Assembly: GCA_018968815.1 (NCBI GenBank)
Contig: JAGWZL010000001.1
Coordinates: forward strand, 61,178-125,177
Source: Verrucomicrobiota bacterium
GTDB lineage: Bacteria; Chlamydiota; Chlamydiia; Chlamydiales; SM23-39
Reading direction: 5' to 3'
DNA length: 64,000 bases
In this document: one piece after another, positions 1-64,000 of the stretch
Position numbering within the stretch: the first letter of the stretch is position 1
Layout: each line of letters opens with the position of its first letter
Program-made: the position numbers and the translations under genes
Notes under the pieces: generated by a model
Databases searched by the model: none
Told to the model about the DNA's origin: nothing
The model's input: the letters and a program-made list of their open reading frames with translations, nothing else

Positions 1-49
1 CAACAGCCACTTTGGATTTCTAAACAAGATTCGATCTTTGAAAATGCGA

Positions 50-84
50 CAGGCCGGGGGGTTTCTCCCCGGCCTGTTTTTTTT
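50..84 (+). terminator. Rho-independent terminator, possibly bidirectional
   Basis: 10-bp GC-rich stem (50-59 caggccgggg / 67-76 ccccggcctg) with a 7-nt loop, followed by T8 (77-84). It lies between an off-window + strand gene end and the 3' end of the minus-strand hydrolase gene. A second imperfect inverted repeat (90-110 / 126-146) overlaps that gene's stop codon. Confidence 0.6.
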
Positions 85-128
85 AGTGTCTTAGAGACTG
101 TCGTTGAAAAGGTGCTTCGTCGATTTTT

Positions 129-2804
129 TCAACGACCGTCTCTTAGATCATCGATCAAATTGGCAATGAGTCCCGTCCAACCACACTGATGAGAGGCTCC
201 AAGACCTCGCCCATTATCGCCATGAAAATGCTCATGGAAAAAGAGATAGTCGTGGAAATGGGGATCTTTTTGGAATTTTTCATAGTCGCCAAAAACAGGG
301 CGATTGCCATTCTTATCTTTTTTGAAAATATTGAGCAGCCTATCCGCAAAGGAATCGGCCATCTGCGTGATGGTCACCGCTTCTTCGCCATCCACTTGAA
401 TACTCATATTGTCTTTGAACACCTTGCCTAACCGGTAGAGAGTTTCAACAAGAAAGTAATTGATGGGGAACCAGATGGGACCGCGCCAATTGGAATTCCC
501 CCCTTTGATTTTTTCCAAAGCCTCGCCAGGTTCGTAGGAAAGACTCATTCCACTGAACATAGCGGGGTGATCTTGGTGATATTTAGACAAGCTGCGCAAA
601 CCGTAGTCAGATCTAAATTCCTCGGGGTCCCAGATATTTTGTAAGAACTTTTCAATCTCTTGAGCGCTCAAGAGTCCAAAAAGATGATGCGAGCCTGATG
701 CATGCGGAATTTTTTGGATGCATTTGGAGGCGAGATCCCCTTTTTTCTCTAATATCCACTCATAAGCATTGTAGAAATTGGGAAACTTGCGTAGTTCCTC
801 TTCATCCCAAAAATCGCAAGCAAAAAACGGAATGAGCCCAACCAAAGAGCGCACCTTAATCTCCTCCACTTGCCCATCAGGATGCCGAATAAAACTGTAA
901 AAAAAGCCATCCTCTTCATTCCACATATCATAATGGCGCCAATACCCTTTGCGCATGGCTGCCGTGACATAGATGAAGTGATGGAAAAATTTGATCCCCA
1001 ATCCCTCATAGACCGGGTTATTTCTAGCTAAGGTCAAAGCAATCCGCATCAAGTTGAGACACAAAAGAGAAATCCACCCAGCCCCATCCGCTTGATCCAC
1101 TAAATATCCTGGAGGCAATTTTTGGGAGCGATCGGCAAAGCCGATATTATCCATCCCTAAAAATCCCCCCTCAAAGACGTTATTTCCTAAGCTGTCTACC
1201 TTGTTAATCCACCAAGAGAAATTCAGGAGCAATTTGTGGAAACATTTTTCCAAATAGGCGAAATCTTCCTTGCCAGTCCGCTTTTTTTCATATTCGAACA
1301 TTTTCAAAACAGCCCACGCCTGCACAGGAGGGTTCACATCGCTAAATTCCCACTCATAAGCCGGAATCGCCCCGTTCGGATGCTGAAACTGATCAAAAAG
1401 AAGCAGCCACAGCTGTTTTTTAGCAAACTCAATATCAATCAACGCAAGCGAAAGAGAATGAAAGGTGAGGTCCCAAGCGGCAAACCAAGGAAATTCCCAC
1501 TTATCCGGCATGGAAAAAATGCGGTAGGACACAATATGGCGCCAGTGAAAATTGCGGATCCAACGATGCGACTCGGGCGGAGACATTTTCGGATTGTCTC
1601 CCTGAAGCCAAGAGCCCACATCGTAAATATAAATCTGCTTATTCCAAATCATCCCAGATAAAGCCTGCCGTTGGATCATCTTCTCTTCATCGGTCGCCCC
1701 CTTCGGATGGACCGTCTCATAAAATTGATCCGCTTCTTTTTTCTTATCTGCAAACAACTTGGGAAGATCCTTCAGCGGCTCGCTCAGAGTTTGATCCGTC
1801 AAACGAAGATAAATCGTCACGCTTTTCCCTGGATTCACAGCCTTAAAAAAGTACCAAATGCCAGCCTTAGTCCCCACCCTTTTGGGATTGACAGCCCCCT
1901 TTTCTTTCTGAATCAAATAGCGGTGAAAGGCATCCTTCACATAAGGCGTATCGTTGGGCTGATTCCAGAGAGCCTTTTTATTTGTATCATTATTGGTAAA
2001 TAGAGGCGTGCCCCCAGAAGAGGCATACAAATGCCTAAGCCCCAATCGATAATCGAAAATCAAGAAGCGCGGCGAAAGAAGCTCGCTATCATCCACGCTT
2101 AAGCAAAGAGGATTGTCCGAAACCACTTTGATTTCCGGTTCTTTGAGCCTTTTCTCTTTCCACGCCCACTTGTTGCGAAACCAAATTTGAGGCAAAAGAT
2201 GGAGCGGAGCGGGGTCGGGACCTCTGTTATACGCCTCAATCTTGACACACAGATCTTCCGTTCCCGCTTTTGCATATTCGATAAAAATATCGAAATAGCG
2301 GTTCTCATCAAAGATCCCCGTATCGATCAGTTCAAATTCTCGATCCTTCGGCCCCCGTTTCCGATTTTCATTGACGAGCTGATCGTACGGATAGGCTTTC
2401 TGGGGATACTTATAGAGATATTTCATGTAGCTGTGCGAAGGAACGGCATCGAGATAATAGTAGAGCTCTTTGACATCTTCGCCATGATTGCCTTCGTAGC
2501 AATTGAGGCCAAACAGACGCTCTTTTAAAATGGGATCGGCCCCATTCCAAAAACAGTGAGCCAAGTTCACAACGCCAAAACGATCGGAAAAACCGGCAAT
2601 CCCATCGTCGCATCTCCGAAATGCGCGCATACGCGCATGATCATGAGGAAAATAATTCCAAGCATCTCCATCGGCGCTATAATCTTCCCGCACACTGCCC
2701 CACCCCCTTTCTGTCACATAAGGGCCCCACTTTTCCCACGGGAGCACCTCTTTGGAGACGTCAAGGGTAGTGTGTTCTTGAATGCGTTTGATTTCTGGAT
2801 TCAT
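129..2804 (-). CDS. GH63-like (MGH1/YgjK-type) glycoside hydrolase
   Basis: Uninterrupted 891-aa ORF. The N-terminal 'WEKWGPYVTERGWGSVREDYS..DAWNYFPHDHAR' and the later 'GGFLGMDNIG' region recall bacterial GH63 glucosidase / mannosylglycerate-hydrolase-like enzymes (recollection only). Its start overlaps the glk stop by 4 nt, suggesting an operon. Confidence 0.65.
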   Translation of the reverse strand: MNPEIKRIQEHTTLDVSKEVLPWEKWGPYVTERGWGSVREDYSADGDAWNYFPHDHARMRAFRRCDDGIAGFSDRFGVVNLAHCFWNGADPILKERLFGLNCYEGNHGEDVKELYYYLDAVPSHSYMKYLYKYPQKAYPYDQLVNENRKRGPKDREFELIDTGIFDENRYFDIFIEYAKAGTEDLCVKIEAYNRGPDPAPLHLLPQIWFRNKWAWKEKRLKEPEIKVVSDNPLCLSVDDSELLSPRFLIFDYRLGLRHLYASSGGTPLFTNNDTNKKALWNQPNDTPYVKDAFHRYLIQKEKGAVNPKRVGTKAGIWYFFKAVNPGKSVTIYLRLTDQTLSEPLKDLPKLFADKKKEADQFYETVHPKGATDEEKMIQRQALSGMIWNKQIYIYDVGSWLQGDNPKMSPPESHRWIRNFHWRHIVSYRIFSMPDKWEFPWFAAWDLTFHSLSLALIDIEFAKKQLWLLLFDQFQHPNGAIPAYEWEFSDVNPPVQAWAVLKMFEYEKKRTGKEDFAYLEKCFHKLLLNFSWWINKVDSLGNNVFEGGFLGMDNIGFADRSQKLPPGYLVDQADGAGWISLLCLNLMRIALTLARNNPVYEGLGIKFFHHFIYVTAAMRKGYWRHYDMWNEEDGFFYSFIRHPDGQVEEIKVRSLVGLIPFFACDFWDEEELRKFPNFYNAYEWILEKKGDLASKCIQKIPHASGSHHLFGLLSAQEIEKFLQNIWDPEEFRSDYGLRSLSKYHQDHPAMFSGMSLSYEPGEALEKIKGGNSNWRGPIWFPINYFLVETLYRLGKVFKDNMSIQVDGEEAVTITQMADSFADRLLNIFKKDKNGNRPVFGDYEKFQKDPHFHDYLFFHEHFHGDNGRGLGASHQCGWTGLIANLIDDLRDGR

Positions 2805-3757
2805 AATTTTTCTGCAAAATAAGCGGCCCCAAGGAGACCCGCATTATCATTCATCACAATCCAAATGGGGATGGATGACAAAAGTTCTTGAAACCGACCC
2901 TTATCAACAAATGAAGCGTGAAATTTCCCTGTTTTCATTTTTTCTACCAAATGGGGAGCAATCCCTCCTCCCACAAAAAAACCGCCCAAAGCCAGATACT
3001 TGAGAGCCATATTTCCCGCCTCGGCCCCGTAGATCGAAATAAACCAATCGAGCGCATGCGCGCAAGCTTTGTCTTGATTTTGGCTGCCCCGCCCAGAAAT
3101 CACTCTGGCCGGATCCTCTTTCTTCATAGCTTCTTTCACCTCAGGAGTCCACTTCTCTTTTCCGGTATCGATCAAAAAATGAAAAAGATGGACCAACCCG
3201 GGACCCGATACAATTCTTTCGTAAGAGACGTGCCCCGTTTTTTTGAGTAAATAGAGAAAAAGCTCGATCTCTTTCTCATTGCGAGGGCCAAAATCGGTAT
3301 GCCCCCCTTCACAAGCGAAAGGAACATGTTCTTTGCCATTCCAAAAAAGACCCGCTTCGCCAAGGCCCGTTCCCGCAGCAATCAGTCCTTGATTGCCCAC
3401 CTGTTTTTCCCCCGCATGCAAGAGAAAAAGCTCCTCTTTTTTAAGCACCCTTAACCCGTAGGCCGTTGCTTCCAAATCATTGAGTAAAGCGACTTTCTGG
3501 ATTCCTAAATGGCGGCTGATATGAGCCGCATCAAGGTTCCATGAAAGATTGGTCACTTTGCTTTTGCCATTTCGAACGGGACCGGCCACGCCAAAACAGG
3601 CTCTCTCGATCTTTTTTCCCTGCAAGAACTCCTGAACGATGATTTCTAAGCCGCTATATTTTGGGCTCGGATATTTTTTCTCTTCGCCCACCCTTTGACC
3701 CCGCTCAAAGAAAGCAAGTCTTGTATTTGTGCCGCCAATATCGCCAGCTAAAATCAT
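2801..3757 (-). CDS. glk: Glucokinase
   Basis: '[17 protein letters not shown]' is the ROK/glucokinase ATP-binding motif at the N-terminus. The start was moved to the ATG at 3757. The 57-codon upstream extension in the ORF track (to 3928) would run antisense into recA and has no homology signal. Confidence 0.85.
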
Positions 3758-3856
3758 ATCCACCCTTTTTCGGGCATTGAACCATATTTTTTTTGGTTTG
3801 ACGAGAAGAAAAATTGCGAACATCGTATGATGAACAGCAAACCCGAGGAGGAATTT

Positions 3857-4903
3857 ATGTCTCAGCAACAGCCAGATACATCCAAAAAGAAGGCGCTTGA
3901 ACTCGCCATTTCGCACATTCAAAAGCAATTTGGGGACGGGGCCATCATGGCTTTAGGCAAACACGCTTCCGCCCAAGGTTTAAGCGTCATTAAAACAGGC
4001 GCCATCTCTTTGGATCTCGCCCTTGGCATCGGCGGCGTTCCCAGAGGCCGGATCGTGGAAATCTTTGGTCCCGAGTCATCTGGTAAATCAACCCTCGCCC
4101 TTCACATCGTCGCCAACGCGCAAAAAACGGGCGGTCTCGCAGCCTATATCGATGCAGAACACGCCATGGACCCCGGTTATGCGGCAAAAATTGGAGTGAA
4201 TATCGATGATCTGATGATTTCTCAGCCAGACAATGGAGAGGAAGCCCTCAACATCGCTGAAATGCTCGCCCGCTCCAATGCAGTGGATGTGATCGTCATC
4301 GATTCGGTAGCAGCCCTCGTCCCCAAATCGGAATTGGAAGGGGAAATCGGCGATCAATTCATGGGATTGCAAGCGCGGATGATGTCGCAAGCTTTGCGCA
4401 AACTGACAGCCACTCTATCCAGGAGCAACACCTGCGCTATCTTCATCAACCAGATCCGAGAGAAAATCGGCGTCATGTTCGGCAATCCAGAAACCACAAC
4501 AGGCGGCAGAGCGCTCAAATTCTACGCATCCATTCGCCTCGACATCCGCCGCATGACCGGAATTAAAGGAAGCGCAGAAAATGCCTCCGATATCGGCTCG
4601 CGGGTCAAGGTGAAAGTGGTGAAAAACAAGTGCGCGCCTCCGTTCCAATCAGCTGAATTCGATATCCTGTTCAATGAGGGGATCTCTCACTGCGGAGCCC
4701 TCATCGATGCCGGCGTTGAACAGGGAATCATCGATAAAAAAGGGACCTGGTTCAGCTACCTCACGCACCGTCTCGGCCAAGGCAGAGAAGCAGCGCGCGA
4801 AGAACTGAAAAACAAATCTAACCTCGCCGAAGAAATTGAAAAAGCCATTTTAGAAAAAATGGCCGGCGCTAAAAAAATGGCCGAAACAAAGACCGCCAGT
4901 TAA
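3857..4903 (+). CDS. recA: Recombinase RecA
   Basis: Walker A 'GPESSGKST', '[23 protein letters not shown]', '[30 protein letters not shown]'. The ATG at 3857 is preceded by the SD-like gaggagg (3845-3851). ATGs at 3827 and 3830 are alternatives. Confidence 0.95.
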
Positions 4904-5035
4904 ATGTAAAGCCGCTTTACATTAGTCCAGGGGCCCCCAAAAACCGTTTCGGTTTTTGGGGTTGTGTATTGCCGCTTTACATTTAGTCCAGGGGCCCCCA
5001 AAAACCGCTTCGGTTTTTGGGGTTGTCGCGTTACA
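4903..5035. repeat. Palindrome plus two tandem ~61-bp hairpin units in the recA / polyprenyl-synthase convergent spacer (likely terminators)
   Basis: Palindrome aatgtaaagc-c-gctttacatt at 4903-4923. The unit 'gccgctttacatt(t)agtccaggggcccccaaaaaccg(t/c)ttcggtttttggggttgt' occurs twice. The 11-bp-stem hairpins lie at 4935-4961 and 4996-5022. Confidence 0.8.
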
Positions 5036-5866
5036 TTAGCAGATAGCGCCGCACATTCTATAGCGAGACAAAGATTCGACGAGTTCTTGGAAATCGGGCG
5101 TCCACAAACCGAGTTCTTGTAACGAAGCAACAAACGCCCGAAGCTCGTCAGCAAACAGACTCTCAGCTTTTTCTCGACCGACTGCGGAAGCCATATTAAT
5201 CCGGGCATCTTGGAGGCCGTCGAGCAAATCATCTGCGATTTGAAAAGCCATTCCTAAGTGGTAGGCGCACCGTTTCACTGCGTCTAATTGAGTGAGATCC
5301 CCTCCGCCAAAGACCCAACCGAAAATGAAGGAAATTTCGAACAGGGTGACTGTTTTTTGGTAGATGATTTTTTGGACCGTTTCAAAAGAAAAATCGGGAG
5401 GGTACAGATCCAAAAACTGACCGCCAGTTGCCCCACTGATGCCAGCGCACCGAGTGGCAGCCTCCAAGCAAATCACAGCAGCTTTTGGGTTGTTTCCGCT
5501 ATTTCTATAAATTCCGCCATACCCTTCCGCGATCAGCGCGTAGCTGGCTAAAATAGCGGCGCTTTCCCCAAATACTTTATGGAGAGAGGGACGGTTTCTG
5601 CGGACATCGTCATTGTCCATGCAGGGCAGATCATCGGCGATCAGAGAAGCAGTATGAAAAAATTCGACGCTCAGAGCGGCGGGCATGGCATCTGCTCCAA
5701 ACCCTAGCGCCTCCGCAATCATCAAAACAATCGTGGGGCGAAGTCTCTTGCCGCCGCCCCGCAATGCATATTCACAGGCGTCGCGCAAGGTGTTTTTCTC
5801 TCCCATTTGCTCAATAAAGCGAGCCAGTTCTCTGTCTATTTGGGAGAGGATGCGCTCGATTGCCAT
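5036..5866 (-). CDS. Polyprenyl (farnesyl/geranylgeranyl) diphosphate synthase
   Basis: First aspartate-rich motif 'LIADDLPCMDNDDVRRNRPSLH' and second motif 'FQIADDLLD'. 276 aa. Confidence 0.9.
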   Translation of the reverse strand: MAIERILSQIDRELARFIEQMGEKNTLRDACEYALRGGGKRLRPTIVLMIAEALGFGADAMPAALSVEFFHTASLIADDLPCMDNDDVRRNRPSLHKVFGESAAILASYALIAEGYGGIYRNSGNNPKAAVICLEAATRCAGISGATGGQFLDLYPPDFSFETVQKIIYQKTVTLFEISFIFGWVFGGGDLTQLDAVKRCAYHLGMAFQIADDLLDGLQDARINMASAVGREKAESLFADELRAFVASLQELGLWTPDFQELVESLSRYRMCGAIC

Positions 5867-6690
5867 AGCAGTTTCTCTAAAATCTTTTGTTCGATAGGGC
5901 GCACCCCTTTCGCATCGATTTGGCTACGCGAAGGGATCGTGCCCCGCAAGTTTGTAAGCGGATGAGAAAAGCTCTCTTTACCAATGAGTGTGCCTGGATT
6001 GAGTACACAATTGCAACCAATTTGCGTTCGGTCCCCAACAATCGCCCCAAATTTCTTCAGACCCGTATTCCGCCTCTTCCCCTCGACGCTCACCGACACC
6101 TCTCTTCGATCCAGTCTGAGATTGGCGCATTTGACCCCAGCGCCTAAGTTGGCGCTCGTCCCTACAATCGAATCGCCCACGTAAACAAAGTGGGTCGCCG
6201 CTGCGCGGTTGAGAAGGATCGAGTGTTTGAGCTCTGCACTATGCCCAATATGGCAGCCATCGCCTAAAATAACCTCTTCCCGAATATAGGCCCCATGCCG
6301 AATGACACAGTCCTTGCCGATAATACAAGGGCCGATGATCATGACGCCAGGCTCAATGACGGTGCCCTTTCCAATCGCCACCAGCGACGGATTTTGAATA
6401 AAAATTCCTTGAGGAATCTCGATTTCTACCCGAAAGGGATAGAGGTCCAAGTAGCTGCTGAGAGAAACAAGGGCAGACCAGATCGGCGCCCCCTCTTTCC
6501 ATAGAGAGCGGTGCTCAAAATCGTCCAATGAAAAGTAATCCGCAGTGTCAATCACGTTTCCAGTATAGCCCGAATTCCCCACACAGGTATAGGAATATTT
6601 ATTTATATATAGATAGGTATTCCTTTTCTTCAGTTCTTGTGGAAATGTTGATAGAATAGGCGGACCTAGGAGAGGAAAAAAGAGGTTCAT
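5836..6690 (-). CDS. Left-handed beta-helix (hexapeptide-repeat) transferase-family protein
   Basis: Repeated [LIV]-G-x-x-x-x hexapeptide pattern ('IGKGTVIEPGVMIIGPCIIGKDCVIRHGAYI..ILGDGCHIGHSAEL'). Its stop overlaps the downstream synthase start by 31 nt. The exact start is uncertain. Confidence 0.6.
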   Translation of the reverse strand: MNLFFPLLGPPILSTFPQELKKRNTYLYINKYSYTCVGNSGYTGNVIDTADYFSLDDFEHRSLWKEGAPIWSALVSLSSYLDLYPFRVEIEIPQGIFIQNPSLVAIGKGTVIEPGVMIIGPCIIGKDCVIRHGAYIREEVILGDGCHIGHSAELKHSILLNRAAATHFVYVGDSIVGTSANLGAGVKCANLRLDRREVSVSVEGKRRNTGLKKFGAIVGDRTQIGCNCVLNPGTLIGKESFSHPLTNLRGTIPSRSQIDAKGVRPIEQKILEKLLWQSSASSPK

Positions 6691-6706
6691 AACTTGTCAG
6701 TGGCCC

Positions 6707-6730
6707 GTTCAAAAGTGGCCACTTTTCAAC
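6707..6730. promoter_or_regulatory. 24-bp near-perfect palindrome in a divergent promoter region
   Basis: gttcaaaagtgg|ccacttttcaac with one mismatch. The half-site cttttgaac recurs at 6763-6771, just upstream of the ATG at 6777. Confidence 0.3.
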
Positions 6731-6776
6731 AAGGGCAAACCTTGCGAACAGTTCGTGAACAGCTTTTGAACAACAT

Positions 6777-7853
6777 ATGAACAAACCTTCCGCATGTCCC
6801 CATTTTGCGCAGTGTAGCGGCTGCGAGCTGCCCGACCCCTACAATCCGCCCATTTGGCAAGAAATACTCACCTTTTTTCGCGAACAGGGAGTAGAGCCAG
6901 AGCTGATCACGGATGGTTTCTCTCAAACGAGGATGAAGGCCAAACTTGCGATTCGGCCTGGACCGAATCTGGGTCTGTTTAAAAAAGGAACGCACGAGGT
7001 GATCGCAATCCCTCAATGCCTTGTGCACCACCCCTCCATCAATCGCGCTGCTCTCCTCTTAAAAGAGGAGATCATCAAACACAACATTCCCCCCTTTGAC
7101 GAGCGCTCCGGCAAAGGGGTGCTTCGGTATGCTCAAATGTTTGTAGAGCGGACCACGGGTCTTGTTCAGCTCGCTCTCGTTGCCACGCAACCGATCGATC
7201 CATTTTGTCGCGCTTTGCTCAAAAGAGGGCCGTGGCATTCGATTTGGCAAAACATTCATTCCGCCCCAAACAATGCCATTTTTGGCTCCACATGGAAGCT
7301 CCAAGCAGGCGCACCGTTTTTGTGGCAGCCCATCGGCGCCCACACGTTCCCCTTTCATCCGGCCGCTTTTTCTCAAGCCCATTTCCCCTTATTTGAGAAA
7401 ATGATCCGCAAAATCGGCGACTGGGTGGGAAGCGATTCCAAGATCCTCGAATTATATGCGGGAGTGGGCGTGATCGGCCTTTCTTTGCCGTATCAAGCGC
7501 TCACTTTAGTCGAAAGCAACCCCTTTGCCTACTTTTCCTTCCAACAGATGAAACGGGATGTGCCCTATTTCTGCGTGGATGCCAAAAAGGCCTCTTTTTC
7601 GGGCTACGATGTCACGATTGTCGATCCGCCGAGAAAAGGGCTCGATCCAGAGATCATTCCTCAAATAGCCTCCCAGAAATTGATCTACGTCAGCTGTCAA
7701 TTCAGCAGCTTTCGGCGCGACGCGATGCGCTTTTTTGAACTGGGATGGAAGTTGCGCAAGGGAGCCGGCTACCTCCTCTTTCCAGGCGCGAACCATGTAG
7801 AGGTTGTAGCCGAACTGATCCTACCCTTCAAACCGGGGTTTGCAGAGTCATGA
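6777..7853 (+). CDS. RNA (uracil-5-)-methyltransferase, RlmD/RumA/TrmA family
   Basis: N-terminal Cys cluster 'CPHFAQCSGCEL' (Fe-S type), SAM fold 'LELYAGVGVIG', and catalytic-region 'VDPPRKGL'. Confidence 0.8.
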   Translation: MNKPSACPHFAQCSGCELPDPYNPPIWQEILTFFREQGVEPELITDGFSQTRMKAKLAIRPGPNLGLFKKGTHEVIAIPQCLVHHPSINRAALLLKEEIIKHNIPPFDERSGKGVLRYAQMFVERTTGLVQLALVATQPIDPFCRALLKRGPWHSIWQNIHSAPNNAIFGSTWKLQAGAPFLWQPIGAHTFPFHPAAFSQAHFPLFEKMIRKIGDWVGSDSKILELYAGVGVIGLSLPYQALTLVESNPFAYFSFQQMKRDVPYFCVDAKKASFSGYDVTIVDPPRKGLDPEIIPQIASQKLIYVSCQFSSFRRDAMRFFELGWKLRKGAGYLLFPGANHVEVVAELILPFKPGFAES

Positions 7854-9651
7854 GAAGATAGGCTAGATCCAGGATGAACTGCTCTGAGGTCATTTCGTTG
7901 AGTGTCGTGGGGGCGCCGCCCGCCTGCTTGAGGAACACTTCGCGGAATGTATCAAAGTCAATATAATCGTTTCCTTTCTTGATCTCATCCCAGAACTCTA
8001 TCCCCTGATCGAAGAATTCTTCCCCGCGAAGCACTTCAAATTTGGTGAGCAATTCTCGATAATCGCGCTGTTCGATGGTGTGGGGAGGCAAAAGGGCTAG
8101 ATTATTTTCTCCCTCTTCAAATTCTAGCAAACGTATTTGCGTGACGACGCTCGCATTGGGAGGAAAGAAAGTGCATTCTCCATAGGCATGTTTCGGATGG
8201 ATATAGATCACCCGCTCCTCTCCGAGCTGCATCCCAATGATGGCTTGCGCAACACCTGGAATCAGCGCTGCTAAATTCTCATTTTTCACAATGCCCCAGT
8301 CTCTGGAGGATTCATCCCCTAAAATCTGATAGGTATATTGGAAGGAAACTTTATTTGTTTTGGCTGTCGCTGTTTTGTCTTTGCCCGCTTTCAACACTTT
8401 CATGTAAAGCTCATTGGGCACAAGAGCTGTCAGGTCTGTTCGTTCTGATAATTTCGTAAAATAGGCGTTTGCCCTTTCCAGGTTTTTGCAACACTCAAGC
8501 TCTCTTTCCAAAGTAGGAATATCGCTTGTTCGCCGTAAAGCGAGAGGGACGGGCATTTGCTTTCTCTTCTCACGAGCAATCACCCCTTGCATGAATGCGT
8601 TTTGAAATTTTTGCGCTGCATAAGGCTCCATCCCAATCTTCTTGTGGATGATTTCAGCCAGCCGGACGATCGTTTCTACTTTATTCGTAGGAAGACTCAG
8701 ATCTCTGATTTTTGGCACAACCGGAGTTACGATGCCGCGCGTCGTAGTCGTGAAAAATTTCTTCAGCGTCTCCTCTAGAAAATCCTTTTTAGCCAAGGCC
8801 TTTGCAATAGCGGCCCTGCCTTTCTCGTACGAGAGAACTAAACTCTTCGTCTCTTCGATCCCTGGAAGACAATAGAAACTGCGGCTCTCAAACGCGTTTA
8901 AGCCCTTCAATTTGTCGCTCATGACGACATATTTCGCAAGCGCGTTTTCTTCTTCCATCACAGTGTGAAATCCAAACGAGGGACTTTTTTGATATTTGTT
9001 CGCTGAAGCCGTCCAGGTTTTGCTCAACTTCTTCGAGACAAACGGAAACTCATCTTGCGATCCAAGACTCAAAGGATCCTGCAAATATTGGATACGCCCA
9101 TGCACAATCGCATTTTGCCTGCCGTGCCCTAAAAGAATCTCCACCAACACAGGATGGTTGTCCATGAGTTTGCTAAACCAATGCGGAGAGGAGGAAATAG
9201 ACTGGAGAAAGCTCTCGGGAGTCACTGTCGGTCCCAACGCATATTGAAATAACGAGAGATTCTCTTGCACCGTGTGTAAAAATGCCTTGCGGTTGATACA
9301 AATAAAGTGGCATTTTCCTTTGTCTTGATGCGTCGTTAAAATATATTCCTTATCATCCACGGGCAGCTGTAAATCGGCCCACAGCTCTTTTCCTTTCATC
9401 AAAAAGATCGTTTCAGGCTTGGGAGATGAGAAGAAACGAATGGAAGGAGCTTCGCATGTGTCGATGCTCATCGGCGCATCCCCATAGAGCACGTAACCGG
9501 CCGATGAATTCACAAGGGTTTGAAAGAAATCTTGCAGCAAAACTTTCTGTTTCTTGGATAACTCATGGGAAAATTCTTTTACTGGGTCGGGTCCCGCCCA
9601 AAGAATACTCGTTATGAATAAAAACGAACAAGAAAGAGCTTTAAATCCCAT
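7828..9651 (-). CDS. Secreted protein with an FKBP-type peptidyl-prolyl isomerase domain
   Basis: Signal-like N-terminus 'MGFKALSCSFLFITSILWA'. There is an FKBP_C-like segment 'LIPGVAQAIIGMQLGEERVIYIHPKHAYGE'. The large N-terminal part has unknown function. Confidence 0.6.
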   Translation of the reverse strand: MGFKALSCSFLFITSILWAGPDPVKEFSHELSKKQKVLLQDFFQTLVNSSAGYVLYGDAPMSIDTCEAPSIRFFSSPKPETIFLMKGKELWADLQLPVDDKEYILTTHQDKGKCHFICINRKAFLHTVQENLSLFQYALGPTVTPESFLQSISSSPHWFSKLMDNHPVLVEILLGHGRQNAIVHGRIQYLQDPLSLGSQDEFPFVSKKLSKTWTASANKYQKSPSFGFHTVMEEENALAKYVVMSDKLKGLNAFESRSFYCLPGIEETKSLVLSYEKGRAAIAKALAKKDFLEETLKKFFTTTTRGIVTPVVPKIRDLSLPTNKVETIVRLAEIIHKKIGMEPYAAQKFQNAFMQGVIAREKRKQMPVPLALRRTSDIPTLERELECCKNLERANAYFTKLSERTDLTALVPNELYMKVLKAGKDKTATAKTNKVSFQYTYQILGDESSRDWGIVKNENLAALIPGVAQAIIGMQLGEERVIYIHPKHAYGECTFFPPNASVVTQIRLLEFEEGENNLALLPPHTIEQRDYRELLTKFEVLRGEEFFDQGIEFWDEIKKGNDYIDFDTFREVFLKQAGGAPTTLNEMTSEQFILDLAYLLMTLQTPV

Positions 9652-9725
9652 AAAATACCTCTATTTTGGAACAGTAACAAGCAACTCTTTTCTTGTCAAA
9701 AAAATATACGACCCCCCTCCCAGTT

Positions 9726-10592
9726 TCAAGGAGTTATATGGATCGCCTGTTTCAAAGGAGGAATGAAGCGTCTCACAAGACACTCTTGATCCTCGATTTC
9801 AAATCCCATCTTCAGATAGGCCTTTTTTTCCTCTTCGGGGAGTTTATAGGGGAATGAAAGCACTTTTGCGACAGAATGAATGGGCTTAAAGGATTTGCGG
9901 TCGATATAACGTTGCACCCTTGATTCAGCATAGCTGACATTCATCGCGATCTGCTTATCTTTGAAATGACATCGATAGGGGGGCCATGTGAAGTGGGAGC
10001 ATTGATCGGGTTTGACAATCATTTTTTCCACCCCGCGATAGGGATGTTGCTCAGGCTCTTTGGTGATCTCGGTCGACTCGATGACCAATTCTCTTTGAGG
10101 CAGAGCCCCTTTCCAAGAAGCATCAAAAAACTCGCTCGCCAAGGCGAGCCCGGGGAAGTCGTTGAATTCCTGCAAAAAATCGCGGATTGAGTGATCGGGG
10201 GGCAGGACTAGAAATTCATCGACGCTTAAGAAAAGGAGCCACTTTGTGTGGCCGAGCGCAGTCCTCTTCAGAGCGTTTTCATAAGCGGGCATTTTTGTGC
10301 TCAGCAGCCAGAGCGGATCTTCCTCGTCTCGTGGAGCTAGATCGGGCCAATGGACCAATGTGACGAACTGTTGTTGGATATAGGGCTGCAAAACCTTGAC
10401 TGAGCCATCCGTGCTTCCATTGTTGTACAGGTATACATGGTCGACACCGAGAAGCTTGTGATATTCGATCCATTCGCGAAGAAAGGGAGCTTCATTCTTG
10501 AAGAAAGCGCAAATAGATAAAAAATATCGATTCTCTTTGGCAGGTAGCCAACAACAAATAAGAAGAAAAAATACGAGCCACTTTTTTTTCAT
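9726..10592 (-). CDS. Glycosyltransferase family 92 (DUF23-like)
   Basis: 'FKNEAPFLREWIEYHKLLGVDHVYLYNNGSTDGS' is the GT92 signature as I remember it. It has an N-terminal signal/anchor. A 4-nt ATGA overlap with the upstream gene suggests an operon. Confidence 0.75.
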   Translation of the reverse strand: MKKKWLVFFLLICCWLPAKENRYFLSICAFFKNEAPFLREWIEYHKLLGVDHVYLYNNGSTDGSVKVLQPYIQQQFVTLVHWPDLAPRDEEDPLWLLSTKMPAYENALKRTALGHTKWLLFLSVDEFLVLPPDHSIRDFLQEFNDFPGLALASEFFDASWKGALPQRELVIESTEITKEPEQHPYRGVEKMIVKPDQCSHFTWPPYRCHFKDKQIAMNVSYAESRVQRYIDRKSFKPIHSVAKVLSFPYKLPEEEKKAYLKMGFEIEDQECLVRRFIPPLKQAIHITP

Positions 10593-11869
10593 CGAGAAAC
10601 CTTTATATAAGATGTATAGGCATTAAAAAACTGCGAAGGGTAAGGGTTGGAATAGGCTTCAAGGTCGGTCAGTCGATTGCGGTCCATCGTATAACGCAGT
10701 TTATGAAATTCATAGATCGCCGCTTCCATCCATTCCGAAGTGGCCGCACTCCCCCGTAAAAAGGGCATGCAAATCAGTTCAAGCCGTAACAGGGCGATCA
10801 GTTCTTGGAGTTCCACAATATTTTTCCCATTCCATTGGACAGCTTTCGCAAAGACATGGGATGCATCGTCTAATGTTTTCTGAATCAAGGACTCGTGCTG
10901 GTGCACCACCACCACTTCTGAACACCGCGCCATTCTTTCGCAAGGGTCCTCTTCTGGATCGTCTGGATTTTGATATCCCCAGGTGATGTATTGAAAGAGC
11001 GGTTCCATGTTTCCTTGAATTTCCAGGCGCACTGTACAAAGCACATAAAAGGACTTGAGGTAGTTTAAATTGCCCACCCATTTCATCGGTCCGCCTAATT
11101 TCCCTGCCTTCATTGGCGAGGGAAAATCATTCATCATCAACATTAAAAGGGATCCCATGCGCAAATGGCTGTATTTTTCGGGCGCCGTCAGCCTCAGCTG
11201 TCTGAGCGCTTGGAAAAGGGTTTTTTTGCCAGACAGGTCTTTCGGGGGCTCTTTCAAAAGAGCGGCAGGGAACCATTGCGGGAGATCGGTTTCTTGGAGC
11301 CCTTCATGCCATTTCTCTCTCTTCAAATCGTCCTTATCAAAGATTTGAATCTCTACGGAGGAACGCTTTCCTAGAAAAGTTTCTTCGTGCAACCAGGTCT
11401 TTTCTAGAAACTGCCCTCCTTCTCGGGGCATTGTAGAGAGCGCCTCTTTTAAAAATGTCAAAATCTGTTTGCCGTATTCGCTATAACCGCCGATAAACGG
11501 AGTGTAAGAAAAATCGGCGCATCCTTCTAGATCCCTGCGCGCCCCAAATTGATCGCTTCCTACCGTATGGTGATCGATGGCCAGTTGTCTTCTCTCGAGA
11601 GCCAGAAATTGAAAGATCTGGAAAAAGCATTCTGAGAGATCGCGCTCTTTCTGCACAGCCTCGCGGATCTTTTCCGACGATTTGCGAATGATGTTTTGGG
11701 CTCTAGCGAGATAATCGTCTTGCTGATTTCCAAACTCTGAACCCCGTACGACCATGAAGGCGGGGCAATAGGAGGGAATGCCGCTTTCTTCAGGACAAAG
11801 CACATCAGCCAGATTGTCATCTGCTGCGAGACTCCCCAAAAATACCAACAATAAAGGTAACCACCACAT
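10589..11869 (-). CDS. Secreted hypothetical protein
   Basis: 426-aa ORF with signal peptide 'MWWLPLLLVFLGSLAA'. It is translationally coupled to the GT92 gene. No family was recognised. Confidence 0.6.
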   Translation of the reverse strand: MWWLPLLLVFLGSLAADDNLADVLCPEESGIPSYCPAFMVVRGSEFGNQQDDYLARAQNIIRKSSEKIREAVQKERDLSECFFQIFQFLALERRQLAIDHHTVGSDQFGARRDLEGCADFSYTPFIGGYSEYGKQILTFLKEALSTMPREGGQFLEKTWLHEETFLGKRSSVEIQIFDKDDLKREKWHEGLQETDLPQWFPAALLKEPPKDLSGKKTLFQALRQLRLTAPEKYSHLRMGSLLMLMMNDFPSPMKAGKLGGPMKWVGNLNYLKSFYVLCTVRLEIQGNMEPLFQYITWGYQNPDDPEEDPCERMARCSEVVVVHQHESLIQKTLDDASHVFAKAVQWNGKNIVELQELIALLRLELICMPFLRGSAATSEWMEAAIYEFHKLRYTMDRNRLTDLEAYSNPYPSQFFNAYTSYIKVSR

Positions 11870-11943
11870 GAGAGGATACGTTTATACAAAATTTTCTTTT
11901 TTATTTGCAAAAAAATTCATACTCTTGGAAAATTTTCCGTCAA

Positions 11944-12747
11944 ATGAATCGGCTTCTTGTCACTCTTCTTTTCTTTTCGATTGCGTTCGCGGATGAAGGG
12001 CTCGCTTTCCGGGGCTCTCTTTGCCGCACCGATTATCTGGAGCCCAATCAAGAGATTGAAGGGGTCGTTTCGTTGTTGAACAATTCGAGACAACCTCTAT
12101 CGGTCAAGATCTATCCGACCGATTTGACCAGTACCGTCAATGAAGAGGTCAAATTTCCCAAGGCGGGAACTTGTGAAAGATCCAATGCCTCTTGGATCGA
12201 TTGCAAATACGACATCATTGAGATTCCCCCTTTGGCTCTGGCTTCATACCGCTATAAGGTACGTGTGCCGAATGATGCTTCTCTGCAGGGTTCTTATTGG
12301 AGTGTGTTGATGTTCGAAGCGGAAGAGGACCCTATTCCTTTTTCCTTTCCCGATGGGGCTGAGGTGAAGGCGACGAAACGGTATGCCTATCAAGTTGTCT
12401 CGCAAATAGGCCATCAAGGGGTCTGTGACGTCAAGGTTTTGGATAGACGCGTTGAGCGGCAGCGCCACGCAAAACATTATATCTTAGAAGTGGAAAACTC
12501 GGGTTCGCTGTCTCTCCGTTTGGAACCTGAGGTAGAGGTGATTGATGAACAAGGGCGCTATTTGGGCTTTTTCTCCTCCTCCCCCAGATTGCTGTATCCT
12601 CTTTGTTCCACAAGATTTGAGATCGATATTTCGCAAATCCCGAAAGGGTCTTACAGGGCGCGTGTTGCATTCAAGTCGGAGGAGATCACTGTATTCAGCA
12701 CAGAATACGCGATTTCTGTGCCGGAGGCGCTGGATCGCAAAAATTGA
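11944..12747 (+). CDS. Secreted hypothetical protein (beta-rich)
   Basis: The ATG at 11944 gives signal peptide 'MNRLLVTLLFFSIAFA'. The ORF-track start at 11905 is a TTG. The sequence is beta-strand-rich and no family was recognised. Confidence 0.55.
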   Translation: MNRLLVTLLFFSIAFADEGLAFRGSLCRTDYLEPNQEIEGVVSLLNNSRQPLSVKIYPTDLTSTVNEEVKFPKAGTCERSNASWIDCKYDIIEIPPLALASYRYKVRVPNDASLQGSYWSVLMFEAEEDPIPFSFPDGAEVKATKRYAYQVVSQIGHQGVCDVKVLDRRVERQRHAKHYILEVENSGSLSLRLEPEVEVIDEQGRYLGFFSSSPRLLYPLCSTRFEIDISQIPKGSYRARVAFKSEEITVFSTEYAISVPEALDRKN

Positions 12748-12752
12748 GCAGG

Positions 12753-13943
12753 ATGGTACCCATGCGAAACCTTTTTGTGTACGCACTCTCAGAGATTCTC
12801 GGCGTGGCGTTCATTTTTTTTGTTTTCACGCCTCCCCTTGTTTCTAGAGAGAAGACGATTTGTCTCAGCATGATCGTGAAAGACCAAGAATCGACCATTA
12901 AAACCTGTTTGAGATCGGTCAAGTCTTTCATCGATACTTGGGTGATTGTCGATGTGGGGTCGACAGATGGAACCAGGCGGGTCATTGAAGAGGAGCTCAA
13001 GAATATTCCCGGCGAGCTTGTGGAACGGCCGTGGAAAAGTTTTGGAGAAAACCGGGAAGAAGCGCTCCAGCTCGCTCGGCCGAAAGGGGATTATCTGCTG
13101 CTGCTGGATGCAGATGAGCAGATCATTTTCGCCTCTTCTTTTGAGGATCCTCTGTTCGATCAAGATATTTATTTTGCATGGAGAGGCACCAAGCACGCCT
13201 CATCGATCACACCTTTATTGGTCCGTTCTTCTCTCCCAGCGAAATGGGTTGGATATGCGGATGAATATTTTCATGCCGAAACCTCATTTACTTCAGATGT
13301 GCTCATCAAACTTCGTTGTCTGGTGGTTGAGGGCGGCATGCCAGGGTATGCGATCAAAAAGGCTTGGCAGAAGGTCAAATTGTTAGAAAAGTGGTTGAAA
13401 GAGCATCCTTCAGACCCCCGGTTTGTCTTTGCATTAGCTGAAAATTATCGCGAGGCGGGAGAGCTGGGCAAAGCTCTGGAGTGCTATCAGAAACGGATTC
13501 AGTTAGGGGGGTGGGTCGAAGAGGTTTTTTGTTCGATGCTTCAATCTGCGCACATGCTCAAGGCGCTGGGCTTGTCTTCCGATATTGTTTTGCTCAGCTA
13601 TCAACAAGCGCATCACTTTCGACCTCACCGACCTGATGGTGTTTTTTATCTTTCTGAGTGGTACAACCAACTGGGGAGATACGAAGAGGCGTGCGCCTGC
13701 ATAGAGAACCATGCAAATCTTCCTAAGCCGAAGAATTTAGATATTCTATGCTACCACAACTGGGTGGATGAATATGGTTTATTGTTTCAGCACTCTATTT
13801 GCGCCTATTATGTGGGCAAGTATGCGACTTCGCTCAATCTTTGCGATCGTTTGCTTTTGATGGCGCAACTTCCGGATGCTTTTCGAAAACGGGTCGAAGA
13901 AAATCGCACCTATCCTCTCGCCAAGATCAAGGGCTTGTATTGA
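12753..13943 (+). CDS. GT2 glycosyltransferase with C-terminal TPR-like domain (paralog 1)
   Basis: 'ICLSMIVKDQESTIKTCLRSVKSFIDTWVIVDVGSTDGT' and the DxD motif 'LLLDADE'. The C-terminal half is helical-repeat. It is a clear paralog of 18858..20051. Start could be the ATG at 12753 or 12762 (the ORF-track 12744 is a TTG). Confidence 0.8.
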   Translation: MVPMRNLFVYALSEILGVAFIFFVFTPPLVSREKTICLSMIVKDQESTIKTCLRSVKSFIDTWVIVDVGSTDGTRRVIEEELKNIPGELVERPWKSFGENREEALQLARPKGDYLLLLDADEQIIFASSFEDPLFDQDIYFAWRGTKHASSITPLLVRSSLPAKWVGYADEYFHAETSFTSDVLIKLRCLVVEGGMPGYAIKKAWQKVKLLEKWLKEHPSDPRFVFALAENYREAGELGKALECYQKRIQLGGWVEEVFCSMLQSAHMLKALGLSSDIVLLSYQQAHHFRPHRPDGVFYLSEWYNQLGRYEEACACIENHANLPKPKNLDILCYHNWVDEYGLLFQHSICAYYVGKYATSLNLCDRLLLMAQLPDAFRKRVEENRTYPLAKIKGLY

Positions 13944-13959
13944 TCTCAAGCAGTTGCGC

Positions 13960-18784
<4,825 letters not shown>

Positions 18785-18857
18785 TGACAAAAATTGCTCC
18801 ACACAAATTTGTTTTTTTGATCTAATAGTTCCCCAAATTAAGAGGTGTCTACCATCG

Positions 18858-20051
18858 ATGTTCAAGTTTCTCCAAACGTCCCTTTTCTTATTCGTCATCT
18901 GCGTCTACGGGTCGGCAAAACAAACGATCTGTCTCAATATGATTGTAAAGGATGAAAGTCAGGTGATTTGCCGCTGTCTCGATTCTGTGAAGCCGTTCAT
19001 TGATTATTGGGTCATTGTAGATACTGGATCAACGGATGGTACACAGCGGATCATTACAGAGTATTTAAAAGGCATTCCTGGGGAATTGTATGAGCGTCCT
19101 TGGAGAAATTTTGGAGAAAATCGAACGGAGGCCGTTCGACTGGCTAAAGGGAAAGGCGATTACATTCTGTTTATGGATGCAGACGATACGCTTGTCTATC
19201 CGCCAGACTTTCATTTTCCTTGGCTGGACAAAGATCAATATAACATGTGGCGAGGCAGTCAGCGGTTTAGTTATGAAAAGCCGCAATTGGTTCGAGGCGA
19301 TCTTCCTTGGAAATGGGTTGGTGTGACGCACGAATATCTGAGTTGTGATCAGTATTGCACAACAGAAGTGTTGTCCGATATTCGCTATGAATGCGGCGAA
19401 GGGGGCGCTACCCGCAAGGATCTCAAGAAGAAATTTACGAAAGATATCGAACTGCTCACGCAAGGGCTCAAAGAAGAGCCTAAGAATGAACGATATATGT
19501 TCTATCTGGCGGAGAGCTATCGCTGTATCAATGAAAGGGGGCTGGCGCTGGAGACCCATTTGAAGCGGATTGCGATGGGCGGATGGGACCAAGAGATTTT
19601 CTGGTCGAAGCTCCAAGTCTCTTTGCAATTGTGGGAATTACGAGCGCCCTCTTCGGTGGTGATTGCTAGTTTAGAGGATGCGCATCAATTTCGTCCTCAT
19701 CGAGTCGAGCCGATTTATTATCTTGCGGTGTTCTACAATCAACAAGAGCAGTACGAAAAGGCTTATCGTTGCATCAAAGATTGGCTGGCTCTGCCAAAGC
19801 CTGAGCAGAAAGATTGTCTGTTTAATGAAGATTGGCAGCACGATTATGGTCTTCCGTTTGAGCTCTCGATTTGCGCTTACTATGTGGGACAGTACCAAGA
19901 ATCTCTGGACATCTGCAATGTTTTGCTCAATGACTCCACGCTTCCGGACGATGTGCGAGCGCTGGCTGAGAGGAATCGGCAATTTCCTCTCGCAAAACTT
20001 CAATCCGAGAACAAAGAACGGATGGTCTCTACGTCGATCCATCCTAAATAA
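18858..20051 (+). CDS. GT2 glycosyltransferase with C-terminal TPR-like domain (paralog 2)
   Basis: 'ICLNMIVKDESQVICRCLDSVKPFIDYWVIVDTGSTDGT' and 'LFMDADD'. It is colinear with 12753..13943 along its full length. The start was set to the ATG at 18858 ('MFKFLQTSLFLFVICVYG'), because the track start at 18609 would read through the palindromic element. Confidence 0.8.
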   Translation: MFKFLQTSLFLFVICVYGSAKQTICLNMIVKDESQVICRCLDSVKPFIDYWVIVDTGSTDGTQRIITEYLKGIPGELYERPWRNFGENRTEAVRLAKGKGDYILFMDADDTLVYPPDFHFPWLDKDQYNMWRGSQRFSYEKPQLVRGDLPWKWVGVTHEYLSCDQYCTTEVLSDIRYECGEGGATRKDLKKKFTKDIELLTQGLKEEPKNERYMFYLAESYRCINERGLALETHLKRIAMGGWDQEIFWSKLQVSLQLWELRAPSSVVIASLEDAHQFRPHRVEPIYYLAVFYNQQEQYEKAYRCIKDWLALPKPEQKDCLFNEDWQHDYGLPFELSICAYYVGQYQESLDICNVLLNDSTLPDDVRALAERNRQFPLAKLQSENKERMVSTSIHPK

Positions 20052-21478
20052 GCCTGTTTATCTTCCATGCCAATGGACAGAATCAGTTCCGTTTCTTCTG
20101 GATTGAGAACGATCCCAAAGCAGCACTCAATCCCTTGGTGGTTAAAAACGAAGGGGCGAGAAATTTTGCCGATATGCAACGTCTGATCTAACCAGAGGAA
20201 ACGGTGGGTATACACGCGACATTCGTTGTCTAGCCAAAGGACTTCGTGCACGAGCATCAAATAGCCTCCATCAAAGGCAATGGGGGGCGCAGATCCTCGG
20301 AATCTGGAACAGTCGTAAGGGGGATCATACTCCAAAAAGGTTGAAATCGATTCGCTTTCAGGATCGAGTTCGAAAATGCGGAAAGGGGCGTATCCATACA
20401 CCGTCAACAACTTTTCCTGATGGATGAAAGGGAGCCAATTTTTTTCGCATCGTCCGATTTCTGGTCCAAGGAGCGGCCACAATCGATCTAGGAAAAGGAT
20501 CTCGGAGCCTTTTGGGGAGAGCTTGCACAGTGAGATCTGAGGCACTTTATCAATACTGGTATCGCATGTTGTGCAAGAAAACCAGAGCCGATCTCGATAT
20601 TGAAAGAGGCGCGCATCTTCTAGCCCTTCAATCGCTGAATCAATGCGAGGGCGATGCAAAGCATCGACAATCTCTCTTTTCTGAAGTAACTTGAAAGAAG
20701 GATCATAAGAAAGAAGGAAATTTCTCGTTCGGATTTTGCCATCTGGGTCGATTGTGTGGTAATATTTTCCTTCTTGGATGGTGTAATTCACCGATCTGAG
20801 AATGACTTCGTAGCCATTGTTTGTTTTGATGATGGAGGGGTTCATGGGGTGGTAGCGCTCTTCGCCATGTTCTTGAATCTGGGGGAGGTCGACGTTGATT
20901 TCCTTTAACTGTAATCCTTTTAAATTGGAGAGATAAAATCTGGAATTTTTGATGGCTAACGATTTGATTGCATCGGGAACATTTTTGCCCAAAAGGAGGC
21001 GGTTGATGGCGCGAAAACCCTCTTCGCGAAATGGGGTATAATAGGCAGCGATCGAGAGTTCTTCATCGAGTTGATGCACGAGGGTGGAACTGTTGTAGGG
21101 GCAAGCTTTTCCCTGTTTGGCAAAGTTGTAGGCCTGCCAAGGGTTGTCTTGGAGGCGGTAGACTCTGGCCATTCTGTGCAGGGGTTCTGCTCGGGTGGGG
21201 TTATAAGAGAAGGCGGTGCGATAAGCGTCGAGGGCTGCTGGCAAATATCCCAATGTTTCTCGGCATTCGCCTAGCATGAGCCAGCAAAAGAAACAGGCAT
21301 CGCGCTCTTGTGTTTCGGCGGAGATGGCTTCGTAGAGTTGAATGGCTTCTTGGTATTTTCCTTCGGACTTATAGGTGTTGGCGCGTTGTAGTTCAAGGGG
21401 TCCGTCTGTGGCTGTGAGGCAGGAGATGAGAAGAAGAAGGACGAACGATTTTTTCATTGGTGCCAACAAGGTTCTCAA
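20000..21478 (-). CDS. Secreted TPR protein with uncharacterised C-terminal domain (possible carbohydrate-active fold)
   Basis: Signal-like N-terminus and a TPR segment ('YKSEGKYQEAIQLYEAI'). The C-terminal ~300 aa carry 'MNPSIIKTNNGYEVILRSVNYT' and 'EKNWLPF'. It lies 16 nt downstream of the repeat/barrel gene. The function call is weak. Confidence 0.6.
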   Translation of the reverse strand: MRTLLAPMKKSFVLLLLISCLTATDGPLELQRANTYKSEGKYQEAIQLYEAISAETQERDACFFCWLMLGECRETLGYLPAALDAYRTAFSYNPTRAEPLHRMARVYRLQDNPWQAYNFAKQGKACPYNSSTLVHQLDEELSIAAYYTPFREEGFRAINRLLLGKNVPDAIKSLAIKNSRFYLSNLKGLQLKEINVDLPQIQEHGEERYHPMNPSIIKTNNGYEVILRSVNYTIQEGKYYHTIDPDGKIRTRNFLLSYDPSFKLLQKREIVDALHRPRIDSAIEGLEDARLFQYRDRLWFSCTTCDTSIDKVPQISLCKLSPKGSEILFLDRLWPLLGPEIGRCEKNWLPFIHQEKLLTVYGYAPFRIFELDPESESISTFLEYDPPYDCSRFRGSAPPIAFDGGYLMLVHEVLWLDNECRVYTHRFLWLDQTLHIGKISRPFVFNHQGIECCFGIVLNPEETELILSIGMEDKQAYLGWIDVETIRSLFSD

Positions 21479-21494
21479 ATATGCTTTGATGAAG

Positions 21495-24400
21495 TCAATC
21501 GAAATTCGCTTGCCAGCACTGTCGTTTCATGACGGGGATGACTTCAAAGCGATAAATGGGCTGATAGATTTGCCAATCTCTTAAACCGCAGGGGCGCAGA
21601 TTTTGTTTTGAGAGTTGGTAGAGGGGCAAATTGACGATAAACGTGGCTTCCCAGATGGGTCCGAACAGGGGGTCATATCGTCCGCTGAGGTCCAAGGCGA
21701 GGTAATCGCGATATTTGGGCATGATTCTTCCCTGAACGCCGACGGTGCTGTGGGAGGTGGCTTGATTTTTGGCAATGAAGTAGATTCCTGCGACGGCTTC
21801 TAGGGAAAACAGTTTGCCGTTGATGATTAAATAACCCACTTCTTGATTGAAGGCGTACGCGATCGATTCAATTGAATCGCTGATGGCAAAATAGCCGCCT
21901 TGATACTGATCATACGTGCATCTCCAGAGTTTTCTTTTCTTTCCGAAGGGGGCGTAGACGTTGCCTCGGAAGTTCCATCGTCTGCCCAATATTTCTAATC
22001 CTGCTCCGAGCTGATTGAAATAGCCGATGGATCCTTGTCGGTAATCGTAATACACATTAAATCCTAGCATTTCGCAGAAACCGGAAGATGCATCGGGAAC
22101 GAATCGTCCTCCTACGCCGGCATTTGTGGCGTAGGTATTATTGGCAAATCGGTGTCCTCTGAGGTCGATGAATGGGTAGATATGGCCTGGGCGATATTTG
22201 GGCGCCATGAAAATATCCAGTGTTGCAAAATTGGTTGCAAGGGGAAGGCAATGGCATTCCTGAGATCCCCAGACGTAGCTCATGGTCAACCGTCTGGGCC
22301 AGAAGGAAGCCATCGTGGATTGATGCGAGACTTCTGGGGGGCTTGTTGTCTCTTTCTGTGATGATTTTGGGTGGGAACGAGTTGCTGTTGGCGGCGCTGG
22401 CCTTTCTGTGACTGGTTCCATTGCCATGTGATCAAGCATAGGGGTGTGCCATAGTTCTTCTGGGATGCATTGTGGATAGCTTTCGATGCGATCCGCAATG
22501 CCAAGGACGCCGAAGGGGAACTCGTTCATTTGCGGATCGGTCAGCGGATCCATGACCCATGTGCTTTCTTGGGCTTCCAATAAATGGCACGCCACCCAAT
22601 ATTCTCGATCTGTGCTTGGGGCCTCTTCTCCGCATGCTGTCTCTTCGAATGCAGAAGATGCCCAATGGGTCTCTTCTGCGGGTTGTTGCACAATTTCGGT
22701 GGGCGCTTCGTGGATCATGGGCGCCTCTTCCAATGGCGCCTCACTGCTTGCCACATCGCTGGGTTCTGGGCATGACAACTCTGCCAACTGCACCTGAGAG
22801 GGAGCTGCTTCCGGCATATCGATGAATGGCTCTCGAGTAGCGACCCCATCGATCAAGCAATCGCTAGGTTCTGGGCATGACAACTCTGCAAATTGCACCT
22901 GAGAGGGGGCCTCTTCCGGCACGTCGATGAATCGCTCTCGAGTAGCGACCCCATCGATCAAACAATCGCTGGGTTCTGGGCACGACAACTCTGCAAACCG
23001 CACCTGAGAGGGTGCCTCTTCCGGCATGTCGATGAATGGCTCTCGCGTAGCGACCCCATCGATCAAACAATCGCTAGGTTCTGGGCATGACAACTCTGCA
23101 AATTGCACCTGGGAAGGAGCCTCTTCTGGCATGTCGATGAATCGCTCTCGAGTAGCGACCCCATCGATCAAGCAATCGCTAGGTTCTGGGCACGACAACT
23201 CTGCAAACTGCACCTGAGAGGGAGCCTCTTCTGGCATGTCGATGAATGGCTCTCGAGTAGCGACCCCATCGATCAAACAATCGCTAGGTTCTGGGCACGA
23301 CAACTCTGCAAACTGCATCTGAGAGGGAGCCTCTTCTGGCATGTCGATGAATCGCTCTGTTGTAAATGCAATTTCATCCATCCAGAAGTCGCTCGGTTCT
23401 GGGCAAGTCAACTCCGCAAACAGAATGAGAGGGAGAGAACTTTCTGGAATGTCTACAAACCGCTCTTTGGTCAAGGCGATTCCGTCCATCCAGAAGTCGT
23501 TCGGCTCTGGGCAGGTCAATGTAGCAAACCGGATTTCTCGCAACGGGACCACAGGCTCTGGAGCGAATGACTCTTTGGTAAAGGCGATCCCATCCATCCA
23601 GAAGTCGCTCGGTTCTGGGCAGGTCAATGCAGCAAACCGGATTTGCCGCAACGGGACCACAGGCTCCGGAGCGAACGGCTCTTTGGTAAATGCGATTCCG
23701 TCCATCCAGAAGTCGCTCGGTTCTGGGCAGGTCAATGCAGCAAACCGGATTTGCCGCAGCGGGACTACAGGCTCCGGAGCGAACGGCTCTTTGGTAAATG
23801 CGATTCCGTCCATCCAGAAGTCGCTCGGTTCTGGGCAGGTCAATGCCGCAAACCGGATTTGCCGCAGCGGGACTACAGGCTCCGGAGCGAACGGCTCTTT
23901 GGTAAATGCGATTCCGTCCATCCAGAAGTCGCTCGGCTCTGGGCAGGTCAATGCAGCAAACCGGATTTGCCGCAGCGGGACTACAGGCTCCGGAGCGAAT
24001 GACTCTTTGGTAAATGCGATTCCATCCATCCAGAAGTCGCTCGGTTCTGGGCAGGTCAATGCAGCAAACCGGATTTGCCGCAGCGGGACTACAGGCTCCG
24101 GAGCGAATGACTCTTTGGTAAATGCGATTCCGTCCATCCAGAAGTCGCTCGGTTCTGGGCAAGTCAGTTCAGCAAACCGGATTTGTCGCAGCGGGACTAC
24201 AGGCACCGGAGCGAATGACTCTTTGGTAAATGCGATGCCGTCCATCCAAAAAGGGCTTGGCTCTGGGCAAGTCAGTGCAGCAAACTGAATCTGTCGCAAC
24301 AAGACCACAGGCTCCGGAGCAAACGGCTCTTTGGCGAAGGCGATTCCGTCCATCCAGAAAGGGCTTGGCTCTGGGCAGGTCAATTCAGCAAACCGGATTG

Positions 24401-25256
24401 GCCGCAACAAGACCACAGGCTCCGGAGCGAATGGCTCTTTGGCGAAGGCGATTCCGTCCATCCAGAAAGGGCTTGGCTCTGGGCAAGTCAGTTCAGCAAA
24501 TCGAATCTGTCGCAACAAGACCACAGGCTCTGGAGCGAATGACTCTTTGGCGAAGGCGATTCCATCCATCCAGAAAGGGCTTGGCTCTGGGCACGTCAGT
24601 TCAGCAAACCGGATTGGCCGCAACAAGACCACAGGCTCCGGAGCGAATGACTCTTTGGCGAAGGCGATTCCATCCATCCAGAAAGGGCTTGGCTCTGGGC
24701 AGGTCAATTCGGCAAACCGGATTTGCCGCAGTGGGACCACAGGCTCCGGAGCAAATGGTTCTTTCATAAAAACGACCTCGCTCATGGGAAAATCTCTGAG
24801 AGCGGGGCTTACAAGGGGGGCAAGTGGAATGGGCGCTTGGGGTTTTAGTTGAAAAGCAGGATAGTCAAGACCTGTGCAATGAAGATCTACCGGTTCTTCT
24901 ACTTGATATTGCGCCAAAAGAGCCAATCGTGGCGGCCCCACCTGTTGGTGGAGTTTTTGTTCTACGCTTGTCCCAATACGATCGAACTCCTGCTCTGCAT
25001 TGCTGAGATCTTCCATGGGCAGAATAGAGCGTTGGCATGGTTTCTCCATGCATATCTCCCGAGGGACGGGAGTGGACATCAGGAAATACTGCGCAACTCT
25101 TTGATTTCTAGATCCTTTAACAAAGAATGAGTATTCTTGAGATCCGTGGAGGAAGCCGAATTCTAGAAAAAAAGATCCTGGGATCAGGCTTTCGCGATAA
25201 AACACAAGCCATCCAAACACAACGAGAAGAAATAGAAGAATCTTAGCTTTTCTCAA
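21495..25256 (-). CDS. Repeat-rich outer-membrane protein with a C-terminal inverse-autotransporter-type (intimin/invasin-like) beta-barrel
   Basis: N-terminal anchor/signal 'MRKAKILLFLLVVFGWLVFY'. About 13 repeats of 36 aa plus about 5.5 repeats of 35 aa follow. The C-terminal ~274 aa carry 'NAGVGGRF', 'MLGFNVYYDYR' and 'QLGAGLEILGRRWNFRGNVY', and end with the linker-like 'QPIYRFEVIPVMKR'. Confidence 0.85.
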   Translation of the reverse strand: MRKAKILLFLLVVFGWLVFYRESLIPGSFFLEFGFLHGSQEYSFFVKGSRNQRVAQYFLMSTPVPREICMEKPCQRSILPMEDLSNAEQEFDRIGTSVEQKLHQQVGPPRLALLAQYQVEEPVDLHCTGLDYPAFQLKPQAPIPLAPLVSPALRDFPMSEVVFMKEPFAPEPVVPLRQIRFAELTCPEPSPFWMDGIAFAKESFAPEPVVLLRPIRFAELTCPEPSPFWMDGIAFAKESFAPEPVVLLRQIRFAELTCPEPSPFWMDGIAFAKEPFAPEPVVLLRPIRFAELTCPEPSPFWMDGIAFAKEPFAPEPVVLLRQIQFAALTCPEPSPFWMDGIAFTKESFAPVPVVPLRQIRFAELTCPEPSDFWMDGIAFTKESFAPEPVVPLRQIRFAALTCPEPSDFWMDGIAFTKESFAPEPVVPLRQIRFAALTCPEPSDFWMDGIAFTKEPFAPEPVVPLRQIRFAALTCPEPSDFWMDGIAFTKEPFAPEPVVPLRQIRFAALTCPEPSDFWMDGIAFTKEPFAPEPVVPLRQIRFAALTCPEPSDFWMDGIAFTKESFAPEPVVPLREIRFATLTCPEPNDFWMDGIALTKERFVDIPESSLPLILFAELTCPEPSDFWMDEIAFTTERFIDMPEEAPSQMQFAELSCPEPSDCLIDGVATREPFIDMPEEAPSQVQFAELSCPEPSDCLIDGVATRERFIDMPEEAPSQVQFAELSCPEPSDCLIDGVATREPFIDMPEEAPSQVRFAELSCPEPSDCLIDGVATRERFIDVPEEAPSQVQFAELSCPEPSDCLIDGVATREPFIDMPEAAPSQVQLAELSCPEPSDVASSEAPLEEAPMIHEAPTEIVQQPAEETHWASSAFEETACGEEAPSTDREYWVACHLLEAQESTWVMDPLTDPQMNEFPFGVLGIADRIESYPQCIPEELWHTPMLDHMAMEPVTERPAPPTATRSHPKSSQKETTSPPEVSHQSTMASFWPRRLTMSYVWGSQECHCLPLATNFATLDIFMAPKYRPGHIYPFIDLRGHRFANNTYATNAGVGGRFVPDASSGFCEMLGFNVYYDYRQGSIGYFNQLGAGLEILGRRWNFRGNVYAPFGKKRKLWRCTYDQYQGGYFAISDSIESIAYAFNQEVGYLIINGKLFSLEAVAGIYFIAKNQATSHSTVGVQGRIMPKYRDYLALDLSGRYDPLFGPIWEATFIVNLPLYQLSKQNLRPCGLRDWQIYQPIYRFEVIPVMKRQCWQANFD
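22750..24775 (-). repeat. In-frame tandem repeats: ~13 x 108 bp, then ~5.5 x 105 bp
   Basis: The 108-bp period was measured from recurrences of gaagtcgctcgg (23601 and 23709). The 105-bp period was measured from tcgct(a/g)ggttctggg (22861 and 22966). Units encode 'FAELTCPEPS(P/D)FWMDGIAF(A/T)KE(S/P)FAPEPVV(L/P)LRQIR' and 'FAELSCPEPSDCLIDGVATRE(P/R)FIDMPEEAPSQVQ'. Confidence 0.95.
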
Positions 25257-25622
25257 AATCCTTCAAATTGACTTTAAGTTTTCAAAGTGAATACTTTTAG
25301 GTCATAATTACCTCATAAACTTCTTAATAGAATCACGCTGTCTATAAATCAATAGCAGAGAGCCAGGAGAGAAGGGCTCCAAATGTATCTCACCCGCAGA
25401 TCGGCGCCGAAGAGCTACGAGCTGAAAAGATTCAAGTCGTTCTCATCTTTCAGCTTAAGGATGCGTCTGGGATCATGAATGGCGACACAAAAGATCGTTC
25501 ATCCCAGAGTTAAGAATGATGCAGCTCCTCATTTGTGCAAGTGGAAGGAAAGATTGGGTCATTGTTTAAAATCATTTTTATCAATATGCTTTAGGGCATT
25601 TCATTCATTCTTGAAGGTGCCT

Positions 25623-26501
25623 ATGAAAAAAAACGAAAGCAACAGCCTGATTCCCAACAAACTATCATTTGAAGGTTTAAAGCAGATCAACGAGCACGGA
25701 ATTGAATATTGGAGTGCCAGGAGCTTGCAGCCGTGCCTCGGATACTCTCAATGGAGGCGCTTCGAAAACGCCATCCAAAAAGCTATTGAGTCGTGCAAGC
25801 AGTCTGGAAATGATCCCAATCATCACTTTGCCGGCTCCGGCAAACAGATCAATTTCGGGAAAGGGGCTACTCAAGTTGTTGAAGATTATCATCTTTCGCG
25901 TTTTGCCTGTTATCTGATCGCGCAAAATGGAGATGCAAGAAAACCAGAAATTGCCCATGCTCAGAAGTACTTTGCGATTCAAACTCGACGCCAAGAACTG
26001 ACCGATGCTGCCGTTGCCGATCTCGAACGCATAGAGTTACGCAAGCAAGCCTCTCAAGACTTCAAAGCTCTCTCTGGAGCAGCGCGCGATGCGGGTGTCC
26101 AAAACAAAATGTTCGGAATTTTCCATGATGCCGGATACAAAGGGCTCTATGGGGGATTGGGGGCCGACGCAATCAAGGCACGCAAAGGGATTAATCCCAA
26201 AGAACAGCTCATGGATCGGATGGATAGAACCGAGTTGGCGGCTAATCAGTTTCGGATGACCCAAACGCGAGAAAAGCTCAAACGGGAAGGCATCAAGAAT
26301 CAAAGAGATGCTATCGAGGCCCACGAAGCAGTAGGAAAGGAGGTTCGGGCTGCCATCGCTAAAATCGGCGGTACTCCCCCAGAAAATATTCCCCCTGCTG
26401 AACACATCAAAAAAGTAGAAAAACGCTTAAAAAAGAACAAGCCAAAGTTACTTTTAGATGATGAAGATGCCGGATTGCTGCCTCCAAAACATTTCGAATA
26501 A
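25623..26501 (+). CDS. dinD: DNA-damage-inducible protein D homolog
   Basis: 'GIEYWSARSLQPCLGYSQWRRFENAIQKA', 'LSRFACYLIAQNGDARKPEIAHAQKYFAIQTRRQEL' closely parallels E. coli DinD as I remember it. The start was set to the ATG at 25623 (MKKNESN). The track start at 25479 adds 48 unsupported codons. Confidence 0.85.
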   Translation: MKKNESNSLIPNKLSFEGLKQINEHGIEYWSARSLQPCLGYSQWRRFENAIQKAIESCKQSGNDPNHHFAGSGKQINFGKGATQVVEDYHLSRFACYLIAQNGDARKPEIAHAQKYFAIQTRRQELTDAAVADLERIELRKQASQDFKALSGAARDAGVQNKMFGIFHDAGYKGLYGGLGADAIKARKGINPKEQLMDRMDRTELAANQFRMTQTREKLKREGIKNQRDAIEAHEAVGKEVRAAIAKIGGTPPENIPPAEHIKKVEKRLKKNKPKLLLDDEDAGLLPPKHFE

Positions 26502-26565
26502 ATGGAATGCAGGGCTTTCCATCTAGGTGCGATAGTTTGAACATCACTCACTGGTAAAAAAGAAA

Positions 26566-26640
26566 TCTGGGTGAGAGGATTTGAACCTCCGACCTCTTGC
26601 ACCCCATGCAAACGCGCTAGCCAAGCTGCGCTACACCCAG
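26566..26640 (-). tRNA. tRNA-Pro (anticodon GGG)
   Basis: Hand-folded cloverleaf. Acceptor CTGGGTG/CACCCAG with C1:G72 (typical of bacterial tRNA-Pro). D-stem GCGC/GCGC. Anticodon stem TTTGC/GCAAG with loop A-T-GGG-G-T. T-arm GGAGG-TTCAAAT-CCTCT. Discriminator A. CCA is not encoded. Confidence 0.9.
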
Positions 26641-26904
26641 ATGATCTGACAATACGGCGGCAAGACCCTCAAATTGGATCTCGGCCCGTTTAAATTCTTT
26701 GACTCCGTGCTGGGCGCACTCCTCAACAATTTTTTCCAGGGTGTCGCCAGGGTGGAGTTCGAGGGCTGTGATATCGACCGAAATGGAGGCCGAAAAGACC
26801 ACCCCGTTGCGGAGGCCTTTGACTCGAAAATTCGCAAAAATCGCATCTTTTTTGCGTGTAATATTGGTAAATCGAATCAAATTATTTTCAGCCAAGTTTT
26901 TCAT
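26617..26904 (-). CDS. Hypothetical small protein (doubtful)
   Basis: 95-aa ORF whose last 8 codons overlap the 5' end of the tRNA. No family was recognised. Confidence 0.3.
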   Translation of the reverse strand: MKNLAENNLIRFTNITRKKDAIFANFRVKGLRNGVVFSASISVDITALELHPGDTLEKIVEECAQHGVKEFKRAEIQFEGLAAVLSDHLGVAQLG

Positions 26905-26951
26905 TCGGAGTCCCCCACAAGAAGCTTAAATCTTAGTCGCTCTTATTTCTT

Positions 26952-26976
26952 TCTGTCAACCTGGAACATATCTAGA
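26952..26976 (+). repeat. Left copy of a 25-bp direct repeat bracketing the AlbA_2-type gene
   Basis: tctgtcaacctggaacatatctaga. It matches 28698-28722 at 22 of 25 positions, with the first 15 nt identical. Confidence 0.85.
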
Positions 26977-27217
26977 AATTCTTATGAACCCGCGCCCCAC
27001 ATGGGTGACAAGATGCTTGGGGCGAGGCAAAGCCCAAGTCTAAGAAGGTGCAGCCCTCGTTCTGACCCCTCGTTCTGACCGAGGAGCGCCATTGCCAGAG
27101 GCAGTAGCAACGAGGAAGATCGATTTGTTGAGGGCAGTCATTTTGAGTTTTCAAAAAAATATATTATATACATGTCATTGGCTGTTAAAGATATGCATTA
27201 GCTATGCAATTTTTTTC

Positions 27218-27252
27218 TGCACAGCATTGCACAGTAAATTGCACAGCTGTGC
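27218..27252 (+). promoter_or_regulatory. Operator-like triple TGCACAG repeat with an embedded 12-bp palindrome
   Basis: TGCACAG at 27218, 27228 and 27240 (start-to-start spacing of 10 and 12 nt). The perfect palindrome GCACAGCTGTGC lies at 27241-27252, ending 14 nt upstream of the ATG at 27267. Confidence 0.4.
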
Positions 27253-27266
27253 TATGATGGTTCCAT

Positions 27267-28616
27267 ATGATTGAGCAGCTACTTGCCGAACACGAAGGCA
27301 AAACAATTGAATTCAAAGAGACAGCCCGTTCTTTAGGCGGGATTATGAGGACGGTAGTCGCCTTTGCAAATAGTGCCGGGGGCACTATTGTCATCGGGGT
27401 AAAGGATAAAACAAAAGAGCTGGTAGGGCTTCCGCAGATTCTTTCTGAAGAAGAACGGCTTGCAAACGCGATTACAGATAGCATCCTGCCTCTTCTCACC
27501 CCTGACATCGAAATTCAGTCCATTCGAGGTAAGGAGCTGCTGGTTATTCGAGTCGCTCACAGCATCGGTCCTCATTATTTGAAGTCTGAGGGACCTGAAC
27601 GAGGTGTCTATGTGCGTTTTGGGTCTACGAATCGTTCGGTAGACGTTGAGATGCTCGATTCATTGCGCCTTTTAGCCAAGAAGGTTTCTTATGATGAGCT
27701 TCCTCACCCGAAAGGAGAGCTCAACGCAGAAATTATGAAAGATGTTTTCGAATGGGTAGGGAAAAGGCCGACAACACAAGTGCTGGAAAATTTGGGCGTA
27801 GAAACTGCTAGCAGTGGTACAAAATATCCCAGTAATGGCGGGGTTCTTCTATTTGGAAGCAATCGGATGCAGCTTTTTCCTGATTCACTGATCCGATGCG
27901 CCCGTTTTGGTGGTTCTAATCGGGAGAAAATTCTAGATCAAGCTGATATTGATGCGCCTCTGCCCCAAGCAGCGGATCTTATCATAGCTTTCATTGAGAG
28001 AAATATTTCAAAAGAAGGTCGAATCGGGCGCATGCAACGCGAAGATATTCCTCAATATCCCTCCGTAGCGATTCGGGAAGCTGTAATGAATGCTTTACTT
28101 CATTCAGATTATGCTATGACCGGATGCCATATTCAAATCGCTATTTTTGATGATCGCATAGAGTTTACAAATCCAGGAGGGCTTCCTTTTGGCCAGACAA
28201 TCGAGAAAGCGCTTGGAGGTTCTTCAAGGATCAGGAATCGTGTTATCGCTCGCGTATTTCGAGAGCTACATCTGATTGAACAATGGGGTTCTGGATTTCG
28301 CCGTATTGTGGAAGCTTGCCGAAGCCAAGGGCTTAAACCTCCTCTCATGGAGGAATTAAATAATCAGTTCAGACTCATTCTTTATTCGGAACAAGTCGAA
28401 GACATAACCATACCTCCGTGGGCACAAAAACTCCTTGAATATCTCAAAAAAGAAAGCGAGATCAGCGCAAAAGCCGCTATGAAACTCTGGGACGTCTCTT
28501 CTCGAACGGCTAGAAATCGCTTGAAACAACTTCAAGAACAAGGAATTATTGTTCGTATTGGGACTTCCGAAAGTGATCCGAGTGCCTCTTATATAGAAGC
28601 AAAACGATCATCATAA
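27267..28616 (+). CDS. AlbA_2 (Schlafen-like) / HATPase_c_4 / wHTH putative transcriptional regulator (COG2865-type)
   Basis: N-terminal 'EGKTIEFKETARSLGGIMRTVVAFANSAGGTIVIGV' is the AlbA_2 'divergent AAA' signature. The middle segment is 'REAVMNALLHSDY...IEFTNPGGL'. The C-terminus is winged-helix-like. Confidence 0.8.
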   Translation: MIEQLLAEHEGKTIEFKETARSLGGIMRTVVAFANSAGGTIVIGVKDKTKELVGLPQILSEEERLANAITDSILPLLTPDIEIQSIRGKELLVIRVAHSIGPHYLKSEGPERGVYVRFGSTNRSVDVEMLDSLRLLAKKVSYDELPHPKGELNAEIMKDVFEWVGKRPTTQVLENLGVETASSGTKYPSNGGVLLFGSNRMQLFPDSLIRCARFGGSNREKILDQADIDAPLPQAADLIIAFIERNISKEGRIGRMQREDIPQYPSVAIREAVMNALLHSDYAMTGCHIQIAIFDDRIEFTNPGGLPFGQTIEKALGGSSRIRNRVIARVFRELHLIEQWGSGFRRIVEACRSQGLKPPLMEELNNQFRLILYSEQVEDITIPPWAQKLLEYLKKESEISAKAAMKLWDVSSRTARNRLKQLQEQGIIVRIGTSESDPSASYIEAKRSS

Positions 28617-28697
28617 GAGAAACACATTATAGAGCCACATCTCTATTTCGTTCCCAGCCTCCTAGCTAATGGAAAACGATTTGATTCGATTTACCAA

Positions 28698-28722
28698 TCT
28701 GTCAACCTGGAATAAATCTCGA
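28698..28722 (+). repeat. Right copy of the 25-bp direct repeat
   Basis: tctgtcaacctggaataaatctcga, located 1746 bp from the left copy. Confidence 0.85.
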
Positions 28723-28787
28723 TGTTATACAGCGATCCATTCTTGACCCGTAAAAAGATTTGCTGATAATCTGAGGACTCGCTTTAT

Positions 28788-29489
28788 ATGGCATTCATCG
28801 CTGAAAAAATCGCTTACATGGAAGCTTCCTGGCTGGCAAAACTCCAAGAGGAGTTCGACAAGCCGTATATGAAGCATCTCGAAGCTTTTTTGGCTGGAGA
28901 AATCCGTTTGGGCAAAGAGATTTATCCCCCTTTCGAGCTCATCTTCAACGCCTTTTGCCAAACCCCGTTTGATCAGGTCAAAGTCGTCATCATGGGCCAA
29001 GACCCTTATCATGGAGCGGGGCAAGCTCACGGTCTCTCTTTCAGCGTTCCGAAGGGTGTGGCCCAACCCCCGTCTTTGCAAAATATCTTCAAAGAGCTGA
29101 AAGACGATCTGGGGATCGAACCGCCTCATCACGGCTGTCTCATCGACTGGGCAAAGCGGGGCGTTTTACTCTTAAATGCGACCCTCACGGTGCGCTCCGG
29201 CGAGCCTAAATCCCACTTTGGTCAAGGCTGGGAGACCTTTACCGATCGGGTCATTCAGCTTTTGTGCGAAAGAAAAGACCCCATTGTCTTCATCCTTTGG
29301 GGCAAATCGGCTGCTGAAAAATTCCAACATATCGGCTCCCATGCATCCCACCATCTCGTCTTAACGGCGGCGCATCCGTCGCCTTTTTCTGCTTACACCG
29401 GTTTTTTTGGATGCAAACACTTTTCAAAAACCAATGAATTTTTGAAAAAAGTGGGCAAACAGCCGATCGATTGGGCTATAGGATCCTAA
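28788..29489 (+). CDS. ung: Uracil-DNA glycosylase
   Basis: 'VVIMGQDPYHGAGQAHGLSFSV' and 'LTAAHPSPFSA' are family-1 UDG motifs. Confidence 0.95.
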   Translation: MAFIAEKIAYMEASWLAKLQEEFDKPYMKHLEAFLAGEIRLGKEIYPPFELIFNAFCQTPFDQVKVVIMGQDPYHGAGQAHGLSFSVPKGVAQPPSLQNIFKELKDDLGIEPPHHGCLIDWAKRGVLLLNATLTVRSGEPKSHFGQGWETFTDRVIQLLCERKDPIVFILWGKSAAEKFQHIGSHASHHLVLTAAHPSPFSAYTGFFGCKHFSKTNEFLKKVGKQPIDWAIGS

Positions 29490-30715
29490 TGGAAGCATCC
29501 AAGAAACTCAAATTTTTCACCCTCTGTTTCACATTTTTTGTCGACTATTTGAGCTGGGCTGTTGTGTTTCCGATTTTCGCCCCCTATTTTCTCGATGTGC
29601 AAAATCAGCTCTTTTCTCCCGATGTATTGGTCGGCACGCGAACGTTGATTTTGGGTTTTTTCCTCATGGCCTTTTCCTTAGGGCAGTTTTTGGGAGCGCC
29701 GCTCATCGGTGAATATGGTGATAAGCATGGCAGGAAAAAAGCGCTTGCTTGGAGCGTGCTATTCACCTTTTGCGCCCTTGTCCTCACCGCTTACAGCATG
29801 CGCAAGAACGATCTCTTTTGGATATTCGCAGGAAGACTCATCACCGGATTTTTCTCGAGCAGCACGAGCTTGTGTCTCAGTTGCGCCAGCGATCTGAGCG
29901 AAAATGAAAAAGAAAAAGTGAAGCGTTTTGGCACGCTCTCCATGCTAGGCGGATTTGCCTTCGTCGTGGGCGCTTTTGCAGGTGGAAAGCTCTCCGATCC
30001 GACGATCAGCAAAGCGTTTGCGGCAGATGTTCCTATTTGGATAGCAGCCGCTTTTACACTGATCAATTTCTTAGTGATTCTTGTGGGGTTTCGAGAAACG
30101 GTGATCGTTCATTCCGATGTCCGCTTCAACGCGCTCGAATCCTTTCAAAATATCAAACTCGCTTTAAAGACCGAAAAGATCAAACGGATTTATACCGTCT
30201 ACTTTTTATTTTTTACTGCATGGACTCTTCTGTTTCAGTTCATTCCCGTTTTGACTGTCGAGCGATTCTTTTATACGAATTCCAATATTGGCGATTTGGC
30301 TCTATTTATGGGGGTCTGTTGGGCGATCGGATCTGGATATTTGAACCATTTTTTGGTCCACCGTTGGAATTCTTATCGCATTCTCGAATGCTGTCTCATT
30401 GGATTCACCCTATTTTGCGCGCTGATTGTCTATCCTCAGCACATTTACACAACCTTGGTGGTCATCGGACTTTGCGTGCTCTTTGGCAGTATCGCTTGGC
30501 CTATTTGCACAGGGATCATCTCCAACACTGTCTCCTCCCAGATGCAAGGAAAAATCATGGGTCTGAGCCAATCGATCCAATCGCTCGCGATGACCCTCGG
30601 CCCTGTCATCGGAGGGCTTGCTTTTCAGTCCTCGTTGCAGCTCCCCTTTCTGATCGGAGCGGGAATCAGCGGCTTGTCGGTCCTCATCTATTTCCTCACG
30701 TTGAGAAATCGTTGA
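29489..30715 (+). CDS. MFS transporter (DHA1/TetA-like)
   Basis: About 12 hydrophobic segments and a 'GEYGDKHGRKK' loop-2/3 motif. The ATG at 29489 overlaps the ung stop (TAATG). The track start at 29471 is a TTG. Confidence 0.85.
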   Translation: MEASKKLKFFTLCFTFFVDYLSWAVVFPIFAPYFLDVQNQLFSPDVLVGTRTLILGFFLMAFSLGQFLGAPLIGEYGDKHGRKKALAWSVLFTFCALVLTAYSMRKNDLFWIFAGRLITGFFSSSTSLCLSCASDLSENEKEKVKRFGTLSMLGGFAFVVGAFAGGKLSDPTISKAFAADVPIWIAAAFTLINFLVILVGFRETVIVHSDVRFNALESFQNIKLALKTEKIKRIYTVYFLFFTAWTLLFQFIPVLTVERFFYTNSNIGDLALFMGVCWAIGSGYLNHFLVHRWNSYRILECCLIGFTLFCALIVYPQHIYTTLVVIGLCVLFGSIAWPICTGIISNTVSSQMQGKIMGLSQSIQSLAMTLGPVIGGLAFQSSLQLPFLIGAGISGLSVLIYFLTLRNR

Positions 30716-30746
30716 GAGGAATAGGCTGCTCTATTATTCTACAAAT

Positions 30747-30935
30747 ATGCGAGAATGGGTGGATGAGATCTCTGATTACATGCAACAAAGGGAAAGTGTC
30801 CCTGAACCCCTCATCGAATTATCGGAAGAATACCACCAAGCTGTGCTGGAGACAGAAATATTTTTTGAAGCCGCTGATGAGTTGCAATCCGCCATCACCT
30901 CAATCGTAGGGAAAATCGAACATGCCAATTCTTGA
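30747..30935 (+). CDS. Hypothetical small acidic protein (doubtful)
   Basis: 62-aa ORF overlapping the next gene by 14 nt. No family was recognised. Confidence 0.3.
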   Translation: MREWVDEISDYMQQRESVPEPLIELSEEYHQAVLETEIFFEAADELQSAITSIVGKIEHANS

Positions 30936-31827
30936 AGAAAAACAGATCGTCATCAAAATCCCTCGCCTGCAATCGTTCCTGTCGTTACGTTTTGCTCTTG
31001 TCGTGGGAGCTCTTTTGCTCGCCTGTGCATTCGTCTATTGGGCTCGCAATGTGCGTCCCTATCTCTCCCTTTCTTCTGCGCATATCAACGCCTATTCCAC
31101 GCTGTTAAGCAGCGACATGGCAGCGCGCCTTGTGGAAATAGGGCCTCAAGAGGGGGACCGAGTGAAAAAAGGGGCTTTTCTGTTCGCTTTTGATCGCAAC
31201 ACCTCTCAGTATGAAAACAAAAAGGCCTCGCTGGAACATCTGGAGCAACAAATCACTCTCGAAAAAGAGCAGATGATCGAAGCTATGGAGGGGTATTTGG
31301 CTGCCACGAGCGATTTTGAATTGGGCATTGGAGATCCTCATACTGTACAAACACAGCTCCAATTATTGGAAGAGGCGCAAAGAAAATCGGAAGAGGCTCA
31401 ATCGAAATTGGCAGCTGTTCAAAAGGAGCTCGACACGGCCGCTGTCGATCTGAAAAAAGGGGCCTATTGCGCGCCCTTTGACGGGGTTATTCTCAAGCGG
31501 TACAAGAATGAGGGAGAGGTTTGTGCGGTGGGCGATCGGATCTTTTCTCTCTGTGATTTGGATCGATTGTGGGTCGAAGTGCAGGTGCCAGAAGCCCACA
31601 TTGGCAAGATCACTCTCGGCACACCCGCCCGAGTGCGCCTCCATGCCTACCCAAATAAAGAGTTGATGGGCAAAGTGAGTTTCATCGGCTCTGCCACCGC
31701 AGCCAAAAGCAATTACCTCCCTTGGTCGCAGCAGGGAGAGTCGGTTCCGATTAAAATCACTCTAGACAGCAAAGATTCTGCTCTCAAACCCGGCTTATCC
31801 GCGCAAGTAGACCTCAAAGTGCGTTGA
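30922..31827 (+). CDS. HlyD-family membrane-fusion / periplasmic adaptor protein
   Basis: N-terminal TM segment, a lipoyl-like 'RVKKGAFLFAFD', a coiled-coil middle, 'APFDGVILKRYKNEGE' and 'GTPARVRLHAYPNKELMGKVSFIG'. Confidence 0.75.
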   Translation: MPILEEKQIVIKIPRLQSFLSLRFALVVGALLLACAFVYWARNVRPYLSLSSAHINAYSTLLSSDMAARLVEIGPQEGDRVKKGAFLFAFDRNTSQYENKKASLEHLEQQITLEKEQMIEAMEGYLAATSDFELGIGDPHTVQTQLQLLEEAQRKSEEAQSKLAAVQKELDTAAVDLKKGAYCAPFDGVILKRYKNEGEVCAVGDRIFSLCDLDRLWVEVQVPEAHIGKITLGTPARVRLHAYPNKELMGKVSFIGSATAAKSNYLPWSQQGESVPIKITLDSKDSALKPGLSAQVDLKVR

Positions 31828-31835
31828 AGGTATAT

Positions 31836-31912
31836 ACCCGTTCCAGTTGAATATTCTCAATTTTTGGCGCTTTGACGCTGGTCGAAATTGAGAATATTCA
31901 ACTGGAACGGGT
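31836..31912. repeat. Perfect 28-bp inverted repeat (hairpin) between the HlyD-like and methyltransferase genes
   Basis: acccgttccagttgaatattctcaattt (31836-31863) and its exact reverse complement (31885-31912), separated by a 21-nt loop. No T-tract follows. Confidence 0.9.
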
Positions 31913-31925
31913 ACACTCGCTGCCT

Positions 31926-32837
31926 ATGCAACTCCCTCTAGAACTCCAGTTGGCTGTGGAAACTTTTTTTGACAAAGTTTCTGCGACCCTTTTGCGTAAA
32001 GCCAGAGAATCACTCACCTCGACCTATCGAGAAGGGGGCGTCTCCCCATTTGACGATGAGGCCCATCGACTCGCTTATCTTGCGGTGCGGCTGCCGGCCA
32101 CTTTTGCAGCAGTGCGCAAAGCGTTGCAACAGGTCCATTTGCAAGGGACGCTCCTCGATTTGGGCGCAGGTTTTGGGGCCGCTTCTTGGGCGGCGCTCGA
32201 TCTGTTTCCGCTCGAGCGCGCGACCCTCATCGAACAAAATGCAAAGGCCATCGAACTCGGCAAAAAGCTAGCGGAAGCGCACCCGACTTTGAAGCAGAGC
32301 GCCTGGATACAGCAAACGCTAGACGCTCCCCTGCCAAAGGCCGATACGGGTATTTTGTCTTACGTATTGAGCGAATTGCAGAGCCCAGAGAAGGTGGTGG
32401 AGCATTGCTGGAATGCAGTGCATACATTGATCATCGTCGAACCCGGCACGCCAAAAGCTTTTCAAACCCTGAAAAAAGTGCGAGAGCAACTCATCGGATT
32501 GAAGGCTCACATCCTCGCGCCCTGCCCGCATGCGTTGAAATGTCCCAATGATTGGTGCCATTTTGCTGCCCGCGTCGAAAGAAGTCGATTGCACCGCCTG
32601 CTTAAAGAGGGATCGCTGAATTTCGAGGATGAGAAATTTTGTTACCTCATCGCCTCCAAATCGCCCGCCACATCCGCCCCCAATCGGATCGTCCGCCACC
32701 CCGTCAAGCATCCTGGCTTTGTCCGCCTGTCTCTATGTACCAAAGAGGGGACATTGGCGGAAAAAACAGTGTCTAAAAAAGAGAAGGGGCTTTACCGCAC
32801 AGCCCGCGATGCGGAGTGGGGCGATTCAATCGAGTAA
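31926..32837 (+). CDS. Rsm22-like SAM-dependent methyltransferase
   Basis: 'RLAYLAVRLPATFAAVRKAL', the SAM motif 'LLDLGAGFGAASWAA', and a C-terminal Cys cluster 'APCPHALKCP..WCHF'. The start was set to the ATG at 31926, because the TTG at 31872 would begin inside the hairpin. Confidence 0.7.
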   Translation: MQLPLELQLAVETFFDKVSATLLRKARESLTSTYREGGVSPFDDEAHRLAYLAVRLPATFAAVRKALQQVHLQGTLLDLGAGFGAASWAALDLFPLERATLIEQNAKAIELGKKLAEAHPTLKQSAWIQQTLDAPLPKADTGILSYVLSELQSPEKVVEHCWNAVHTLIIVEPGTPKAFQTLKKVREQLIGLKAHILAPCPHALKCPNDWCHFAARVERSRLHRLLKEGSLNFEDEKFCYLIASKSPATSAPNRIVRHPVKHPGFVRLSLCTKEGTLAEKTVSKKEKGLYRTARDAEWGDSIE

Positions 32838-32897
32838 TAAGGAGAATGGTCCCCCGACTATGGCCACTGTGAGTCTTTTCCCAATGATGGATGAATC

Positions 32898-33875
32898 ATG
32901 AAAGCGATAGGGTGCTTGGTATTTTTGCTTTTGTTGCATGGTTGCTCGACTGGGCCGTCTCGGAAGGAGGCTGTTCAACAGCCTCCATTGCCGCCTAAGC
33001 ATACAGGTTTTTTTGTATCGGCGCCTATCGCCGAATTTTCTTCTACGCAAATACCTTGTTTGCGCGTAAACATTGAAGATCAGCAGTTACTCCTAAAGCT
33101 GGATCTGGGATTTCGAGGAGATCTATCTCTTGAAGCAAATAGTTTGAGCTCTATTCGCTCGAAGGTATTTCTCGGAGAGAAGGATATGTATGGTATGCGA
33201 GGTAAAAAATATAGGGAAAATGTATACCGTATTCCTAAGGTGGAAATTGGGTTAATGACTTTTTCACCTCTGCATGTTCTGGAACAAGATCCGATGTTCA
33301 TGCCAGATGCAAGGTTGATTCAGGATGGGCAAGATGCACCTACCGGTGGAGTCGGGACTCTCGGATGGCAACTCTTTGTAAACACTAACTTGCTGATTGA
33401 CATTCAGCAATCTCGGATTGCTTTTTGTGATAGCCTAGACGAGCTGCACAGAGCAGGCTATATCACTGAAAGCTGCGTAAAAGTCCCGCTGCTTCTAGAG
33501 AGAGGACTCGTAGAACTGGAAGCAGAGGGTCCTGATGGGATGATGCGTTGCGTTTTAGATACAGGATCCACATGGAATATCATCAACGCTGAAATTGACA
33601 AAGAGGTTCCTCTAGAAATAGCAGTATGGGAAGAGCAGAATTCGCTTGAACTACCTTTTCTTAAATTGGGAGGGCGCGATCAGGGGCCTCTTCCTTTTCA
33701 TCGAATGCCTATCCGTCTTCCGATTCATGTGGAAGCAGTCTTAGGTATGGAATTTTTCAAAAAACATGTCGTTTTTTTGGACTTTAAAAACGGGTGCGCT
33801 TACGTGTGGCCAAATGAAGAACCCTTACTTTGTAGACCCCCTCTTAAGCACAGACGCTGCGCGACTCAATCTTGA
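32898..33875 (+). CDS. Lipoprotein with retropepsin-like aspartic-protease motif
   Basis: Lipobox 'LLLHGC' at residues 12-17. A 'VLDTGSTWNII' (D-T-G) motif lies in the C-terminal half and a degenerate 'LKLDLGFRGDLSL' in the N-terminal half. Confidence 0.55.
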   Translation: MKAIGCLVFLLLLHGCSTGPSRKEAVQQPPLPPKHTGFFVSAPIAEFSSTQIPCLRVNIEDQQLLLKLDLGFRGDLSLEANSLSSIRSKVFLGEKDMYGMRGKKYRENVYRIPKVEIGLMTFSPLHVLEQDPMFMPDARLIQDGQDAPTGGVGTLGWQLFVNTNLLIDIQQSRIAFCDSLDELHRAGYITESCVKVPLLLERGLVELEAEGPDGMMRCVLDTGSTWNIINAEIDKEVPLEIAVWEEQNSLELPFLKLGGRDQGPLPFHRMPIRLPIHVEAVLGMEFFKKHVVFLDFKNGCAYVWPNEEPLLCRPPLKHRRCATQS

Positions 33876-34320
33876 AAGGTTTGAAGTGTTCACAATTGAC
33901 ATGGTCTTGCTGTTTTAATTTCTTATTACGATCAAGCGCTACAAAAGTGTTTCTGAATTTCTTGTTACTAACCTTTAGTCGTTCTAGGGTAAATAGTCGG
34001 ATATGAAGCTCGGTTGAGGGAGTAATCTTTGCTGCTTGATTTTTAGATTTTTCCCATTTTATGACCGCAGCATGAGTCACTCCAAAATGTTTGGCAAAGT
34101 CGACTAAGGTCATCTTCAATGATTGCCGGATAAAACGAATTTCATTTCCAGTTAGAGGGAAAGGCTTATGACTTAACATATCAAGAAGAGTCATTTGAAG
34201 AGTGTTGTAGTTAATGTCAGGTACTTCAACTCCCCTGATTTTTTTCATAGGTACGTGGAGCAAAATCACAGGGAACCCAAATCCCTCGTAGACAAACTTT
34301 TCGACCCTATCTTCTTTCAT
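33844..34320 (-). CDS. MqsA-like HTH (XRE-type) antitoxin lacking zinc-finger cysteines
   Basis: 'LTGNEIRFIRQSLKMTLVDFAKHFGVTHAAVIKWEKSKN' matches the remembered MqsA/YgiT HTH pattern. The N-terminal region has no CxxC pairs. It lies 7 nt downstream of the DUF4258-like gene. Confidence 0.65.
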   Translation of the reverse strand: MKEDRVEKFVYEGFGFPVILLHVPMKKIRGVEVPDINYNTLQMTLLDMLSHKPFPLTGNEIRFIRQSLKMTLVDFAKHFGVTHAAVIKWEKSKNQAAKITPSTELHIRLFTLERLKVSNKKFRNTFVALDRNKKLKQQDHVNCEHFKPFKIESRSVCA

Positions 34321-34327
34321 AACTCAC

Positions 34328-34642
34328 TCACCTTTTCACAAGATTAATTACCGTAATAATTAACATTAGATCTTCATCAAAACTGATGATCACTCTTGTT
34401 TTGTCGTCTTGTAAAGTCACTCCTTCGATCGCGTAATTCCAAGCGTTAAATTCTTCTTTATATTCATCACGAGAAGGCACCCTGTACCCCGTCTCAATCA
34501 CGTGAAGAGCGTCTATCAGGGTTATGTCCCGCTCGTATTGCCTACACTCAGCATGAAAAGTTGGCCTGTAGTTACCGTTATCTATACAGGCTTTGGCAAT
34601 TTTTAAAACATCAGTAATTTTACTAGGTCTTTTAAGACTCAT
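34328..34642 (-). CDS. DUF4258-like putative toxin
   Basis: 104 aa from the ATG at 34642. 'FHAECRQYERDITLIDALHVIETG' resembles DUF4258 (recollection). It is paired with the HTH gene. Confidence 0.6.
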   Translation of the reverse strand: MSLKRPSKITDVLKIAKACIDNGNYRPTFHAECRQYERDITLIDALHVIETGYRVPSRDEYKEEFNAWNYAIEGVTLQDDKTRVIISFDEDLMLIITVINLVKR

Positions 34643-34782
34643 GCTGATTCTGAAAAAAGGATATGGGGGAGTGTAACTGAGTAACACATTGATTGCAATG
34701 CATGAAATCTAGATCTGGAGAAATTGTTGCAGGTATACCGAAACAACCTGAAGAATGGTTGTCTCTACCGCAATAAAATGGA

Positions 34783-35034
34783 TCATCGATCGGCCAGACG
34801 ACGAAAAAGACGGAAGCATTTGCGTTTTACATTCTTAAACGTCTTAAGCACCACATCTTCAGGTGCGCCCTCAACGGCTTGGAGAAGAAGGCCACCAGAT
34901 GGATTAACAGTGAGTTGAATAGGGCCAGATTTGCTGAGACCTGCAGATTCCAACATTTGGTCAGTAAGAACGATCGCTCGTTTTTTTCCATGTTTTATGG
35001 GACGGAGGATCATAGGTTTAAATTTTTTTCTCAT
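34783..35034 (-). CDS. AbrB/MazE/SpoVT-like small DNA-binding protein (orphan, tentative)
   Basis: 83 aa. 'KRAIVLTDQMLESAGLSKSGPIQLTVNPSGGLLLQ' loosely fits a looped-hinge-helix pattern. Confidence 0.4.
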   Translation of the reverse strand: MRKKFKPMILRPIKHGKKRAIVLTDQMLESAGLSKSGPIQLTVNPSGGLLLQAVEGAPEDVVLKTFKNVKRKCFRLFRRLADR

Positions 35035-35164
35035 GATCTTACCACAAGGCTCCGTTTTCTGTGTATGTTGTTTTGTTTATTTGTGCAAGAGCGGTCTCTT
35101 GATCGGGTTTCATTAAAAAAGTGATCCGCTATCTACTCCAGAAGACACCCAGTAAGCGAATAAA

Positions 35165-35185
35165 AAATGAACTCAAAAGTTGGGT
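35165..35185 (+). repeat. Solo copy of the MITE terminal repeat
   Basis: aaatgaactcaaaagttgggt is identical to 18618-18638. No inverted partner was seen nearby. Confidence 0.7.
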
Positions 35186-35200
35186 CTTTGACTTGTAGGG

Positions 35201-36064
35201 TCATCCCTCCACTGCTTTCATTGCCTCATGAGGCGCAGACAGCAGTTTGTCTGCAGATGAGCTGACGACAGAGATTGACGGCTCTTCTTTCTCCTGAGCG
35301 GCCAAATATCTTCCGAGTAGATGTCCAAGGCCAAATAAGGTGAATAGGCACAGTAGGAAAGAGCTTAGATCCAGCTCAGAAAGTGTCCACAGTTCGTACA
35401 GTGCATAAGTAGCGAGTGCCGGCGTAAGTAGCGTGAATGCTTTTTTTACCCCCGGAATATCTCCTTTGTTTCGTAAATATTGAATCGCATTTTGTGTGGC
35501 TACAGCTTCCTGATAAAGAGTGACTAGGGGGAGCCGGCTAGCGAGCCCATAAAGTACGGGATTTTCTCGTGTGTGAAAATCTTTGGCGTGACCCGCTTCA
35601 TGAAGCGCAATAGACGCATCATCTGAAAAAAGGTAGATTGTGTTGGCTGAGGGTGAAAAGCGATCCCCAGGAAATCCGGTTAATTTCGACACAGCCAATG
35701 TTGTTATTATCCCGTCTGCAAGACCGATCGTGCATTTTGACAAGCGGGACGTTTTGGGATTGGACATAATTCGTATCCACGTGCTGCCTGGGTCGTACTC
35801 GTTTACAGAAACACGTACATCGTGCAATCCATTTTCATGTAAATAGTTCCTCATCTTGTCGAGGGTCTCCTGAGAAATATTTCCCGAACCAAATTTCGAA
35901 TTCCACAGGAATAATTTTGCAGGAATAGAGAGGAGGTTTCGGATGCCATCTACGATTCGATCGGAAGCGCCGACGCTAATCTCAATCATTTCTTTAGTTT
36001 TATTGGATTGCGGAGCTTCTATTTCTTGTTTGCGAGCAAAAGGATTAATTGACGATAGTTCCAT
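35201..36064 (-). CDS. Membrane-associated HExxH putative zinc metalloprotease
   Basis: 'IALHEAGHAKDF' (HExxH) plus C-terminal hydrophobic helices. Confidence 0.55.
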   Translation of the reverse strand: MELSSINPFARKQEIEAPQSNKTKEMIEISVGASDRIVDGIRNLLSIPAKLFLWNSKFGSGNISQETLDKMRNYLHENGLHDVRVSVNEYDPGSTWIRIMSNPKTSRLSKCTIGLADGIITTLAVSKLTGFPGDRFSPSANTIYLFSDDASIALHEAGHAKDFHTRENPVLYGLASRLPLVTLYQEAVATQNAIQYLRNKGDIPGVKKAFTLLTPALATYALYELWTLSELDLSSFLLCLFTLFGLGHLLGRYLAAQEKEEPSISVVSSSADKLLSAPHEAMKAVEG

Positions 36065-36122
36065 AAATTACATTGTCTGTTTGTGTTTTATTATATCAAA
36101 TTTGTTTGTTTTTTTGCATAGC

Positions 36123-36151
36123 TTTACAATTGATGAGTAGATTGCTATAAT
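36123..36151 (+). promoter_or_regulatory. Sigma-70-type promoter
   Basis: -35 TTTACA (36123-36128), 17-nt spacer, -10 TATAAT (36146-36151). An SD-like ggtgagg precedes the ATG at 36173. Confidence 0.55.
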
Positions 36152-36172
36152 AAAACTAGGGTGAGGTAGATA

Positions 36173-36535
36173 ATGTACAAAGGAATTATTGAAAAACTGC
36201 TTGCTTTTCCACAAAGAGGCCAAATTCGCATCCATTTTGATCTGAAAAATAGGGTGTTTCGATTGTCCGTCCCTATCTCCTCTTCCAGGACACTGTCCGA
36301 ACCAGTCAAAAAATATGTAATCGCTAGAGAAAAATTGACTTTTAAACCCCACGCCACGTCCTACCAGATTCGAGGGAAAAAAGTTTTTTTAATTCAGGAA
36401 ATCCCCTTTGGCTTGGGAGTGCAAGACACAACCCGCAAAGATGTCGAGCAGTTTTGGGATCTGTCGCGGCATTGCCACAAAATGCTCGCCGAAATGGAGA
36501 TGGAGCACGCGTATCAAGGCGCTCTGCACATTTAA
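36173..36535 (+). CDS. Hypothetical protein
   Basis: 120-aa ORF with the consensus promoter and SD above. No family was recognised. Confidence 0.55.
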   Translation: MYKGIIEKLLAFPQRGQIRIHFDLKNRVFRLSVPISSSRTLSEPVKKYVIAREKLTFKPHATSYQIRGKKVFLIQEIPFGLGVQDTTRKDVEQFWDLSRHCHKMLAEMEMEHAYQGALHI

Positions 36536-36550
36536 AAGTTGTACAGCTTC

Positions 36551-37948
36551 TTAGACCTCAATCTGAGGCCAAACAATCGCCTGTTTTCCAGCATGGCGGG
36601 CCAGCAAAGGCTCAATCTCCTCTTTGAGAAATCGACGTGTTTGCTCAGGCGCCAGGCCGATCAGTTTGATCGGGTCTAAGACGGAGGCCACCTCTTGGGG
36701 ATCCAACCCCAACTCTTTGGCAAAATGGGGGTTTTTTTGCTTCGCCAATTTGCGTAAGCGCTCATGCGTCGCTTGCCGGTCCGCCCCTTTCTTCACCGCA
36801 AGCATGAGCAGGTTTTCCATGGCCAAATGATGCATCTGCGCCTCTAGGTTTTCTTGGATGCGCGCCCGATCGATGTTCAGATGTTTGAATACATGGACGA
36901 GTAGATTGAGAATCGCGTCAGCCCCAAGAAACGCCTCCGGAATAGACAAGCGCCGATTCGATGAGTCGTCTAAACTCCTCTCCAGCCACTGCGTGGCTGC
37001 CGTATAAGCCGGGTTTTGGGAGAGCGACATCACAAAACGGGCCAGACCGCAAATCCGCTCAGCAAAAATCGGATTGCGCTTGTACGGCATCGCCGATGAG
37101 CCTATTTGCTCCTCTTCAAACCCCTCCAAAAGCTCCCCATCATGAGCCAACAGACGCAGATCGGTCGCCATTTTGTGACAGCTCGCAGCCAAAGAGGCTA
37201 ACGCATTGACAATGAATAGATCCCATTTGCGCGGATAGGTTTGCCCCGCAATGTGGAGGATCTTGGTAAAGCCAAAATCGGCGGCGATCGCTTTTTCGAG
37301 TAAGGCCACCTTGTTCGCGTCCCCATCAAAGAGCGCGAGAAAAGAACTCTGTGTGCCCGTGGCCCCCTTCACGCCCAAAAAAGGCAATGTGGCGATGAGC
37401 CGCTCAAACTCTTCGGCATCGAGGCGCAAATCTTGCAGCCACAGCGCAAAACGCTTGCCCACCGTTGTGGGTTGCGCAGGTTGAAAGTGAGTAAACCCCA
37501 AACAGGGCGTCGCCGATTCATGGGCCGCGAGCTTGGCCATGATGCGGATCACTTCAGTGAGCTTGCTGACAAGTAATTCGAGGCCAAATTTAAGTTGAAT
37601 GAGATCGGTGTTATCCGTGACAAACGTGGAGGTAGCGCCTAAATGGATGATCGGTTTCGCTTGGGGACACTGATCCCCAAAGGCATGAATATGCGCCATC
37701 ACGTCGTGCTTAAACTTTTTTTCATACGAGCGCGCAGCGGCAAAATCGATCCTTTCGACATTGTCTTCGAGTTCGGCCACCTGCTGATGCGTGATGGGTA
37801 AACCCAACTTCTGCTCGGCTTTGGCTAAAGAGACCCAGAGTTTGCGAAACGTGGAAATCTTGAAATGCGCCGAAAAAAGACGCGACATCTCAGGACTGCA
37901 GTAGCGCGCCGAGAAGGGAGACACGTATTCTTCATGGCGCGCCGACAT
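36551..37948 (-). CDS. purB: Adenylosuccinate lyase
   Basis: Fumarate-lyase signature 'GSSAMPYKRNP'. The N-terminal 'YVSPFSARYCSPEMSRLFS' is typical of PurB. Confidence 0.95.
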   Translation of the reverse strand: MSARHEEYVSPFSARYCSPEMSRLFSAHFKISTFRKLWVSLAKAEQKLGLPITHQQVAELEDNVERIDFAAARSYEKKFKHDVMAHIHAFGDQCPQAKPIIHLGATSTFVTDNTDLIQLKFGLELLVSKLTEVIRIMAKLAAHESATPCLGFTHFQPAQPTTVGKRFALWLQDLRLDAEEFERLIATLPFLGVKGATGTQSSFLALFDGDANKVALLEKAIAADFGFTKILHIAGQTYPRKWDLFIVNALASLAASCHKMATDLRLLAHDGELLEGFEEEQIGSSAMPYKRNPIFAERICGLARFVMSLSQNPAYTAATQWLERSLDDSSNRRLSIPEAFLGADAILNLLVHVFKHLNIDRARIQENLEAQMHHLAMENLLMLAVKKGADRQATHERLRKLAKQKNPHFAKELGLDPQEVASVLDPIKLIGLAPEQTRRFLKEEIEPLLARHAGKQAIVWPQIEV

Positions 37949-38697
37949 TACCGATCCAAAAGCGTTTCAATCTGACGAAGAAGACCCCGAATCGTCTGCT
38001 TCTCCTCTTCGCGAGGCATACAATTCCGATTCTTCACTAAATCGCGCGCCCGCTTCAGATGCAAAATCGCATTGTGCGTAAAATGAGGCAGCCGCTTGTC
38101 ATCTTCCGCTAACGGAAACTCCAGACGAATGAGTTTGAGAAGCTCCTCTTTAGGCTGCCCAGTGTAGTTTTTGACAATCTCTTCTTTCTTCTGAAAAGCC
38201 CCCACCCGGCTAGCCAGACTGTACACAGCTTGGCGCGGCATCTGATCGAGTTTCGGATGCAAGGTTTGCGGAAGAAGTGTGTAAAACTCATAATATTGTA
38301 AGAAATTATAAGGCGTTTGACGGTTGCCATAAGTAGCAAAGAGCCACGCTGTAAATGCGCCGTCTCGATACCGTTTCAAAATGTCTTGCGCCCGCTTAAT
38401 CCTCTCCCCATGCAAGATGACCGCCTGGTTCGTGATCGCCTTCACTTCCGATGTGATCGCCATCAAGGTTTTGAGATCGGCTTCCAGATCATCCGTCTCA
38501 TTCACCCGGAATGTGCGCAGAATATTCTCAATATCCGCTTTTTCCTTCTCGTTGAGCTGCGCTACACGAAAAACTCCAGAAAAACTCGAAAGCTCCCCGT
38601 TATTCGCCTTCTCAACCAACGCAGACATTTTTTCCTTTGCGTCCTTATTCTTGTTGAATCGCAAATGAAGAAGATCATTGAACTTTGACATCATCAA
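37948..38697 (-). CDS. pGP6-D-like protein (chromosomal paralog of the chlamydial plasmid protein)
   Basis: 'ITNQAVILHGERIKRAQDILK..FTAWL....TPYNFLQYYEFYTLLP' parallels the remembered pGP6-D/CT583 family pattern. It overlaps the ParA-like gene by 4 nt. Confidence 0.75.
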   Translation of the reverse strand: MMMSKFNDLLHLRFNKNKDAKEKMSALVEKANNGELSSFSGVFRVAQLNEKEKADIENILRTFRVNETDDLEADLKTLMAITSEVKAITNQAVILHGERIKRAQDILKRYRDGAFTAWLFATYGNRQTPYNFLQYYEFYTLLPQTLHPKLDQMPRQAVYSLASRVGAFQKKEEIVKNYTGQPKEELLKLIRLEFPLAEDDKRLPHFTHNAILHLKRARDLVKNRNCMPREEEKQTIRGLLRQIETLLDR

Positions 38698-39446
38698 ATC
38701 CTCGTAAGTATTTCCGACGTGAGATCCGTGTAATCTTTCGATGCTCGCGCTTGAGGCGCGGTCTCAAAAATCGGCTTTCCATAAATTGTCGCCTCAGATA
38801 CAGCGATATCGCGTCTCACTTTTGCATGCAAGAGTTTTCCTGGAAATGTTTGCTCAATCACCTTCAGAAAAGCATCATTGCTTTTGCCCCTCGGATTCCA
38901 AAATGAAAGAGCCACTCCTAACACTTTCGTCCCATGTCTTTCGGAAATATTGTTAATAAATAATGAAAGCCGCTGCAACCCTTTTACACTATAAAACTCC
39001 GGCGTGGCGCAAACAAGAGAATAATTCGATGCAATCAACGAAGATTCGGTCAACCAACAAAGCGACGGCGGCGTATCAATCAGCACAACGTCGTACGGCA
39101 AATCGCGTAAAATCTCTTTCAGCCTTTCATGCGAATACCGATCGGCTGCCAAAGAACCAGACACCTCAACGCGCTCCAGCCACGTATCGGCCGGAATAAT
39201 GTGCATATTTTCAATGCACGTGTTCAAAATCACCTCCTGAATTGGCTTTTCACCTTGTAAAACAGGAGCCATGCTATCTTGCTCATCTGGATCAAAACCC
39301 AAGCCCGTTGTCAAATTGGCCTGAGCATCAAAATCGATAAGCAAAACCCTCTTCTTATGAAACAGCGCAAGAGCAGAACCGATATGCAACGATGTGGAGG
39401 TTTTGGCTGTGCCTCCTTTGAAGCTGCTGATCGAAATGACTTTCAC
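38694..39446 (-). CDS. ParA/Soj-family ATPase (pGP5-D-like)
   Basis: Deviant Walker A 'SFKGGTAKTSTS', 'LLIDFDAQANLT', 'VLIDTPPS'. Confidence 0.9.
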   Translation of the reverse strand: MKVISISSFKGGTAKTSTSLHIGSALALFHKKRVLLIDFDAQANLTTGLGFDPDEQDSMAPVLQGEKPIQEVILNTCIENMHIIPADTWLERVEVSGSLAADRYSHERLKEILRDLPYDVVLIDTPPSLCWLTESSLIASNYSLVCATPEFYSVKGLQRLSLFINNISERHGTKVLGVALSFWNPRGKSNDAFLKVIEQTFPGKLLHAKVRRDIAVSEATIYGKPIFETAPQARASKDYTDLTSEILTRI

Positions 39447-39463
39447 ATCACACCTCGAAAAAG

Positions 39464-41386
39464 TTAAGGAGCTGTTGAAAATGGCGACATCAAAGCTCGT
39501 TCATCACGTTCTTTTATGACTTTAGCAAGAAAATTAGAAATGTCAATCTCTCCGTGCACCACATTGTCGCGCGTGCGAAGCGCCACGGTCCGATTTTCTA
39601 CCTCTTTGTCGCCCACAGTCAGCAAATAATTGGTTTTGCGAAGCTGCGCTTCACGCACCTTCTTTCCAACCGATTCATTCGATGCATCCACGTCGCAAAC
39701 AAGCCCATGCGCCTCGATTTTTTTCTTCAACTCCTGCGCATAAGGAATGTGCCGATCGGCCACGGTGGCAATCGCAATCTGATAAGGGCTCAACCAGAAC
39801 GGGAATTTTCCCGAAAAATGCTCGATGAGGATCCCAAAAAATCTCTCGATCGAACCGAAAATCGCCCGGTGCAGCATCACAGGCCGCTCGTGGCTTGCGC
39901 TACTTGCGACAAACTCGAGCTCAAATTTTTGCGGCAGCGACATGTCGAGCTGCACGGTTCCACATTGCCAATATCTTCCTAACGCATCGCGGATATGAAT
40001 GTCGATTTTTGGACCATAAAACGCGCCGTCGCCTTCGTTGATGCGATAACTGTGGCCCCAATCATCCAGCGCCCCCTTCAAGCCGTTGGTCGCATTGTCC
40101 CACTCTTCGTCAGAGCCAATCGTTTTCGATTTTTCAGGACGGGTGGACAGCTCTAACCGATAAGGCAGACCGAATGTCATGTAAATCTTATCCGCTAATT
40201 TCAAAATCTGGATAATCTCATCGCGGATCTGATCGGGACGCATAAAGAGGTGGGCGTCGTCTTGGTGGAAACTGCGCACGCGGAAAAGGCCGTTGAGCGC
40301 GCCCGACGCTTCAAAGCGATGCACATGCCCAATCTCTGCCACGCGCAAAGGCAATTCCCGATAGCTGTGGATCGCTGTTTTGTAATAGAGCATACAGCCA
40401 GGACAGTTCATCGGCTTAATCGCAAAATCGCGCTCCTCGACTTGCGAAGTGTACATGTTGTCTCGATAGTGATACCAGTGCCCAGATCTTTCCCAAAGTT
40501 CCTTGCTCATCATGGTGGGCGTTTTGATTTCAATATACCCCCCCTCTTTCAAGCACTCGCGCAAAAATTCAATCAGCCGGTTCCAGACAATCATCCCTTT
40601 TGGGAAAATAAACGGCATCCCAGGCGCCTCTTCTTTAAAGGCAAATAGATCTAAGGCAGGGCCTAAAACCTTGTGGTCCCGCTTCTTCGCCTCTTCGAGC
40701 AGCTGTAAATATTCTTTGAGCCGCTTTCTGTCGGGAAAGGAAATGGCATACACACGTGTGAGCATTTGCTTGGTGGAATCGCCGCGCCAATAGGCGCCCG
40801 ATGTCTTCATCACCTTAAACGCTTTGATTTTGCCAAGCGATGCGATGTGAGGACCGCGGCAAAGATCGAAAAATTCCCCTTGCCGATAGGCGGAAATCGG
40901 CGTCTCTGTAAAACTGTCGATCAATTCGCATTTATAAGGATTTTTTGAAAAAGCCGAGTGAGCCTCCGCTTTGTTCGCAAATTCCATCCTCTCCGTTTTG
41001 TAGTTTTCACTCAAAATCGCTTCGACCTCTTTTTCGATTTTGATAAAATCTTCGTCAGAAAGAGTCAGGTTGCCAAAATCATAATAAAAACCATTTTCAA
41101 TCGGAGGCCCAATCGTCGGCTGTGCAGAGGGCCAAAGACGCAAAATCGCCTGCGCCAATACGTGAGCTGAGGTGTGCCAAAACACCTCTTTCCCTTTCGG
41201 GTCGTCAAAATTCCAAAATTGAAGCTCATCCCCATCGACGAGCCGTGTGTTGAAATCGCGTAAAACGCCGTTCACGCTCACAGACACCGCCTGCTCGGGA
41301 GCTGTTAGATGGAGTTTTTCTGCAATTTCTTTGGGAGTCGCTCCCTCGGAACATTCATGGACTTGATGGTTCACTTTGATTTTCAT
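39464..41386 (-). CDS. thrS: Threonine--tRNA ligase
   Basis: TGS domain at the N-terminus, editing-domain 'HTSAHVLAQA', class II core 'FRVRSFHQDDAHLF', and an anticodon-binding C-terminus. Confidence 0.97.
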   Translation of the reverse strand: MKIKVNHQVHECSEGATPKEIAEKLHLTAPEQAVSVSVNGVLRDFNTRLVDGDELQFWNFDDPKGKEVFWHTSAHVLAQAILRLWPSAQPTIGPPIENGFYYDFGNLTLSDEDFIKIEKEVEAILSENYKTERMEFANKAEAHSAFSKNPYKCELIDSFTETPISAYRQGEFFDLCRGPHIASLGKIKAFKVMKTSGAYWRGDSTKQMLTRVYAISFPDRKRLKEYLQLLEEAKKRDHKVLGPALDLFAFKEEAPGMPFIFPKGMIVWNRLIEFLRECLKEGGYIEIKTPTMMSKELWERSGHWYHYRDNMYTSQVEERDFAIKPMNCPGCMLYYKTAIHSYRELPLRVAEIGHVHRFEASGALNGLFRVRSFHQDDAHLFMRPDQIRDEIIQILKLADKIYMTFGLPYRLELSTRPEKSKTIGSDEEWDNATNGLKGALDDWGHSYRINEGDGAFYGPKIDIHIRDALGRYWQCGTVQLDMSLPQKFELEFVASSASHERPVMLHRAIFGSIERFFGILIEHFSGKFPFWLSPYQIAIATVADRHIPYAQELKKKIEAHGLVCDVDASNESVGKKVREAQLRKTNYLLTVGDKEVENRTVALRTRDNVVHGEIDISNFLAKVIKERDERALMSPFSTAP

Positions 41387-41448
41387 AACACCCTTCGAGA
41401 AAATTTACTGGACAGTGTACAAGAAAAATGGGGAAAATGCAAAACCCA

Positions 41449-41473
41449 AATGTAAAGCAGCTTTACATTTGAT
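41449..41473. promoter_or_regulatory. 25-bp palindrome in the thrS divergent intergenic region
   Basis: caaatgtaaagc-a-gctttacatttg. The core aatgtaaagc-N-gctttacatt is identical to 4903-4923. Confidence 0.4.
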
Positions 41474-41486
41474 GGAAAAGGCTTAA

Positions 41487-44063
41487 ATGACTCAATTTCA
41501 AGAACTTTATTTACAGCGGTTGAAGGGACCTCTCTCGACTCTGCTGGATTTGGAGGCGGAGGCGCACGCATCGTTTCGGATCGAAAGGGGGGGAATCCAA
41601 GATTCTTTTCGGTATCGGTGCAAATATTTGGCGTTGCGCATCGCTGGGCTTTTGCTCGATGAGCAGGGCGAGATCAATCTGGGGGCGCTCGCGGAGCTCA
41701 CGCGCCTGCTTGAGCCGGGCCCGTATCCACTCGGCCCTGGCAGGGAGGGCGACGCCCTGATTTACGCGCATATTCACCGTTGTCTCAAACACCTTATAGA
41801 AAACAAAGCGGTGTGGCTTGCGATTCGGCGGTTTTCGTTGCCGCTTTGCCATAAAAAGGCTGCTAGAGTGATTCAGGAGACTCTTTGGCCGGAGCCGATT
41901 CGGACGCTTCAAACTGCGCATGTGCGCAAAGCGGTGTTAGCGGCTTGGCTCACATTGCTTCGGCAGACGACGGGGTCCTGTTTTGCGACGGCGCCTGCGA
42001 TTTTAGTGCAGCAAACCCATCCGCTTCAGTTTTTCAAGGACCTTTACGATCTTCTCAGCATTGGGCAGATGAAGCGGACGATGGGGGGGCGAGAGTTTTC
42101 GGTTCCTTTGAGTTTTAGCTCCGGATCGGGAGATTTGCAGCATCTTGTATCGGGTCCTTTTTTTGGCCTACTTGTGGCGCTCGAATCGGTCGGTGTCCAT
42201 CGACTCGATCCGCACTTTTGGGAATCGGGGCCCCAAACGGTGAGCGATTGCTTGCGAAAAATCTTGCTGGCAGCGGAAAGCCTCACGGAAGAGGATCTAC
42301 AAGATGAAGAGTATTTATCTCGCATTCAGATGACGCCGCTGCTTGCCAAACAGGGAGCGATGCATTACCAGAAGCCGAGCGCTCGGGCGCAGAAGGTCGC
42401 TGCATGGAAAGCAAAATATGAGCAAGCGTGCATGACTTTCAAAACGATCACGGAGTGCTCGTTATTGCGATCCTGGGAATATTCGATCGCCTCTTTGGCC
42501 GATGTGAAGATCGATTTTGCGAGATGGAACTTGTATATTGGATTGGGCCTTCATCCCGATCAGAAACAGGGAATCGGGGCCTTTTTATACGAATGGACCC
42601 AATCCCGTTTGCAACAATGCCACGAAGAGATACATCGTCTGGCTCACGAATATGAGCGCAATGCAAACGCCGTGCAGGCGATTGAAGTGATGATCCAATC
42701 GACCACTAGCGATGCGCGGCTGCATCAGTTGAAATCGGATTGGATGTCGCTCACTGCCTCGCTCAATACGATTGTAGAAATCAGGGATCAACAGATTGCA
42801 AAGGCTGAAGGGCTGACGAAGTTTTTTGCCTGGCTCATTGAGCGATACGATGAGAAATTGCAAACGTTTTTCCAAGAATTATTTGATCCTGCGTTGATCC
42901 AAGATGGCGCTCACATCCATGATGATAGTCCTGCCGGTTTTCGATTGGTGTACAAACATGGCAGGGCCGATGCTTCGCAATGGACCACGATCAACAACCG
43001 GGAAGAATACATTGAAGCGCTGCGCGATTTTTTCTCTCGCATCGAAACGGAGTTAGACCCTCCTGCCGATGTAGGGAAAGAAACATTGACGGCAGCCACG
43101 ACTGCGTTGATCCAGTTTATCCAAGAGGATGAGTTTTTCAATGGGGCGCTCACCCGTTCCAAACAACACGGAAGATTGTCTCCGTGGGATTACATTTCTG
43201 GGGGCACATTGCAAACGCTTCTCATGGCCTATTGCAATCGGGATCGTCCCTTTACCGAAGCCGCAGTGATCCCTCATTCGGAGGCGGAGCTGCTCCAATT
43301 TTTGGCCAGTCACCCGGGCCAAGACCCCGTTTTAATGCATTCGCCGACTCACGCGTTTATTTTCTATCCGCGGATGCTGGGGGGCAGGGCCCATGTGGCG
43401 CCTTTTTCCAGCCAACCGTGGGATGAACGGATGCAAGAGCACTTAGCGCACCGGATTAGCGAACGGCTTCCCGAAGAGGAAAGGGCTCTCTTCATTCACC
43501 TCTTGAGAAACGGCGACGCCTCTGCTTCGAATGGCGCTTTTAGGGCGAAGGTGATCGCCTCTCTCAGCCCGCGCATGAAAAACAAAGAGGCGCTCGTCGA
43601 TGCAGCGCTGTATGACCATGCACGGCTGTGGACGGCTGATGAGGCGCAAACCGCAATCGCCCAAATTTCCCAACAACTCGGGCAAAATATTCGAATCAAA
43701 CTAGAAGGGACATTTTTTGGGCCTATGGATGTATATAACCAAATCAAGGCAGCCATTTTGCAAGCGTCACAGAGTGTTTTTGCCTCTGTGGATTGGGATC
43801 AAAAGATCGCAAACGCCATGAGGAAAATCCACTTTTTGCCCGATGTGTTACTGTTTGGCGATAGCAATTGGTCTGGGTGGTTTTTTGGTTTTGTGCAGAA
43901 TCCTACCACGGGGGTTTTGGAACTGTGGCGGTTCAATCGAACGGCTACGCAAGGCTTCCCCATGCACGATTGGAAAGAATGGGTATCGCCCCACAATGTG
44001 TCAGCGTGGGTCTTGCTCTCTCAGCCTGCAGAATATGAGACTTCTTTATTCAGGGGGAAATAG
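41487..44063 (+). CDS. Large conserved hypothetical protein
   Basis: 858-aa uninterrupted ORF with no signal peptide. No family was recognised. Confidence 0.65.
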   Translation: MTQFQELYLQRLKGPLSTLLDLEAEAHASFRIERGGIQDSFRYRCKYLALRIAGLLLDEQGEINLGALAELTRLLEPGPYPLGPGREGDALIYAHIHRCLKHLIENKAVWLAIRRFSLPLCHKKAARVIQETLWPEPIRTLQTAHVRKAVLAAWLTLLRQTTGSCFATAPAILVQQTHPLQFFKDLYDLLSIGQMKRTMGGREFSVPLSFSSGSGDLQHLVSGPFFGLLVALESVGVHRLDPHFWESGPQTVSDCLRKILLAAESLTEEDLQDEEYLSRIQMTPLLAKQGAMHYQKPSARAQKVAAWKAKYEQACMTFKTITECSLLRSWEYSIASLADVKIDFARWNLYIGLGLHPDQKQGIGAFLYEWTQSRLQQCHEEIHRLAHEYERNANAVQAIEVMIQSTTSDARLHQLKSDWMSLTASLNTIVEIRDQQIAKAEGLTKFFAWLIERYDEKLQTFFQELFDPALIQDGAHIHDDSPAGFRLVYKHGRADASQWTTINNREEYIEALRDFFSRIETELDPPADVGKETLTAATTALIQFIQEDEFFNGALTRSKQHGRLSPWDYISGGTLQTLLMAYCNRDRPFTEAAVIPHSEAELLQFLASHPGQDPVLMHSPTHAFIFYPRMLGGRAHVAPFSSQPWDERMQEHLAHRISERLPEEERALFIHLLRNGDASASNGAFRAKVIASLSPRMKNKEALVDAALYDHARLWTADEAQTAIAQISQQLGQNIRIKLEGTFFGPMDVYNQIKAAILQASQSVFASVDWDQKIANAMRKIHFLPDVLLFGDSNWSGWFFGFVQNPTTGVLELWRFNRTATQGFPMHDWKEWVSPHNVSAWVLLSQPAEYETSLFRGK

Positions 44064-46523
44064 CTTTTTGAGTTGTTCCGAACAGGATTTCTCAAGGGCG
44101 GCCACCAATGTATCGATTTTGGCCACCAAGGGCGCGATGCTATCGAATTGTTCAGCTCGGGCACATTTTTGCATGTCCCAAAAAACCACTGCGAGATGCG
44201 GGCACCCCATGAGGCTACAGGAATTTGCGCACTGGCCGGCAATTTGGATGATTTGAGCGCTATTTTTTGAGTGGATGGCATGATACAGCTCCTTTTGGGA
44301 ACTCTTGAGTGTATCCAAATAAGCATCTAATAACTGCTTGCAAACCTGCAGATCTCCCTTCACAAGCTCTTTCAACATGACCAGATCCAGCGGGCAGATT
44401 TCACCCACAGCTCTTGACTCGACTTGTGGCACAATACCCTGTTTTTTGAAGGCTTTGGACAGCGTCGATTTGATCATGTCCAGCGTCACAGGTTTGATGA
44501 GAAAATCATCCATTCCACGGGCGAACGCTCGCTGTTTATCATGCTCGGAAAGCTGAGAGGCGGTTAAGGCAATGATCAGAGTGTGTTTGGTCGCTCCCTC
44601 CCGTTTTCGGATTTCTTCGGTGGCGGAATAGCCATCCCGATTCGGCATCAACAGATCCATTAAAATTAAATCGTAAGGTTTTTGGGCCACCATTTTGAGA
44701 ACTTCATCCCCGTCGGTCGCGAGGTCCGCTTGATAGCCAATATGTTCAAGCTGCAGCAAAATCACTCGGCCTGATATGGCATCATCTTCCGCTACAAGAA
44801 TTCTTTTGGCAGGATAAACCAAAACCTCTTCTTTGGGCAGAGGAGGTTCTTGAATGGCTTCGCTCCATCGAGCCAAAGGGATGGATGCCCAAAAGGTAGA
44901 TCCTACGCCCAGTTGACTACTGACGCCCAGCTCCCCTTGCATCAGGTCAATGAGATTTTTGGCAATCGAAAGACCCAGCCCCGAGCCATGCCCTAGGGTG
45001 GGATTGACTTGGGCAAACGGTACGAAAAGATTGGACAGACTGTCCTCTGAAATTCCGATCCCCGTATCGCTCACCTCGAGTTTCAATGTGAAGGAGGAGG
45101 CTGTTTGAGAGGAGACGGAAAGATGCAGGACCACTTCTCCTTTCTCTGTATATTTGAACGCATTGCTCAAAAAGTTCATCAAGATTTGGGTGAGCCGCCT
45201 CCTGTCGCCAATCGCCTTGGGCGGCACTTCAGGGTCGATGACCACTTTAAAAGAGAGATGTTTGTTTTTCGCGACGCTTTGAAAGGACGCTGCCGCTTGA
45301 TCGACAAAATCTGCAATGGAAAAGGAGCTTCTCGCAAGAACCACCTTCCTCGCCTCGATCGCAGAAATGTCAAGTACGTCATCGACCACCTTGGCTAGCG
45401 GATCTACGCTCTGCCCCAACAAGGCAGTCAGATTCTTCTGCTCCGCCGATAAAGGCGTTCTTTGCAGCATTTCGAGAGTGCCCAGAATCCCGACAAGAGG
45501 CGTTCGAATCTCATGGCTCAAATGCGCTAAAAAGCGGGTGCGGGAAAGCGCCGCTTGTAATGCGAGAGCGCCGACCGATTTAAAGGCGCCTATCGCTTGC
45601 TCCCTTTCAGCAATCGCAGCCGCCAACACCAATAACATCCACGATGTCAACCCAATAAATACTTGAAAAGAGGCCAGATCCTCCACCAAATTCGAGGTGC
45701 TGTAAGCATGCCCATGGGAAATGGCTAAGATCCCCGTGCACTCCATACATAAGATGATCACACTCATCCCATACTTTTGAAAACGAAGAGCTGCCCAAAT
45801 AAAGATAGGACTCGCAATATAGATATTGAAATGGAAAGGCGCAAGTATGGGATTACGATAAATGAATGTGAGCCATCCAAAAGGATTCCAGAATAAAGCG
45901 GTAAAGATCAATTCTGCGCTGATCACAAGCGCGATCCACTCCCATGCCTTTCTGTACACAGAAGGGCCGCCAGACCAGACAAGAATCACAGATCCCAGGA
46001 CTAACACCCCCGCAAGACGGCTCAGATGCCAGATTTGGGCGGCTGACAGCCACTGATCGCTTGGGATCAGATGGAACCACCAAAGCGTCGAGGTCCCTAT
46101 AAACGCCGCTACCAGCGTGCTGATGCCTGCAGCAAAAAGACCGTAAAAGATCACATCGGGCACTCGCTGTAAGCGCGGATTAAAAGAAACTCTTCGAAGT
46201 AAAAAAAGGGCAAGGGTGGGCTGCAAGGTATTGCCGATCGCAATGCCCAAAGCGCTATTCCAAGGCAGTGTGTGGATCAACCATTCTAAGCAAAAAGCGC
46301 TCAAGAAGAGGGCGGGCCACATCCGATAGCCCCAAAGAATCACGAAGGCGGTTGACAGGCCGGCGAGCAGTCCAAGAGGCGCGACGCTGTTGTCGATCAG
46401 TGGAATAAAAAAGAACGAGAGGATCCCAAGACCCAAATAAAGAGCAAAAAAGACCGCTCCTTTGGTCCAAAAAGATCTCAATGCAAGGGTCCACATATTT
46501 GTTCTTGTACTCTTTCCCCTCAT
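44046..46523 (-). CDS. Hybrid sensor histidine kinase (MASE1-like membrane domain, HisKA, HATPase, REC, degenerate HPt)
   Basis: About 8 N-terminal TM helices. H-box 'LSHEIRTPL', N-box 'LSNAFKYT', G-boxes 'DTGIGI' and 'GSGLGL'. REC 'ILVAEDD...LILMDLLMPNRDG'. The C-terminal helical domain 'IAGQCANSCSLMG' has Gly where the HPt His is expected. Confidence 0.9.
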   Translation of the reverse strand: MRGKSTRTNMWTLALRSFWTKGAVFFALYLGLGILSFFFIPLIDNSVAPLGLLAGLSTAFVILWGYRMWPALFLSAFCLEWLIHTLPWNSALGIAIGNTLQPTLALFLLRRVSFNPRLQRVPDVIFYGLFAAGISTLVAAFIGTSTLWWFHLIPSDQWLSAAQIWHLSRLAGVLVLGSVILVWSGGPSVYRKAWEWIALVISAELIFTALFWNPFGWLTFIYRNPILAPFHFNIYIASPIFIWAALRFQKYGMSVIILCMECTGILAISHGHAYSTSNLVEDLASFQVFIGLTSWMLLVLAAAIAEREQAIGAFKSVGALALQAALSRTRFLAHLSHEIRTPLVGILGTLEMLQRTPLSAEQKNLTALLGQSVDPLAKVVDDVLDISAIEARKVVLARSSFSIADFVDQAAASFQSVAKNKHLSFKVVIDPEVPPKAIGDRRRLTQILMNFLSNAFKYTEKGEVVLHLSVSSQTASSFTLKLEVSDTGIGISEDSLSNLFVPFAQVNPTLGHGSGLGLSIAKNLIDLMQGELGVSSQLGVGSTFWASIPLARWSEAIQEPPLPKEEVLVYPAKRILVAEDDAISGRVILLQLEHIGYQADLATDGDEVLKMVAQKPYDLILMDLLMPNRDGYSATEEIRKREGATKHTLIIALTASQLSEHDKQRAFARGMDDFLIKPVTLDMIKSTLSKAFKKQGIVPQVESRAVGEICPLDLVMLKELVKGDLQVCKQLLDAYLDTLKSSQKELYHAIHSKNSAQIIQIAGQCANSCSLMGCPHLAVVFWDMQKCARAEQFDSIAPLVAKIDTLVAALEKSCSEQLKKLFPPE

Positions 46524-46539
46524 TTTTTATAAGGCAAAT

Positions 46540-46818
46540 ATGATCCCAGAAGAATTAATGGAAGAATACCGCCGCAGCATCCCGGAGCGGCTCCAAGAGA
46601 TTGAACGGGTCATCCAAGATGTGAACGCCGATCCCACCTCCCAAGAAAAACTGGCCGCCTTGCGCTTCGCCGTCCATAAACTCGCAGGCAACTCCGGCAC
46701 ATTCGGCTATATGGAGGCCAGTCAACTGTGTCGGGACTTGGAACAGAAAATTTTGCAAAAGGCAGCCTTAGACTTAGGTTTATTTTATCAGCAATTAAAA
46801 AAGAGTTTTCACTCTTAA
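46540..46818 (+). CDS. Stand-alone histidine phosphotransfer (HPt) protein
   Basis: 'FAVHKLAGNSGTFG' is an intact HxxKG HPt motif. 92 aa from the ATG at 46540. The track start at 46462 is an unsupported extension. Confidence 0.8.
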   Translation: MIPEELMEEYRRSIPERLQEIERVIQDVNADPTSQEKLAALRFAVHKLAGNSGTFGYMEASQLCRDLEQKILQKAALDLGLFYQQLKKSFHS

Positions 46819-46827
46819 GCAGATTGA

Positions 46828-47640
46828 ATGTACATCTTCGTATTCCTCTCTTTCGCATTGAGCCTATTCGGGTTGGAAGTTCCTCATCCGTGGGTCGTCT
46901 ATTATGGCGATGCGGCCCAAGCGGAGGAATTGGCCCCTTTCAATCCCATCGTGCTACAACCTCACTCTGCTTTGGTTCGGGCGTTTGGGAAAAGGAAAAC
47001 CGTTCTCGGCTATTTCAATCTAGGCGAAATCGATCAGAGTGATCCGTTTTTTTCAAAGACTCAAGAAGAGGGGCTGCTGATTGAGGACAATCAAGAATGG
47101 CGCGGCAGTTGGAAGGTAGATATCCGCAATCCATTTTGGAAGCGCTATGTGCTCAAAACGGCGATCCCTGTCTTGCTGTCCCAAGGATTTACAGGGATTT
47201 TTCTCGACCAGGTCGATGTGTCGATCGATTTAGAAACTCGCAACCCCACACAGTTCAGCGGGATGAAAAAGGCCGCCATAGACCTCATCAGAGACATCCG
47301 AAAGTATTTTCCGAAAATCAAGCTGATGCTCAATCGCGGCTATGAGATTTTGCCCCAAATCGGACGATGGATCGATTATGAGCTCGCAGAAACGCTCTAT
47401 ACCTTCTACGATGTGAACACGCAAACCTATCAAGTGAGATCCAAAGAGGAGTACGATTGGCAGCTCCAACAGCTGCAAGCGGCTCACAAGCAATTCCCTC
47501 GGCTTGTGTTATTTTCTTTGGATTATTGGGATCCTACAGATCGAACCATGATCGACAAAATCTATGAGATTGAGCTCCAACATTTTCTCCGTCCGTATGT
47601 CGCGACCATTCACCTTGACAAAATCGTCTTGCCGCCATAG
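46828..47640 (+). CDS. pelA: PelA-like glycoside hydrolase (GH114/GH166-type TIM barrel), stand-alone
   Basis: Signal peptide 'MYIFVFLSFALSLFG'. 'VLGYFNLGEID', 'WKVDIRNPFWKRYV' and 'GFTGIFLDQVD' resemble the endo-alpha-1,4-polygalactosaminidase / PelA hydrolase domain. It is the first gene of the pel-like cluster. Confidence 0.7.
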   Translation: MYIFVFLSFALSLFGLEVPHPWVVYYGDAAQAEELAPFNPIVLQPHSALVRAFGKRKTVLGYFNLGEIDQSDPFFSKTQEEGLLIEDNQEWRGSWKVDIRNPFWKRYVLKTAIPVLLSQGFTGIFLDQVDVSIDLETRNPTQFSGMKKAAIDLIRDIRKYFPKIKLMLNRGYEILPQIGRWIDYELAETLYTFYDVNTQTYQVRSKEEYDWQLQQLQAAHKQFPRLVLFSLDYWDPTDRTMIDKIYEIELQHFLRPYVATIHLDKIVLPP

Positions 47641-47650
47641 ATAAACAAGT

Positions 47651-49804
47651 ATGTGGCGATCTCTGTGGATGGACTTTTTTGCAATATTGAGCTGCGCGCA
47701 AATTTGCACCGCAGAAATGCCGTTCCCAAGGCGGGTGATTTCTTTTTGGGACGGCAAAGCCGACAAATCGGCTGATGATTGCCTCGTTCATAAAACGTTA
47801 GAGATGCCGCTGAATCACCTCGGCATTGACGTCATGTATTCCGATATTCAAGAGCCGCTGCCCCCTCTTTCTCGAGAGGATGGGGTCCTCGGAGTCATTC
47901 TCTGTTTTCGAGACGAGACCAAACGGTGCCGTCCCATTGAGCTCATCGATTGGGCGATCGAGGCGATCGAGCTGGGCAAAAAGGTGCTCATTTTTCGCAA
48001 CGGGGGCTTTTTGGTCGATCAAAACGGCTTTTTCACGCCCATTGATGAGCAAAACCGTTTATTTGAAAGGCTTGGACTTGTCAACTCGGGCCGATGGGTC
48101 GATTACCCTTTTGATTACAAGGTGGTCTATAGCGACTCCGCTCTGATCCCTTTTGAAAGAAATTATTCAGACCCCTTGCCCGGTTTTTATCAGGCCCAAA
48201 ATTTAGGCGCAGCAGAATCCCTCCTGAAGGTCGCCATCCCGGAGCAAAAGGATTCTGAATCCGATTTAATCCTGGTGGGGCCTCATGGCGCCTACGTCGC
48301 GAGCTTATATGAGAATAACTATGAAGACGCAGCGGCGAATACCGATCCGCGAAGCCTAGGATGGCATCTCAACCCCTTCCTCTTTTTCGAAAAGGTGTTT
48401 GAGATCGGCGCGCCCCATCCAATCCCCGATGTGACCACATTAGCGGGAAGGCGCATTTTCTACTCGAGCTGCGATGGAGACAACTGGAAAGGGGCGACGA
48501 CGCTGGAGGACAATCCTGAACAAAATGTGTATTGCGCCGAAATTGTGTTGCAGCAGATCATTCGCCCCTATCCCCATCTTCCCATGTCTATGGGCATCAT
48601 CGCCGCTGTGTTAGATCCTGCATGGGTAGGCGATCCAAAAAGCCAACAAATCGCTCGAGAGTATCTGGCGCTGCCTCAAGTAGAAGCCGCTTCCCACTCG
48701 TATAGCCACCCGTTTGATTGGACTTTTTTTAAAACGGGAGGGCCCGAAAAGGAGATCAAATACCTTCCTCTTTACCCGTATGGCAGTTGGCAAAACAGCT
48801 ATTTAAGTTGGTTTAATGCTCGCCACAAAAACAAAGATTTTGGGGGAGAATCGCTTTCTTGGGGCTATGTCATCCCGAGAGCTTACGCCAATCAACCGTT
48901 TCATCTCGACCTCGAAATTTCTGGGGCCGCCTCTTACATCGATCAATTCGCCCCGCCTGACAATCAGGTGCATCTTTTGCTCTGGCCGGGCGATGGAAAG
49001 CCATGGGCAGAGCCTGTGGCTCTATGCCAAAAGGCTGGCCTAAAAAATCTAGGGGGAGGATTTGTCCGCTTTGATCCCGAATACCCGTCCAATCTCTTCG
49101 TCTATCCGATCGGTCGAAAACCGGGTGGATGGATCCAGCCCTACTCTTCCATGAGTGCAGAGAATTCCTACTCCGAAGGGTGGTCTTCCCGATTTTATGG
49201 ATTTCAATACCTGCCCGCCACCCTGCAAAACACCGAATCGCCTCGCCGCATTAAACCGATTCAACTCTTCTATCACAGCTACTCAGGCGAGTATTTAGCC
49301 AGCCTCAATGCAGTGTTGAAAAACATCGCAGCCATCCAAAAATTGCCCCACATCCCGATCCGAGCCAGCCGCTACTCCGATGTGGCAGAAGGATTTTACT
49401 CCACGGAGATTGTCGAAATAGGCCCGGCCCAATGGAAAATAAAAAATCGCAAGGGGTTGGAAACCGTTCGTTTCGATCATGTAGAAGAGATGAAAATCGA
49501 TTTTGCCCATTCAACAGGAGTGATCGGACAAACAGAACACCAAGGGTCTCTTTACGTCTATCTCGATGCGGCCGTAGATGAACCCATTTTGACTCTCGGA
49601 AATCAGGGGAGCTCTCATCCATACCTCATGGAAAGCAGCTGGGAAATTTGGAATCTTGTGCGCCATGAAGATGAGCTCGCATTCCAAACAAAAGGGTGGG
49701 GACCGCTCATCATGAAATGGAATGTGAATGGCCGTGTCCTCAGCATCGAGAGAGACGATCTTCCCAACAACCAAGAACTGGGATGGAAAGTGAAACTCGA
49801 ATGA
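47651..49804 (+). CDS. Putative polysaccharide deacetylase (CE4-like; PelA deacetylase-region equivalent)
   Basis: It has its own signal peptide ('FFAILSCAQICTA'). 'SSCDGDNW' and 'EAASHSYSHPFDW' resemble CE4 motifs 1 and 2. It is in a different frame from the hydrolase gene, 10 nt downstream. Confidence 0.55.
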   Translation: MWRSLWMDFFAILSCAQICTAEMPFPRRVISFWDGKADKSADDCLVHKTLEMPLNHLGIDVMYSDIQEPLPPLSREDGVLGVILCFRDETKRCRPIELIDWAIEAIELGKKVLIFRNGGFLVDQNGFFTPIDEQNRLFERLGLVNSGRWVDYPFDYKVVYSDSALIPFERNYSDPLPGFYQAQNLGAAESLLKVAIPEQKDSESDLILVGPHGAYVASLYENNYEDAAANTDPRSLGWHLNPFLFFEKVFEIGAPHPIPDVTTLAGRRIFYSSCDGDNWKGATTLEDNPEQNVYCAEIVLQQIIRPYPHLPMSMGIIAAVLDPAWVGDPKSQQIAREYLALPQVEAASHSYSHPFDWTFFKTGGPEKEIKYLPLYPYGSWQNSYLSWFNARHKNKDFGGESLSWGYVIPRAYANQPFHLDLEISGAASYIDQFAPPDNQVHLLLWPGDGKPWAEPVALCQKAGLKNLGGGFVRFDPEYPSNLFVYPIGRKPGGWIQPYSSMSAENSYSEGWSSRFYGFQYLPATLQNTESPRRIKPIQLFYHSYSGEYLASLNAVLKNIAAIQKLPHIPIRASRYSDVAEGFYSTEIVEIGPAQWKIKNRKGLETVRFDHVEEMKIDFAHSTGVIGQTEHQGSLYVYLDAAVDEPILTLGNQGSSHPYLMESSWEIWNLVRHEDELAFQTKGWGPLIMKWNVNGRVLSIERDDLPNNQELGWKVKLE

Positions 49805-59311: not shown

Positions 59312-60385
59312 ATGCCCCATCTGGTCCAACGAGTAGAATTTCGAAAGGAAATGGTGATCGTTCATGTTCTTTTCAAACGCTCGTTTTGGCATTTTGGGAG
59401 GATTCTTTTCTATTTAATCGTCGAAGGGAAAGCGAGACCTGTTTCGAGACGAGTGTATGGGGCGGCATTGCCCAAAGAGAGCGCTCCGTTTTTCTTAACC
59501 TGTCATGAGACGAGAGAGAGGACGAAAGCCGAGTTTATAGGGAATCGATCGGGGGGCGAGGTGCAAATCCCTCTCTCAGCGATCGGTTCTTTTGAGAGGC
59601 TTTACGCTCAAATCGGGGAGCCTTCTGGAGAGACTGTGGAGTCTGCTTGGATTGAGAAATCGCCTTCACCCGCTACGGGTGGGCACATTGTCGCTGTGAT
59701 TCCTTGTTACGATGTGGCCTCTTACTGCGAACCGGTGATTTTGGGAGCGTTGCAGGAGGCGTCTTATGTTGTGGCGATCGATGATGGGTCGACCGATCAG
59801 ACGGCTAGCCTGTTAGACCAAATCGCTCGCGATCATCCTACGCTGCACGTCATCCATTTTGCTCAAAACCAAGGAAAGGGTTCGGCGCTTCTTGCGGGGT
59901 TTAAGTATGCTTTAGAGCATTGGTCTTTTGATGTGTTGGTGACGTTGGATGGGGATGGGCAGCATCGGCCGACAGACATTCCGGCTGTCGCTAAAGAGAT
60001 TTTCACTGGGAAGGAGTTTGCGATTGGCGAAAGAACGTTTGCTTTGATGCCGTGGGTGCGCCGATTTAGCAATTTCTGGATCGCTTTTTTTTTACGGTTT
60101 TTTTATCCCAATGCGCCTATTGATACGCAGTCGGGATTTCGGGCCTTTCATCGAGAGCTTGTCGAGGCGATCACACATCAATTTACAAGTGGGCGCTACG
60201 AAGTGGAATTTCAGATTCTCCTCTATGCGCTGAGCCAACACCGCAAATTTGCCAAGACGACGATTTCGACGATCTATTTAAACCGGAATGTGTCTTCGCA
60301 CTTTTCGGCGTGGAGGGATACCGTTCGCATTTTTCGAGTCTTTTTTCAACATATTGGAGAAATATGCAAAACATCCTCCTCTTAG
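59312..60385 (+). CDS. GT2 glycosyltransferase (DPM1/ArnC-like) with ~125-aa N-terminal extension
   Basis: 'VAVIPCYDVASYC', 'AIDDGSTDQT', 'NQGKGSAL' and 'TLDGDGQH'. The SD aaggagg lies just upstream of the ATG at 59312. Confidence 0.8.
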   Translation: MPHLVQRVEFRKEMVIVHVLFKRSFWHFGRILFYLIVEGKARPVSRRVYGAALPKESAPFFLTCHETRERTKAEFIGNRSGGEVQIPLSAIGSFERLYAQIGEPSGETVESAWIEKSPSPATGGHIVAVIPCYDVASYCEPVILGALQEASYVVAIDDGSTDQTASLLDQIARDHPTLHVIHFAQNQGKGSALLAGFKYALEHWSFDVLVTLDGDGQHRPTDIPAVAKEIFTGKEFAIGERTFALMPWVRRFSNFWIAFFLRFFYPNAPIDTQSGFRAFHRELVEAITHQFTSGRYEVEFQILLYALSQHRKFAKTTISTIYLNRNVSSHFSAWRDTVRIFRVFFQHIGEICKTSSS

Positions 60386-61620
60386 AGCTCAATGAATTCA
60401 ATGTCGATTTGCTCAAAACGGCAGCCAAAGAGTATCCCAACATTCGCAAGCTCGTTTCTCTTCATGAAGTGCAGACGCATACGGACGATACGTATGAAAG
60501 CGATTTTTTAGAGCCTTGGGTGCAGTGGGTTTCCGTGCATACGGGGAGGCCTTCTGCGGAGCATCAGATCAAGCATTTGGGAGATGTTCCCGATCTAGGC
60601 ACCGAGCAGCTTTGGGAGGCTCTTTCCAAGCAAGGGATTACAAGTGGTGTTTGGGGGGCGATGAATGCGAGTCGGGCAGGCGCTGAGAAGTGTCTTTTTT
60701 TTATTCCCGACCCTTGGACTGCCTCAGAGAGGGCTTATCCGGAAGAGCTCAATGATTTACTGGAGCCGCTTCGCTTTGCCTCCAAAAGTTATGCCAAGCC
60801 TAAAATGGCTCAGATTGGCAAGATTTTCAAACTCTTCTCTTCCTATAAACTGCTGGGGAAAGTGATTCGAGAGGCGCCGAGACTTTGCAAAAACATCTTC
60901 CGTTTTCGCGCCGCCCATTGCGTATTTATTTCCTTTTTAGATCTCCTTTCAACGGAGCTTTTTTTAGCCTATAAGAAGAGGTACAACCCTCGATTGTCGG
61001 TACTTTTTTTAAATAGTCTTGCCCATTTGCAACACCATCATTGGCATGCTGGAAGCTCCAAATTGCAAGAGGGGCTCTCCTATATGGACCAGATTTTGGG
61101 GCGGCTCTTTGATTCTTTGGCAGAGGGCGATCTGTTTTTTGTGGCGAACGCTTTATCGCAAAAAAACACTCATGAGGAGCATCCTTGGATTCTCTATCGC
61201 CAAAAAGATCCGCAATCCTTTCCTCAAGCGGTGGGTATGGCGTGCAAGAGAGTGGAGCCGCACATGACTCATGATGCGCATCTGTATTTTGACAATGCGG
61301 AGCAGTGTCAGACAGCGAAGGAGGCGCTGGAGGGGGCGACTCTTTTGGGCCGCAGGCTCTTTTTCGTGGAGACGTATGCCGATCCGTGCAAATTATTTTA
61401 TCGCATCTGTTTTACGGATCCTGTCTCTCAAGACGTCTCGTTTACATTTGCTGGCAAATCGGTGCGGTTTTTTGATCTTTTTCAGGCGATTGTGCAGCGC
61501 ACAGGCAAACATATTCCTTACGGCACAGTGTTTACCAATGCGTCCAATCTTCCTCCATCGATGAAAAACCACGAGTTGTTCCACTATATTGCGCGCGAGC
61601 TTAGAGTTGTTTTTTCATGA
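60364..61620 (+). CDS. Alkaline-phosphatase-superfamily-like protein (function uncertain)
   Basis: 419 aa from the ATG at 60364. 'EPWVQWVSVHTGRPSAEH' and 'LNSLAHLQHHHWH' loosely recall phosphodiesterase/sulfatase-type folds. It overlaps the upstream gene by 22 nt. Confidence 0.5.
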   Translation: MQNILLLELNEFNVDLLKTAAKEYPNIRKLVSLHEVQTHTDDTYESDFLEPWVQWVSVHTGRPSAEHQIKHLGDVPDLGTEQLWEALSKQGITSGVWGAMNASRAGAEKCLFFIPDPWTASERAYPEELNDLLEPLRFASKSYAKPKMAQIGKIFKLFSSYKLLGKVIREAPRLCKNIFRFRAAHCVFISFLDLLSTELFLAYKKRYNPRLSVLFLNSLAHLQHHHWHAGSSKLQEGLSYMDQILGRLFDSLAEGDLFFVANALSQKNTHEEHPWILYRQKDPQSFPQAVGMACKRVEPHMTHDAHLYFDNAEQCQTAKEALEGATLLGRRLFFVETYADPCKLFYRICFTDPVSQDVSFTFAGKSVRFFDLFQAIVQRTGKHIPYGTVFTNASNLPPSMKNHELFHYIARELRVVFS

Positions 61621-62563
61621 CAGCGATTGTTTGTTTGAGCGTCTCTTCCAGGGGAATTTTGGGTTTAAAACCGGTGAGTTTCTCTAGTTTTTCTAGATTG
61701 GGTTTGCTTCGCATGACTTCTTTGTATTCATATCCGTAGGCTTTTTGATAAGGCACAAAGGAGATTTCGGAGCGGCTGTTGCAGAGTTTTTTGATCCATG
61801 TGGCAAGCTCGATGATGGAGATTTCTTCCTCGCTGCCAATATTGACAATTTGACCATTGGCTTGATCTGACTCGAGGAGTAAGTGGAGCGCTTGGACTAC
61901 GTCATCCACGTGGCAAAAGGTCCGTTTTTGTTGCCCATTGCCATAGACTGTCAGGGGTTCTTCTTTCAAAGCTTGTTCAACGAGTCTTGGGATGATCATT
62001 CCCTTTGGGCTCCGCTGATTGGGGCCGGCGACATTGAAAATGCGGGGAATGGCGCAGAAAAGGCTTTTTTCTTCGATGTAGGCATGGGCAGTCAATTCAT
62101 TGATTATTTTGCTCATCCGATAACTTTGCTGTCTCCAGTGTCCGGGGGGGATCTGCAAGGTTGCATCTTCACGAGACGCTGGTTCGCCGGAATAGACTCC
62201 AGAGGACGAGGCGATTGTCAAGCGGGCCCGGCTTTTTGTCTCCGCCATCAGTTCCAAGATGCATTCGCAGCTCTGGATGTTTTGCGAGAGAGTCGCGATG
62301 GGATTTTTCAAGATCACATGGTAACCCAAAATGCTTGCCATATGGTAGATCCTGTCGGCCCATCTCACGGCTTCTGTCAATTCAGGAGATTTGTGGAGCT
62401 CTTGCATGAAAAACTGAAAATGCGCGTGACCCAAATCGGGTAGCGTCTCTTTTTTGCCTGCGAAACAGCTATCGAATGCGCGGACTTGATCCCCTCTTTT
62501 CAGATGAAAATCGACGAGATGAGAGCCGATAAAACCTGCGCCGCCGGTGACTACGATATGCAT
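61601..62563 (-). CDS. NAD-dependent sugar-nucleotide epimerase/dehydratase (extended SDR)
   Basis: 'MHIVVTGGAGFIGSHLV' Rossmann motif and catalytic 'YRMSK'. The start was set to the ATG at 62563. Confidence 0.9.
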   Translation of the reverse strand: MHIVVTGGAGFIGSHLVDFHLKRGDQVRAFDSCFAGKKETLPDLGHAHFQFFMQELHKSPELTEAVRWADRIYHMASILGYHVILKNPIATLSQNIQSCECILELMAETKSRARLTIASSSGVYSGEPASREDATLQIPPGHWRQQSYRMSKIINELTAHAYIEEKSLFCAIPRIFNVAGPNQRSPKGMIIPRLVEQALKEEPLTVYGNGQQKRTFCHVDDVVQALHLLLESDQANGQIVNIGSEEEISIIELATWIKKLCNSRSEISFVPYQKAYGYEYKEVMRSKPNLEKLEKLTGFKPKIPLEETLKQTIAVMKKQL

Positions 62564-62760
62564 TTTTCTATATGTAGCGCGAGACCACTTCTTGAGCAAG
62601 AAAAAATAGCTGTCCATAGGATGCTTGGGCTTAACCCCCCCCATTCCGCTCTAGGTTATTTGTAAGTCGTTGATTATTATTGAGAAGAGACAAAAACCAA
62701 GGGTTTGTCATATTATTGTTTCAATGCTGCCGTTATAGTTTCTGACGCATAAAATATCTG

Positions 62761-62789
62761 TTGACGGAATTTTTACAATGATTTAAAAT
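62761..62789 (+). promoter_or_regulatory. Sigma-70-type promoter for the WD40 gene
   Basis: -35 TTGACG (62761-62766), 17-nt spacer, -10 TAAAAT (62784-62789), 28 nt upstream of the ATG at 62818, in an AT-rich spacer. Confidence 0.5.
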
Positions 62790-62817
62790 TATTGCAATAA
62801 TTTAAATCGTTTTGCAT

Positions 62818-64000
62818 ATGATTCATCTCGCTAATGTCACTCAGTCCTCCCATGCATCAGGGGTAACATCTCAGAACGTTGATGCATTGTCGAAGATCAA
62901 TTGGGTGCCGTTGGGGTTTATTATAGGGTATCTGCCGCCAGGTGAGGGAGTGAGGCTCAGCAAACTGAGCCGGTCTTTCCTGAAGAAGTTTGAAGAGTAT
63001 ATGATGATATCACGCCATGGGTATGAAGCGCTCACGCTACCCCGAGAATTGATGTCATCCTCAGGATTGACAGCCACAGCAGTGACAGACTTAAAAGAAC
63101 GGATCTTCAAGCAAAGAAGAATTCAATGGATAAGAGCGTACGTGGAAGAAATGTTACCGCGCCGTTACATCTTAAATGGTGGGGATACGGATGCGGTGGA
63201 GTGTCTCGCCTTTTCTCCAGATGGAGCGTGTTTTGCGACGGGATCTGTTGATGGGACAATCAAAATGTGGGATGTAGACACGCGCCGCTGCCTTGCTACT
63301 TTACGTAAGCATACGGATGTGGTGCAGCATATCGTCTTTTCTTCAGATGGAAAGCGTTTTACGACGACATCTATTGACGGGACAGTCAAATCATGGGATG
63401 TAGGCACGCGCCGCTGCCTTGCTGATTTAAATCAGGATCAGAGGAAGATGGACATCGCCTTTTCTCTAGATGGAACGCGTTTTGCGACGGTATCTGAGGA
63501 AGGCATAGTTACAATACAGGATGTAGCCACAGGCGGCACCATGACTACTGTAGGTGGGATTAAGCATCACGTGGCGCGCGTCGCCTTTTCTCCAGATGGA
63601 AAGCTTCTTGCGACGGCATCTTGGGGCAACACAGCCCAAATATGGGATGTAGCCACGGGCGTCCGCCTTGCTACTTTAAGTGGGCATACGGCTACGGTGA
63701 CGTATCTCGCCTTTTCTCAAGATGGAAAGCTTCTTGCGACGGGATCTGCTGACAAGACGGCCAAAATATGGGATATAGCAAAGGAAGCCTCCCTTGTTGC
63801 CACTTTATGTGGGCATACGTATTGGGTGGTGTATCTCGCCTTTTCTCCAGATGGAAAGTATCTTGCGACGGTATCTTGGGACCACACAATCAAACTATGG
63901 GATGTAGACAAACGCTGCTGCCTTGATACTTTACTTGAGCGTACGCATGGCGTAACGCCGCATCATGTCGCTTTTTCTCCAGATGGAACGCTTCTTGCGA
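62818..64000 (+). CDS. F-box-like / WD40-repeat protein (partial, runs off the window)
   Basis: Hand translation from the ATG at 62818 is open to the window end, and it is absent from the ORF track because no stop is reached. Six full and one partial WD40 units are present ('LAFSPDGKLLATGSADKTAKIWDI' etc.). The N-terminal 'VPLGFIIGYLPPGEGVRLSKLSRSFLKKF' is F-box-like. Confidence 0.85.
   Translation, partial: MIHLANVTQSSHASGVTSQNVDALSKINWVPLGFIIGYLPPGEGVRLSKLSRSFLKKFEEYMMISRHGYEALTLPRELMSSSGLTATAVTDLKERIFKQRRIQWIRAYVEEMLPRRYILNGGDTDAVECLAFSPDGACFATGSVDGTIKMWDVDTRRCLATLRKHTDVVQHIVFSSDGKRFTTTSIDGTVKSWDVGTRRCLADLNQDQRKMDIAFSLDGTRFATVSEEGIVTIQDVATGGTMTTVGGIKHHVARVAFSPDGKLLATASWGNTAQIWDVATGVRLATLSGHTATVTYLAFSQDGKLLATGSADKTAKIWDIAKEASLVATLCGHTYWVVYLAFSPDGKYLATVSWDHTIKLWDVDKRCCLDTLLERTHGVTPHHVAFSPDGTLLA

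Follow-up and report, generated by a model that had tools for sequence, protein, structure and literature searches.

The window analyzed here is a 64,000-nt stretch of DNA from a Verrucomicrobiota bacterium (assembly GCA_018968815.1, contig JAGWZL010000001.1, positions 61,178 to 125,177 of the forward strand), and the locus under study occupies positions 9726 to 21478 of it. At its center lie three tandem minus-strand genes coding for collagen-like proteins, bracketed by two paralogous glycosyltransferases and flanked by further genes for exported proteins (Table 1). Every feature proposed in a first-pass annotation of this DNA was found at the coordinates given there, including the signal peptide, Cys-containing stub, repeats, and C-terminal domain (CTD) of each collagen-like protein. 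The metagenome-assembled genome (MAG) carries the NCBI label Verrucomicrobia; its earlier description as chlamydia-like is borne out by the presence in the window of a gene of the CT583/pGP6-D family that matches only Chlamydiota plasmids. An inverse-autotransporter gene adjoins the cluster, and a BRO-N gene and a tRNA-Pro lie immediately to its right.

Table 1. Features of the collagen/glycosyltransferase locus (window positions)
Feature	Coordinates	Strand	Remarks
GT92-like glycosyltransferase	9726..10592	-	288 aa; signal-peptide/anchor-like N terminus; MKKKWLVFFLLICCWLPA
Exported protein, no family match	10589..11869	-	426 aa; signal-peptide-like N terminus; C terminus weakly like XopAH/AvrB
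Exported protein, no family match	11905..12747	+	280 aa; signal-peptide-like N terminus
GT2-TPR paralogue a	12744..13943	+	Likely ATG at 12753; GT-A domain and TPR-like helical domain; Pfam Glycos_transf_2, TPR
Collagen-like protein 1	13960..15474	-	504 aa; signal peptide, Cys-Pro stub, ~312 aa of GxT repeats, CTD
Predicted BclA-like head domain, protein 1	13960..14433	-	CTD HMM E 4e-42; 51% identical to protein 3 CTD
Collagen-like protein 2	15474..17021	-	ORF of 515 aa; probable GTG start ~16961; signal peptide, stub, ~311 aa of GxT repeats, CTD
Predicted BclA-like head domain, protein 2	15474..15926	-	CTD alignment and CTD HMM
Collagen-like protein 3	17058..18620	-	ORF of 520 aa; probable GTG start ~18542; signal peptide, stub, ~310 aa of GxT repeats, CTD
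Predicted BclA-like head domain, protein 3	17058..17510	-	Sequence used for the structural model
GT2-TPR paralogue b	18858..20051	+	397 aa; signal-peptide-like N terminus; Pfam Glycos_transf_2, TPR
Exported TPR-X protein	20000..21478	-	Signal peptide, Pfam TPR repeats, 300-aa C-terminal X domain

The three collagen genes are co-oriented and partly translationally coupled: the stop codon of the gene for protein 2 overlaps the ATG of that for protein 1 (TAATG), and for the two upstream genes the likely starts are internal GTGs, which yield a signal peptide beginning MFRKRVR(F/S). All three ORFs match the Pfam Collagen family (E values of 1e-31 to 5e-39), and the stalks, earlier put at about 300 aa of G-X-T triplets, measure 310 to 312 aa each, with Thr occupying 74 to 87% of the Y positions (73 to 84 Thr per chain) and with in-register interruptions of the repeat in two of the three paralogues. 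The mature N terminus consists of just two to three residues followed by a Cys-(x)-Pro-Pro...GPPGP motif (RECNPPP and KCPPA are among the strings seen in the stubs), whose conserved form, Cys-x-PP-x-x-GPPGP, is also found in relatives. Relatives have stalks of 1,500 to 1,900 aa, or 400 to 500 nm. Plus-strand ORFs reading GPV repeats across the collagen DNA were rejected as genes, being antisense shadows.

The 150-aa CTDs of the three proteins are 51 to 75% identical to one another and share the strings SLISLNT(T/N)NGNIVI, G(Y/F)YQVCFG, and a terminal AYVTIV(Q/K)L, all as first quoted save for the small deviation that the middle gene has GFYQVCFG. Because of this level of identity and the existence of 111 representative homologues elsewhere, a chance or low-complexity artifact can be excluded. 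A profile of the CTD family (77 sequences) retrieved the F-BclA CTD (PDB 9h38; E value of 3.6e-10) and five BclA CTD entries (E values of 5e-8 to 5e-7) from PDB, and 48 of the 77 members match Pfam BclA_C (best E value of 5.5e-10). The homology to BclA rests on this family profile and on the predicted fold, since the window's own three CTDs have no direct match to Pfam BclA_C or C1q and, used singly, match no PDB sequence. An AlphaFold2 model of the protein 3 CTD (pLDDT 95.3) adopts a TNF/C1q-like jelly roll, the fold that the first-pass annotation had anticipated. The top Foldseek matches of this model in PDB are F-BclA (9h38; TM scores of 0.74 to 0.86) and BclA (1wck; 0.68 to 0.77), followed by 4-1BBL, C1q, EDA, and ExsFA/BxpB, with identities of 21 to 25% to the solved F-BclA/BclA heads and of 12 to 15% to animal C1q/adiponectin-type proteins. 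Profile and model together identify the CTDs as predicted homologues of the jelly-roll head of BclA and F-BclA.

This fold also admits a different reading, namely, that the collagen proteins are secreted as soluble mimics of C1q, TNF, or adiponectin and end up in the inclusion lumen or the host; the trimeric head would there bind a host receptor or glycan, and no structural nap would form. Secreted animal C1q/adiponectin proteins share the succession of signal peptide, short Cys-containing N terminus, collagen, and C1q-like head; TNF/C1q structures are significant fold matches; and the sequences of the window proteins contain no anchor domain, lipobox, or beta-barrel. We consider release unlikely, however, given that both sequence and structure place these proteins closest to fibre tips and spore naps (F-BclA and BclA), not to TNF ligands, that the Cys motif directly ahead of the helix is conserved, and that the very long stalks of relatives suit fibres better than soluble ligands.

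The enzymes bracketing the collagen genes had been described as paralogous GT2-TPR glycosyltransferases, and this description stands: they are 47% identical to each other and belong to a family of >6,000 relatives, in which a D107-A-D109 motif is invariant across 112 sequences. A profile of paralogue b retrieved GmaR (4e-14), SunS (1e-11), and also ThuS from PDB, and its model (pLDDT 96.1) has SunS/ThuS as top Foldseek matches over the full length (~400 columns; E value of 5e-18); against the SunS equivalog model, GT2-TPR reaches 46 bits where the cutoff is 350 (17% identity). These searches and the model point to GT-A plus TPR glycosyltransferases of the SunS/GmaR/SgtA architectural class. 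Signal-peptide-like N termini are present on all of the glycosyltransferases of the locus and are a trait of the chlamydial clade.

The wider flank likewise contains what had been proposed. The GT92-like enzyme scores 87 bits against Pfam Glyco_transf_92 (cutoff 23; E value of 1.8e-24). Of the two secreted proteins noted earlier as unknown, the first (426 aa) has no Pfam match, no meaningful PDB match, and a hit to NCBIfam XopAH (E value of 0.0035) that lies far under the family cutoff, and the second (280 aa) has no match in Pfam, NCBIfam, or PDB; orthologues of both (45 and 43% identical, respectively) occupy the same positions in another chlamydial locus, L088. The TPR-X protein corresponds to the C-terminal two-thirds of 660- to 720-aa GT2-TPR-X fusion proteins of other chlamydial MAGs and is 43 to 45% identical over ~460 aa to proteins from loci L084, L087, L089, and L090. 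For its X domain, PDB and Pfam gave nothing beyond a weak match to BMT (PF12141; 0.024) in two of six members.

The combination of collagen, GT2-TPR, and GT92 genes was found again in no fewer than five further chlamydial loci from MAGs or metagenomes (L001, L006, L084, L088, and L089), where orthologues of both enzymes lie within a few kilobases of collagen genes bearing this CTD and the GT92 orthologues (44 to 49% identical) adjoin them. In L001, three such collagen genes are interleaved with a GT2-TPR gene (4208-5440; 59% identical to paralogue b) and a GT92 gene (44%); L084 has two, together with GT92, GT2-TPR, and GT2-TPR-X; L088 matches the gene order of the window's left flank, its syntenic GT2-TPR being 50% identical to paralogue a; and L089, from a Rhabdochlamydiaceae MAG, is similar. 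The gene set is thus conserved in several chlamydial MAGs.

This retention with the same cellular neighbors bears on the view that the collagen genes are left over from a tail-fibre or fibril module of a prophage or giant virus and do nothing for the cell. Many phage tail fibres and giant-virus collagen proteins end in a head with the fold of the CTDs, GT2-TPR matches a PHROG family, and the BRO-N gene and tRNA-Pro stand next to the cluster. Yet no phage structural, integrase, or packaging genes were found near it, the CTDs match no PHROG family, and the collagens have the Sec signal peptides that tail fibres lack, which together leave a viral remnant scarcely credible.

The proposed linkage between the glycosyltransferases and the collagens holds in part: it recurs in the five loci above, but only ~20 to 25% of the sampled GT2-TPR loci have a collagen-like gene in their flanks (16 to 17 of 80 from metagenomes and 20 of 80 from viruses), ~75 to 80% having none nearby, and a positional enrichment test gave a modest signal (P values of 0.02 and 0.06). 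In loci L085 to L087, the partners of GT2-TPR are instead autotransporter or inverse-autotransporter genes, along with GT25/GT10/GT11 enzymes, so that GT2-TPR may have other substrates. These patterns, with the inverse-autotransporter gene adjoining our cluster and homologues of its beta-domain near GT2-TPR in L085, L089, and L027, would fit a general surface-glycan island, serving LOS or the glycosylation of autotransporters, whose glycosyltransferases leave the collagens untouched and whose collagen genes are mere residents. Against this are the near confinement of GT92 orthologues to collagen-bearing loci and the pairing of such glycosyltransferases with collagens in unrelated lineages: in a Bacillus thuringiensis plasmid, the homologue adjoins a gene for a GxT and BclA-like protein; in a Cupriavidus plasmid, one for a GAT-collagen lipoprotein; and giant-virus contigs have GT2-TPR/collagen pairs as well. 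As the collagen heads differ among these lineages, the pairing suggests that the partner shared by all of them is the GxT stalk. Moreover, the only enzyme with this architecture and gene position to have been assayed biochemically, SgtA, glycosylates GPT repeats. An island indifferent to the collagens therefore seems to us quite improbable.

In the explanation that we favor as probable, this locus specifies glycosylated collagen-like fibres on the BclA/SgtA pattern, in a version fitted to the Gram-negative cell of a chlamydia-type bacterium. The crystallized heads of BclA and F-BclA are both trimers (PMC12357932), and the window's heads might likewise trimerize and nucleate a collagen triple helix of ~87 nm. 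The N-terminal cysteines could link the three chains, form disulfides that anchor the fibre to the cysteine-rich outer envelope of chlamydiae, or both; such N-terminal tethering would leave the head distal. In the manner of SgtA on BclA3, a GT2-TPR enzyme would initiate O-glycosylation at the Thr residues that the GxT triplets expose to solvent, and GT92 and other enzymes would then lengthen the glycan. The resulting glycosylated nap or fibres may serve in attachment to host cells or in protection of the extracellular stage. With export signals on all of the fibre proteins and enzymes, the probable site of glycosylation is outside the cytoplasm. To our knowledge, nucleotide sugars, which GT-A enzymes require, are not known in the bacterial periplasm, and a simple SgtA-like scheme is thus topologically awkward.

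A Sec signal peptide by itself takes a protein only to the periplasm, the cluster has no dedicated outer-membrane export gene, and Cys-rich envelope proteins of the periplasm could be cross-linking partners for the cysteines; the collagens might accordingly be retained as structural components of the periplasm or envelope, such as a spacer or a cross-linked layer of the elementary-body wall. A rigid triple helix of the predicted length, and still more the longer ones of relatives, far exceeds the width of the periplasm, however, and the characterized relatives are all external, making this placement very improbable.

The first-pass annotation knew of no collagen nap in Chlamydiota, and we likewise found no paper describing such a collagen fibre/glycosylation locus in them. 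Among known systems, the animal C1q/adiponectin/collectin proteins have the signal peptide, short Cys N terminus, collagen stalk, and trimeric jelly-roll head in the same order, and the three tandem chain genes, two of which have in-register interruptions, are reminiscent of the C1q A/B/C genes. Beyond the fold, no sequence relationship to them is detectable, and their repeats are GPO, whereas those of the window are GxT and the locus has no prolyl hydroxylase. Giant viruses, which share a protist-associated niche, have collagen-like proteins with C1q-like heads (Klosneuvirus, Hokovirus, Bodo saltans virus, Pithovirus, and Tupanvirus), and GT2-TPR relatives are common in their MAGs, a quarter of them adjoining collagen-like genes. 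Unlike the window enzymes, however, the viral homologues have no signal peptide (0 of 75), and the CTD family HMM finds no match in any sampled viral GT2-TPR locus. In Mimivirus, whose L71 and L230 exemplify the collagen-like fibril proteins of giant viruses and their glycosylation genes, the chemistry is also different, the characterized enzyme L230 being a lysyl hydroxylase and GT25-like glucosyltransferase with hydroxylysine as its substrate (PMC9614988).

By structure and by sequence, the GT2-TPR enzymes come closest, among solved proteins, to the glycocin S-glycosyltransferases SunS and ThuS and to Listeria GmaR, which the literature names as a flagellin O-GlcNAc transferase (PMC9638930, PMC3150276). 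Each of them joins a GT-A catalytic domain to a TPR-like domain and acts on a polypeptide rather than a glycan. All three are cytoplasmic, the substrates being Cys or Ser residues in small peptides for SunS and ThuS and flagellin for GmaR; the locus has no glycocin precursor gene. Bacillus BclA of the exosporium nap and F-BclA of the tip fibrillum of endospore appendages share with the window proteins a GxT stalk and a C-terminal TNF/C1q-like trimeric head, and they have a glycosyltransferase gene nearby (PMC12357932). For targeting, BclA relies on an N-terminal leader of 38 residues, whose binding partner in the exosporium is BxpB/ExsFA, and F-BclA uses a hook motif for docking, whereas the window collagens have a cleavable Sec signal peptide and the Cys-PP-GPPGP motif instead, in a Gram-negative, nonsporulating PVC bacterium.

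The BclA-type arrangement with glycosyltransferase neighbors that had been proposed for the locus has its nearest counterpart in Clostridioides difficile, where SgtA, a GT-A domain with four TPRs, is encoded directly upstream of bclA3 and adds beta-O-GlcNAc to Thr of the BclA3 GPT repeats in vitro (PMC7157674). In both systems, a GPT/GxT collagen gene adjoins one for an enzyme of ~360 to 400 aa with an N-terminal GT-A domain and C-terminal TPRs, the likeness in domain order, size, and gene adjacency being drawn from the description of architecture and position. The C terminus of BclA3 is described otherwise than the window CTD (PMC7157674), and SgtA acts in the mother-cell cytoplasm without a signal peptide, unlike the chlamydial enzymes. 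The export signals of the glycosyltransferases, absent from the first-pass annotation, are the least BclA-like feature of the locus, and their presence on fibres and enzymes together has not previously been shown for a BclA-type collagen/glycosyltransferase system. Relative to BclA3/SgtA, the window further has three collagen paralogues, two GT2-TPR paralogues, and the additional GT92 and TPR-X proteins.

The three collagen-like genes and every other gene that the first-pass annotation had listed for this cluster are present in the ORF table of the window, and the motifs quoted there for the three proteins are confirmed by alignment. All three ORFs match the Pfam Collagen profile (E 1e-31 to 5e-39) and score well under the cutoffs of the NCBIfam Scl/Lcl collagen-adhesin models, so that their match to those families is limited to the repeats. 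The proteins are 78% and 64% identical overall and 75% and 51% identical in the 150-aa C-terminal domain (CTD, or head). Each chain has 87 to 98 G-X-Y triplets in register, with Thr at 74-87% of the Y positions (73-84 Thr per chain) and Pro more often than any other residue at X. In proteins 1, 2, and 3, the collagen regions, or stalks, span 312, 311, and 310 residues, a spread of at most 2 residues, and if 701 residues are taken to extend over 196 nm, as for F-BclA (PMC12357932), the computed stalk length is about 87 nm in each chain. The helix interruptions are in register between proteins 2 and 3 and out of register in protein 1. Proteins 2 and 3 might form heterotrimers, or the fibers might make up a nap of uniform height. 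The long plus-strand ORFs that cross the collagen DNA are antisense "GPV" shadows.

Features of the collagen locus and other genes of the window discussed in the text (window positions)
Feature	Position	Strand	Description
Gene beside glucokinase gene	129-2804	-	891 aa; GH63/mannosylglycerate-hydrolase-like C-terminal domain
GT92	9726-10592		Pfam GT92 (PF01697)
Exported protein	10589-11869	-	426 aa
Exported protein	11905-12747
GT2-TPR a	12744/12753-13943	+	GT-A domain and TPR-like helical domain
Collagen-like protein 1	13960-15474	-	504 aa; Pfam Collagen
Collagen-like protein 2	15474-17021	-	ORF of 515 aa; Pfam Collagen
5' region of collagen gene 2	16962-17021	-	ca. 60 nt before probable GTG start
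Collagen-like protein 3	17058-18620	-	ORF of 520 aa; Pfam Collagen
5' region of collagen gene 3	18543-18602	-	ca. 60 nt before probable GTG start
GT2-TPR b	18858-20051	+	GT-A domain and TPR-like helical domain
TPR-X	20000-21478	-	exported TPR protein with 300-aa C-terminal "X" domain
Repeat protein	21495-25256	-	1253 aa; inverse-autotransporter beta-domain
BRO-N domain protein	25479-26501
tRNA-Pro(GGG)	26565-26641	-
CT583/pGP6-D	37948-39446	-	UPF0137; beside parA
pel-like operon	46828-58883	+	exopolysaccharide genes

Protein 1 starts at an ATG that overlaps the stop codon of protein 2 (TAATG), and the earliest in-frame start codon to give proteins 2 and 3 a sensible N terminus is GTG (near 16961 and 18542, respectively), yielding MFRKRVR(F/S)... 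followed by (L/S)KCPPA. All three look like Sec substrates, with a predicted mature N terminus of 2 or 3 residues, a Cys, a Pro-rich turn, and then the helix. The Cys motif reads KCPPA.. or ECNPPP.. in the window proteins and DCGKPPKQGPPGP, CGDCGSAPKPGPPGP, CESAPPFGPPGP, or DECGPPPEQG in their relatives. A lipoprotein anchor was considered for this residue and rejected, as the Cys lies 2-4 residues past an AxA-type site with Lys or Glu at -1, which does not constitute a lipobox. The conserved Cys could instead staple the chains to one another through interchain disulfides and/or tie the fiber by a disulfide to the Cys-rich chlamydial envelope. In elementary bodies, disulfides cross-link the outer membrane complex; that this complex takes part in anchoring the fibers is speculation. 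Genes 2 and 3 share almost the same sequence over the roughly 60 nt 5' of their probable GTG starts, and TATAAT- and TATACA-like boxes precede it, which suggests that the promoter and 5' leader may have been duplicated.

Single-sequence searches of Pfam, the PDB, and a word-indexed protein database with the CTD yielded no match, and Pfam BclA_C (PF18573) did not match the three CTDs of the window even at an E value of 10; the same model does match 48 sequences in the 77-sequence alignment of the family (best 5.5e-10). When 1.84 billion cluster representatives were searched exhaustively with a profile, 111 CTD relatives were recovered, 36 of them below 1e-10, most being 140-150-aa fragments whose start coincides exactly with that of the CTD. 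The full-length relatives display a signal peptide, a Cys, PPKQGPPGP, GxT collagen, and the CTD. When run against the word-indexed protein database, the 77-sequence alignment returned only 5 proteins; as a profile against the PDB, it retrieved the F-ENA tip fibrillum head (9h38; E 3.6e-10), five BclA heads (3twi, 2z5w, 2r6q, 3tyj, and 1wck; E 5e-8 to 5e-7), and, weakly, ExsFA/BxpB (E 0.05-0.5). The AlphaFold2 model of the CTD, built from this alignment, is a 12-strand all-beta fold (pLDDT 95.3, pTM 0.89), for which Foldseek ranks F-BclA first (9h38; E 1e-9, TMt 0.80-0.86) and BclA second (E 1e-8, TMt 0.73-0.77, with 1wck at 0.77), followed by 4-1BBL, C1q, TWEAK, EDA, ExsFA, and BxpB (E ~1e-6 to 1e-5). 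The TNF/C1q-like jelly roll proposed in the first-pass annotation is thus borne out, and on the strength of the profile matches and the structural ranking, the predicted fold places the head within the BclA-type branch of this superfamily, as a divergent member. The heads of F-BclA and BclA, both of which have been crystallized, are trimers (PMC12357932), and by homology the CTD would be expected to trimerize as well. It further resembles the F-BclA head in being rich in Ser/Thr (24-29%), with only 6-8 charged residues. The TNF-family and C1q matches and the signal peptides might also be read as those of a secreted mimic of C1q/TNF proteins, which we deem unlikely, the closest structures being the BclA-type heads. 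The same export signals would suit collagens with a structural role in the periplasm, which we judge very unlikely.

The two GT2-TPR proteins, which are 47% identical, both match Pfam Glycos_transf_2 and TPR. In searches of the PDB, the profile of the family recovered GmaR (E 4e-14), the Listeria flagellin O-GlcNAc transferase and antirepressor (PMC9638930, PMC3150276), followed by SunS (1e-11; query positions 21-240) and ThuS (2e-10). A model built from a 112-sequence alignment (pLDDT 96.1) has strands and helices at residues 24-179 and nine helices at residues 189-393, and the DxD motif (D107-A-D109) is invariant across the 112 sequences. Foldseek places SunS (7msn) and ThuS (7msk) at the top over 395-405 columns (E 5e-18 to 1e-16), and the next class, comprising TPR proteins and TarS/TarP/RmlT, follows at 1e-7 or worse, 11 orders of magnitude weaker. 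Orthology with SunS was rejected: the NCBIfam SunS equivalog model (TIGR04195) scores 46 and 31 bits against a cutoff of 350, with only the N-terminal 90 residues aligning. On the basis of sequence and model, the enzymes belong in architecture to a class that combines a GT-A catalytic domain with a TPR substrate-binding domain and acts on polypeptides. The key parallel in the literature is Clostridioides difficile SgtA, a 358-aa protein with a GT-A domain at residues 1-260 and four TPRs at 262-358, whose gene lies directly upstream of bclA3 and which, when purified, transfers beta-O-GlcNAc from UDP-GlcNAc, with Mn2+, onto Thr of GPT-repeat peptides (PMC7157674). The likeness between SgtA (CD3350) and the window enzymes is drawn from the published domain description of SgtA; by analogy with it, the enzymes neighboring the collagen genes would O-glycosylate the Thr residues of the stalks.

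The window carries a chlamydial signature at odds with the NCBI label "Verrucomicrobia bacterium" found on MAGs GCA_028873315.1 and GCA_018971665.1 (proteins MBU6382757-64). It encodes a CT583/pGP6-D protein (UPF0137, E 1.7e-81) beside parA, as on chlamydial plasmids, and tblastn of this gene against PLSDB gave 120 plasmid matches, all in Chlamydiota. The closest named GT2-TPR and CTD homologues come from Chlamydiales and Rhabdochlamydiaceae MAGs, and an uncultured Chlamydiae MAG is the source of the related locus L001. These observations point to Chlamydiota and not to the NCBI label, and we treat the window as probably chlamydial, or at least of the PVC group.

The narrow three-sequence CTD pattern found one genome locus (L001) and, in metagenomes, none. 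In L001, three collagen-CTD genes are interleaved with a GT2-TPR gene (59% identical) and a GT92 gene (44%), followed by more putative transferases, and a 1.17-Mb contig (L084) has two collagen-CTD genes with GT92, GT2-TPR, a GT2-TPR-X fusion, and two GT25 genes. Collagen-CTD, GT2-TPR, and GT92 also cooccur in L006. The cooccurrence survey that started from the CTD covered three loci, L088 to L090. The first, from a Chlamydiales MAG, has at least three tandem collagen-CTD genes, two of them coding for 1518 and 1520 aa, and then GT2-TPR, counterparts of the 280-aa (11905-12747) and 426-aa exported proteins, and GT92, which is the order of the left flank in the window. In the second, from a Rhabdochlamydiaceae MAG, a collagen-CTD gene is directly followed by GT92, with GT2-TPR, GT2-TPR-X, GT25, GT11, and methyltransferases within 7 kb, and in the third a 1934-aa collagen-CTD gene adjoins methyltransferases, GT2-TPR-X, and GT25. 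The cooccurrence of glycosyltransferases and collagens recurs in all of the listed chlamydial loci with good context. The long relatives (L088, 1-10447; L090, 71-5875) imply stalks of about 400-500 nm, and the public gene calls at these loci give only a 148-158-aa "hypothetical protein," corresponding to the head, and long antisense ORFs on the opposite strand. Public data systematically hide such collagen genes: assemblies are interrupted within the repeats, and what gene callers annotate is no more than the 150-aa head and antisense ORFs.

Viewed from the enzyme side, the linkage is partial, with collagens at 20-25% of the sampled loci, a raw frequency rather than an enrichment. Relatives of GT2-TPR number more than 6,000. 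Of the 80 top-ranked metagenome loci, 16-17 have GxT collagen runs in the flanks and 5 have this CTD, and many of these lie at contig ends. IMG/VR contributed 120 relatives (30-41% identity) on viral contigs that include many giant-virus MAGs. Of the 80 loci sampled there, 20 have a collagen-like gene no more than 5 kb away and this CTD occurs in none, and a giant-virus-like member of the CTD family (P0077) had no match in IMG/VR. Within the flanks, the collagen-glycosyltransferase distance is modestly shorter than under uniform placement (p 0.02 in metagenomes, 0.06 in viral contigs). A remnant of a phage or giant virus, which these viral homologues might bring to mind, is an extremely improbable source of the cluster: phage genes were looked for nearby and none were found, the collagens carry signal peptides, and the same cellular synteny recurs in several MAGs, on which grounds a prophage origin was rejected. 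Two more pairs emerged from tblastn against plasmids. On a Bacillus thuringiensis HD1011 plasmid, the gene of a glycosyltransferase homologue (27% identity over 339 aa, E 3e-18) has as its divergently oriented neighbor a "collagen-like repeat preface domain" gene, which codes for GxT repeats and a head resembling that of BclA (hhalign probability 73%, E 3e-5), and on a Cupriavidus pauculus plasmid, a 39%-identical enzyme adjoins a lipoprotein in which GAT collagen repeats are joined to another type of C-terminal domain. GT2-TPR genes recur beside GxT stalks regardless of the head domain, as expected if the stalk is the substrate. That the glycosyltransferases have nothing to do with the collagens would fit three long chlamydial contigs (L085-L087) on which GT2-TPR genes stand without collagens, beside autotransporter or inverse-autotransporter and GT25/GT92/GT10/GT11 genes; with the enzyme gene adjoining a putative collagen substrate gene in the window, L001, L084, L088, L089, and both plasmids (L171 and L172), we hold it to be distinctly unlikely.

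All of the cluster proteins begin with a signal-peptide-like segment. The purely cytoplasmic location expected of nucleotide-sugar enzymes of the SgtA/SunS/GmaR class does not fit the GT2-TPR proteins, 82 of 84 close orthologues having an N-terminal hydrophobic segment with an AxA-like site, laid out as M-x-R/K, 12-15 hydrophobic residues, an (A/S)-x-A site, and K-(E/Q)-K, with the GT domain directly after. The segment is absent from the viral homologues (0/75) and from those of the Bacillus and Cupriavidus plasmids (0/2), a distribution that makes it look like an addition specific to the chlamydial clade. Since GT-A enzymes require nucleotide sugars, either the segment would be an unusual membrane anchor or glycosylation would be extracytoplasmic. 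UDP-glucose is imported into the C. trachomatis inclusion lumen (PMC4829429), which makes extracytoplasmic nucleotide-sugar chemistry conceivable for chlamydiae. We offer as a tentative, rather doubtful proposal that chlamydiae have moved a whole nucleotide-sugar-dependent protein-glycosylation line (GT2-TPR, GT92, TPR-X, and the collagens) outside the cytoplasm, the fibers being glycosylated after export, in the periplasm or inclusion lumen, with host-derived nucleotide sugars. If true, Golgi-type glycosylation would have a counterpart in bacteria. The export signals make both the site of chlamydial protein glycosylation and the source of its nucleotide sugars directly testable.

As for the remaining cluster proteins, the GT92 is bona fide (87.1 bits against a gathering cutoff of 23; profile positions 10-217 of 249), and TPR-X is equivalent to the TPR and X portions of the GT2-TPR-X fusions (660-720 aa) of other MAGs. 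A profile of its X domain found no match in the PDB (best E 1.3, to a GH43 enzyme) and only a weak BMT match in Pfam. Neither of the two exported proteins between GT92 and GT2-TPR a has a usable PDB match; the C-terminal 100 residues of the 426-aa one weakly match NCBIfam XopAH/AvrB (E 0.0035) and contain MPFLRGSAATSEW, loosely reminiscent of a degenerate Fido motif. Directly beside the cluster is a protein of about 20 tandem ~37-aa repeats ("FAELTCPEPSxFWMDGIAF.KE.FAPEPVV.LRQIR") with a C-terminal inverse-autotransporter beta-domain (PF11924, E 4e-7), homologues of which adjoin GT2-TPR genes in three other loci (L085, L089, and L027); this protein may act together with the fibers or be a further target of the glycosylation genes. 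To the right of it, the BRO-N and tRNA-Pro(GGG) genes possibly mark a genomic-island border. A link between this tRNA and the Pro-rich collagens was dropped, the collagen genes favoring CCA/CCG codons over those read by the tRNA. Further glycan metabolism lies close to the locus in the GH63-like and glucokinase genes. The pel-like operon, unexpected in an otherwise chlamydial-looking genome, codes for GH114 PelA-like, 931-aa TPR PelB-like, GAF PelD-like, and TPR PelE-like proteins, a DUF3492 and GT4 PelF (E 3e-57), and PelG (E 6.5e-103).

As a whole, the cluster is best explained as a glycosylated collagen fiber system of the BclA/SgtA type, a reading that we consider probable, with surface location its least certain element. 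A full-text literature search combining collagen-like proteins with Chlamydiae or Chlamydiales found no paper linking them, only incidental co-mentions; collagen-like glycoprotein naps have so far been known from Firmicute spores, Pasteuria, phages, and giant viruses. Should environmental chlamydiae carry the fibers in their infectious stage, an involvement in attachment to the host and in host range is an obvious possibility, as with BclA3 and the Pasteuria collagens. The two-gene rule of a GT-A and TPR enzyme beside a GxT collagen, seen in Firmicutes, Proteobacteria, Chlamydiae, and giant viruses, could guide annotation.

With the BclA family, the window proteins share the central GPT-type G-X-Thr region and the TNF/C1q-like fold predicted for the head. 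The N-terminal leader by which BclA locks into BxpB/ExsFA of the exosporium is, however, absent from them, a Sec-type signal peptide and then Cys-PP...GPPGP standing in that position, and unlike the hosts of BclA, the organism is not a spore former. The GxT stalk, the BclA-type head, and the neighboring GT-A and TPR enzyme are already known from Bacillus, Clostridioides, Pasteuria, phages, and giant viruses; what is new is the host lineage, the Sec/Cys N terminus in place of the exosporium leader, the larger enzyme set, and, above all, the exported glycosyltransferases.

What the first reader, a model, noticed from the sequence alone, without database searches (positions are those of the whole stretch)
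26952..28722. AlbA_2/HATPase_c_4 regulator gene bracketed by 25-bp direct repeats next to tRNA-Pro: a single-gene cassette insertion?
tctgtcaacctggaa(c/t)a(t/a)atct(a/c)ga occurs at 26952-26976 and 28698-28722 (22 of 25 positions identical, first 15 exact). The two copies enclose only the 449-aa AlbA_2 (Schlafen-like)/ATPase/wHTH gene and its operator-like upstream repeats. The left copy lies about 310 bp from tRNA-Pro(GGG), a classic integration hotspot. COG2865-type genes are frequent passengers of defence/accessory islands. No integrase is present, so the repeats may be remnants of att sites or the footprint of an unknown cassette-mobilising mechanism.
Basis: seen in the sequence. Interest (0 to 1): 0.55.

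Follow-up and report, generated by a model that had tools for sequence, protein, structure and literature searches.

The report
Rearrangement scar around relocated island gene
The 25-base repeats are real and bracket a gene that related chlamydiae lack at this spot, but they look like the scar of a messy copy-and-delete rearrangement of a decayed tRNA-Pro island, not the attachment sites of a new mobile cassette.

Summary
The repeat is confirmed: 26952-26976 and 28698-28722, 22 of 25 identical, unique in the window. The organism is an environmental Parachlamydiales.

- **Empty site in relatives.** In sister species tRNA-Pro(GGG), a conserved 95-aa ORF and ung are only 350-550 bp apart with no AlbA_2 gene between them. 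The roughly 1.75-kb segment is therefore a lineage-specific insertion.
- **Position.** It sits exactly between two divergent promoters. The left repeat contains the -35 box of the ORF95/tRNA-Pro promoter.
- **Not att sites.** They are unrelated to the tRNA, and no integrase lies nearby. The right copy is fused to an exact 19-nt inverted copy of ORF95 codons, which is fused to the truncated 5' end of a partner gene that follows AlbA_2 in relatives. This patchwork points to illegitimate, template-switch or duplication-deletion recombination.
- **Origin of the gene.** Relatives carry AlbA_2 on the other (3') side of tRNA-Pro. There it is cargo of P4-type integrase elements flanked by tRNA-fragment repeats, and it has moved horizontally (dS 0.6-1.0 against a saturated backbone).

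The att or novel-cassette reading does not. Interest is modest.

The parts
25479..26501 (+). DinD/Bro-N family gene (PADLOC candidate PDC-S13). It is an island remnant on the 3' side of tRNA-Pro. In relatives a gene of this type lies directly upstream of AlbA_2.
   Evidence: Pfam Bro-N. PADLOC PDC-S13, E = 2.7e-110. NCBIfam DinD, E = 7.7e-107. Synteny in L087, L084, L088 and L007.
26521..26564 (.). Flank of the tRNA's 3' end. It resembles the sequence that adjoins the tRNA or tRNA fragment next to AlbA_2 in L088 and L090.
   Evidence: blastn of window 26521-26607 against L090 2916-3001, 84% identity. Alignment A1.
26565..26641 (-). tRNA-Pro(GGG), the attachment target of the AlbA_2-carrying elements in relatives.
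   Evidence: ARAGORN. Rfam tRNA, 56.7 bits. tRNA 3' fragments flank AlbA_2 in L084, L085, L105 and L090.
26617..26904 (-). ORF95, a conserved small protein gene whose last 25 nt overlap the tRNA. It is the source of the inverted filler.
   Evidence: Conserved at 62-98% amino-acid identity in L004-L022. dN 0.02-0.07 against dS above 1.2.
26863..26889 (.). Left arm of inverted repeat I1, corresponding to ORF95 codons about 6-14. It is the template of the 19-nt filler.
26930..26959 (-). Promoter of ORF95/tRNA-Pro: TTGACA, 18-nt spacer, TAAGAT. The -35 box lies inside the left repeat copy.
   Evidence: Promoter scan, 10 of 12 matches. tttctttctgtcaa is conserved in all relatives.
26952..26976 (.). 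Left repeat copy P. It is native sequence made of the -35 box plus 16 nt upstream of it.
   Evidence: Its 3' half aligns with the GAACCTATCC motif of L006, L007 and L018.
26977..27198 (.). Segment x, 222 nt of unknown origin and relatively GC-rich. It contains a 13-nt tandem duplicate at 27054-27079.
   Evidence: No homology in any fetched locus or elsewhere in the window. No Rfam hit. No significant fold.
27199..27266 (+). Conserved promoter/operator region with TGCACAG repeats. It always travels with the gene.
   Evidence: Homology with about 18 loci starts at 27199-27202. Alignment of upstream regions.
27267..28616 (+). AlbA_2 (Schlafen-like) / HATPase_c_4 / winged-HTH gene, 449 aa.
   Evidence: Pfam. 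Homologs at 77-88% nucleotide identity in many contexts.
28617..28679 (+). Remnant of the 5' end of the partner gene that follows AlbA_2 in L018, L092, L093 and L108. Its ATG is lost through a 16-nt gap, and it is truncated at about codon 22.
   Evidence: tblastx. Sequences. tblastn with p200. Alignment A2.
28680..28698 (.). Exact inverted copy of ORF95 positions 26863-26881, interpreted as templated filler.
28698..28722 (.). Right repeat copy P', the more diverged copy.
28723..28770 (+). Native spacer followed by the ung promoter: TTGACC at 28743, 16-nt spacer, GATAAT.
   Evidence: Promoter scan. Collinear with L004 from 28742. P' plus the spacer forms a weak hairpin, z = -2.2.
28788..29489 (+). 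ung (uracil-DNA glycosylase), the conserved right-hand neighbour.
   Evidence: Pfam UDG. Orthologs in relatives.

Best explanation
The 25-nt repeats are a scar of illegitimate, replication-type recombination. The event placed the AlbA_2 gene, with its own promoter/operator and a stub of its partner gene, between the back-to-back promoters of ORF95/tRNA-Pro and ung.

AlbA_2 is normally cargo of small P4-type integrase elements inserted at the 3' end of tRNA-Pro(GGG). Relatives show the order DinD/Bro-N, AlbA_2, partner, tRNA-Pro, ORF95, ung.

In this lineage two routes give the observed structure. One is a tandem duplication spanning AlbA_2 through the ORF95 promoter, followed by two deletions. 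The other is a single multi-template-switch event. Either yields DinD, tRNA-Pro, ORF95, P, x, AlbA_2, partner stub, 19-nt inverted ORF95 filler, P', ung. P was copied twice, which produced the direct repeat.

Shown: the empty sites, the composite junction, the promoter content of the repeat, the island cargo status of the gene and its horizontal mobility.

Inferred: the order and number of events, and whether the gene came from the neighbouring island or from another chlamydia.
For: 1. **Empty sites.** The distance from tRNA-Pro to ung is 357 nt in L004, 393 nt in L018, and about 350-550 nt in L005, L006 and L007. It is 2147 nt here.
2. **Junction patchwork.** Partner-gene 5' homology runs to about 28679. 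It then switches, at the imperfect microhomology GGAAAACGATT versus TGAAAATAATT, to 19-20 exact nt of the ORF95 sense strand, which is inverted relative to the resident gene. It then switches at a single T to P'.
3. **Native target sequence.** P contains the -35 box TTGACA of the ORF95/tRNA-Pro promoter, and the ung -35 box sits at the right junction. The 3' half of P aligns with native sequence in L006, L007 and L018. The duplicated sequence is therefore target sequence.
4. **Position of the gene in relatives.** L018, L087, L088, L084 and L105 carry AlbA_2 on the 3' side of the tRNA, next to a Bro-N/DinD-type gene. The window's tRNA 3' flank resembles the element-side flank of L088 and L090.
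5. **No mobility machinery.** There is no integrase, transposase, AAA_25 or DUF5681 gene within about 15 kb or in the whole window. The insert has no terminal inverted repeats. Only 27199-28622 is shared with other copies.
6. **L094 analogue.** A roughly 30-nt repeat also brackets AlbA_2 there, but one copy lies inside the conserved C-terminal coding region of a host gene. That repeat is likewise a templated or duplication scar and not an element boundary.
7. **Hairpin at the site.** The native spacer is an imperfect palindrome, a known context for template switching. This last link rests on general knowledge; PMC5120786 and PMC7954356 surfaced in a search but were seen only as abstracts.
Against: - No intermediate state (a tandem duplication, or a close strain with the ancestral order) was found. 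The closest relative available has backbone dS above 1.2.
- Segment x (26977-27198) has no identifiable source, so a foreign origin of the fragment cannot be excluded.
- P and P' differ at 3 of 25 positions, while the 19-nt filler is exact. That is slightly uneven for a single event.
- L104 (a repeat of at least 51 nt from a CNNM gene's 3' end) and L105/L084 (tRNA fragments) show that real att-like repeats also flank this gene elsewhere. An att-type origin later scrambled by deletion is therefore not excluded.
Confidence: 0.6

Rival explanations
1. A foreign DNA fragment from a co-resident chlamydia, carrying x, AlbA_2 and the partner stub, was captured at a break or stalled fork between the two promoters. 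Capture was by end-joining or microhomology-mediated repair and created a 25-nt target duplication plus templated filler. The junction chemistry is the same as in the best explanation, but the source differs and there was no prior local copy.
For: AlbA_2 dS is 0.62-0.97 against L018, L084, L087 and L088, while ung and ORF95 dS are saturated. Proteins more than 90% identical occur in MAGs labelled Simkaniaceae and Rhabdochlamydiaceae. The gene occurs in many unrelated contexts: ProRS, RecA, DnaB-GidA and CNNM neighbourhoods. Segment x is unmatched locally. L007 has the DinD-tRNA-ORF95-ung backbone without AlbA_2.
Against: Relatives almost always carry the gene a few hundred bases away, on the other side of this same tRNA. 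A local source is therefore more parsimonious. The tRNA 3' flank still looks like an element end.
Confidence: 0.2
2. P and P' are attL and attR of a decayed integrative element (a CIME-like remnant). Its tyrosine integrase, now lost or acting in trans, used the promoter spacer as a primary or secondary attachment site. Later deletions trimmed the element to one gene.
For: Intact and decayed integrase elements carry this gene in relatives: L095 has a P4-type integrase plus an AAA_25 primase/helicase-like gene plus DUF5681, and L108 has an integrase fragment. Single-gene remnants flanked by att-like repeats exist in L105 (about 45 nt), L084 (54 nt) and L104 (at least 51 nt). The pattern of an exact core followed by imperfect positions is att-like.
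Against: The repeat has no similarity to the tRNA-Pro att region or to the repeats of L094 and L104. No integrase is present in 64 kb. The left edge of the right copy coincides exactly with an inverted fragment of the host's ORF95, which site-specific recombination does not produce. The repeat is native promoter sequence.
Confidence: 0.1
3. A dedicated, still unknown cassette-mobilising activity inserts the AlbA_2 unit and generates long (25-50 nt), variable target-site duplications.
For: Repeat-bracketed AlbA_2 units recur in the window, L094 and L104. An unrelated two-gene MBL/DUF1706 segment in L087 lies between 50-nt repeats of the operator.
Against: The L094 repeat encloses native host coding sequence. 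There are no conserved element ends. Repeat lengths and positions relative to the gene vary. Another 3.3-kb indel against L004 has no repeats. No candidate enzyme was found.
Confidence: 0.07
4. The repeat is a chance match.
For: Short two-copy families are common in repeat finder output.
Against: 15 exact plus 7 of 10 further positions, unique in 64 kb. It is adjacent to a second 19-nt exact match. It sits exactly at the boundary defined independently by the empty sites.
Confidence: 0.01

Closest known systems
tRNA-targeting genomic islands and integrative mobilizable elements with P4-type tyrosine integrases, and their integrase-less remnants (CIMEs)
   Same: In relatives the AlbA_2 gene is cargo of such elements at tRNA-Pro(GGG), flanked by 45-54-nt repeats of the tRNA 3' end (L084, L105, L090). 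L095 keeps the integrase, a primase/helicase-like gene and DUF5681. The window keeps a DinD/Bro-N gene at the tRNA's 3' end. A genomic island flanked by 17-bp direct repeats is described in Protochlamydia (PMC548262, seen only as the abstract listed).
   Different: The window's repeats are not tRNA-derived and lie on the 5' side of the tRNA. They are native promoter sequence, and no integrase is present.
Replication-based complex rearrangements with microhomology and short templated insertions (FoSTeS/MMBIR, short-range template switching)
   Same: The junction is built from short pieces copied from within about 100 nt of the target, one of them inverted. Imperfect microhomology is present at the switch point. 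A flanking stretch is duplicated, and the site is hairpin-prone.
   Different: These mechanisms are described mainly in eukaryotes and E. coli models and have not been shown in chlamydiae. The event here is inferred from a single end state.
Tandem duplication followed by partial deletion (an amplification-collapse scar)
   Same: It explains the P|x junction, the loss of AlbA_2 from the tRNA's 3' side and the residual direct repeat without any special enzyme. The L094 repeat fits the same scheme.
   Different: It needs three steps, and no intermediate was observed.
Insertion sequences that create long, variable direct repeats (IS1634 and IS1549 of the IS4 family; recalled from memory, not tested)
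   Same: Long target-derived repeats of variable length flank the inserted DNA.
   Different: No transposase is present. There are no terminal inverted repeats and no conserved ends among copies.
COG2865-type AlbA_2/HATPase_c_4/wHTH regulators
   Same: The three-domain architecture is identical. The conserved palindromic operator-like repeats upstream suggest autoregulation.
   Different: The function is untested. PADLOC gives only weak similarity to pAgo-associated Schlafen-like regions.

Membership tests
tRNA-integrated island bounded by att repeats (tyrosine integrase) | The direct repeats are copies of the 3' part of the target tRNA. | tested here: not met
   No second tRNA-Pro fragment exists anywhere in the window. 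The repeat lies 311 nt beyond the 5' end of the tRNA and is unrelated to it.
tRNA-integrated island bounded by att repeats (tyrosine integrase) | An integrase gene lies inside or next to the bounded segment. | tested here: not met
   Only AlbA_2 lies between the repeats. tblastn with the L095 integrase finds nothing in the window. Pfam scans of ORFs from 11.9 to 36 kb show none.
tRNA-integrated island bounded by att repeats (tyrosine integrase) | The same gene is carried by integrase elements at this tRNA in relatives. | tested here: met
   L095 has integrase, AAA_25, DUF5681 and AlbA_2. L105 and L084 have tRNA-fragment repeats.
Transposon or insertion sequence with target-site duplication | Terminal inverted repeats at the ends of the insert. 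| tested here: not met
   The repeat finder shows no inverted repeat at 26977 versus 28697. The only long inverted repeat is the ORF95 copy.
Transposon or insertion sequence with target-site duplication | The same element ends occur at other insertion sites. | tested here: not met
   Homology with about 18 other copies is limited to 27199-28622. The flanks are all different.
Transposon or insertion sequence with target-site duplication | The repeats bracket only element DNA. | tested here: inconclusive
   This is compatible with the window. In the analogous L094 case the repeats enclose 70 nt of conserved host coding sequence.
Template-switch / microhomology-mediated rearrangement junction | A short templated insertion copied from nearby sequence, possibly inverted. 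| tested here: met
   19-20 nt exact inverted copy of 26863-26881 at 28680-28698. Its template lies 71 nt from P.
Template-switch / microhomology-mediated rearrangement junction | Microhomology at the switch points. | tested here: inconclusive
   8 of 10 imperfect matches at the partner/ORF95 switch and a single T at the ORF95/P' switch. The ancestral sequences are inferred from relatives.
Template-switch / microhomology-mediated rearrangement junction | Direct observation of the event or of intermediates. | not testable with these tools
   No relative closer than backbone dS above 1.2 is available. All three other assemblies of this species carry the same structure.
COG2865-type AlbA_2/HATPase_c_4/HTH protein | N-terminal SLFN_AlbA_2 domain, central HATPase_c_4 domain and C-terminal winged HTH. 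| tested here: met
   Pfam E-values of 4e-23, 3e-29 and 3e-8, all above the gathering thresholds.

The most novel reading that the evidence does not exclude
Environmental chlamydiae may possess a mechanism that moves the AlbA_2 unit (promoter/operator plus gene), and perhaps other small cassettes, into diverse sites while duplicating 25-55 nt of target. Candidates are a P4-type integrase acting in trans on degenerate sites, or a replicative insertion process. This would explain the recurrent repeat-bracketed copies in the window, L104 and the L087 MBL/DUF1706 pair.
Probability: 0.08. Interest if true: 0.65.

Novelty: new member of a known kind. Interest (0 to 1): 0.3.

Why it matters
The result turns an apparent mystery cassette into an interpretable history. 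A Schlafen-like regulator gene rides P4-type integrative elements between chlamydial families, and here it survives as a relocated remnant. For chlamydial genomics it documents three things: tRNA-Pro(GGG) as an integration hotspot, an element family not yet described in the papers searched, and a junction with templated filler. That junction suggests replication-type illegitimate recombination shapes these genomes. It does not open a new class of mobile element.

Tried and rejected
- **Dispersed motif.** Rejected. The 15-mer has only two matches in the window, and the 25-mer occurs in no other fetched locus except the same species.
- **Structured RNA in the insert flanks.** Rfam finds only the tRNA. 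Folding of segment x is not significant.
- **Origin of segment x.** blastn and tblastx against the window and 110 loci gave nothing.
- **Integrase, transposase or element genes in the window.** None found.
- **Common core among the repeats.** By eye, the repeats of the window, L094, L104, L105, L084 and L087 share no core. This argues against a single site-specific system.
- **Target duplication in L094.** Rejected after homologs showed that the downstream repeat copy lies inside the conserved C-terminus of the host gene.
- **General repeat footprint in this lineage.** The other large indel against L004 (window 32825-36141) has no flanking repeat.
- **L086 long repeats.** These form a 1.4-kb duplicated block in a nanopore contig and are not comparable.
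- **Closer relatives.** The best AlbA_2 homolog is 92% identical, and exact look-ups returned only the same arrangement.
- **Literature.** Searches on AlbA_2, HATPase_c_4 and COG2865 gave nothing on mobility.
Full report
**Observation.** The two 25-mers are present exactly as described. They lie at 26952-26976 and 28698-28722, are 22 of 25 identical with the first 15 exact, and are 1746 nt apart. The 15-mer core, allowing up to two mismatches, occurs nowhere else in the 64-kb window; 0.19 matches are expected from shuffles. tRNA-Pro(GGG) is at 26565-26641 on the minus strand. The enclosed 449-aa ORF (27267-28616) carries SLFN_AlbA_2, HATPase_c_4 and HTH_DeoR domains.

Positions 28672-28698 are the reverse complement of 26863-26889 (27 nt, 93% complementary, 19-20 nt exact). 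The source stretch lies inside a 95-aa ORF (26617-26904, minus strand). This inverted copy directly abuts the right 25-mer.

**Organism and empty sites.** Exact-protein look-ups place the locus in MAGs (GCA_018971665.1 and GCA_028873315.1). A scan of species-representative genomes with the ung protein shows that the closest relatives are Parachlamydiales/Chlamydiia MAGs.

In nearly all of them tRNA-Pro(GGG) lies 320-550 nt upstream of ung on the opposite strand, with an ORF95 ortholog between them. The distance from tRNA to ung is 357 nt in L004, 393 nt in L018 and about 346 nt in L005. In the window it is 2147 nt.

L004 reads ...tttctttctgtcaacc|ttgacccgtaaaaagatttgctgata.... The window reads ...tttctttctgtcaacc|tggaacatatctaga... 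on the left and ...cgatccattc|ttgacccgtaaaaagatttgctgata... on the right. The segment is therefore a real lineage-specific insertion of about 1.72-1.78 kb.

**What the repeated sequence is.** The string tttctttctgtcaa is conserved in every relative. It is the reverse complement of a -35 box. The promoter scan finds TTGACA (26959-26954), an 18-nt spacer and TAAGAT on the minus strand, which is the ORF95/tRNA-Pro promoter. It also finds TTGACC (28743), a 16-nt spacer and GATAAT on the plus strand, which is the ung promoter.

In L004 the two -35 boxes are back to back. The insertion therefore sits exactly between two divergent promoters and preserves both. The 3' half of the 25-mer (tggaacatatct) aligns with native sequence following the -35 box in L006, L007 and L018 (GAACCTATCC). 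The repeated 25 nt are thus native target sequence, and the left copy is the more ancestral-looking one. P' plus the following spacer forms a weak hairpin (z = -2.2).

**The right junction is a patchwork.** In L018, L092, L093 and L108 a second gene follows AlbA_2 (MNFRHPIEPHLHFVPSLLSNGRRL...; no Pfam, NCBIfam, PADLOC or PHROG match). The window keeps only its first 60 nt or so (28617-28679), and a 16-nt gap has removed the start codon.

At GGAAAACGATT the sequence stops following the partner gene. It instead follows the sense strand of ORF95 for 19-20 exact nt, in inverted orientation relative to the resident ORF95. At a single shared T it then continues into P' (alignment A2).

Site-specific recombination and transposition do not produce junctions of this kind. 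Short templated pieces copied from nearby sequence, some inverted and joined at microhomology, are the signature of template switching or microhomology-mediated repair. This attribution rests on general knowledge; PMC5120786 and PMC7954356 surfaced in a search but were seen only as abstracts.

**Where the gene comes from.** About 20 other chlamydial contigs carry homologs at 77-88% nucleotide and 83-92% amino-acid identity. In every case the shared block is window 27199/27202 to 28606/28622, that is, 65 nt of TGCACAG-repeat promoter/operator plus the ORF. The flanks differ in every locus.

In relatives the gene lies on the other side of the same tRNA:
- L088: Bro-N fragment, AlbA_2, tRNA-Pro, ORF95.
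- L018: AlbA_2, partner gene, one further gene, tRNA-Pro, ORF95, empty site, ung.
- L087: DinD, several genes, AlbA_2, several genes, tRNA-Pro, ORF95, ung.
- L084/L085: a 54-nt tRNA fragment, Bro-N, AlbA_2, then the intact tRNA-Pro.
- L105: a tRNA fragment of about 45 nt, AlbA_2, then the intact tRNA-Pro directly after the stop codon.

L095 has an intact-looking element. It comprises a P4-type integrase (Arm-DNA-bind_3, Phage_int_M and Phage_integrase domains), a 261-aa ORF, an AAA_25 primase/helicase-like protein, DUF5681, a Bro-N remnant and AlbA_2. L108 has an integrase fragment fused to a Bro-N C-terminus directly upstream of AlbA_2 and the partner gene. DUF5681 precedes the module in five further loci.

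AlbA_2 is thus cargo of tRNA-Pro-targeting integrative elements.

The gene has moved horizontally. dS between the window's copy and those of L018, L084, L087 and L088 is 0.62-0.97. In the same pairs ung and ORF95 are saturated; even the closest species, L004, which carries no AlbA_2 copy, gives a backbone dS of 1.2-1.5. Cluster members more than 90% identical come from MAGs labelled Simkaniaceae and Rhabdochlamydiaceae. The gene also sits among housekeeping genes in other genomes.

The window retains a DinD/Bro-N gene (PADLOC PDC-S13) 63 nt from the tRNA's 3' end. The last 44 nt of that spacer resemble the element-side flank in L088 and L090.

**Model.** The simplest history starts from the order seen in relatives: DinD, x, operator, AlbA_2, partner, tRNA-Pro, ORF95, P, ung. 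Two routes reach the present state.
- A tandem duplication from x through P, followed by deletion of the first AlbA_2 copy and deletion of the second tRNA/ORF95 copy.
- A single replication event with four template switches.

Either route gives the observed structure: DinD, tRNA-Pro, ORF95, P, x, operator, AlbA_2, partner stub, inverted ORF95 filler, P', ung. In both, P is the only stretch copied twice, which produces the direct repeat.

A variant with the same junction chemistry has a foreign AlbA_2 fragment captured at the promoter spacer. I cannot separate these because no close relative exists, and because segment x (26977-27198) has no detectable homolog or structure.

**Test of the cassette-mechanism idea.** Scanning the other loci for flanking repeats gave several cases:
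- L094: about 30 nt, 1603 nt apart.
- L104: at least 51 nt, the 3' end of a CNNM gene.
- L086: a 1.4-kb duplicated block.
- L084 and L105: tRNA fragments.
- L087: a 50-nt operator repeat around an unrelated MBL/DUF1706 pair.

The L094 case looked like a second independent target duplication. Homologs of its neighbouring 330-aa gene showed otherwise. The downstream repeat copy lies inside the conserved C-terminal coding region (...MGYxDVNVGPFGYGxGD...), about 70 nt from the stop codon. The repeats therefore enclose native host sequence, and the upstream copy is a 30-nt templated or duplication remnant. That is the same kind of scar as proposed for the window.

The repeats of the different loci share no core. 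The copies share no ends. Another 3.3-kb indel between the window and L004 has no repeats. A dedicated cassette-mobilising mechanism is therefore unlikely, though not excluded for L104 and L087.

**Verdict.** The insertion and the hotspot are real, but the 25-mers are not att remnants. They are a duplicated piece of native promoter sequence at a scrambled rearrangement junction. This is a new example of known processes: island decay plus illegitimate recombination. The side value is a P4-type element family and cross-family transfer of a Schlafen-like regulator in environmental chlamydiae.

Noticed in passing
window 26617-26904 (-) and 26565-26641 (-): ORF95 is a conserved small protein (62-98% identity across many Chlamydiia MAGs; dN 0.02-0.07 against saturated dS). 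Its last 25 nt and its stop codon lie inside the 5' part of tRNA-Pro, and the C-terminus LGVAQLG is encoded by tRNA sequence. If the tRNA is processed from the same transcript, the mRNA would lose its stop codon. There is no Pfam, NCBIfam or PHROG match.
   Followed up: partly
L095 1-6900: An apparently intact small integrative element in a chlamydial metagenome contig. It has a P4-type integrase, a 261-aa ORF, an AAA_25 primase/helicase-like protein, DUF5681, a Bro-N remnant, AlbA_2 and a 172-aa ORF. The architecture resembles a satellite or IME. The contig starts at the integrase, so attL is not visible.
   Followed up: partly
L087 4297-4351 and 5934-5990: A 50-nt direct repeat (49 of 50 identical) of the AlbA_2 operator brackets an unrelated two-gene segment: a metallo-beta-lactamase-fold protein with an Anti-Pycsar Apyc1 Pfam hit, plus DUF1706. 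This could be a second operator of a regulon or another duplication scar.
   Followed up: partly
L104 3801-3851 and 5354-5404: A direct repeat of at least 51 nt (1 mismatch), equal to the 3' end and stop codon of a CNNM/CorC gene, brackets AlbA_2. The right copy starts at the AlbA_2 stop codon. The contig ends inside the repeat, so its full length is unknown.
   Followed up: no
L007 9762-9940; L006 about 3440-3615; L018 9195-9225: A MITE-like element with inverted ends GAACCTATCCGAATAAAA / TTTTATTCGGATAGGTTC sits right after the conserved -35 box in L007. L006 has a related copy, and L018 has only the two arms. The window's 25-mer resembles the left arm.
   Followed up: partly
L107 / L002 (GCA_028873315.1) and L003 (SRR32006849): In two other assemblies of the same species the contigs break inside AlbA_2, at about residue 74 and residues 376-384. 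This suggests a second near-identical copy of the central part of the gene or strain heterogeneity.
   Followed up: no
window 27054-27079: A perfect 13-nt tandem duplicate, CCCTCGTTCTGAC x2, lies inside the unexplained GC-rich segment x.
   Followed up: no
window 32825-36141: A 3.3-kb segment with several ORFs replaces 144 nt of L004. It has no flanking direct repeat. Beyond about 36.5 kb, collinearity with L004 ends.
   Followed up: partly
window 13960-25256: Left of the tRNA locus there are three consecutive collagen-triple-helix-repeat proteins, TPR/glycosyltransferase genes and a 1253-aa protein with an inverse-autotransporter beta domain. This region is absent from the corresponding side of L004, so the tRNA's 3' side is a large variable region.
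   Followed up: no
clusters P0121-P0134: AlbA_2 proteins more than 90% identical to the window's occur in MAGs labelled Simkaniaceae, Rhabdochlamydiaceae, Parachlamydiales and (probably mislabelled) Verrucomicrobia. This indicates cross-family transfer.
   Followed up: partly

What the first reader, a model, noticed from the sequence alone, without database searches (positions are those of the whole stretch)
44046..46818. Hybrid kinase with a His-less pseudo-HPt next to a divergent stand-alone HPt, with a REC-only regulator at the far end of the pel operon
The 825-aa MASE1-like hybrid kinase ends in an HPt-like four-helix segment. Its expected phospho-accepting motif reads 'IAGQCANSCSLMG', with Gly in place of His. 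Seventeen nt away on the other strand, a 92-aa protein carries an intact 'VHKLAGNSGTFG'. Immediately after pelG, and overlapping it by 53 nt, lies a 129-aa single-domain response regulator (58831-59220). Together these form a complete HK(REC) to HPt to REC relay bracketing the pel genes. This suggests phosphorelay control of the polysaccharide pathway and a case of fused-domain decay with functional replacement in trans.
Basis: partly seen in the sequence, partly recalled or inferred. Interest (0 to 1): 0.55.

Follow-up and report, generated by a model that had tools for sequence, protein, structure and literature searches.

The report
Phosphorelay attached to a chlamydial Pel cluster
A sensor kinase with a dead phosphotransfer domain sits beside an intact stand-alone one and, with a small receiver protein, probably forms a phosphorelay on a Pel biofilm-sugar cluster that lacks its usual c-di-GMP sensor, hinting how such clusters are switched on.

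Summary
The 825-aa kinase (44046-46523, minus strand) is MASE1-HisKA-HATPase-REC plus a C-terminal HPt homologue. In that domain Gly763 sits in the phospho-His column, and the hallmark Lys and Gly are also lost. A 36%-identical kinase with the same architecture keeps the His.

A 92-aa HPt with an intact His46 starts 16 nt away on the other strand. It is the first gene of the pel operon. A 129-aa receiver-only protein converges on pelG with a 53-nt overlap.

Two new points emerged. [quoted passage not shown] Second, in 7 other chlamydial/PVC pel clusters with short PelD, the same HPt and/or receiver families lie beside the cluster. They occur as separate genes, as HPt-REC fusions, or as a REC-HPt-sugar-dehydrogenase fusion. 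None is seen beside long-PelD clusters. Two more short-PelD clusters show none in their visible part. The receiver family also sits beside a different polysaccharide synthase.

Best reading: a His-Asp-His-Asp relay controls Pel synthesis where c-di-GMP sensing was lost. The kinase-to-HPt link and the post-translational output are inferred, not shown. I rate it a new variant of known kinds, of moderate to high interest.

The parts
44046..46523 (-). Hybrid histidine kinase, 825 aa: MASE1 membrane sensor (residues 25-307), HisKA with H-box His337, HATPase_c (439-551), receiver with Asp623 (575-687), and a C-terminal pseudo-HPt.
   Evidence: Pfam scores. Residue numbers. DTGIGI and GSGLGL (G1- and G2-box-like) and NFLSNAFKYT (N-box-like) motifs are readable in the translation; assigning them to those boxes is my reading.
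44049..44387 (-). Pseudo-HPt domain (about residues 713-825). Gly763 (codon 44235-44237) occupies the phospho-His column. The +3 Lys is Ala and the +4 Gly is Asn.
   Evidence: It scores 51.5 bits end to end against a profile built from 43 HPt tails of homologous kinases, with window sequences excluded. All hits of an exhaustive phmmer search that I aligned are HPt domains, and 15 of 16 keep the His. The AF2 model has pLDDT 84, and its top PDB fold matches are HPt domains such as HptB 7c1i (TM 0.81).
46540..46818 (+). Stand-alone HPt protein, 92 aa, with His46 (codon 46675-46677). It is the first gene of the pel operon; its stop codon lies 9 nt before the pelA-hydrolase ATG.
   Evidence: Pfam Hpt 48.8 bits. 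His46 aligns with the CheA P1 phospho-His. A single-sequence AF2 model gives a four-helix bundle. Family members sit beside pel in L009, L013, L043, L010 and L011.
46828..47640 (+). PelA hydrolase-type protein (270 aa), encoded separately from the rest of PelA.
   Evidence: Pfam Glyco_hydro_114. Homologues of about 50% identity occur in chlamydial genomes.
47651..49804 (+). 717-aa protein in the position of the remaining (deacetylase) part of PelA.
   Evidence: No Pfam hit. It is conserved in the same position in all related pel clusters.
49696..54121 (+). PelB-like proteins encoded as two genes: a TPR protein (49696-52491, 931 aa) and a 545-aa protein (52484-54121). The 545-aa protein matches the C-terminal part of single-gene PelB proteins.
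   Evidence: TPR hits. In proteobacterial loci one PelB of about 1460 aa is hit by both window proteins.
54118..55017 (+). Short PelD (299 aa): an N-terminal region that corresponds in P. aeruginosa PelD to the transmembrane helices, plus a GAF domain. It ends right after GAF and lacks the roughly 140-aa C-terminal domain of long PelD proteins.
   Evidence: Pfam GAF_3 at residues 173-298 of 299. The alignment with long chlamydial PelDs shows the missing C-terminus. pelE starts at 54987 at the earliest, so there is no room for a further domain.
54987..58883 (+). pelE (54987-55973), pelF glycosyltransferase (55970-57448) and pelG (57450-58883).
   Evidence: Pfam TPR; DUF3492 plus Glycos_transf_1; and PelG at 345 bits.
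58831..59220 (-). Receiver-only response regulator, 129 aa. It has Asp12/Asp13, phospho-acceptor Asp60 (codon 59041-59043), Ser89 and Lys111. It converges on pelG with a 53-nt 3' overlap.
   Evidence: Pfam Response_reg 71.8 bits. The listed residues are invariant in the family alignment. It is 58% identical to the receiver beside pelA in L007. An AAGGAAAG ribosome-binding site precedes the ATG.

Best explanation
The pel cluster of this uncultured chlamydia-like (PVC) bacterium carries a four-step His-Asp-His-Asp phosphorelay.

Proposed flow of phosphate:
1. The MASE1 hybrid kinase autophosphorylates on His337.
2. The phosphate passes to the kinase's own receiver, Asp623.
3. The kinase's fused HPt is dead (Gly763), so the phosphate must leave the protein. 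It goes to His46 of the stand-alone HPt, which is encoded head to head with the kinase as the first gene of the pel operon.
4. The HPt phosphorylates Asp60 of the receiver-only protein encoded at the other end of the cluster.

The receiver has no output domain, and PelD here lacks the c-di-GMP-binding GGDEF domain. The phosphorylated receiver therefore most likely acts by protein-protein contact on the PelDEFG synthase complex. In that model phosphorylation replaces c-di-GMP as the on-switch for Pel synthesis.

What is shown: the domain architectures, the His-to-Gly loss, the intact phospho-sites, the missing PelD domain, and the recurrent linkage and gene fusion of the HPt and REC families with pel.

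What is inferred: every phosphotransfer step, the kinase as the input, and the post-translational target.
For: 1. All four phospho-sites are present and the kinase shows the conserved ATP-binding-box motifs.

2. The fused HPt is a true HPt homologue and is predicted to fold as one, but it lacks the His, Lys and Gly of the HxxKG motif. P0258, which has the same architecture and is 36% identical, keeps 'VAHKCLGSSGTLGC'.

3. Gene order: kinase and HPt start 16 nt apart on opposite strands, and the HPt stop lies 9 nt before pelA.

4. Synteny in relatives. The pel-type REC (my profile score above 130) and/or pel-type HPt (score above 80 for six; 48 for the degenerate HPt-like half of the L126 fusion) lie beside pel in L007, L010/L015, L011, L013, L043, L046/L129 and L126. 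They also lie beside an orphan pelA in L009.

5. Gene fusions link the parts. There are HPt-REC fusions in L010, L009 and L126, a REC-HPt fusion in L049, a REC-HPt-UDP-sugar dehydrogenase fusion in L011, and a REC1-HPt-REC2 operon in L047.

6. Correlation with PelD length. Eight of 10 PVC-type clusters with short PelD carry the module in the visible DNA. None of 3 long-PelD chlamydial clusters and none of 24 long-PelD clusters from other phyla does. Fisher's exact test gives p=0.035 within PVC and about 1e-6 overall, without correction for phylogeny.

7. Where the REC family is not beside pel (L048, L049), it directly precedes a HEAT-repeat protein and a processive GT2 synthase with a QRTRW motif. 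That is another polysaccharide synthase.

8. Precedent: the single-domain regulator EpsW~P activates an EPS enzyme post-translationally in Myxococcus (PMC12802240). How GGDEF-less PelD systems are regulated is stated to be unknown (PMC12345266, PMC7112168).
Against: - No relative shows the MASE1 kinase beside pel. Relatives instead have a PAS kinase plus a separate REC1 (L015, L009, L048, L049), and the contig of P0258 has no pel genes.
- The kinase's receiver is not the orthologue of those REC1 proteins (low scores).
- Two short-PelD clusters (L127, L128) show no HPt or REC in the 10 kb upstream. Their downstream ends are not visible.
- The sample consists of metagenome fragments. The lineages are related, so the Fisher p-values overstate independence.
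- Nothing shows that the receiver contacts PelD, PelE, PelF or PelG. It could act on transcription through an unseen partner.
- Whether these genomes really lack c-di-GMP enzymes could not be checked. No GGDEF, EAL or PilZ domain was found among the window ORFs that were scanned, which were mostly those of at least 200 aa.
Confidence: 0.55

Rival explanations
1. The HPt and receiver do form a pel-linked relay, but the MASE1 kinase is only a neighbour. The real input would be a PAS kinase plus a separate REC1 elsewhere in the genome, as in relatives. The dead HPt of the MASE1 kinase would be an unrelated decay. Its receiver would act as a phosphate sink, or would feed the HPt only incidentally.
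For: Relatives pair the module with a PAS kinase and a stand-alone REC1 (L015, L009, L048, L049). In L007 and L046 only the receiver is beside pel, so relay parts can be encoded elsewhere. The closest full-length homologue of the kinase, P0258, lies on a contig without pel.
Against: No other kinase or receiver was found among the ORFs of the 64-kb window that were scanned. The kinase and HPt genes are head to head, 16 nt apart. A hybrid kinase whose own HPt is dead needs an external HPt to signal at all, and the adjacent one is the obvious candidate.
Confidence: 0.25
2. The relay is real but does not gate the Pel synthase directly. The receiver-only protein would act as a phosphate sink or connector, or would act through an unlinked transcription factor. 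Adjacency to pel would then reflect co-expression or transcriptional control only.
For: Single-domain receivers often act as sinks or connectors (general knowledge of two-component systems). No contact with Pel proteins was tested here. The same REC family sits beside a non-Pel synthase cluster, so PelD cannot be its universal target.
Against: The module correlates with loss of the PelD c-di-GMP domain. It is linked to two different synthase-type polysaccharide clusters. EpsW provides a precedent for direct action on an EPS enzyme (PMC12802240).
Confidence: 0.2
3. The His-less domain is not simply decayed. It would be a regulatory decoy that docks on the kinase's own receiver and competes with the stand-alone HPt, tuning phosphate flow in the way plant AHP6 does.
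For: The fold is predicted with high confidence (pLDDT above 90 over the core), and the domain scores 51.5 bits against an HPt profile. This suggests the domain is maintained rather than drifting freely.
Against: Only one lineage with this substitution is known, as near-identical copies in three assemblies. Purifying selection on the His-less form therefore cannot be assessed.
Confidence: 0.15
4. The fused domain still transfers phosphate through a non-canonical residue such as His776, His748 or His751, and the stand-alone HPt works in a parallel pathway.
For: Three other His residues exist in the tail.
Against: They lie at helix ends in the model, away from position 763. None is conserved in the 16 nearest HPt homologues. 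The Lys and Gly that flank the active His are also lost.
Confidence: 0.04

Closest known systems
Hybrid-kinase / stand-alone HPt / response-regulator relays (Vibrio LuxQ-LuxU-LuxO, Caulobacter ShkA-ShpA-TacA, Shewanella ArcS-HptA-ArcA, Pseudomonas hybrid kinases-HptB)
   Same: A kinase with a fused receiver passes phosphate to a separate four-helix HPt protein and then to a second receiver. HptB (PDB 7c1i) is among the best structural matches for both HPt domains here.
   Different: As far as I recall, those kinases simply lack an HPt. This one keeps a folded HPt homologue with the His replaced. The terminal receiver here has no output domain. The genes also flank a polysaccharide synthase cluster.
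Vibrio fischeri Syp regulation (RscS and HahK signal through the HPt domain of SypF, or through LuxU, to SypG/SypE)
   Same: Sensor kinases use an HPt supplied in trans to control a polysaccharide locus. The SypF HPt domain alone can complement a sypF deletion (PMC12369376).
   Different: The HPt used there is part of another kinase. The output, SypG, is a transcription activator. No His-less HPt is involved.
Plant pseudo-HPt proteins (Arabidopsis AHP6 type)
   Same: An HPt fold with the phospho-accepting His replaced.
   Different: AHP6 is a stand-alone protein with Asn in place of His, and it is a demonstrated inhibitor of cytokinin phosphorelay (my own knowledge, not checked here). Here the domain is fused to a bacterial kinase, carries Gly, and has no known role.
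PelD, the c-di-GMP receptor of the Pel system, and the GGDEF-less class IV PelD of streptococci
   Same: The core genes pelD, pelE, pelF and pelG are the same. Like streptococcal PelD, this PelD ends after the GAF domain and cannot bind c-di-GMP through a GGDEF I-site (PMC7112168, PMC12345266).
   Different: Streptococcal PelD carries an extra N-terminal degenerate SDR domain, and its regulation is unknown. Here the GGDEF-less PelD co-occurs with an HPt/receiver module. Chlamydial relatives with long PelD keep an RxxD motif ('LRTID'/'LRTVD') and lack the module.
Myxococcus xanthus EpsW, a single-domain response regulator of EPS synthesis
   Same: A receiver-only protein, when phosphorylated, turns on exopolysaccharide synthesis post-translationally by binding a biosynthetic enzyme (PMC12802240).
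   Different: EpsW acts on a phosphoglycosyl transferase of a Wzx/Wzy pathway and is fed by a CheA-like kinase. Pel is synthase-dependent, and no target is known here.

Membership tests
HPt domain (Pfam PF01627): kinase C-terminus | Sequence homology to HPt domains | tested here: met
   The Pfam match is below its gathering score (16.3 against 24.6 bits). However, the domain scores 51.5 bits end to end against an independent profile of HPt tails. An exhaustive phmmer search gives 18 hits with E<1e-3 (best 4.8e-9); the 16 that I aligned are all HPt domains.
HPt domain (Pfam PF01627): kinase C-terminus | Four-helix-bundle HPt fold | tested here: met
   AF2 gives pLDDT 84.1. Almost all of the top 26 Foldseek PDB matches are HPt domains, with TM up to 0.81. 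Caveat: the input alignment consisted of HPt-bearing kinases, which biases the model towards this fold.
HPt domain (Pfam PF01627): kinase C-terminus | Phospho-accepting His in the HxxKG motif on the second bundle helix | tested here: not met
   Gly763 is in the His column, Ala at +3 and Asn at +4. The domain is therefore a pseudo-HPt, not a functional member.
HPt domain (Pfam PF01627): 92-aa protein | Pfam score above threshold, with the His aligned to a known phospho-His | tested here: met
   48.8 bits against a gathering score of 24.6. His46 aligns with the phospho-His of T. maritima and E. coli CheA P1. The model is a four-helix bundle.
HPt domain (Pfam PF01627): 92-aa protein | Accepts phosphate from a receiver and donates it to another | not testable with these tools
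   This needs in vitro phosphotransfer assays.
Receiver domain (Pfam PF00072): 129-aa protein | Acidic pocket, phospho-Asp, Ser/Thr and Lys switch residues, and no output domain | tested here: met
   71.8 bits. D12, D13, D60, S89 and K111 are invariant across five family members. The protein ends 9 residues after the domain.
Hybrid (HK-REC) histidine kinase | H-box His, ATP-binding boxes, and a fused receiver with a phospho-Asp | tested here: met
   HisKA 62.6, HATPase_c 85.7 and Response_reg 76.6 bits. His337 and Asp623 are present. DTGIGI and GSGLGL (G1/G2-like) motifs are readable; their assignment to the boxes is my reading. Activity was not tested.
Multistep His-Asp-His-Asp phosphorelay | Four phospho-sites encoded, and parts functionally linked | tested here: met
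   His337, Asp623, His46 and Asp60 are present. The HPt and REC families are fused or adjacent in L009, L010, L011, L047, L049 and L126.
Multistep His-Asp-His-Asp phosphorelay | Phosphate actually flows from this kinase to this HPt to this receiver | not testable with these tools
   Inferred only from adjacency and from the dead fused HPt.
Pel exopolysaccharide system (pelABCDEFG type) | PelF glycosyltransferase, PelG, PelE, PelD with GAF, a PelA hydrolase-type protein and PelB TPR protein in one cluster | tested here: met
   Pfam PelG 345 bits; DUF3492 plus GT1 for PelF; GAF_3 for PelD; GH114 for PelA; TPR for PelB and PelE. Gene order is shared with 30 or more pel loci.
Pel exopolysaccharide system (pelABCDEFG type) | [quoted passage not shown] | tested here: not met
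   PelD is 299 aa and ends at the end of the GAF domain. The 140-aa C-terminal domain of long chlamydial PelDs is absent.
Pel exopolysaccharide system (pelABCDEFG type) | PelC lipoprotein gene | tested here: not met
   There is no room for a PelC-sized gene between the PelB genes and pelD (52484-54121 is followed directly by 54118-55017). The same holds in related loci. I did not search elsewhere in the genome.
Pel exopolysaccharide system (pelABCDEFG type) | Product is a partly deacetylated alpha-1,4-GalNAc polymer | not testable with these tools
   This needs biochemistry.

The most novel reading that the evidence does not exclude
In environmental chlamydiae whose PelD has lost the c-di-GMP-binding GGDEF domain, a phosphorylated single-domain receiver, fed by a dedicated HPt, takes over as the allosteric activator of the PelDEFG synthase complex. 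The same receiver family would also activate a GT2 synthase. This would be the first synthase-dependent exopolysaccharide system gated directly by a phosphorelay instead of a cyclic dinucleotide. It would also answer the open question of how GGDEF-less Pel systems are switched on.
Probability: 0.3. Interest if true: 0.8.

Novelty: new variant of a known kind. Interest (0 to 1): 0.6.

Why it matters
Pel is a widespread biofilm matrix polymer, and its only known post-translational switch is c-di-GMP binding to PelD. Papers on streptococcal Pel state that regulation of GGDEF-less PelD systems is still undetermined (PMC12345266, PMC7112168).

This locus and its relatives give a concrete, testable candidate: an HPt plus a receiver-only protein that travel with GGDEF-less pel clusters. 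The locus also shows an apparent natural intermediate in relay evolution. A complete unorthodox kinase appears to have been plugged into an existing HPt/REC module, and its own HPt then lost the phospho-His. My literature search turned up pseudo-HPt descriptions only in plants.

Finally, it documents pel clusters, and a small set of two-component genes tied to them, in uncultured chlamydia-like bacteria. I found no paper reporting this.

Tried and rejected
- phmmer of the kinase tail against PDB sequences gave no HPt hit, only chance matches to glutamate racemase and ACD11. Homology had to be shown with profiles and an exhaustive search instead.
- A word-indexed search with the stand-alone HPt returned only itself. 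Relatives were reached only through neighbours of pelA and through custom profiles.
- Word-indexed search with the full kinase found no orthologue, only a 100%-identical partial protein and generic hybrid kinases at 30-37% identity.
- Promoter and terminator scans around both gene junctions were at or below shuffle expectation and told nothing.
- Rfam found only one tRNA in the window.
- I tested whether the GT2 gene divergent from the receiver (59312-60385) is the same synthase that follows the receiver in L048 and L049. It is not (27% identity over 49 residues).
- I tested whether the receiver upstream of the intact-HPt homologue P0258 is of the pel type. It is generic (40 bits against 190-230 for true family members).
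- In the metagenome scan with the receiver alignment, only 5 of 80 returned loci were true family members. The rest were generic receivers with no pel genes.
- The reading that the stand-alone HPt arose to replace the decayed one was rejected. The HPt family is present beside pel in relatives that lack this kinase.
- L008 showed only an isolated pelA-type pair and was uninformative.


Full report
**What is in the sequence**

The region holds three two-component genes arranged around a pel cluster.

- ORF 44046-46523 (minus strand, 825 aa) is a hybrid histidine kinase. Pfam finds MASE1 (60 bits), HisKA (63), HATPase_c (86) and Response_reg (77). It also gives a sub-threshold Hpt match over residues 730-811 that spans profile positions 1-82 of 84 (16.3 bits; gathering score 24.6).
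- The H-box His is residue 337 and the receiver Asp is residue 623.
- Sixteen nucleotides from its start codon, on the other strand, ORF 46540-46818 encodes a 92-aa HPt protein (Pfam 48.8 bits). Its His46 aligns with the phosphorylated His of CheA P1 domains.
- The stop codon of this HPt gene lies 9 nt before the first pel gene, so the HPt gene heads the pel operon.
- At the far end, ORF 58831-59220 (minus strand, 129 aa) is a receiver-only protein (71.8 bits) with all catalytic residues. It converges on pelG, and the two 3' ends overlap by 53 nt.

**The kinase tail is a decayed HPt**

- I built a profile from 43 HPt tails of homologous hybrid kinases, leaving out both window proteins. The tail aligns to it end to end at 51.5 bits.
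- In that alignment 'AHkLKGss..lGa' lies over 'IAGQCANSCSLMGC'. His becomes Gly763, the +3 Lys becomes Ala, and the +4 Gly becomes Asn.
- An exhaustive phmmer search of 1.84 billion representative proteins gave 18 hits below E=1e-3 (best 4.8e-9). All 16 that I aligned are HPt domains. Fifteen keep the His and one has Asn.
- The nearest subfamily reads 'HKCxGSSxxxGC'. One member, P0258, is a 794-aa MASE1-HisKA-HATPase-REC-HPt protein, 36% identical to the window kinase over its full length, with the His intact.
- An AlphaFold2 model of the tail has pLDDT 84, with the core above 90. It is a helical bundle with residue 763 in mid-helix.
- The best PDB fold matches of this model are nearly all HPt domains, including the Shewanella kinase HPt 3myf, HptB 7c1i (TM 0.81), BarA, Ypd1 and AHP2. 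The input alignment was made of HPt-bearing kinases, which favours this fold.
- The other His residues of the tail lie at helix ends and are not conserved.

The domain is therefore an HPt by descent and by predicted fold, but it fails the defining phospho-His test. It is a pseudo-HPt, seen so far in this one lineage only. Near-identical copies occur in three assemblies.

**The pel cluster has a PelD without its c-di-GMP domain**

- Genes 46828-58883 encode a PelA hydrolase-type protein, a 717-aa protein in the PelA-deacetylase position, a PelB TPR protein, a 545-aa PelB C-terminal-like protein, PelD, PelE, PelF and PelG.
- PelD is 299 aa and stops at the end of its GAF domain (Pfam GAF_3, residues 173-298).
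- Chlamydial relatives with 459-465-aa PelD are 41-42% identical over this part. They then continue for about 140 residues that include an RxxD motif.
- In P. aeruginosa and B. cereus that C-terminal degenerate GGDEF domain binds c-di-GMP and is needed for Pel synthesis.
- A GGDEF-less PelD is known in streptococci, where the mode of regulation is stated to be undetermined (PMC7112168, PMC12345266).

**Relatives**

Neighbours (UPF0137/pGP6-D-like and ParA-like genes) and the closest pel clusters (Parachlamydiaceae, Chlamydiales and Chlamydiota genomes, one with a Chlam_OMP gene) place the organism among chlamydia-like PVC bacteria. NCBI labels it 'Verrucomicrobia bacterium'.

I collected pel loci in three ways: through homologues of the PelA hydrolase, through a scan of species-representative genomes with a PelD alignment, and through a metagenome scan with a receiver alignment. 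I annotated them with profiles of the pel-type receiver and pel-type HPt.

PVC-type clusters with short PelD (299-316 aa) that carry these families next to the cluster:

| Locus | What lies beside the cluster |
|---|---|
| L007, L046/L129 | Receiver only, divergent from pelA (58% identical to the window receiver) |
| L010/L015 | A 239-aa HPt-REC fusion upstream; a PAS kinase and a second receiver after pelG |
| L126 | A 237-aa HPt-like-REC fusion |
| L011 | A receiver upstream; a 687-aa REC-HPt-UDP-sugar dehydrogenase fusion after pelG |
| L013 | A stand-alone HPt upstream |
| L043 | A receiver upstream and an HPt downstream |
| L009 | An orphan pelA gene flanked by an HPt-REC fusion, a stand-alone HPt, a PAS kinase and a receiver |

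- Two short-PelD clusters (L127, L128) show none of these genes in the 10 kb upstream. Their downstream ends are cut off.
- Three chlamydial clusters with long PelD, and 24 long-PelD clusters from other phyla, carry none.
- That is 8 of 10 against 0 of 27. Fisher's exact test gives p about 1e-6 overall and 0.035 within PVC alone, neither corrected for shared ancestry.

**Fusions and other contexts**

- The four modules (kinase, REC1, HPt, REC2) recur in different fusion states: [HK][REC1][HPt-REC2], [HK][REC1-HPt][REC2], [REC1][HPt][REC2], [REC1-HPt-dehydrogenase][REC2], and here [HK-REC1-pseudoHPt][HPt][REC2]. This is the classical gene-fusion argument that the parts work together as one His-Asp-His-Asp relay.
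- In L048 and L049 the pel-type receiver is not beside pel. It directly precedes a HEAT-repeat protein, a processive GT2 synthase with a QRTRW motif, and an epimerase, with the kinase and REC1/HPt genes nearby. The receiver family is therefore tied to synthase-type polysaccharide clusters in general.
- The fused HPt halves in L009 and L126 keep the His but have lost the flanking Lys and Gly. L009 also has a canonical stand-alone HPt, so weakening of a redundant HPt copy recurs in this module.

**Most likely mechanism**

- The MASE1 kinase senses a membrane-associated signal and autophosphorylates His337.
- The phosphate moves to Asp623.
- The fused HPt cannot accept it, so it passes to His46 of the adjacent stand-alone HPt.
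- The HPt phosphorylates Asp60 of the receiver-only protein.
- Lacking an output domain, the receiver acts by binding a partner. Given the missing PelD domain, the most economical partner is the PelDEFG complex.
- The single-domain regulator EpsW, which activates an EPS enzyme directly in Myxococcus, is a precedent (PMC12802240).

Shown here: the architectures, the substitutions, the linkage, the fusions and the correlation with PelD length. Inferred: every phosphotransfer step, the identity of the input kinase, and the target. I put about 0.85 on 'the HPt and receiver form a pel-linked relay', about 0.6 on 'this kinase feeds it', and about 0.3-0.35 on 'the receiver gates the synthase directly'.

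**Rivals**

- The main rival is that the kinase is a bystander. Relatives use a PAS kinase with a separate REC1. The MASE1 kinase's receiver is not their orthologue. Its intact-HPt homologue P0258 lies on a contig without pel genes.
- Against this, no other kinase or receiver was found among the window ORFs that were scanned. The kinase and HPt genes are head to head. A hybrid kinase with a dead HPt needs an external HPt to signal.
- A second rival is that the receiver is a sink or acts through transcription.
- A third is that the pseudo-HPt is a maintained decoy, like plant AHP6. This is compatible with the main model.
- Use of a non-canonical His is unlikely.

**Comparison with known systems and novelty**

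- Hybrid kinase to stand-alone HPt to regulator relays are well known (LuxU, ShpA, HptA, HptB).
- In Vibrio fischeri, kinases borrow the HPt domain of SypF or LuxU to control a polysaccharide locus (PMC12369376).
- My literature search turned up pseudo-HPt descriptions only in plants.
- GGDEF-less PelD is known in streptococci.
- The combination appears to be unreported: a folded but His-less HPt fused to a bacterial kinase beside the HPt it presumably uses, and a recurrent HPt/receiver module on GGDEF-less pel clusters of chlamydia-like bacteria. Searches found no paper linking PelD or pel operons with Chlamydiae.
- I classify it as a new variant of known kinds.

**Limits**

- The relatives are metagenome fragments, some with frameshifts (L043, L033).
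- Whole genomes could not be checked for c-di-GMP enzymes or for further HPt genes.

Noticed in passing
window 13960-18620 (minus strand), with 9726-13943 and 18609-20051: Three tandem paralogous collagen-triple-helix-repeat proteins (504, 515 and 520 aa; Pfam Collagen 109-133 bits) coincide with the GC bump to 0.56-0.59. They are flanked by GT92/GT2-type glycosyltransferase genes. This suggests glycosylated collagen-like surface fibres.
   Followed up: partly
L011:14881-16944 (Parachlamydiaceae genome, just after pelG): A single 687-aa ORF fuses a receiver, a pel-type HPt and a complete UDP-glucose/GDP-mannose dehydrogenase. In L009 a stand-alone HPt gene directly precedes the same type of dehydrogenase gene. 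The relay may therefore also touch nucleotide-sugar supply.
   Followed up: partly
L048:6128-9895 and L049:4003-6751: The pel-type receiver directly precedes a HEAT-repeat protein and a processive GT2 synthase with a QRTRW motif. The two synthases are 53% identical to each other. In L048 an epimerase follows. This is a second, non-Pel polysaccharide cluster carrying the same regulator family.
   Followed up: partly
window 46828-54121: In this clade PelA is encoded as two genes (a 270-aa hydrolase type and a 717-aa remainder). In the window and its PVC-type relatives PelB is also encoded as two genes (a 931-aa TPR protein and a 545-aa protein). No PelC-sized gene lies between PelB and PelD.
   Followed up: partly
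L029:13317-13691 (Acetobacteraceae MAG): An alphaproteobacterial pel cluster with a short PelD (334 aa) has an unrelated 124-aa receiver-only gene converging on pelG, the same layout as in the window. This is a single case. L036, also with short PelD, shows no such gene.
   Followed up: partly
L009:9188-9928 and L126:9218-9931: The HPt halves of these HPt-REC fusions keep the His but have degenerate motifs ('VHRVVVSSKMYG', 'LHNFSQEMDLFG'). L009 also has a canonical stand-alone HPt. Weakening of a redundant HPt copy may be recurrent in this module.
   Followed up: no
window 36551-41386 and L001: NCBI labels the source 'Verrucomicrobia bacterium'. However, neighbouring genes (a UPF0137/pGP6-D-like gene and a ParA-like gene) and all the closest pel clusters are chlamydial. 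The window's genome was not retrieved from the species-representative collection.
   Followed up: partly
window 41487-44063 (plus strand): An 858-aa ORF with no Pfam match converges on the kinase gene with an 18-nt 3' overlap. Convergent 3' overlaps thus occur at both ends of the kinase-pel-receiver block.
   Followed up: no
window 59312-62644: Beyond the receiver lie a GT2 glycosyltransferase, a type I phosphodiesterase/nucleotide pyrophosphatase-family protein and, on the minus strand, an NAD-dependent epimerase. The epimerase could be a PelX-like UDP-GlcNAc 4-epimerase. I did not test this.
   Followed up: no

Follow-up and report, generated by a model that had tools for sequence, protein, structure and literature searches.

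The gene that runs off the end of the analysed window (the whole stretch of 64,000 nucleotides) is probably a bacterial gene for a PkwA-type WD40 beta-propeller protein of a PVC-group bacterium, with young and fast-diverging repeats, and not for an F-box protein. At the DNA level its blades are recent copies of each other, separated almost entirely by point mutations that change the encoded amino acid.

The reading frame starts with an ATG at position 62818, closely preceded by an in-frame stop, and extends on the plus strand over 394 codons to position 64000, where it is still open, in agreement with the preliminary description, which had reported an open frame running off the window. The other frames across it are rich in stops, and no frameshift was found. 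Its GC content is 0.494 (0.490 for the window). The part in front of the propeller, previously put at about 115 residues, measures 121 residues. The frame is incomplete, and its C-terminal part could hold a domain that alters the picture. A second, independent and fragmentary assembly (GCA_018971665.1), reached from the epimerase and PelG, contains a 2386-bp contig that ends at codon 61 of the WD40 gene and is 100% identical to the window across the promoter and these first 61 codons. A search of genome contigs with residues 1–160 revealed unrelated WD40 loci only and did not extend the gene, and scans of metagenome contigs with N-terminal peptides and with the back-translated junction of blades 6 and 7 gave no match. 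The full-length product is absent from protein records, in which its neighbours from a 132,233-bp contig are present; the gene may be annotated as a pseudogene on that contig. No paralogues were found within the window. The features of the gene and of its upstream region are listed in Table 1.

Table 1. Features of the WD40 gene and of the adjoining upstream region (positions in the window).
Feature	Position	Strand	Remarks
Promoter-like TTGACG-17 nt-TAAAAT	62761–62789	+	10/12 consensus positions; ends 28 nt before the ATG
19-nt tandem pair	62768–62805		
Overlapping alternative promoter-like TTTACA-18 nt-AATAAT	62772–62801	+	10/12; TG before the -10 box
24-bp palindrome TTAAAATTATTG/CAATAATTTAAA	62783–62806	.	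11/12 pairs, zero spacer
N-terminal orphan region, codons 1–121	62818–63180	+	Contains the proposed F-box stretch, aa 30–58 = 62905–62991
WD40 blade unit 1 (aa 122–163)	63181–63306	+	
WD40 blade unit 2 (aa 164–204)	63307–63429	+	
WD40 blade unit 3 (aa 205–246)	63430–63555	+	Most degenerate: without GH, Q for W of WD
WD40 blade unit 4 (aa 247–288)	63556–63681	+	Reference copy of the 34-nt stretch at 63583–63616
WD40 blade unit 5 (aa 289–331)	63682–63810	+	
WD40 blade unit 6 (aa 332–375)	63811–63942	+	
WD40 blade unit 7, start only	63943–64000	+	Cut by the window end

Residues 122–394 comprise six full WD40 blades and the start of a seventh, with a period of 123–132 nt, which bears out the earlier count of at least 6.5 canonical blades. 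The Pfam WD40 profile (PF00400) matched with an E-value of 2.5e-56 and 186 bits, against a cut-off of 27 bits, in five separately significant stretches, and many further propeller families matched alongside it. In the AlphaFold model, obtained from the single sequence, each unit has four strands with a pLDDT of 70–90 across residues 126–373; the modelled propeller is not closed because the frame is cut. Foldseek aligned the model with solved WD40 propellers at E-values of about 1e-24. The matches closest in sequence were PkwA of Thermomonospora curvata (42% identity), the Nostoc propeller 2ymu and designed propellers built on proteins of this kind, and no FBXW chain was present in the top 50.

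In total, 7496 sequence relatives were detected, the best of them with 30–47% identity restricted to the WD40 part. The great majority of the named entries among the best 120 of these 7496 matches come from bacteria (cyanobacteria, Planctomycetes, Actinobacteria and others), with one fungal and one archaeal entry, and many of the 120 are nameless; the N-termini of the relatives among these 120 carry a kinase, a trypsin-like domain or no domain. The closest PkwA-type relatives (35–47% identity) are mostly cyanobacterial, PkwA itself being actinobacterial. It should be mentioned that two WD40 matches covering 91% of the query (P0064 and P0070) were discarded as spurious BLAST extensions into trypsin-like domains. 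The designation of the protein as eukaryote-like thus finds no support: a recent transfer from a eukaryote is rejected, since the GC content of the frame equals that of the genome and the nearest relatives are bacterial.

PkwA (PDB 5YZV), among the best matches both in fold and in sequence (the 42% identity extends over about 265 residues), and the highly repetitive Nostoc punctiforme propeller (PDB 2YMU) have the same repeat type as our protein, xAFSPDGKxLASGS...IKLWD, and high internal similarity. Compared with this class, the internal amino acid identity is lower here (mean 0.44) and the synonymous divergence is low. Furthermore, in PkwA and most relatives the N-terminal domain can be recognised (a Ser/Thr kinase, a protease or another one), whereas here the propeller is preceded by 121 orphan residues.

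Comparison of the blades at the DNA level supported the previous suggestion of recent intragenic duplication or conversion more strongly than the observation first offered for it. The reported identical stretches of 30–35 nt were overstated: no exact match between blades is longer than 23 nt (the longest measure 23, 23, 22, 20 and 19 nt), and the quoted 34-mer has a single exact occurrence, two more copies differing from it by one and two mismatches. At the same time, the likeness of the blades in DNA goes beyond what the protein requires. Identical residues in pairs of blades are encoded by the same codon in 288 of 310 cases (93%), against 107 (34%) expected. Where the residues differ, the third base is still the same in 73% of the pairs (26% ± 3% expected), and 52% of such pairs are one nucleotide apart (22% expected). 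Identity at the third codon position reaches 0.82, against 0.62–0.64 at positions 1 and 2. Pairwise dS between blades is 0.06–0.41, and the pooled pS and pN, like all these comparisons derived from six blades of one sequence in a metagenome assembly, where repeats can be mis-assembled, are 0.14 and 0.36, giving a pN/pS of 2.5 (bootstrap 95% interval 1.7–4.3). The array probably arose, and stays similar, through tandem duplication within the gene, through unequal recombination or through gene conversion.

Young repetitive WD40 proteins of prokaryotes (Hu et al. 2017, PMC5587647) likewise combine recent duplication of repeats, low dS and variable hotspots predicted to lie on the top face. They are commonest in Cyanobacteria and Planctomycetes (PMC5587647), the present one coming from a Verrucomicrobia-labelled MAG. 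In that study, proteins with an internal identity of at least 0.4 are ranked as moderately and those with at least 0.7 as highly repetitive; by our value (mean pairwise identity 0.44, range 0.27–0.63), a simple mean over six blades where their measure covers the whole protein, the array would be moderately repetitive, yet its dS is low. Relative to the proteins described there, the amino acid sequences of its blades have moved apart at an unusual pace.

The core residues (FS-DG, T, S, D, WD) are retained in nearly all blades. The most variable positions are columns 5 and 7, with six different residues in six blades, on both sides of the conserved V6, and columns 23 and 25, with five and four residues, on both sides of the conserved D24. 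By alignment to the published WD40 numbering, and not by coordinates, these positions, next to the Val that opens strand a and to the Asp in the b-c turn, are predicted to line the top, ligand-binding face. They correspond to codons 7, 9, 25 and 27 of the fungal HET-E/NWD repeats, which are positively selected and lie on the top face (PMC1805685); hotspot variability of the same kind has been described in young prokaryotic WD40 proteins (PMC5587647). The fungal HET-E/HET-D/NWD arrays (PMC1805685; Chevanne et al. 2010, PMC2873952) share with the present one the DNA-level likeness of repeats, the excess of non-synonymous changes and the most variable pairs (codons 7/9 and 25/27, here columns 5/7 and 23/25). 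However, these fungal proteins are STAND NTPases (HET, NACHT and WD40) and form a multigene family with exchange between genes, whereas here there is no NTPase, no paralogue was seen in the window, and the divergence also extends outside the four sites.

It can be hypothesized that selection favours new residues at the binding face; the propeller would then probably be a fast-evolving protein-binding surface, serving as a recognition or scaffold module. Relaxed constraint after a recent amplification is an alternative to positive selection, because pN/pS exceeds 1 off the top face as well (2.5 outside the presumed top-face columns, 2.3 on them).

This spread of the excess across the whole blade could also be read as a sign that the gene is decaying or mis-assembled, that is, a drifting pseudogene array or a set of chimeric repeats, with the N-terminal 'domain' being partly non-coding. 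The missing record of the full-length protein beside recorded neighbours, the loss of GH and of the W of WD in blade 3 and an N-terminus lacking relatives would fit as well. We nevertheless regard this explanation as unlikely. The frame is open over 394 codons without a frameshift, among stop-rich alternatives; structural core residues are kept in nearly all blades; AlphaFold recovered the propeller with a pLDDT of 70–90 from a single sequence; and the independent assembly agrees completely up to codon 61. Under neutral decay pN/pS tends to 1, so a value significantly above 1 speaks against it.

Given the resemblance to the fungal arrays, we also considered that the protein may be a sensor of invaders or non-self (NLR/STAND-like) or part of a conflict system, in which the hypervariable propeller would sense a phage or competitor protein and a novel effector or signalling domain would occupy the N-terminus. 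The repeats of the protein evolve in the manner of HET-E/NWD, with young copies, pN/pS above 1 and the same four variable positions (PMC1805685), and PADLOC gave a weak match to the candidate defence protein HEAT-ARM_XIII (E 3e-14), obtained through the WD-type stretch only. Repeat-bearing bacterial NLR-like proteins show this signature of repeat evolution too. This function is nonetheless quite improbable for the gene studied here: no NACHT, NB-ARC or other P-loop NTPase was detected, the 121 residues before blade 1 match no family in Pfam, NCBIfam or PADLOC, the adjoining genes are devoted to polysaccharide synthesis and none to defence, and the window holds no family of paralogues.

The N-terminal region turned out to be an orphan. 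No Pfam or NCBIfam family matched residues 1–121, phmmer retrieved none of the PDB sequences at E ≤ 10, a word-indexed search revealed no relatives, and an exhaustive phmmer search of 1.84 billion representatives returned only a 61-aa fragment of the same gene from the other assembly. AlphaFold, run without an alignment on the whole fragment and on the region alone, gave a pLDDT below 50 over residues 1–125; the region is predicted, with low confidence, to be all-alpha, with a long helix at about residues 86–112 directly before the propeller (pLDDT <50). The searched collections contain no orthologue or paralogue of the region, and any statement on its fold and role is therefore a guess. The helical region may provide oligomerisation or docking to a partner, and a LisH- or coiled-coil-like role is as plausible as any.

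The preliminary description had placed an F-box-like peptide, VPLGFIIGYLPPGEGVRLSKLSRSFLKKF, in this region and proposed an FBXW-type receptor acting on the host ubiquitin system. The peptide is indeed there (aa 30–58), while its identity as an F-box failed in every test. HMM searches with the whole N-terminus and with four sub-fragments gave no Pfam match at E ≤ 10, and hhalign of an F-box profile against the region returned a probability of 0.5%. An F-box HMM built from 109 sequences (104 from the protein database and five seeds) and applied unfiltered scored -0.6 bits, a value equalled or exceeded by 671 of 5000 shuffles (13%), and its best local match fell outside the proposed stretch. The 'LPREL' motif at residues 74–78, selected by the seed F-box HMM, was rejected as a start of the domain because of an unfit spacing to the hydrophobic residues and the Trp that follow and of a negative score. 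As a positive control, the F-box of FBXW7 retrieved 33 distinct F-box sequences in the same PDB phmmer search, including that of Legionella AnkB, which was found from this single query at an E-value of 0.0025. The two computational outcomes named in the preliminary description as speaking against its proposal were thus both obtained: no F-box score for the N-terminus, and a WD40 part that falls among the generic PkwA-like propellers of bacteria.

According to the FBXW reading, residues from about 28 to 70 would form a divergent F-box binding host Skp1, followed by a helical linker; with a host substrate captured by the propeller, the secreted effector would redirect the host SCF ubiquitin ligase. 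The layout resembles that of FBXW7, beta-TrCP and Cdc4, in which a short helical N-terminal region precedes a WD40 propeller of at least seven blades (here about 120 residues, predicted with low confidence to be helical). The best hhalign register puts IIGYLPPGEGVRLSKLSRSF on columns 9–28 of the F-box, the same register as that chosen in the preliminary description; helices predicted with low confidence at residues 32–36, 43–48 and 52–64 would suit the three short helices of the domain; and the first 25 residues appear rich in Ser, Thr, Gln and Asn, as is often the case in type III signals. F-box effectors are, moreover, well known among host-associated bacteria (PMC4209131, PMC7830128), and Legionella AnkB/LegU1 and chlamydial NEX1/NEX2 embody the same idea of a eukaryote-type adaptor joined to a repeat domain, the source here belonging to the PVC group.

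Nevertheless, we consider this reading very improbable. Beyond the failed searches, the F-box pattern would need a three-residue deletion in or after helix 1 and is without the Glu of LPxE, and the blades are not closest to FBXW propellers. The F-boxes of AnkB and of the NEX families are seen by standard profiles, the known bacterial effectors being recognised by Pfam, and they are combined with ankyrin, LRR or TPR repeats and not with WD40; the survey of chlamydial F-box proteins does not mention WD40 and defines the NEX families by Pfam F-box domains. The window, in addition, shows no sign of a host-associated lifestyle or of a secretion system. The effector idea is unsupported rather than disproved. 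Since the resemblance to an F-box fails statistically, the designation 'ubiquitin-system effector' should not be propagated. A more speculative proposal, to which we give a small chance, is that the orphan N-terminus represents an adaptor or effector domain of a new type, either an ultra-divergent F-box or an unrelated module, fused without an NTPase to a positively selected, diversifying WD40 surface; the protein would then be a minimal, undescribed bacterial recognition protein directed against host, phage or competitor proteins.

The genomic setting of the PkwA-type gene was also analysed. The gene shares an AT-rich spacer of 254 bp with a divergently oriented epimerase gene (product MBU6382799.1), and its neighbours are polysaccharide-synthesis genes; the window further carries a Pel polysaccharide operon, purB, glucokinase and hybrid histidine kinases. 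No secretion-system genes were found among the scanned proteins of the 64-kb window, and an Rfam scan of the window revealed a single tRNA and no RNA close to the WD40 gene. The assumption of an amoeba-associated chlamydia was not substantiated: NCBI names the identical neighbouring proteins 'Verrucomicrobia bacterium', and the window has the gene content just listed. GTDB places Chlamydiia within Verrucomicrobiota, so the NCBI label by itself is compatible with a chlamydial lineage.

The data agree with the proposal that the gene has a transcription unit of its own, divergent from its neighbour and with a plausible promoter; it would be transcribed alone, from the AT-rich spacer. The previously noted TTGACG-17-TAAAAT is present, and by its position only it is a plausible promoter; it is not distinctive, as three promoter-like sites occur in the region 62300–63300 and 1.5 ± 1.0 are expected from shuffles. 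A palindrome overlaps both candidate -10 boxes. Shuffling the 254-bp spacer yielded an equally good palindrome 16 times in 5000, and shuffling its 78-bp AT-rich core 25 times in 5000, figures that refer to a post-hoc observation. The palindrome is a candidate operator, through which expression may be controlled at the -10 region.

Bacterial WD40 proteins whose repeats are young and alike and whose top-face residues vary have already been described, and the present protein is one more example, with an N-terminus that resists annotation. It also shows plainly how a likeness to an F-box at the level of motifs can fail when tested statistically. What it displays unusually clearly is the signature of fast diversification in a protein whose synonymous sites have hardly changed, and the positions concerned are those that vary in the fungal allorecognition receptors. 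Should diversifying selection be confirmed by orthologues, the protein would represent the fungal-type mechanism in a compact bacterial form that lacks an NTPase.

The open reading frame beginning at position 62818 codes for a WD40 protein, as proposed in the preliminary description. The Pfam WD40 family was matched with 186 bits (E = 2.5e-56), many other propeller families matched too, AlphaFold run on the single sequence built four-stranded blades with pLDDT 70–90, and Foldseek comparison with the PDB gave E values of about 1e-24. Residues 122–394 comprise six complete repeat units and the start of a seventh, spaced 123–132 nt from start to start. The ATG directly follows an in-frame stop codon, and the frame runs for 394 codons without a stop up to the final base of the window; the translation of the adjoining frame is rich in stops.

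The propeller is of the bacterial, PkwA type. By sequence, the closest PDB entries found with Foldseek were the PkwA WD40 domain from Thermomonospora curvata (42% identity), 2YMU (the 'highly repetitive propeller' from Nostoc) and designer propellers, with no FBXW chain among the best 50 matches. Among the best 120 of 7496 matches in a collection of 5.8 billion proteins (30–47% identity, limited to the WD40 part), many were nameless, and the named ones were overwhelmingly bacterial (Nostoc, Tolypothrix, Actinomadura, Gemmataceae, Pirellulales and others), with one fungal and one archaeal exception. At their N-termini these relatives carried a Ser/Thr kinase, a trypsin-like protease or no recognisable domain. 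Two matches apparently covering the N-terminal region were rejected as spurious alignment extensions. Given the bacterial relatives, the lack of FBXW chains among the best 50 and an ORF GC content (0.494) equal to that of the window (0.490), the label 'eukaryote-like' is not justified for the propeller.

Codon identity, low dS and third-base identity reveal that the blades are recent DNA copies which have diverged mainly via amino-acid-changing point mutations. Where two blades share a residue, the codon was identical in 288 of 310 pairs (93%), compared with 107 expected from genome codon usage and 128 from the gene's own usage. For six blades of one metagenome-assembled sequence, pairwise dS was 0.06–0.41, dN was 0.26–0.70 and pooled pN/pS was 2.5 (bootstrap 95% interval 1.7–4.3; ≤1 in 0 of 5000 replicates). 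Identity reached 0.82 at codon position 3 and 0.62–0.64 at positions 1 and 2, and mean amino-acid identity between blades was only 0.44. Despite differing residues, the third base was the same in 73% of 344 codon pairs (expected 26% ± 3%, maximum 37% in 1000 codon re-drawings), and 52% of codon pairs for different residues differed by one nucleotide (expected 22%). The strong repeat signal in the DNA noticed earlier is thus real, but the identical stretches of 30–35 nt were overstated: the 34-mer cited occurs exactly once, with two more copies at one and two mismatches, and the longest exact stretches common to blades are 23 nt. Blade 3 is much more degenerate, lacking GH and having Q for W of the WD dipeptide; its identity to the other blades is 27–37% and its dS the highest. 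It may have arisen earlier than the rest or be escaping homogenisation.

Variability among the blades peaks at top-face positions. The most variable alignment columns, 5 and 7, hold six different residues in six blades and lie on either side of the Val conserved where strand a begins; five and four different residues occur in columns 23 and 25, which flank the conserved Asp of the b–c turn. Allowing for a two-residue numbering offset, these columns correspond to Podospora HET-E/NWD repeat codons 7, 9, 25 and 27, which were found to be under positive diversifying selection, lie on the top interaction face and flank the purified positions 8 and 26 (Paoletti et al., PMC1805685). The same pattern is found in young prokaryotic WD40 proteins, where hotspot sites are diverse and most sites conserved (Hu et al., PMC5587647). 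Outside the four columns pN/pS is also about 2.5, so that with one sequence relaxed constraint after amplification is inseparable from positive selection. A STAND/NLR-type receptor was ruled out, since the product contains no P-loop NTPase as far as the ORF runs in the window. That it is a non-self sensor or a conflict protein lacking an NTPase seems rather improbable to us; in PADLOC, one candidate defence protein was matched, through a WD-type stretch only.

Database searches leave the N-terminal region (residues 1–121) an orphan. When 1.84 billion representative proteins were searched exhaustively with phmmer, a single match emerged, the 100% identical 61-residue MBU6446688.1 ('hypothetical protein, partial [Verrucomicrobia bacterium]'), which comes from another, fragmentary assembly of this organism (GCA_018971665.1). 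The contig of that assembly, JAGXAH010000222.1, ends at codon 61 of the gene (its positions 1–184 correspond to 62818–63001) and matches the window with 100% identity along the 601 aligned bases compared, which take in codons 1–61, the spacer and the beginning of the epimerase gene. Two AlphaFold runs gave pLDDT below 50 for residues 1–125 and concurred only that they are helical, including a long helix (about 86–112) that abuts the propeller. The full-length product was not found in the protein collections searched, while products of its neighbours from a 132,233-bp contig are on record; the gene may have been annotated there as a pseudogene or left unannotated. This would fit a decaying or mis-assembled gene, which we consider unlikely.

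The F-box-like stretch proposed in the preliminary description lies at residues 30–58. No Pfam F-box family matched residues 1–121 or four sub-fragments centred on this stretch even at E ≤ 10, NCBIfam had no family for the N-terminal region, and phmmer found no match to residues 1–121 among all PDB sequences at E ≤ 10. As a positive control, human FBXW7 (F-box and linker, identical to 2OVP) was put through the same PDB search and retrieved 33 different F-box sequences at E ≤ 1, the Legionella effector AnkB (E = 0.0025) among them. With hhalign, residues 35–54 fell on columns 9–28 of a five-member F-box alignment, in the register proposed earlier, with 0.5% probability and E = 0.12. An F-box HMM from 104 database sequences and five seeds (three of them unverified), run with all filters off, scored −0.6 bits, which 671 of 5000 composition-preserving shuffles (13%) equalled or beat, and its top local match fell outside the proposed stretch. 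Read directly, the F-box pattern fits only if three residues are deleted in or after helix 1, and the Glu of LPxE is missing. The chlamydial F-box families of Domman et al. (PMC4209131), whose definition relied on standard F-box profiles, have LRR or TPR repeats as partners, and the paper makes no mention of WD40. A Skp1-binding FBXW mimic is highly improbable.

The premise of an amoeba-associated chlamydia fared no better. NCBI labels the identical neighbouring proteins PelF, PelG and epimerase as from 'Verrucomicrobia bacterium' MAGs, one of which includes the 132,233-bp contig. GTDB places Chlamydiia within Verrucomicrobiota, so this label alone is formally compatible with a chlamydial lineage. 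Among the window proteins scanned (encoded by a Pel exopolysaccharide operon, purB and genes for glucokinase, RecA, ThrRS, a hybrid histidine kinase, collagen-like proteins and an inverse-autotransporter-like protein) none was specifically chlamydial or indicative of an intracellular lifestyle. Interpretation as an F-box protein, a ubiquitin effector and a chlamydial gene lacks support.

The WD40 gene is an independent, divergently transcribed gene (Table). The spacer separating it from the epimerase gene has 35% GC versus 49% for the window. The promoter noted previously is present and plausible by position, but the motif alone is no proof: 1 kb around the gene start holds three promoter-like sites versus 1.5 ± 1.0 in shuffles, among them TTTACA-18-AATAAT, which overlaps it with equal quality. 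No Shine-Dalgarno sequence was found before the ATG; most genes in the window likewise have none, so this is no argument against the start. A palindrome, TTAAAATTATTG/CAATAATTTAAA, spans both candidate −10 boxes and is a candidate operator; noticed post hoc, it was matched in 16 of 5000 spacer shuffles. The nearby polysaccharide genes lie on the opposite strand or upstream, with no functional link given. A response regulator gene also follows the Pel cluster. The GTG start of the phosphodiesterase-like ORF was probably called too far upstream. The collagen-repeat and inverse-autotransporter genes could form a surface or adhesin locus. tRNA genes are frequent insertion sites of mobile or defence islands.

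Coordinates of the WD40 gene and other features of the window
Feature	Position	Strand	Remark
Collagen-triple-helix repeat proteins	13960–15474, 15474–17021, 17058–18620	−	three consecutive
1253-aa protein, inverse-autotransporter beta-domain match	21495–25256	−	near the collagen-repeat proteins
tRNA gene	26566–26640	−	window's only one
Schlafen/AlbA_2 + HATPase_c_4 + HTH protein	27267–28616		about 630 bp from tRNA gene
Pel-type exopolysaccharide cluster	47651–58883	+	upstream of WD40 gene
TPR PelB-like protein	49696–52491	+	
GAF PelD-like protein	54118–55017	+	
PelF	55970–57448	+	NCBI name agrees, Verrucomicrobia-labelled MAG
PelG	57450–58883	+	NCBI name agrees, Verrucomicrobia-labelled MAG
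GT2 glycosyltransferase	59312–60385	+	
Type I phosphodiesterase-like protein	60310–61620	+	76-nt overlap with GT2 ORF as listed
NAD-dependent epimerase/dehydratase	61601–62563	−	254 bp from WD40 ORF
TTGACG-17-TAAAAT	62761–62789		promoter-like motif match upstream of WD40 ATG
19-nt tandem pair	62768–62805		WD40 promoter region
24-bp palindrome	62783–62806		
WD40 gene ATG	62818–62820	+	
Blade 3	63430–63555	+	

The WD40 gene is real and belongs with the young repetitive bacterial WD40 proteins, a class already known. Its array would have been formed and kept similar by intragenic duplication, unequal recombination or conversion. The propeller may serve as a fast-evolving protein-binding surface, and the helical N-terminal region may mediate oligomerisation or partner docking.
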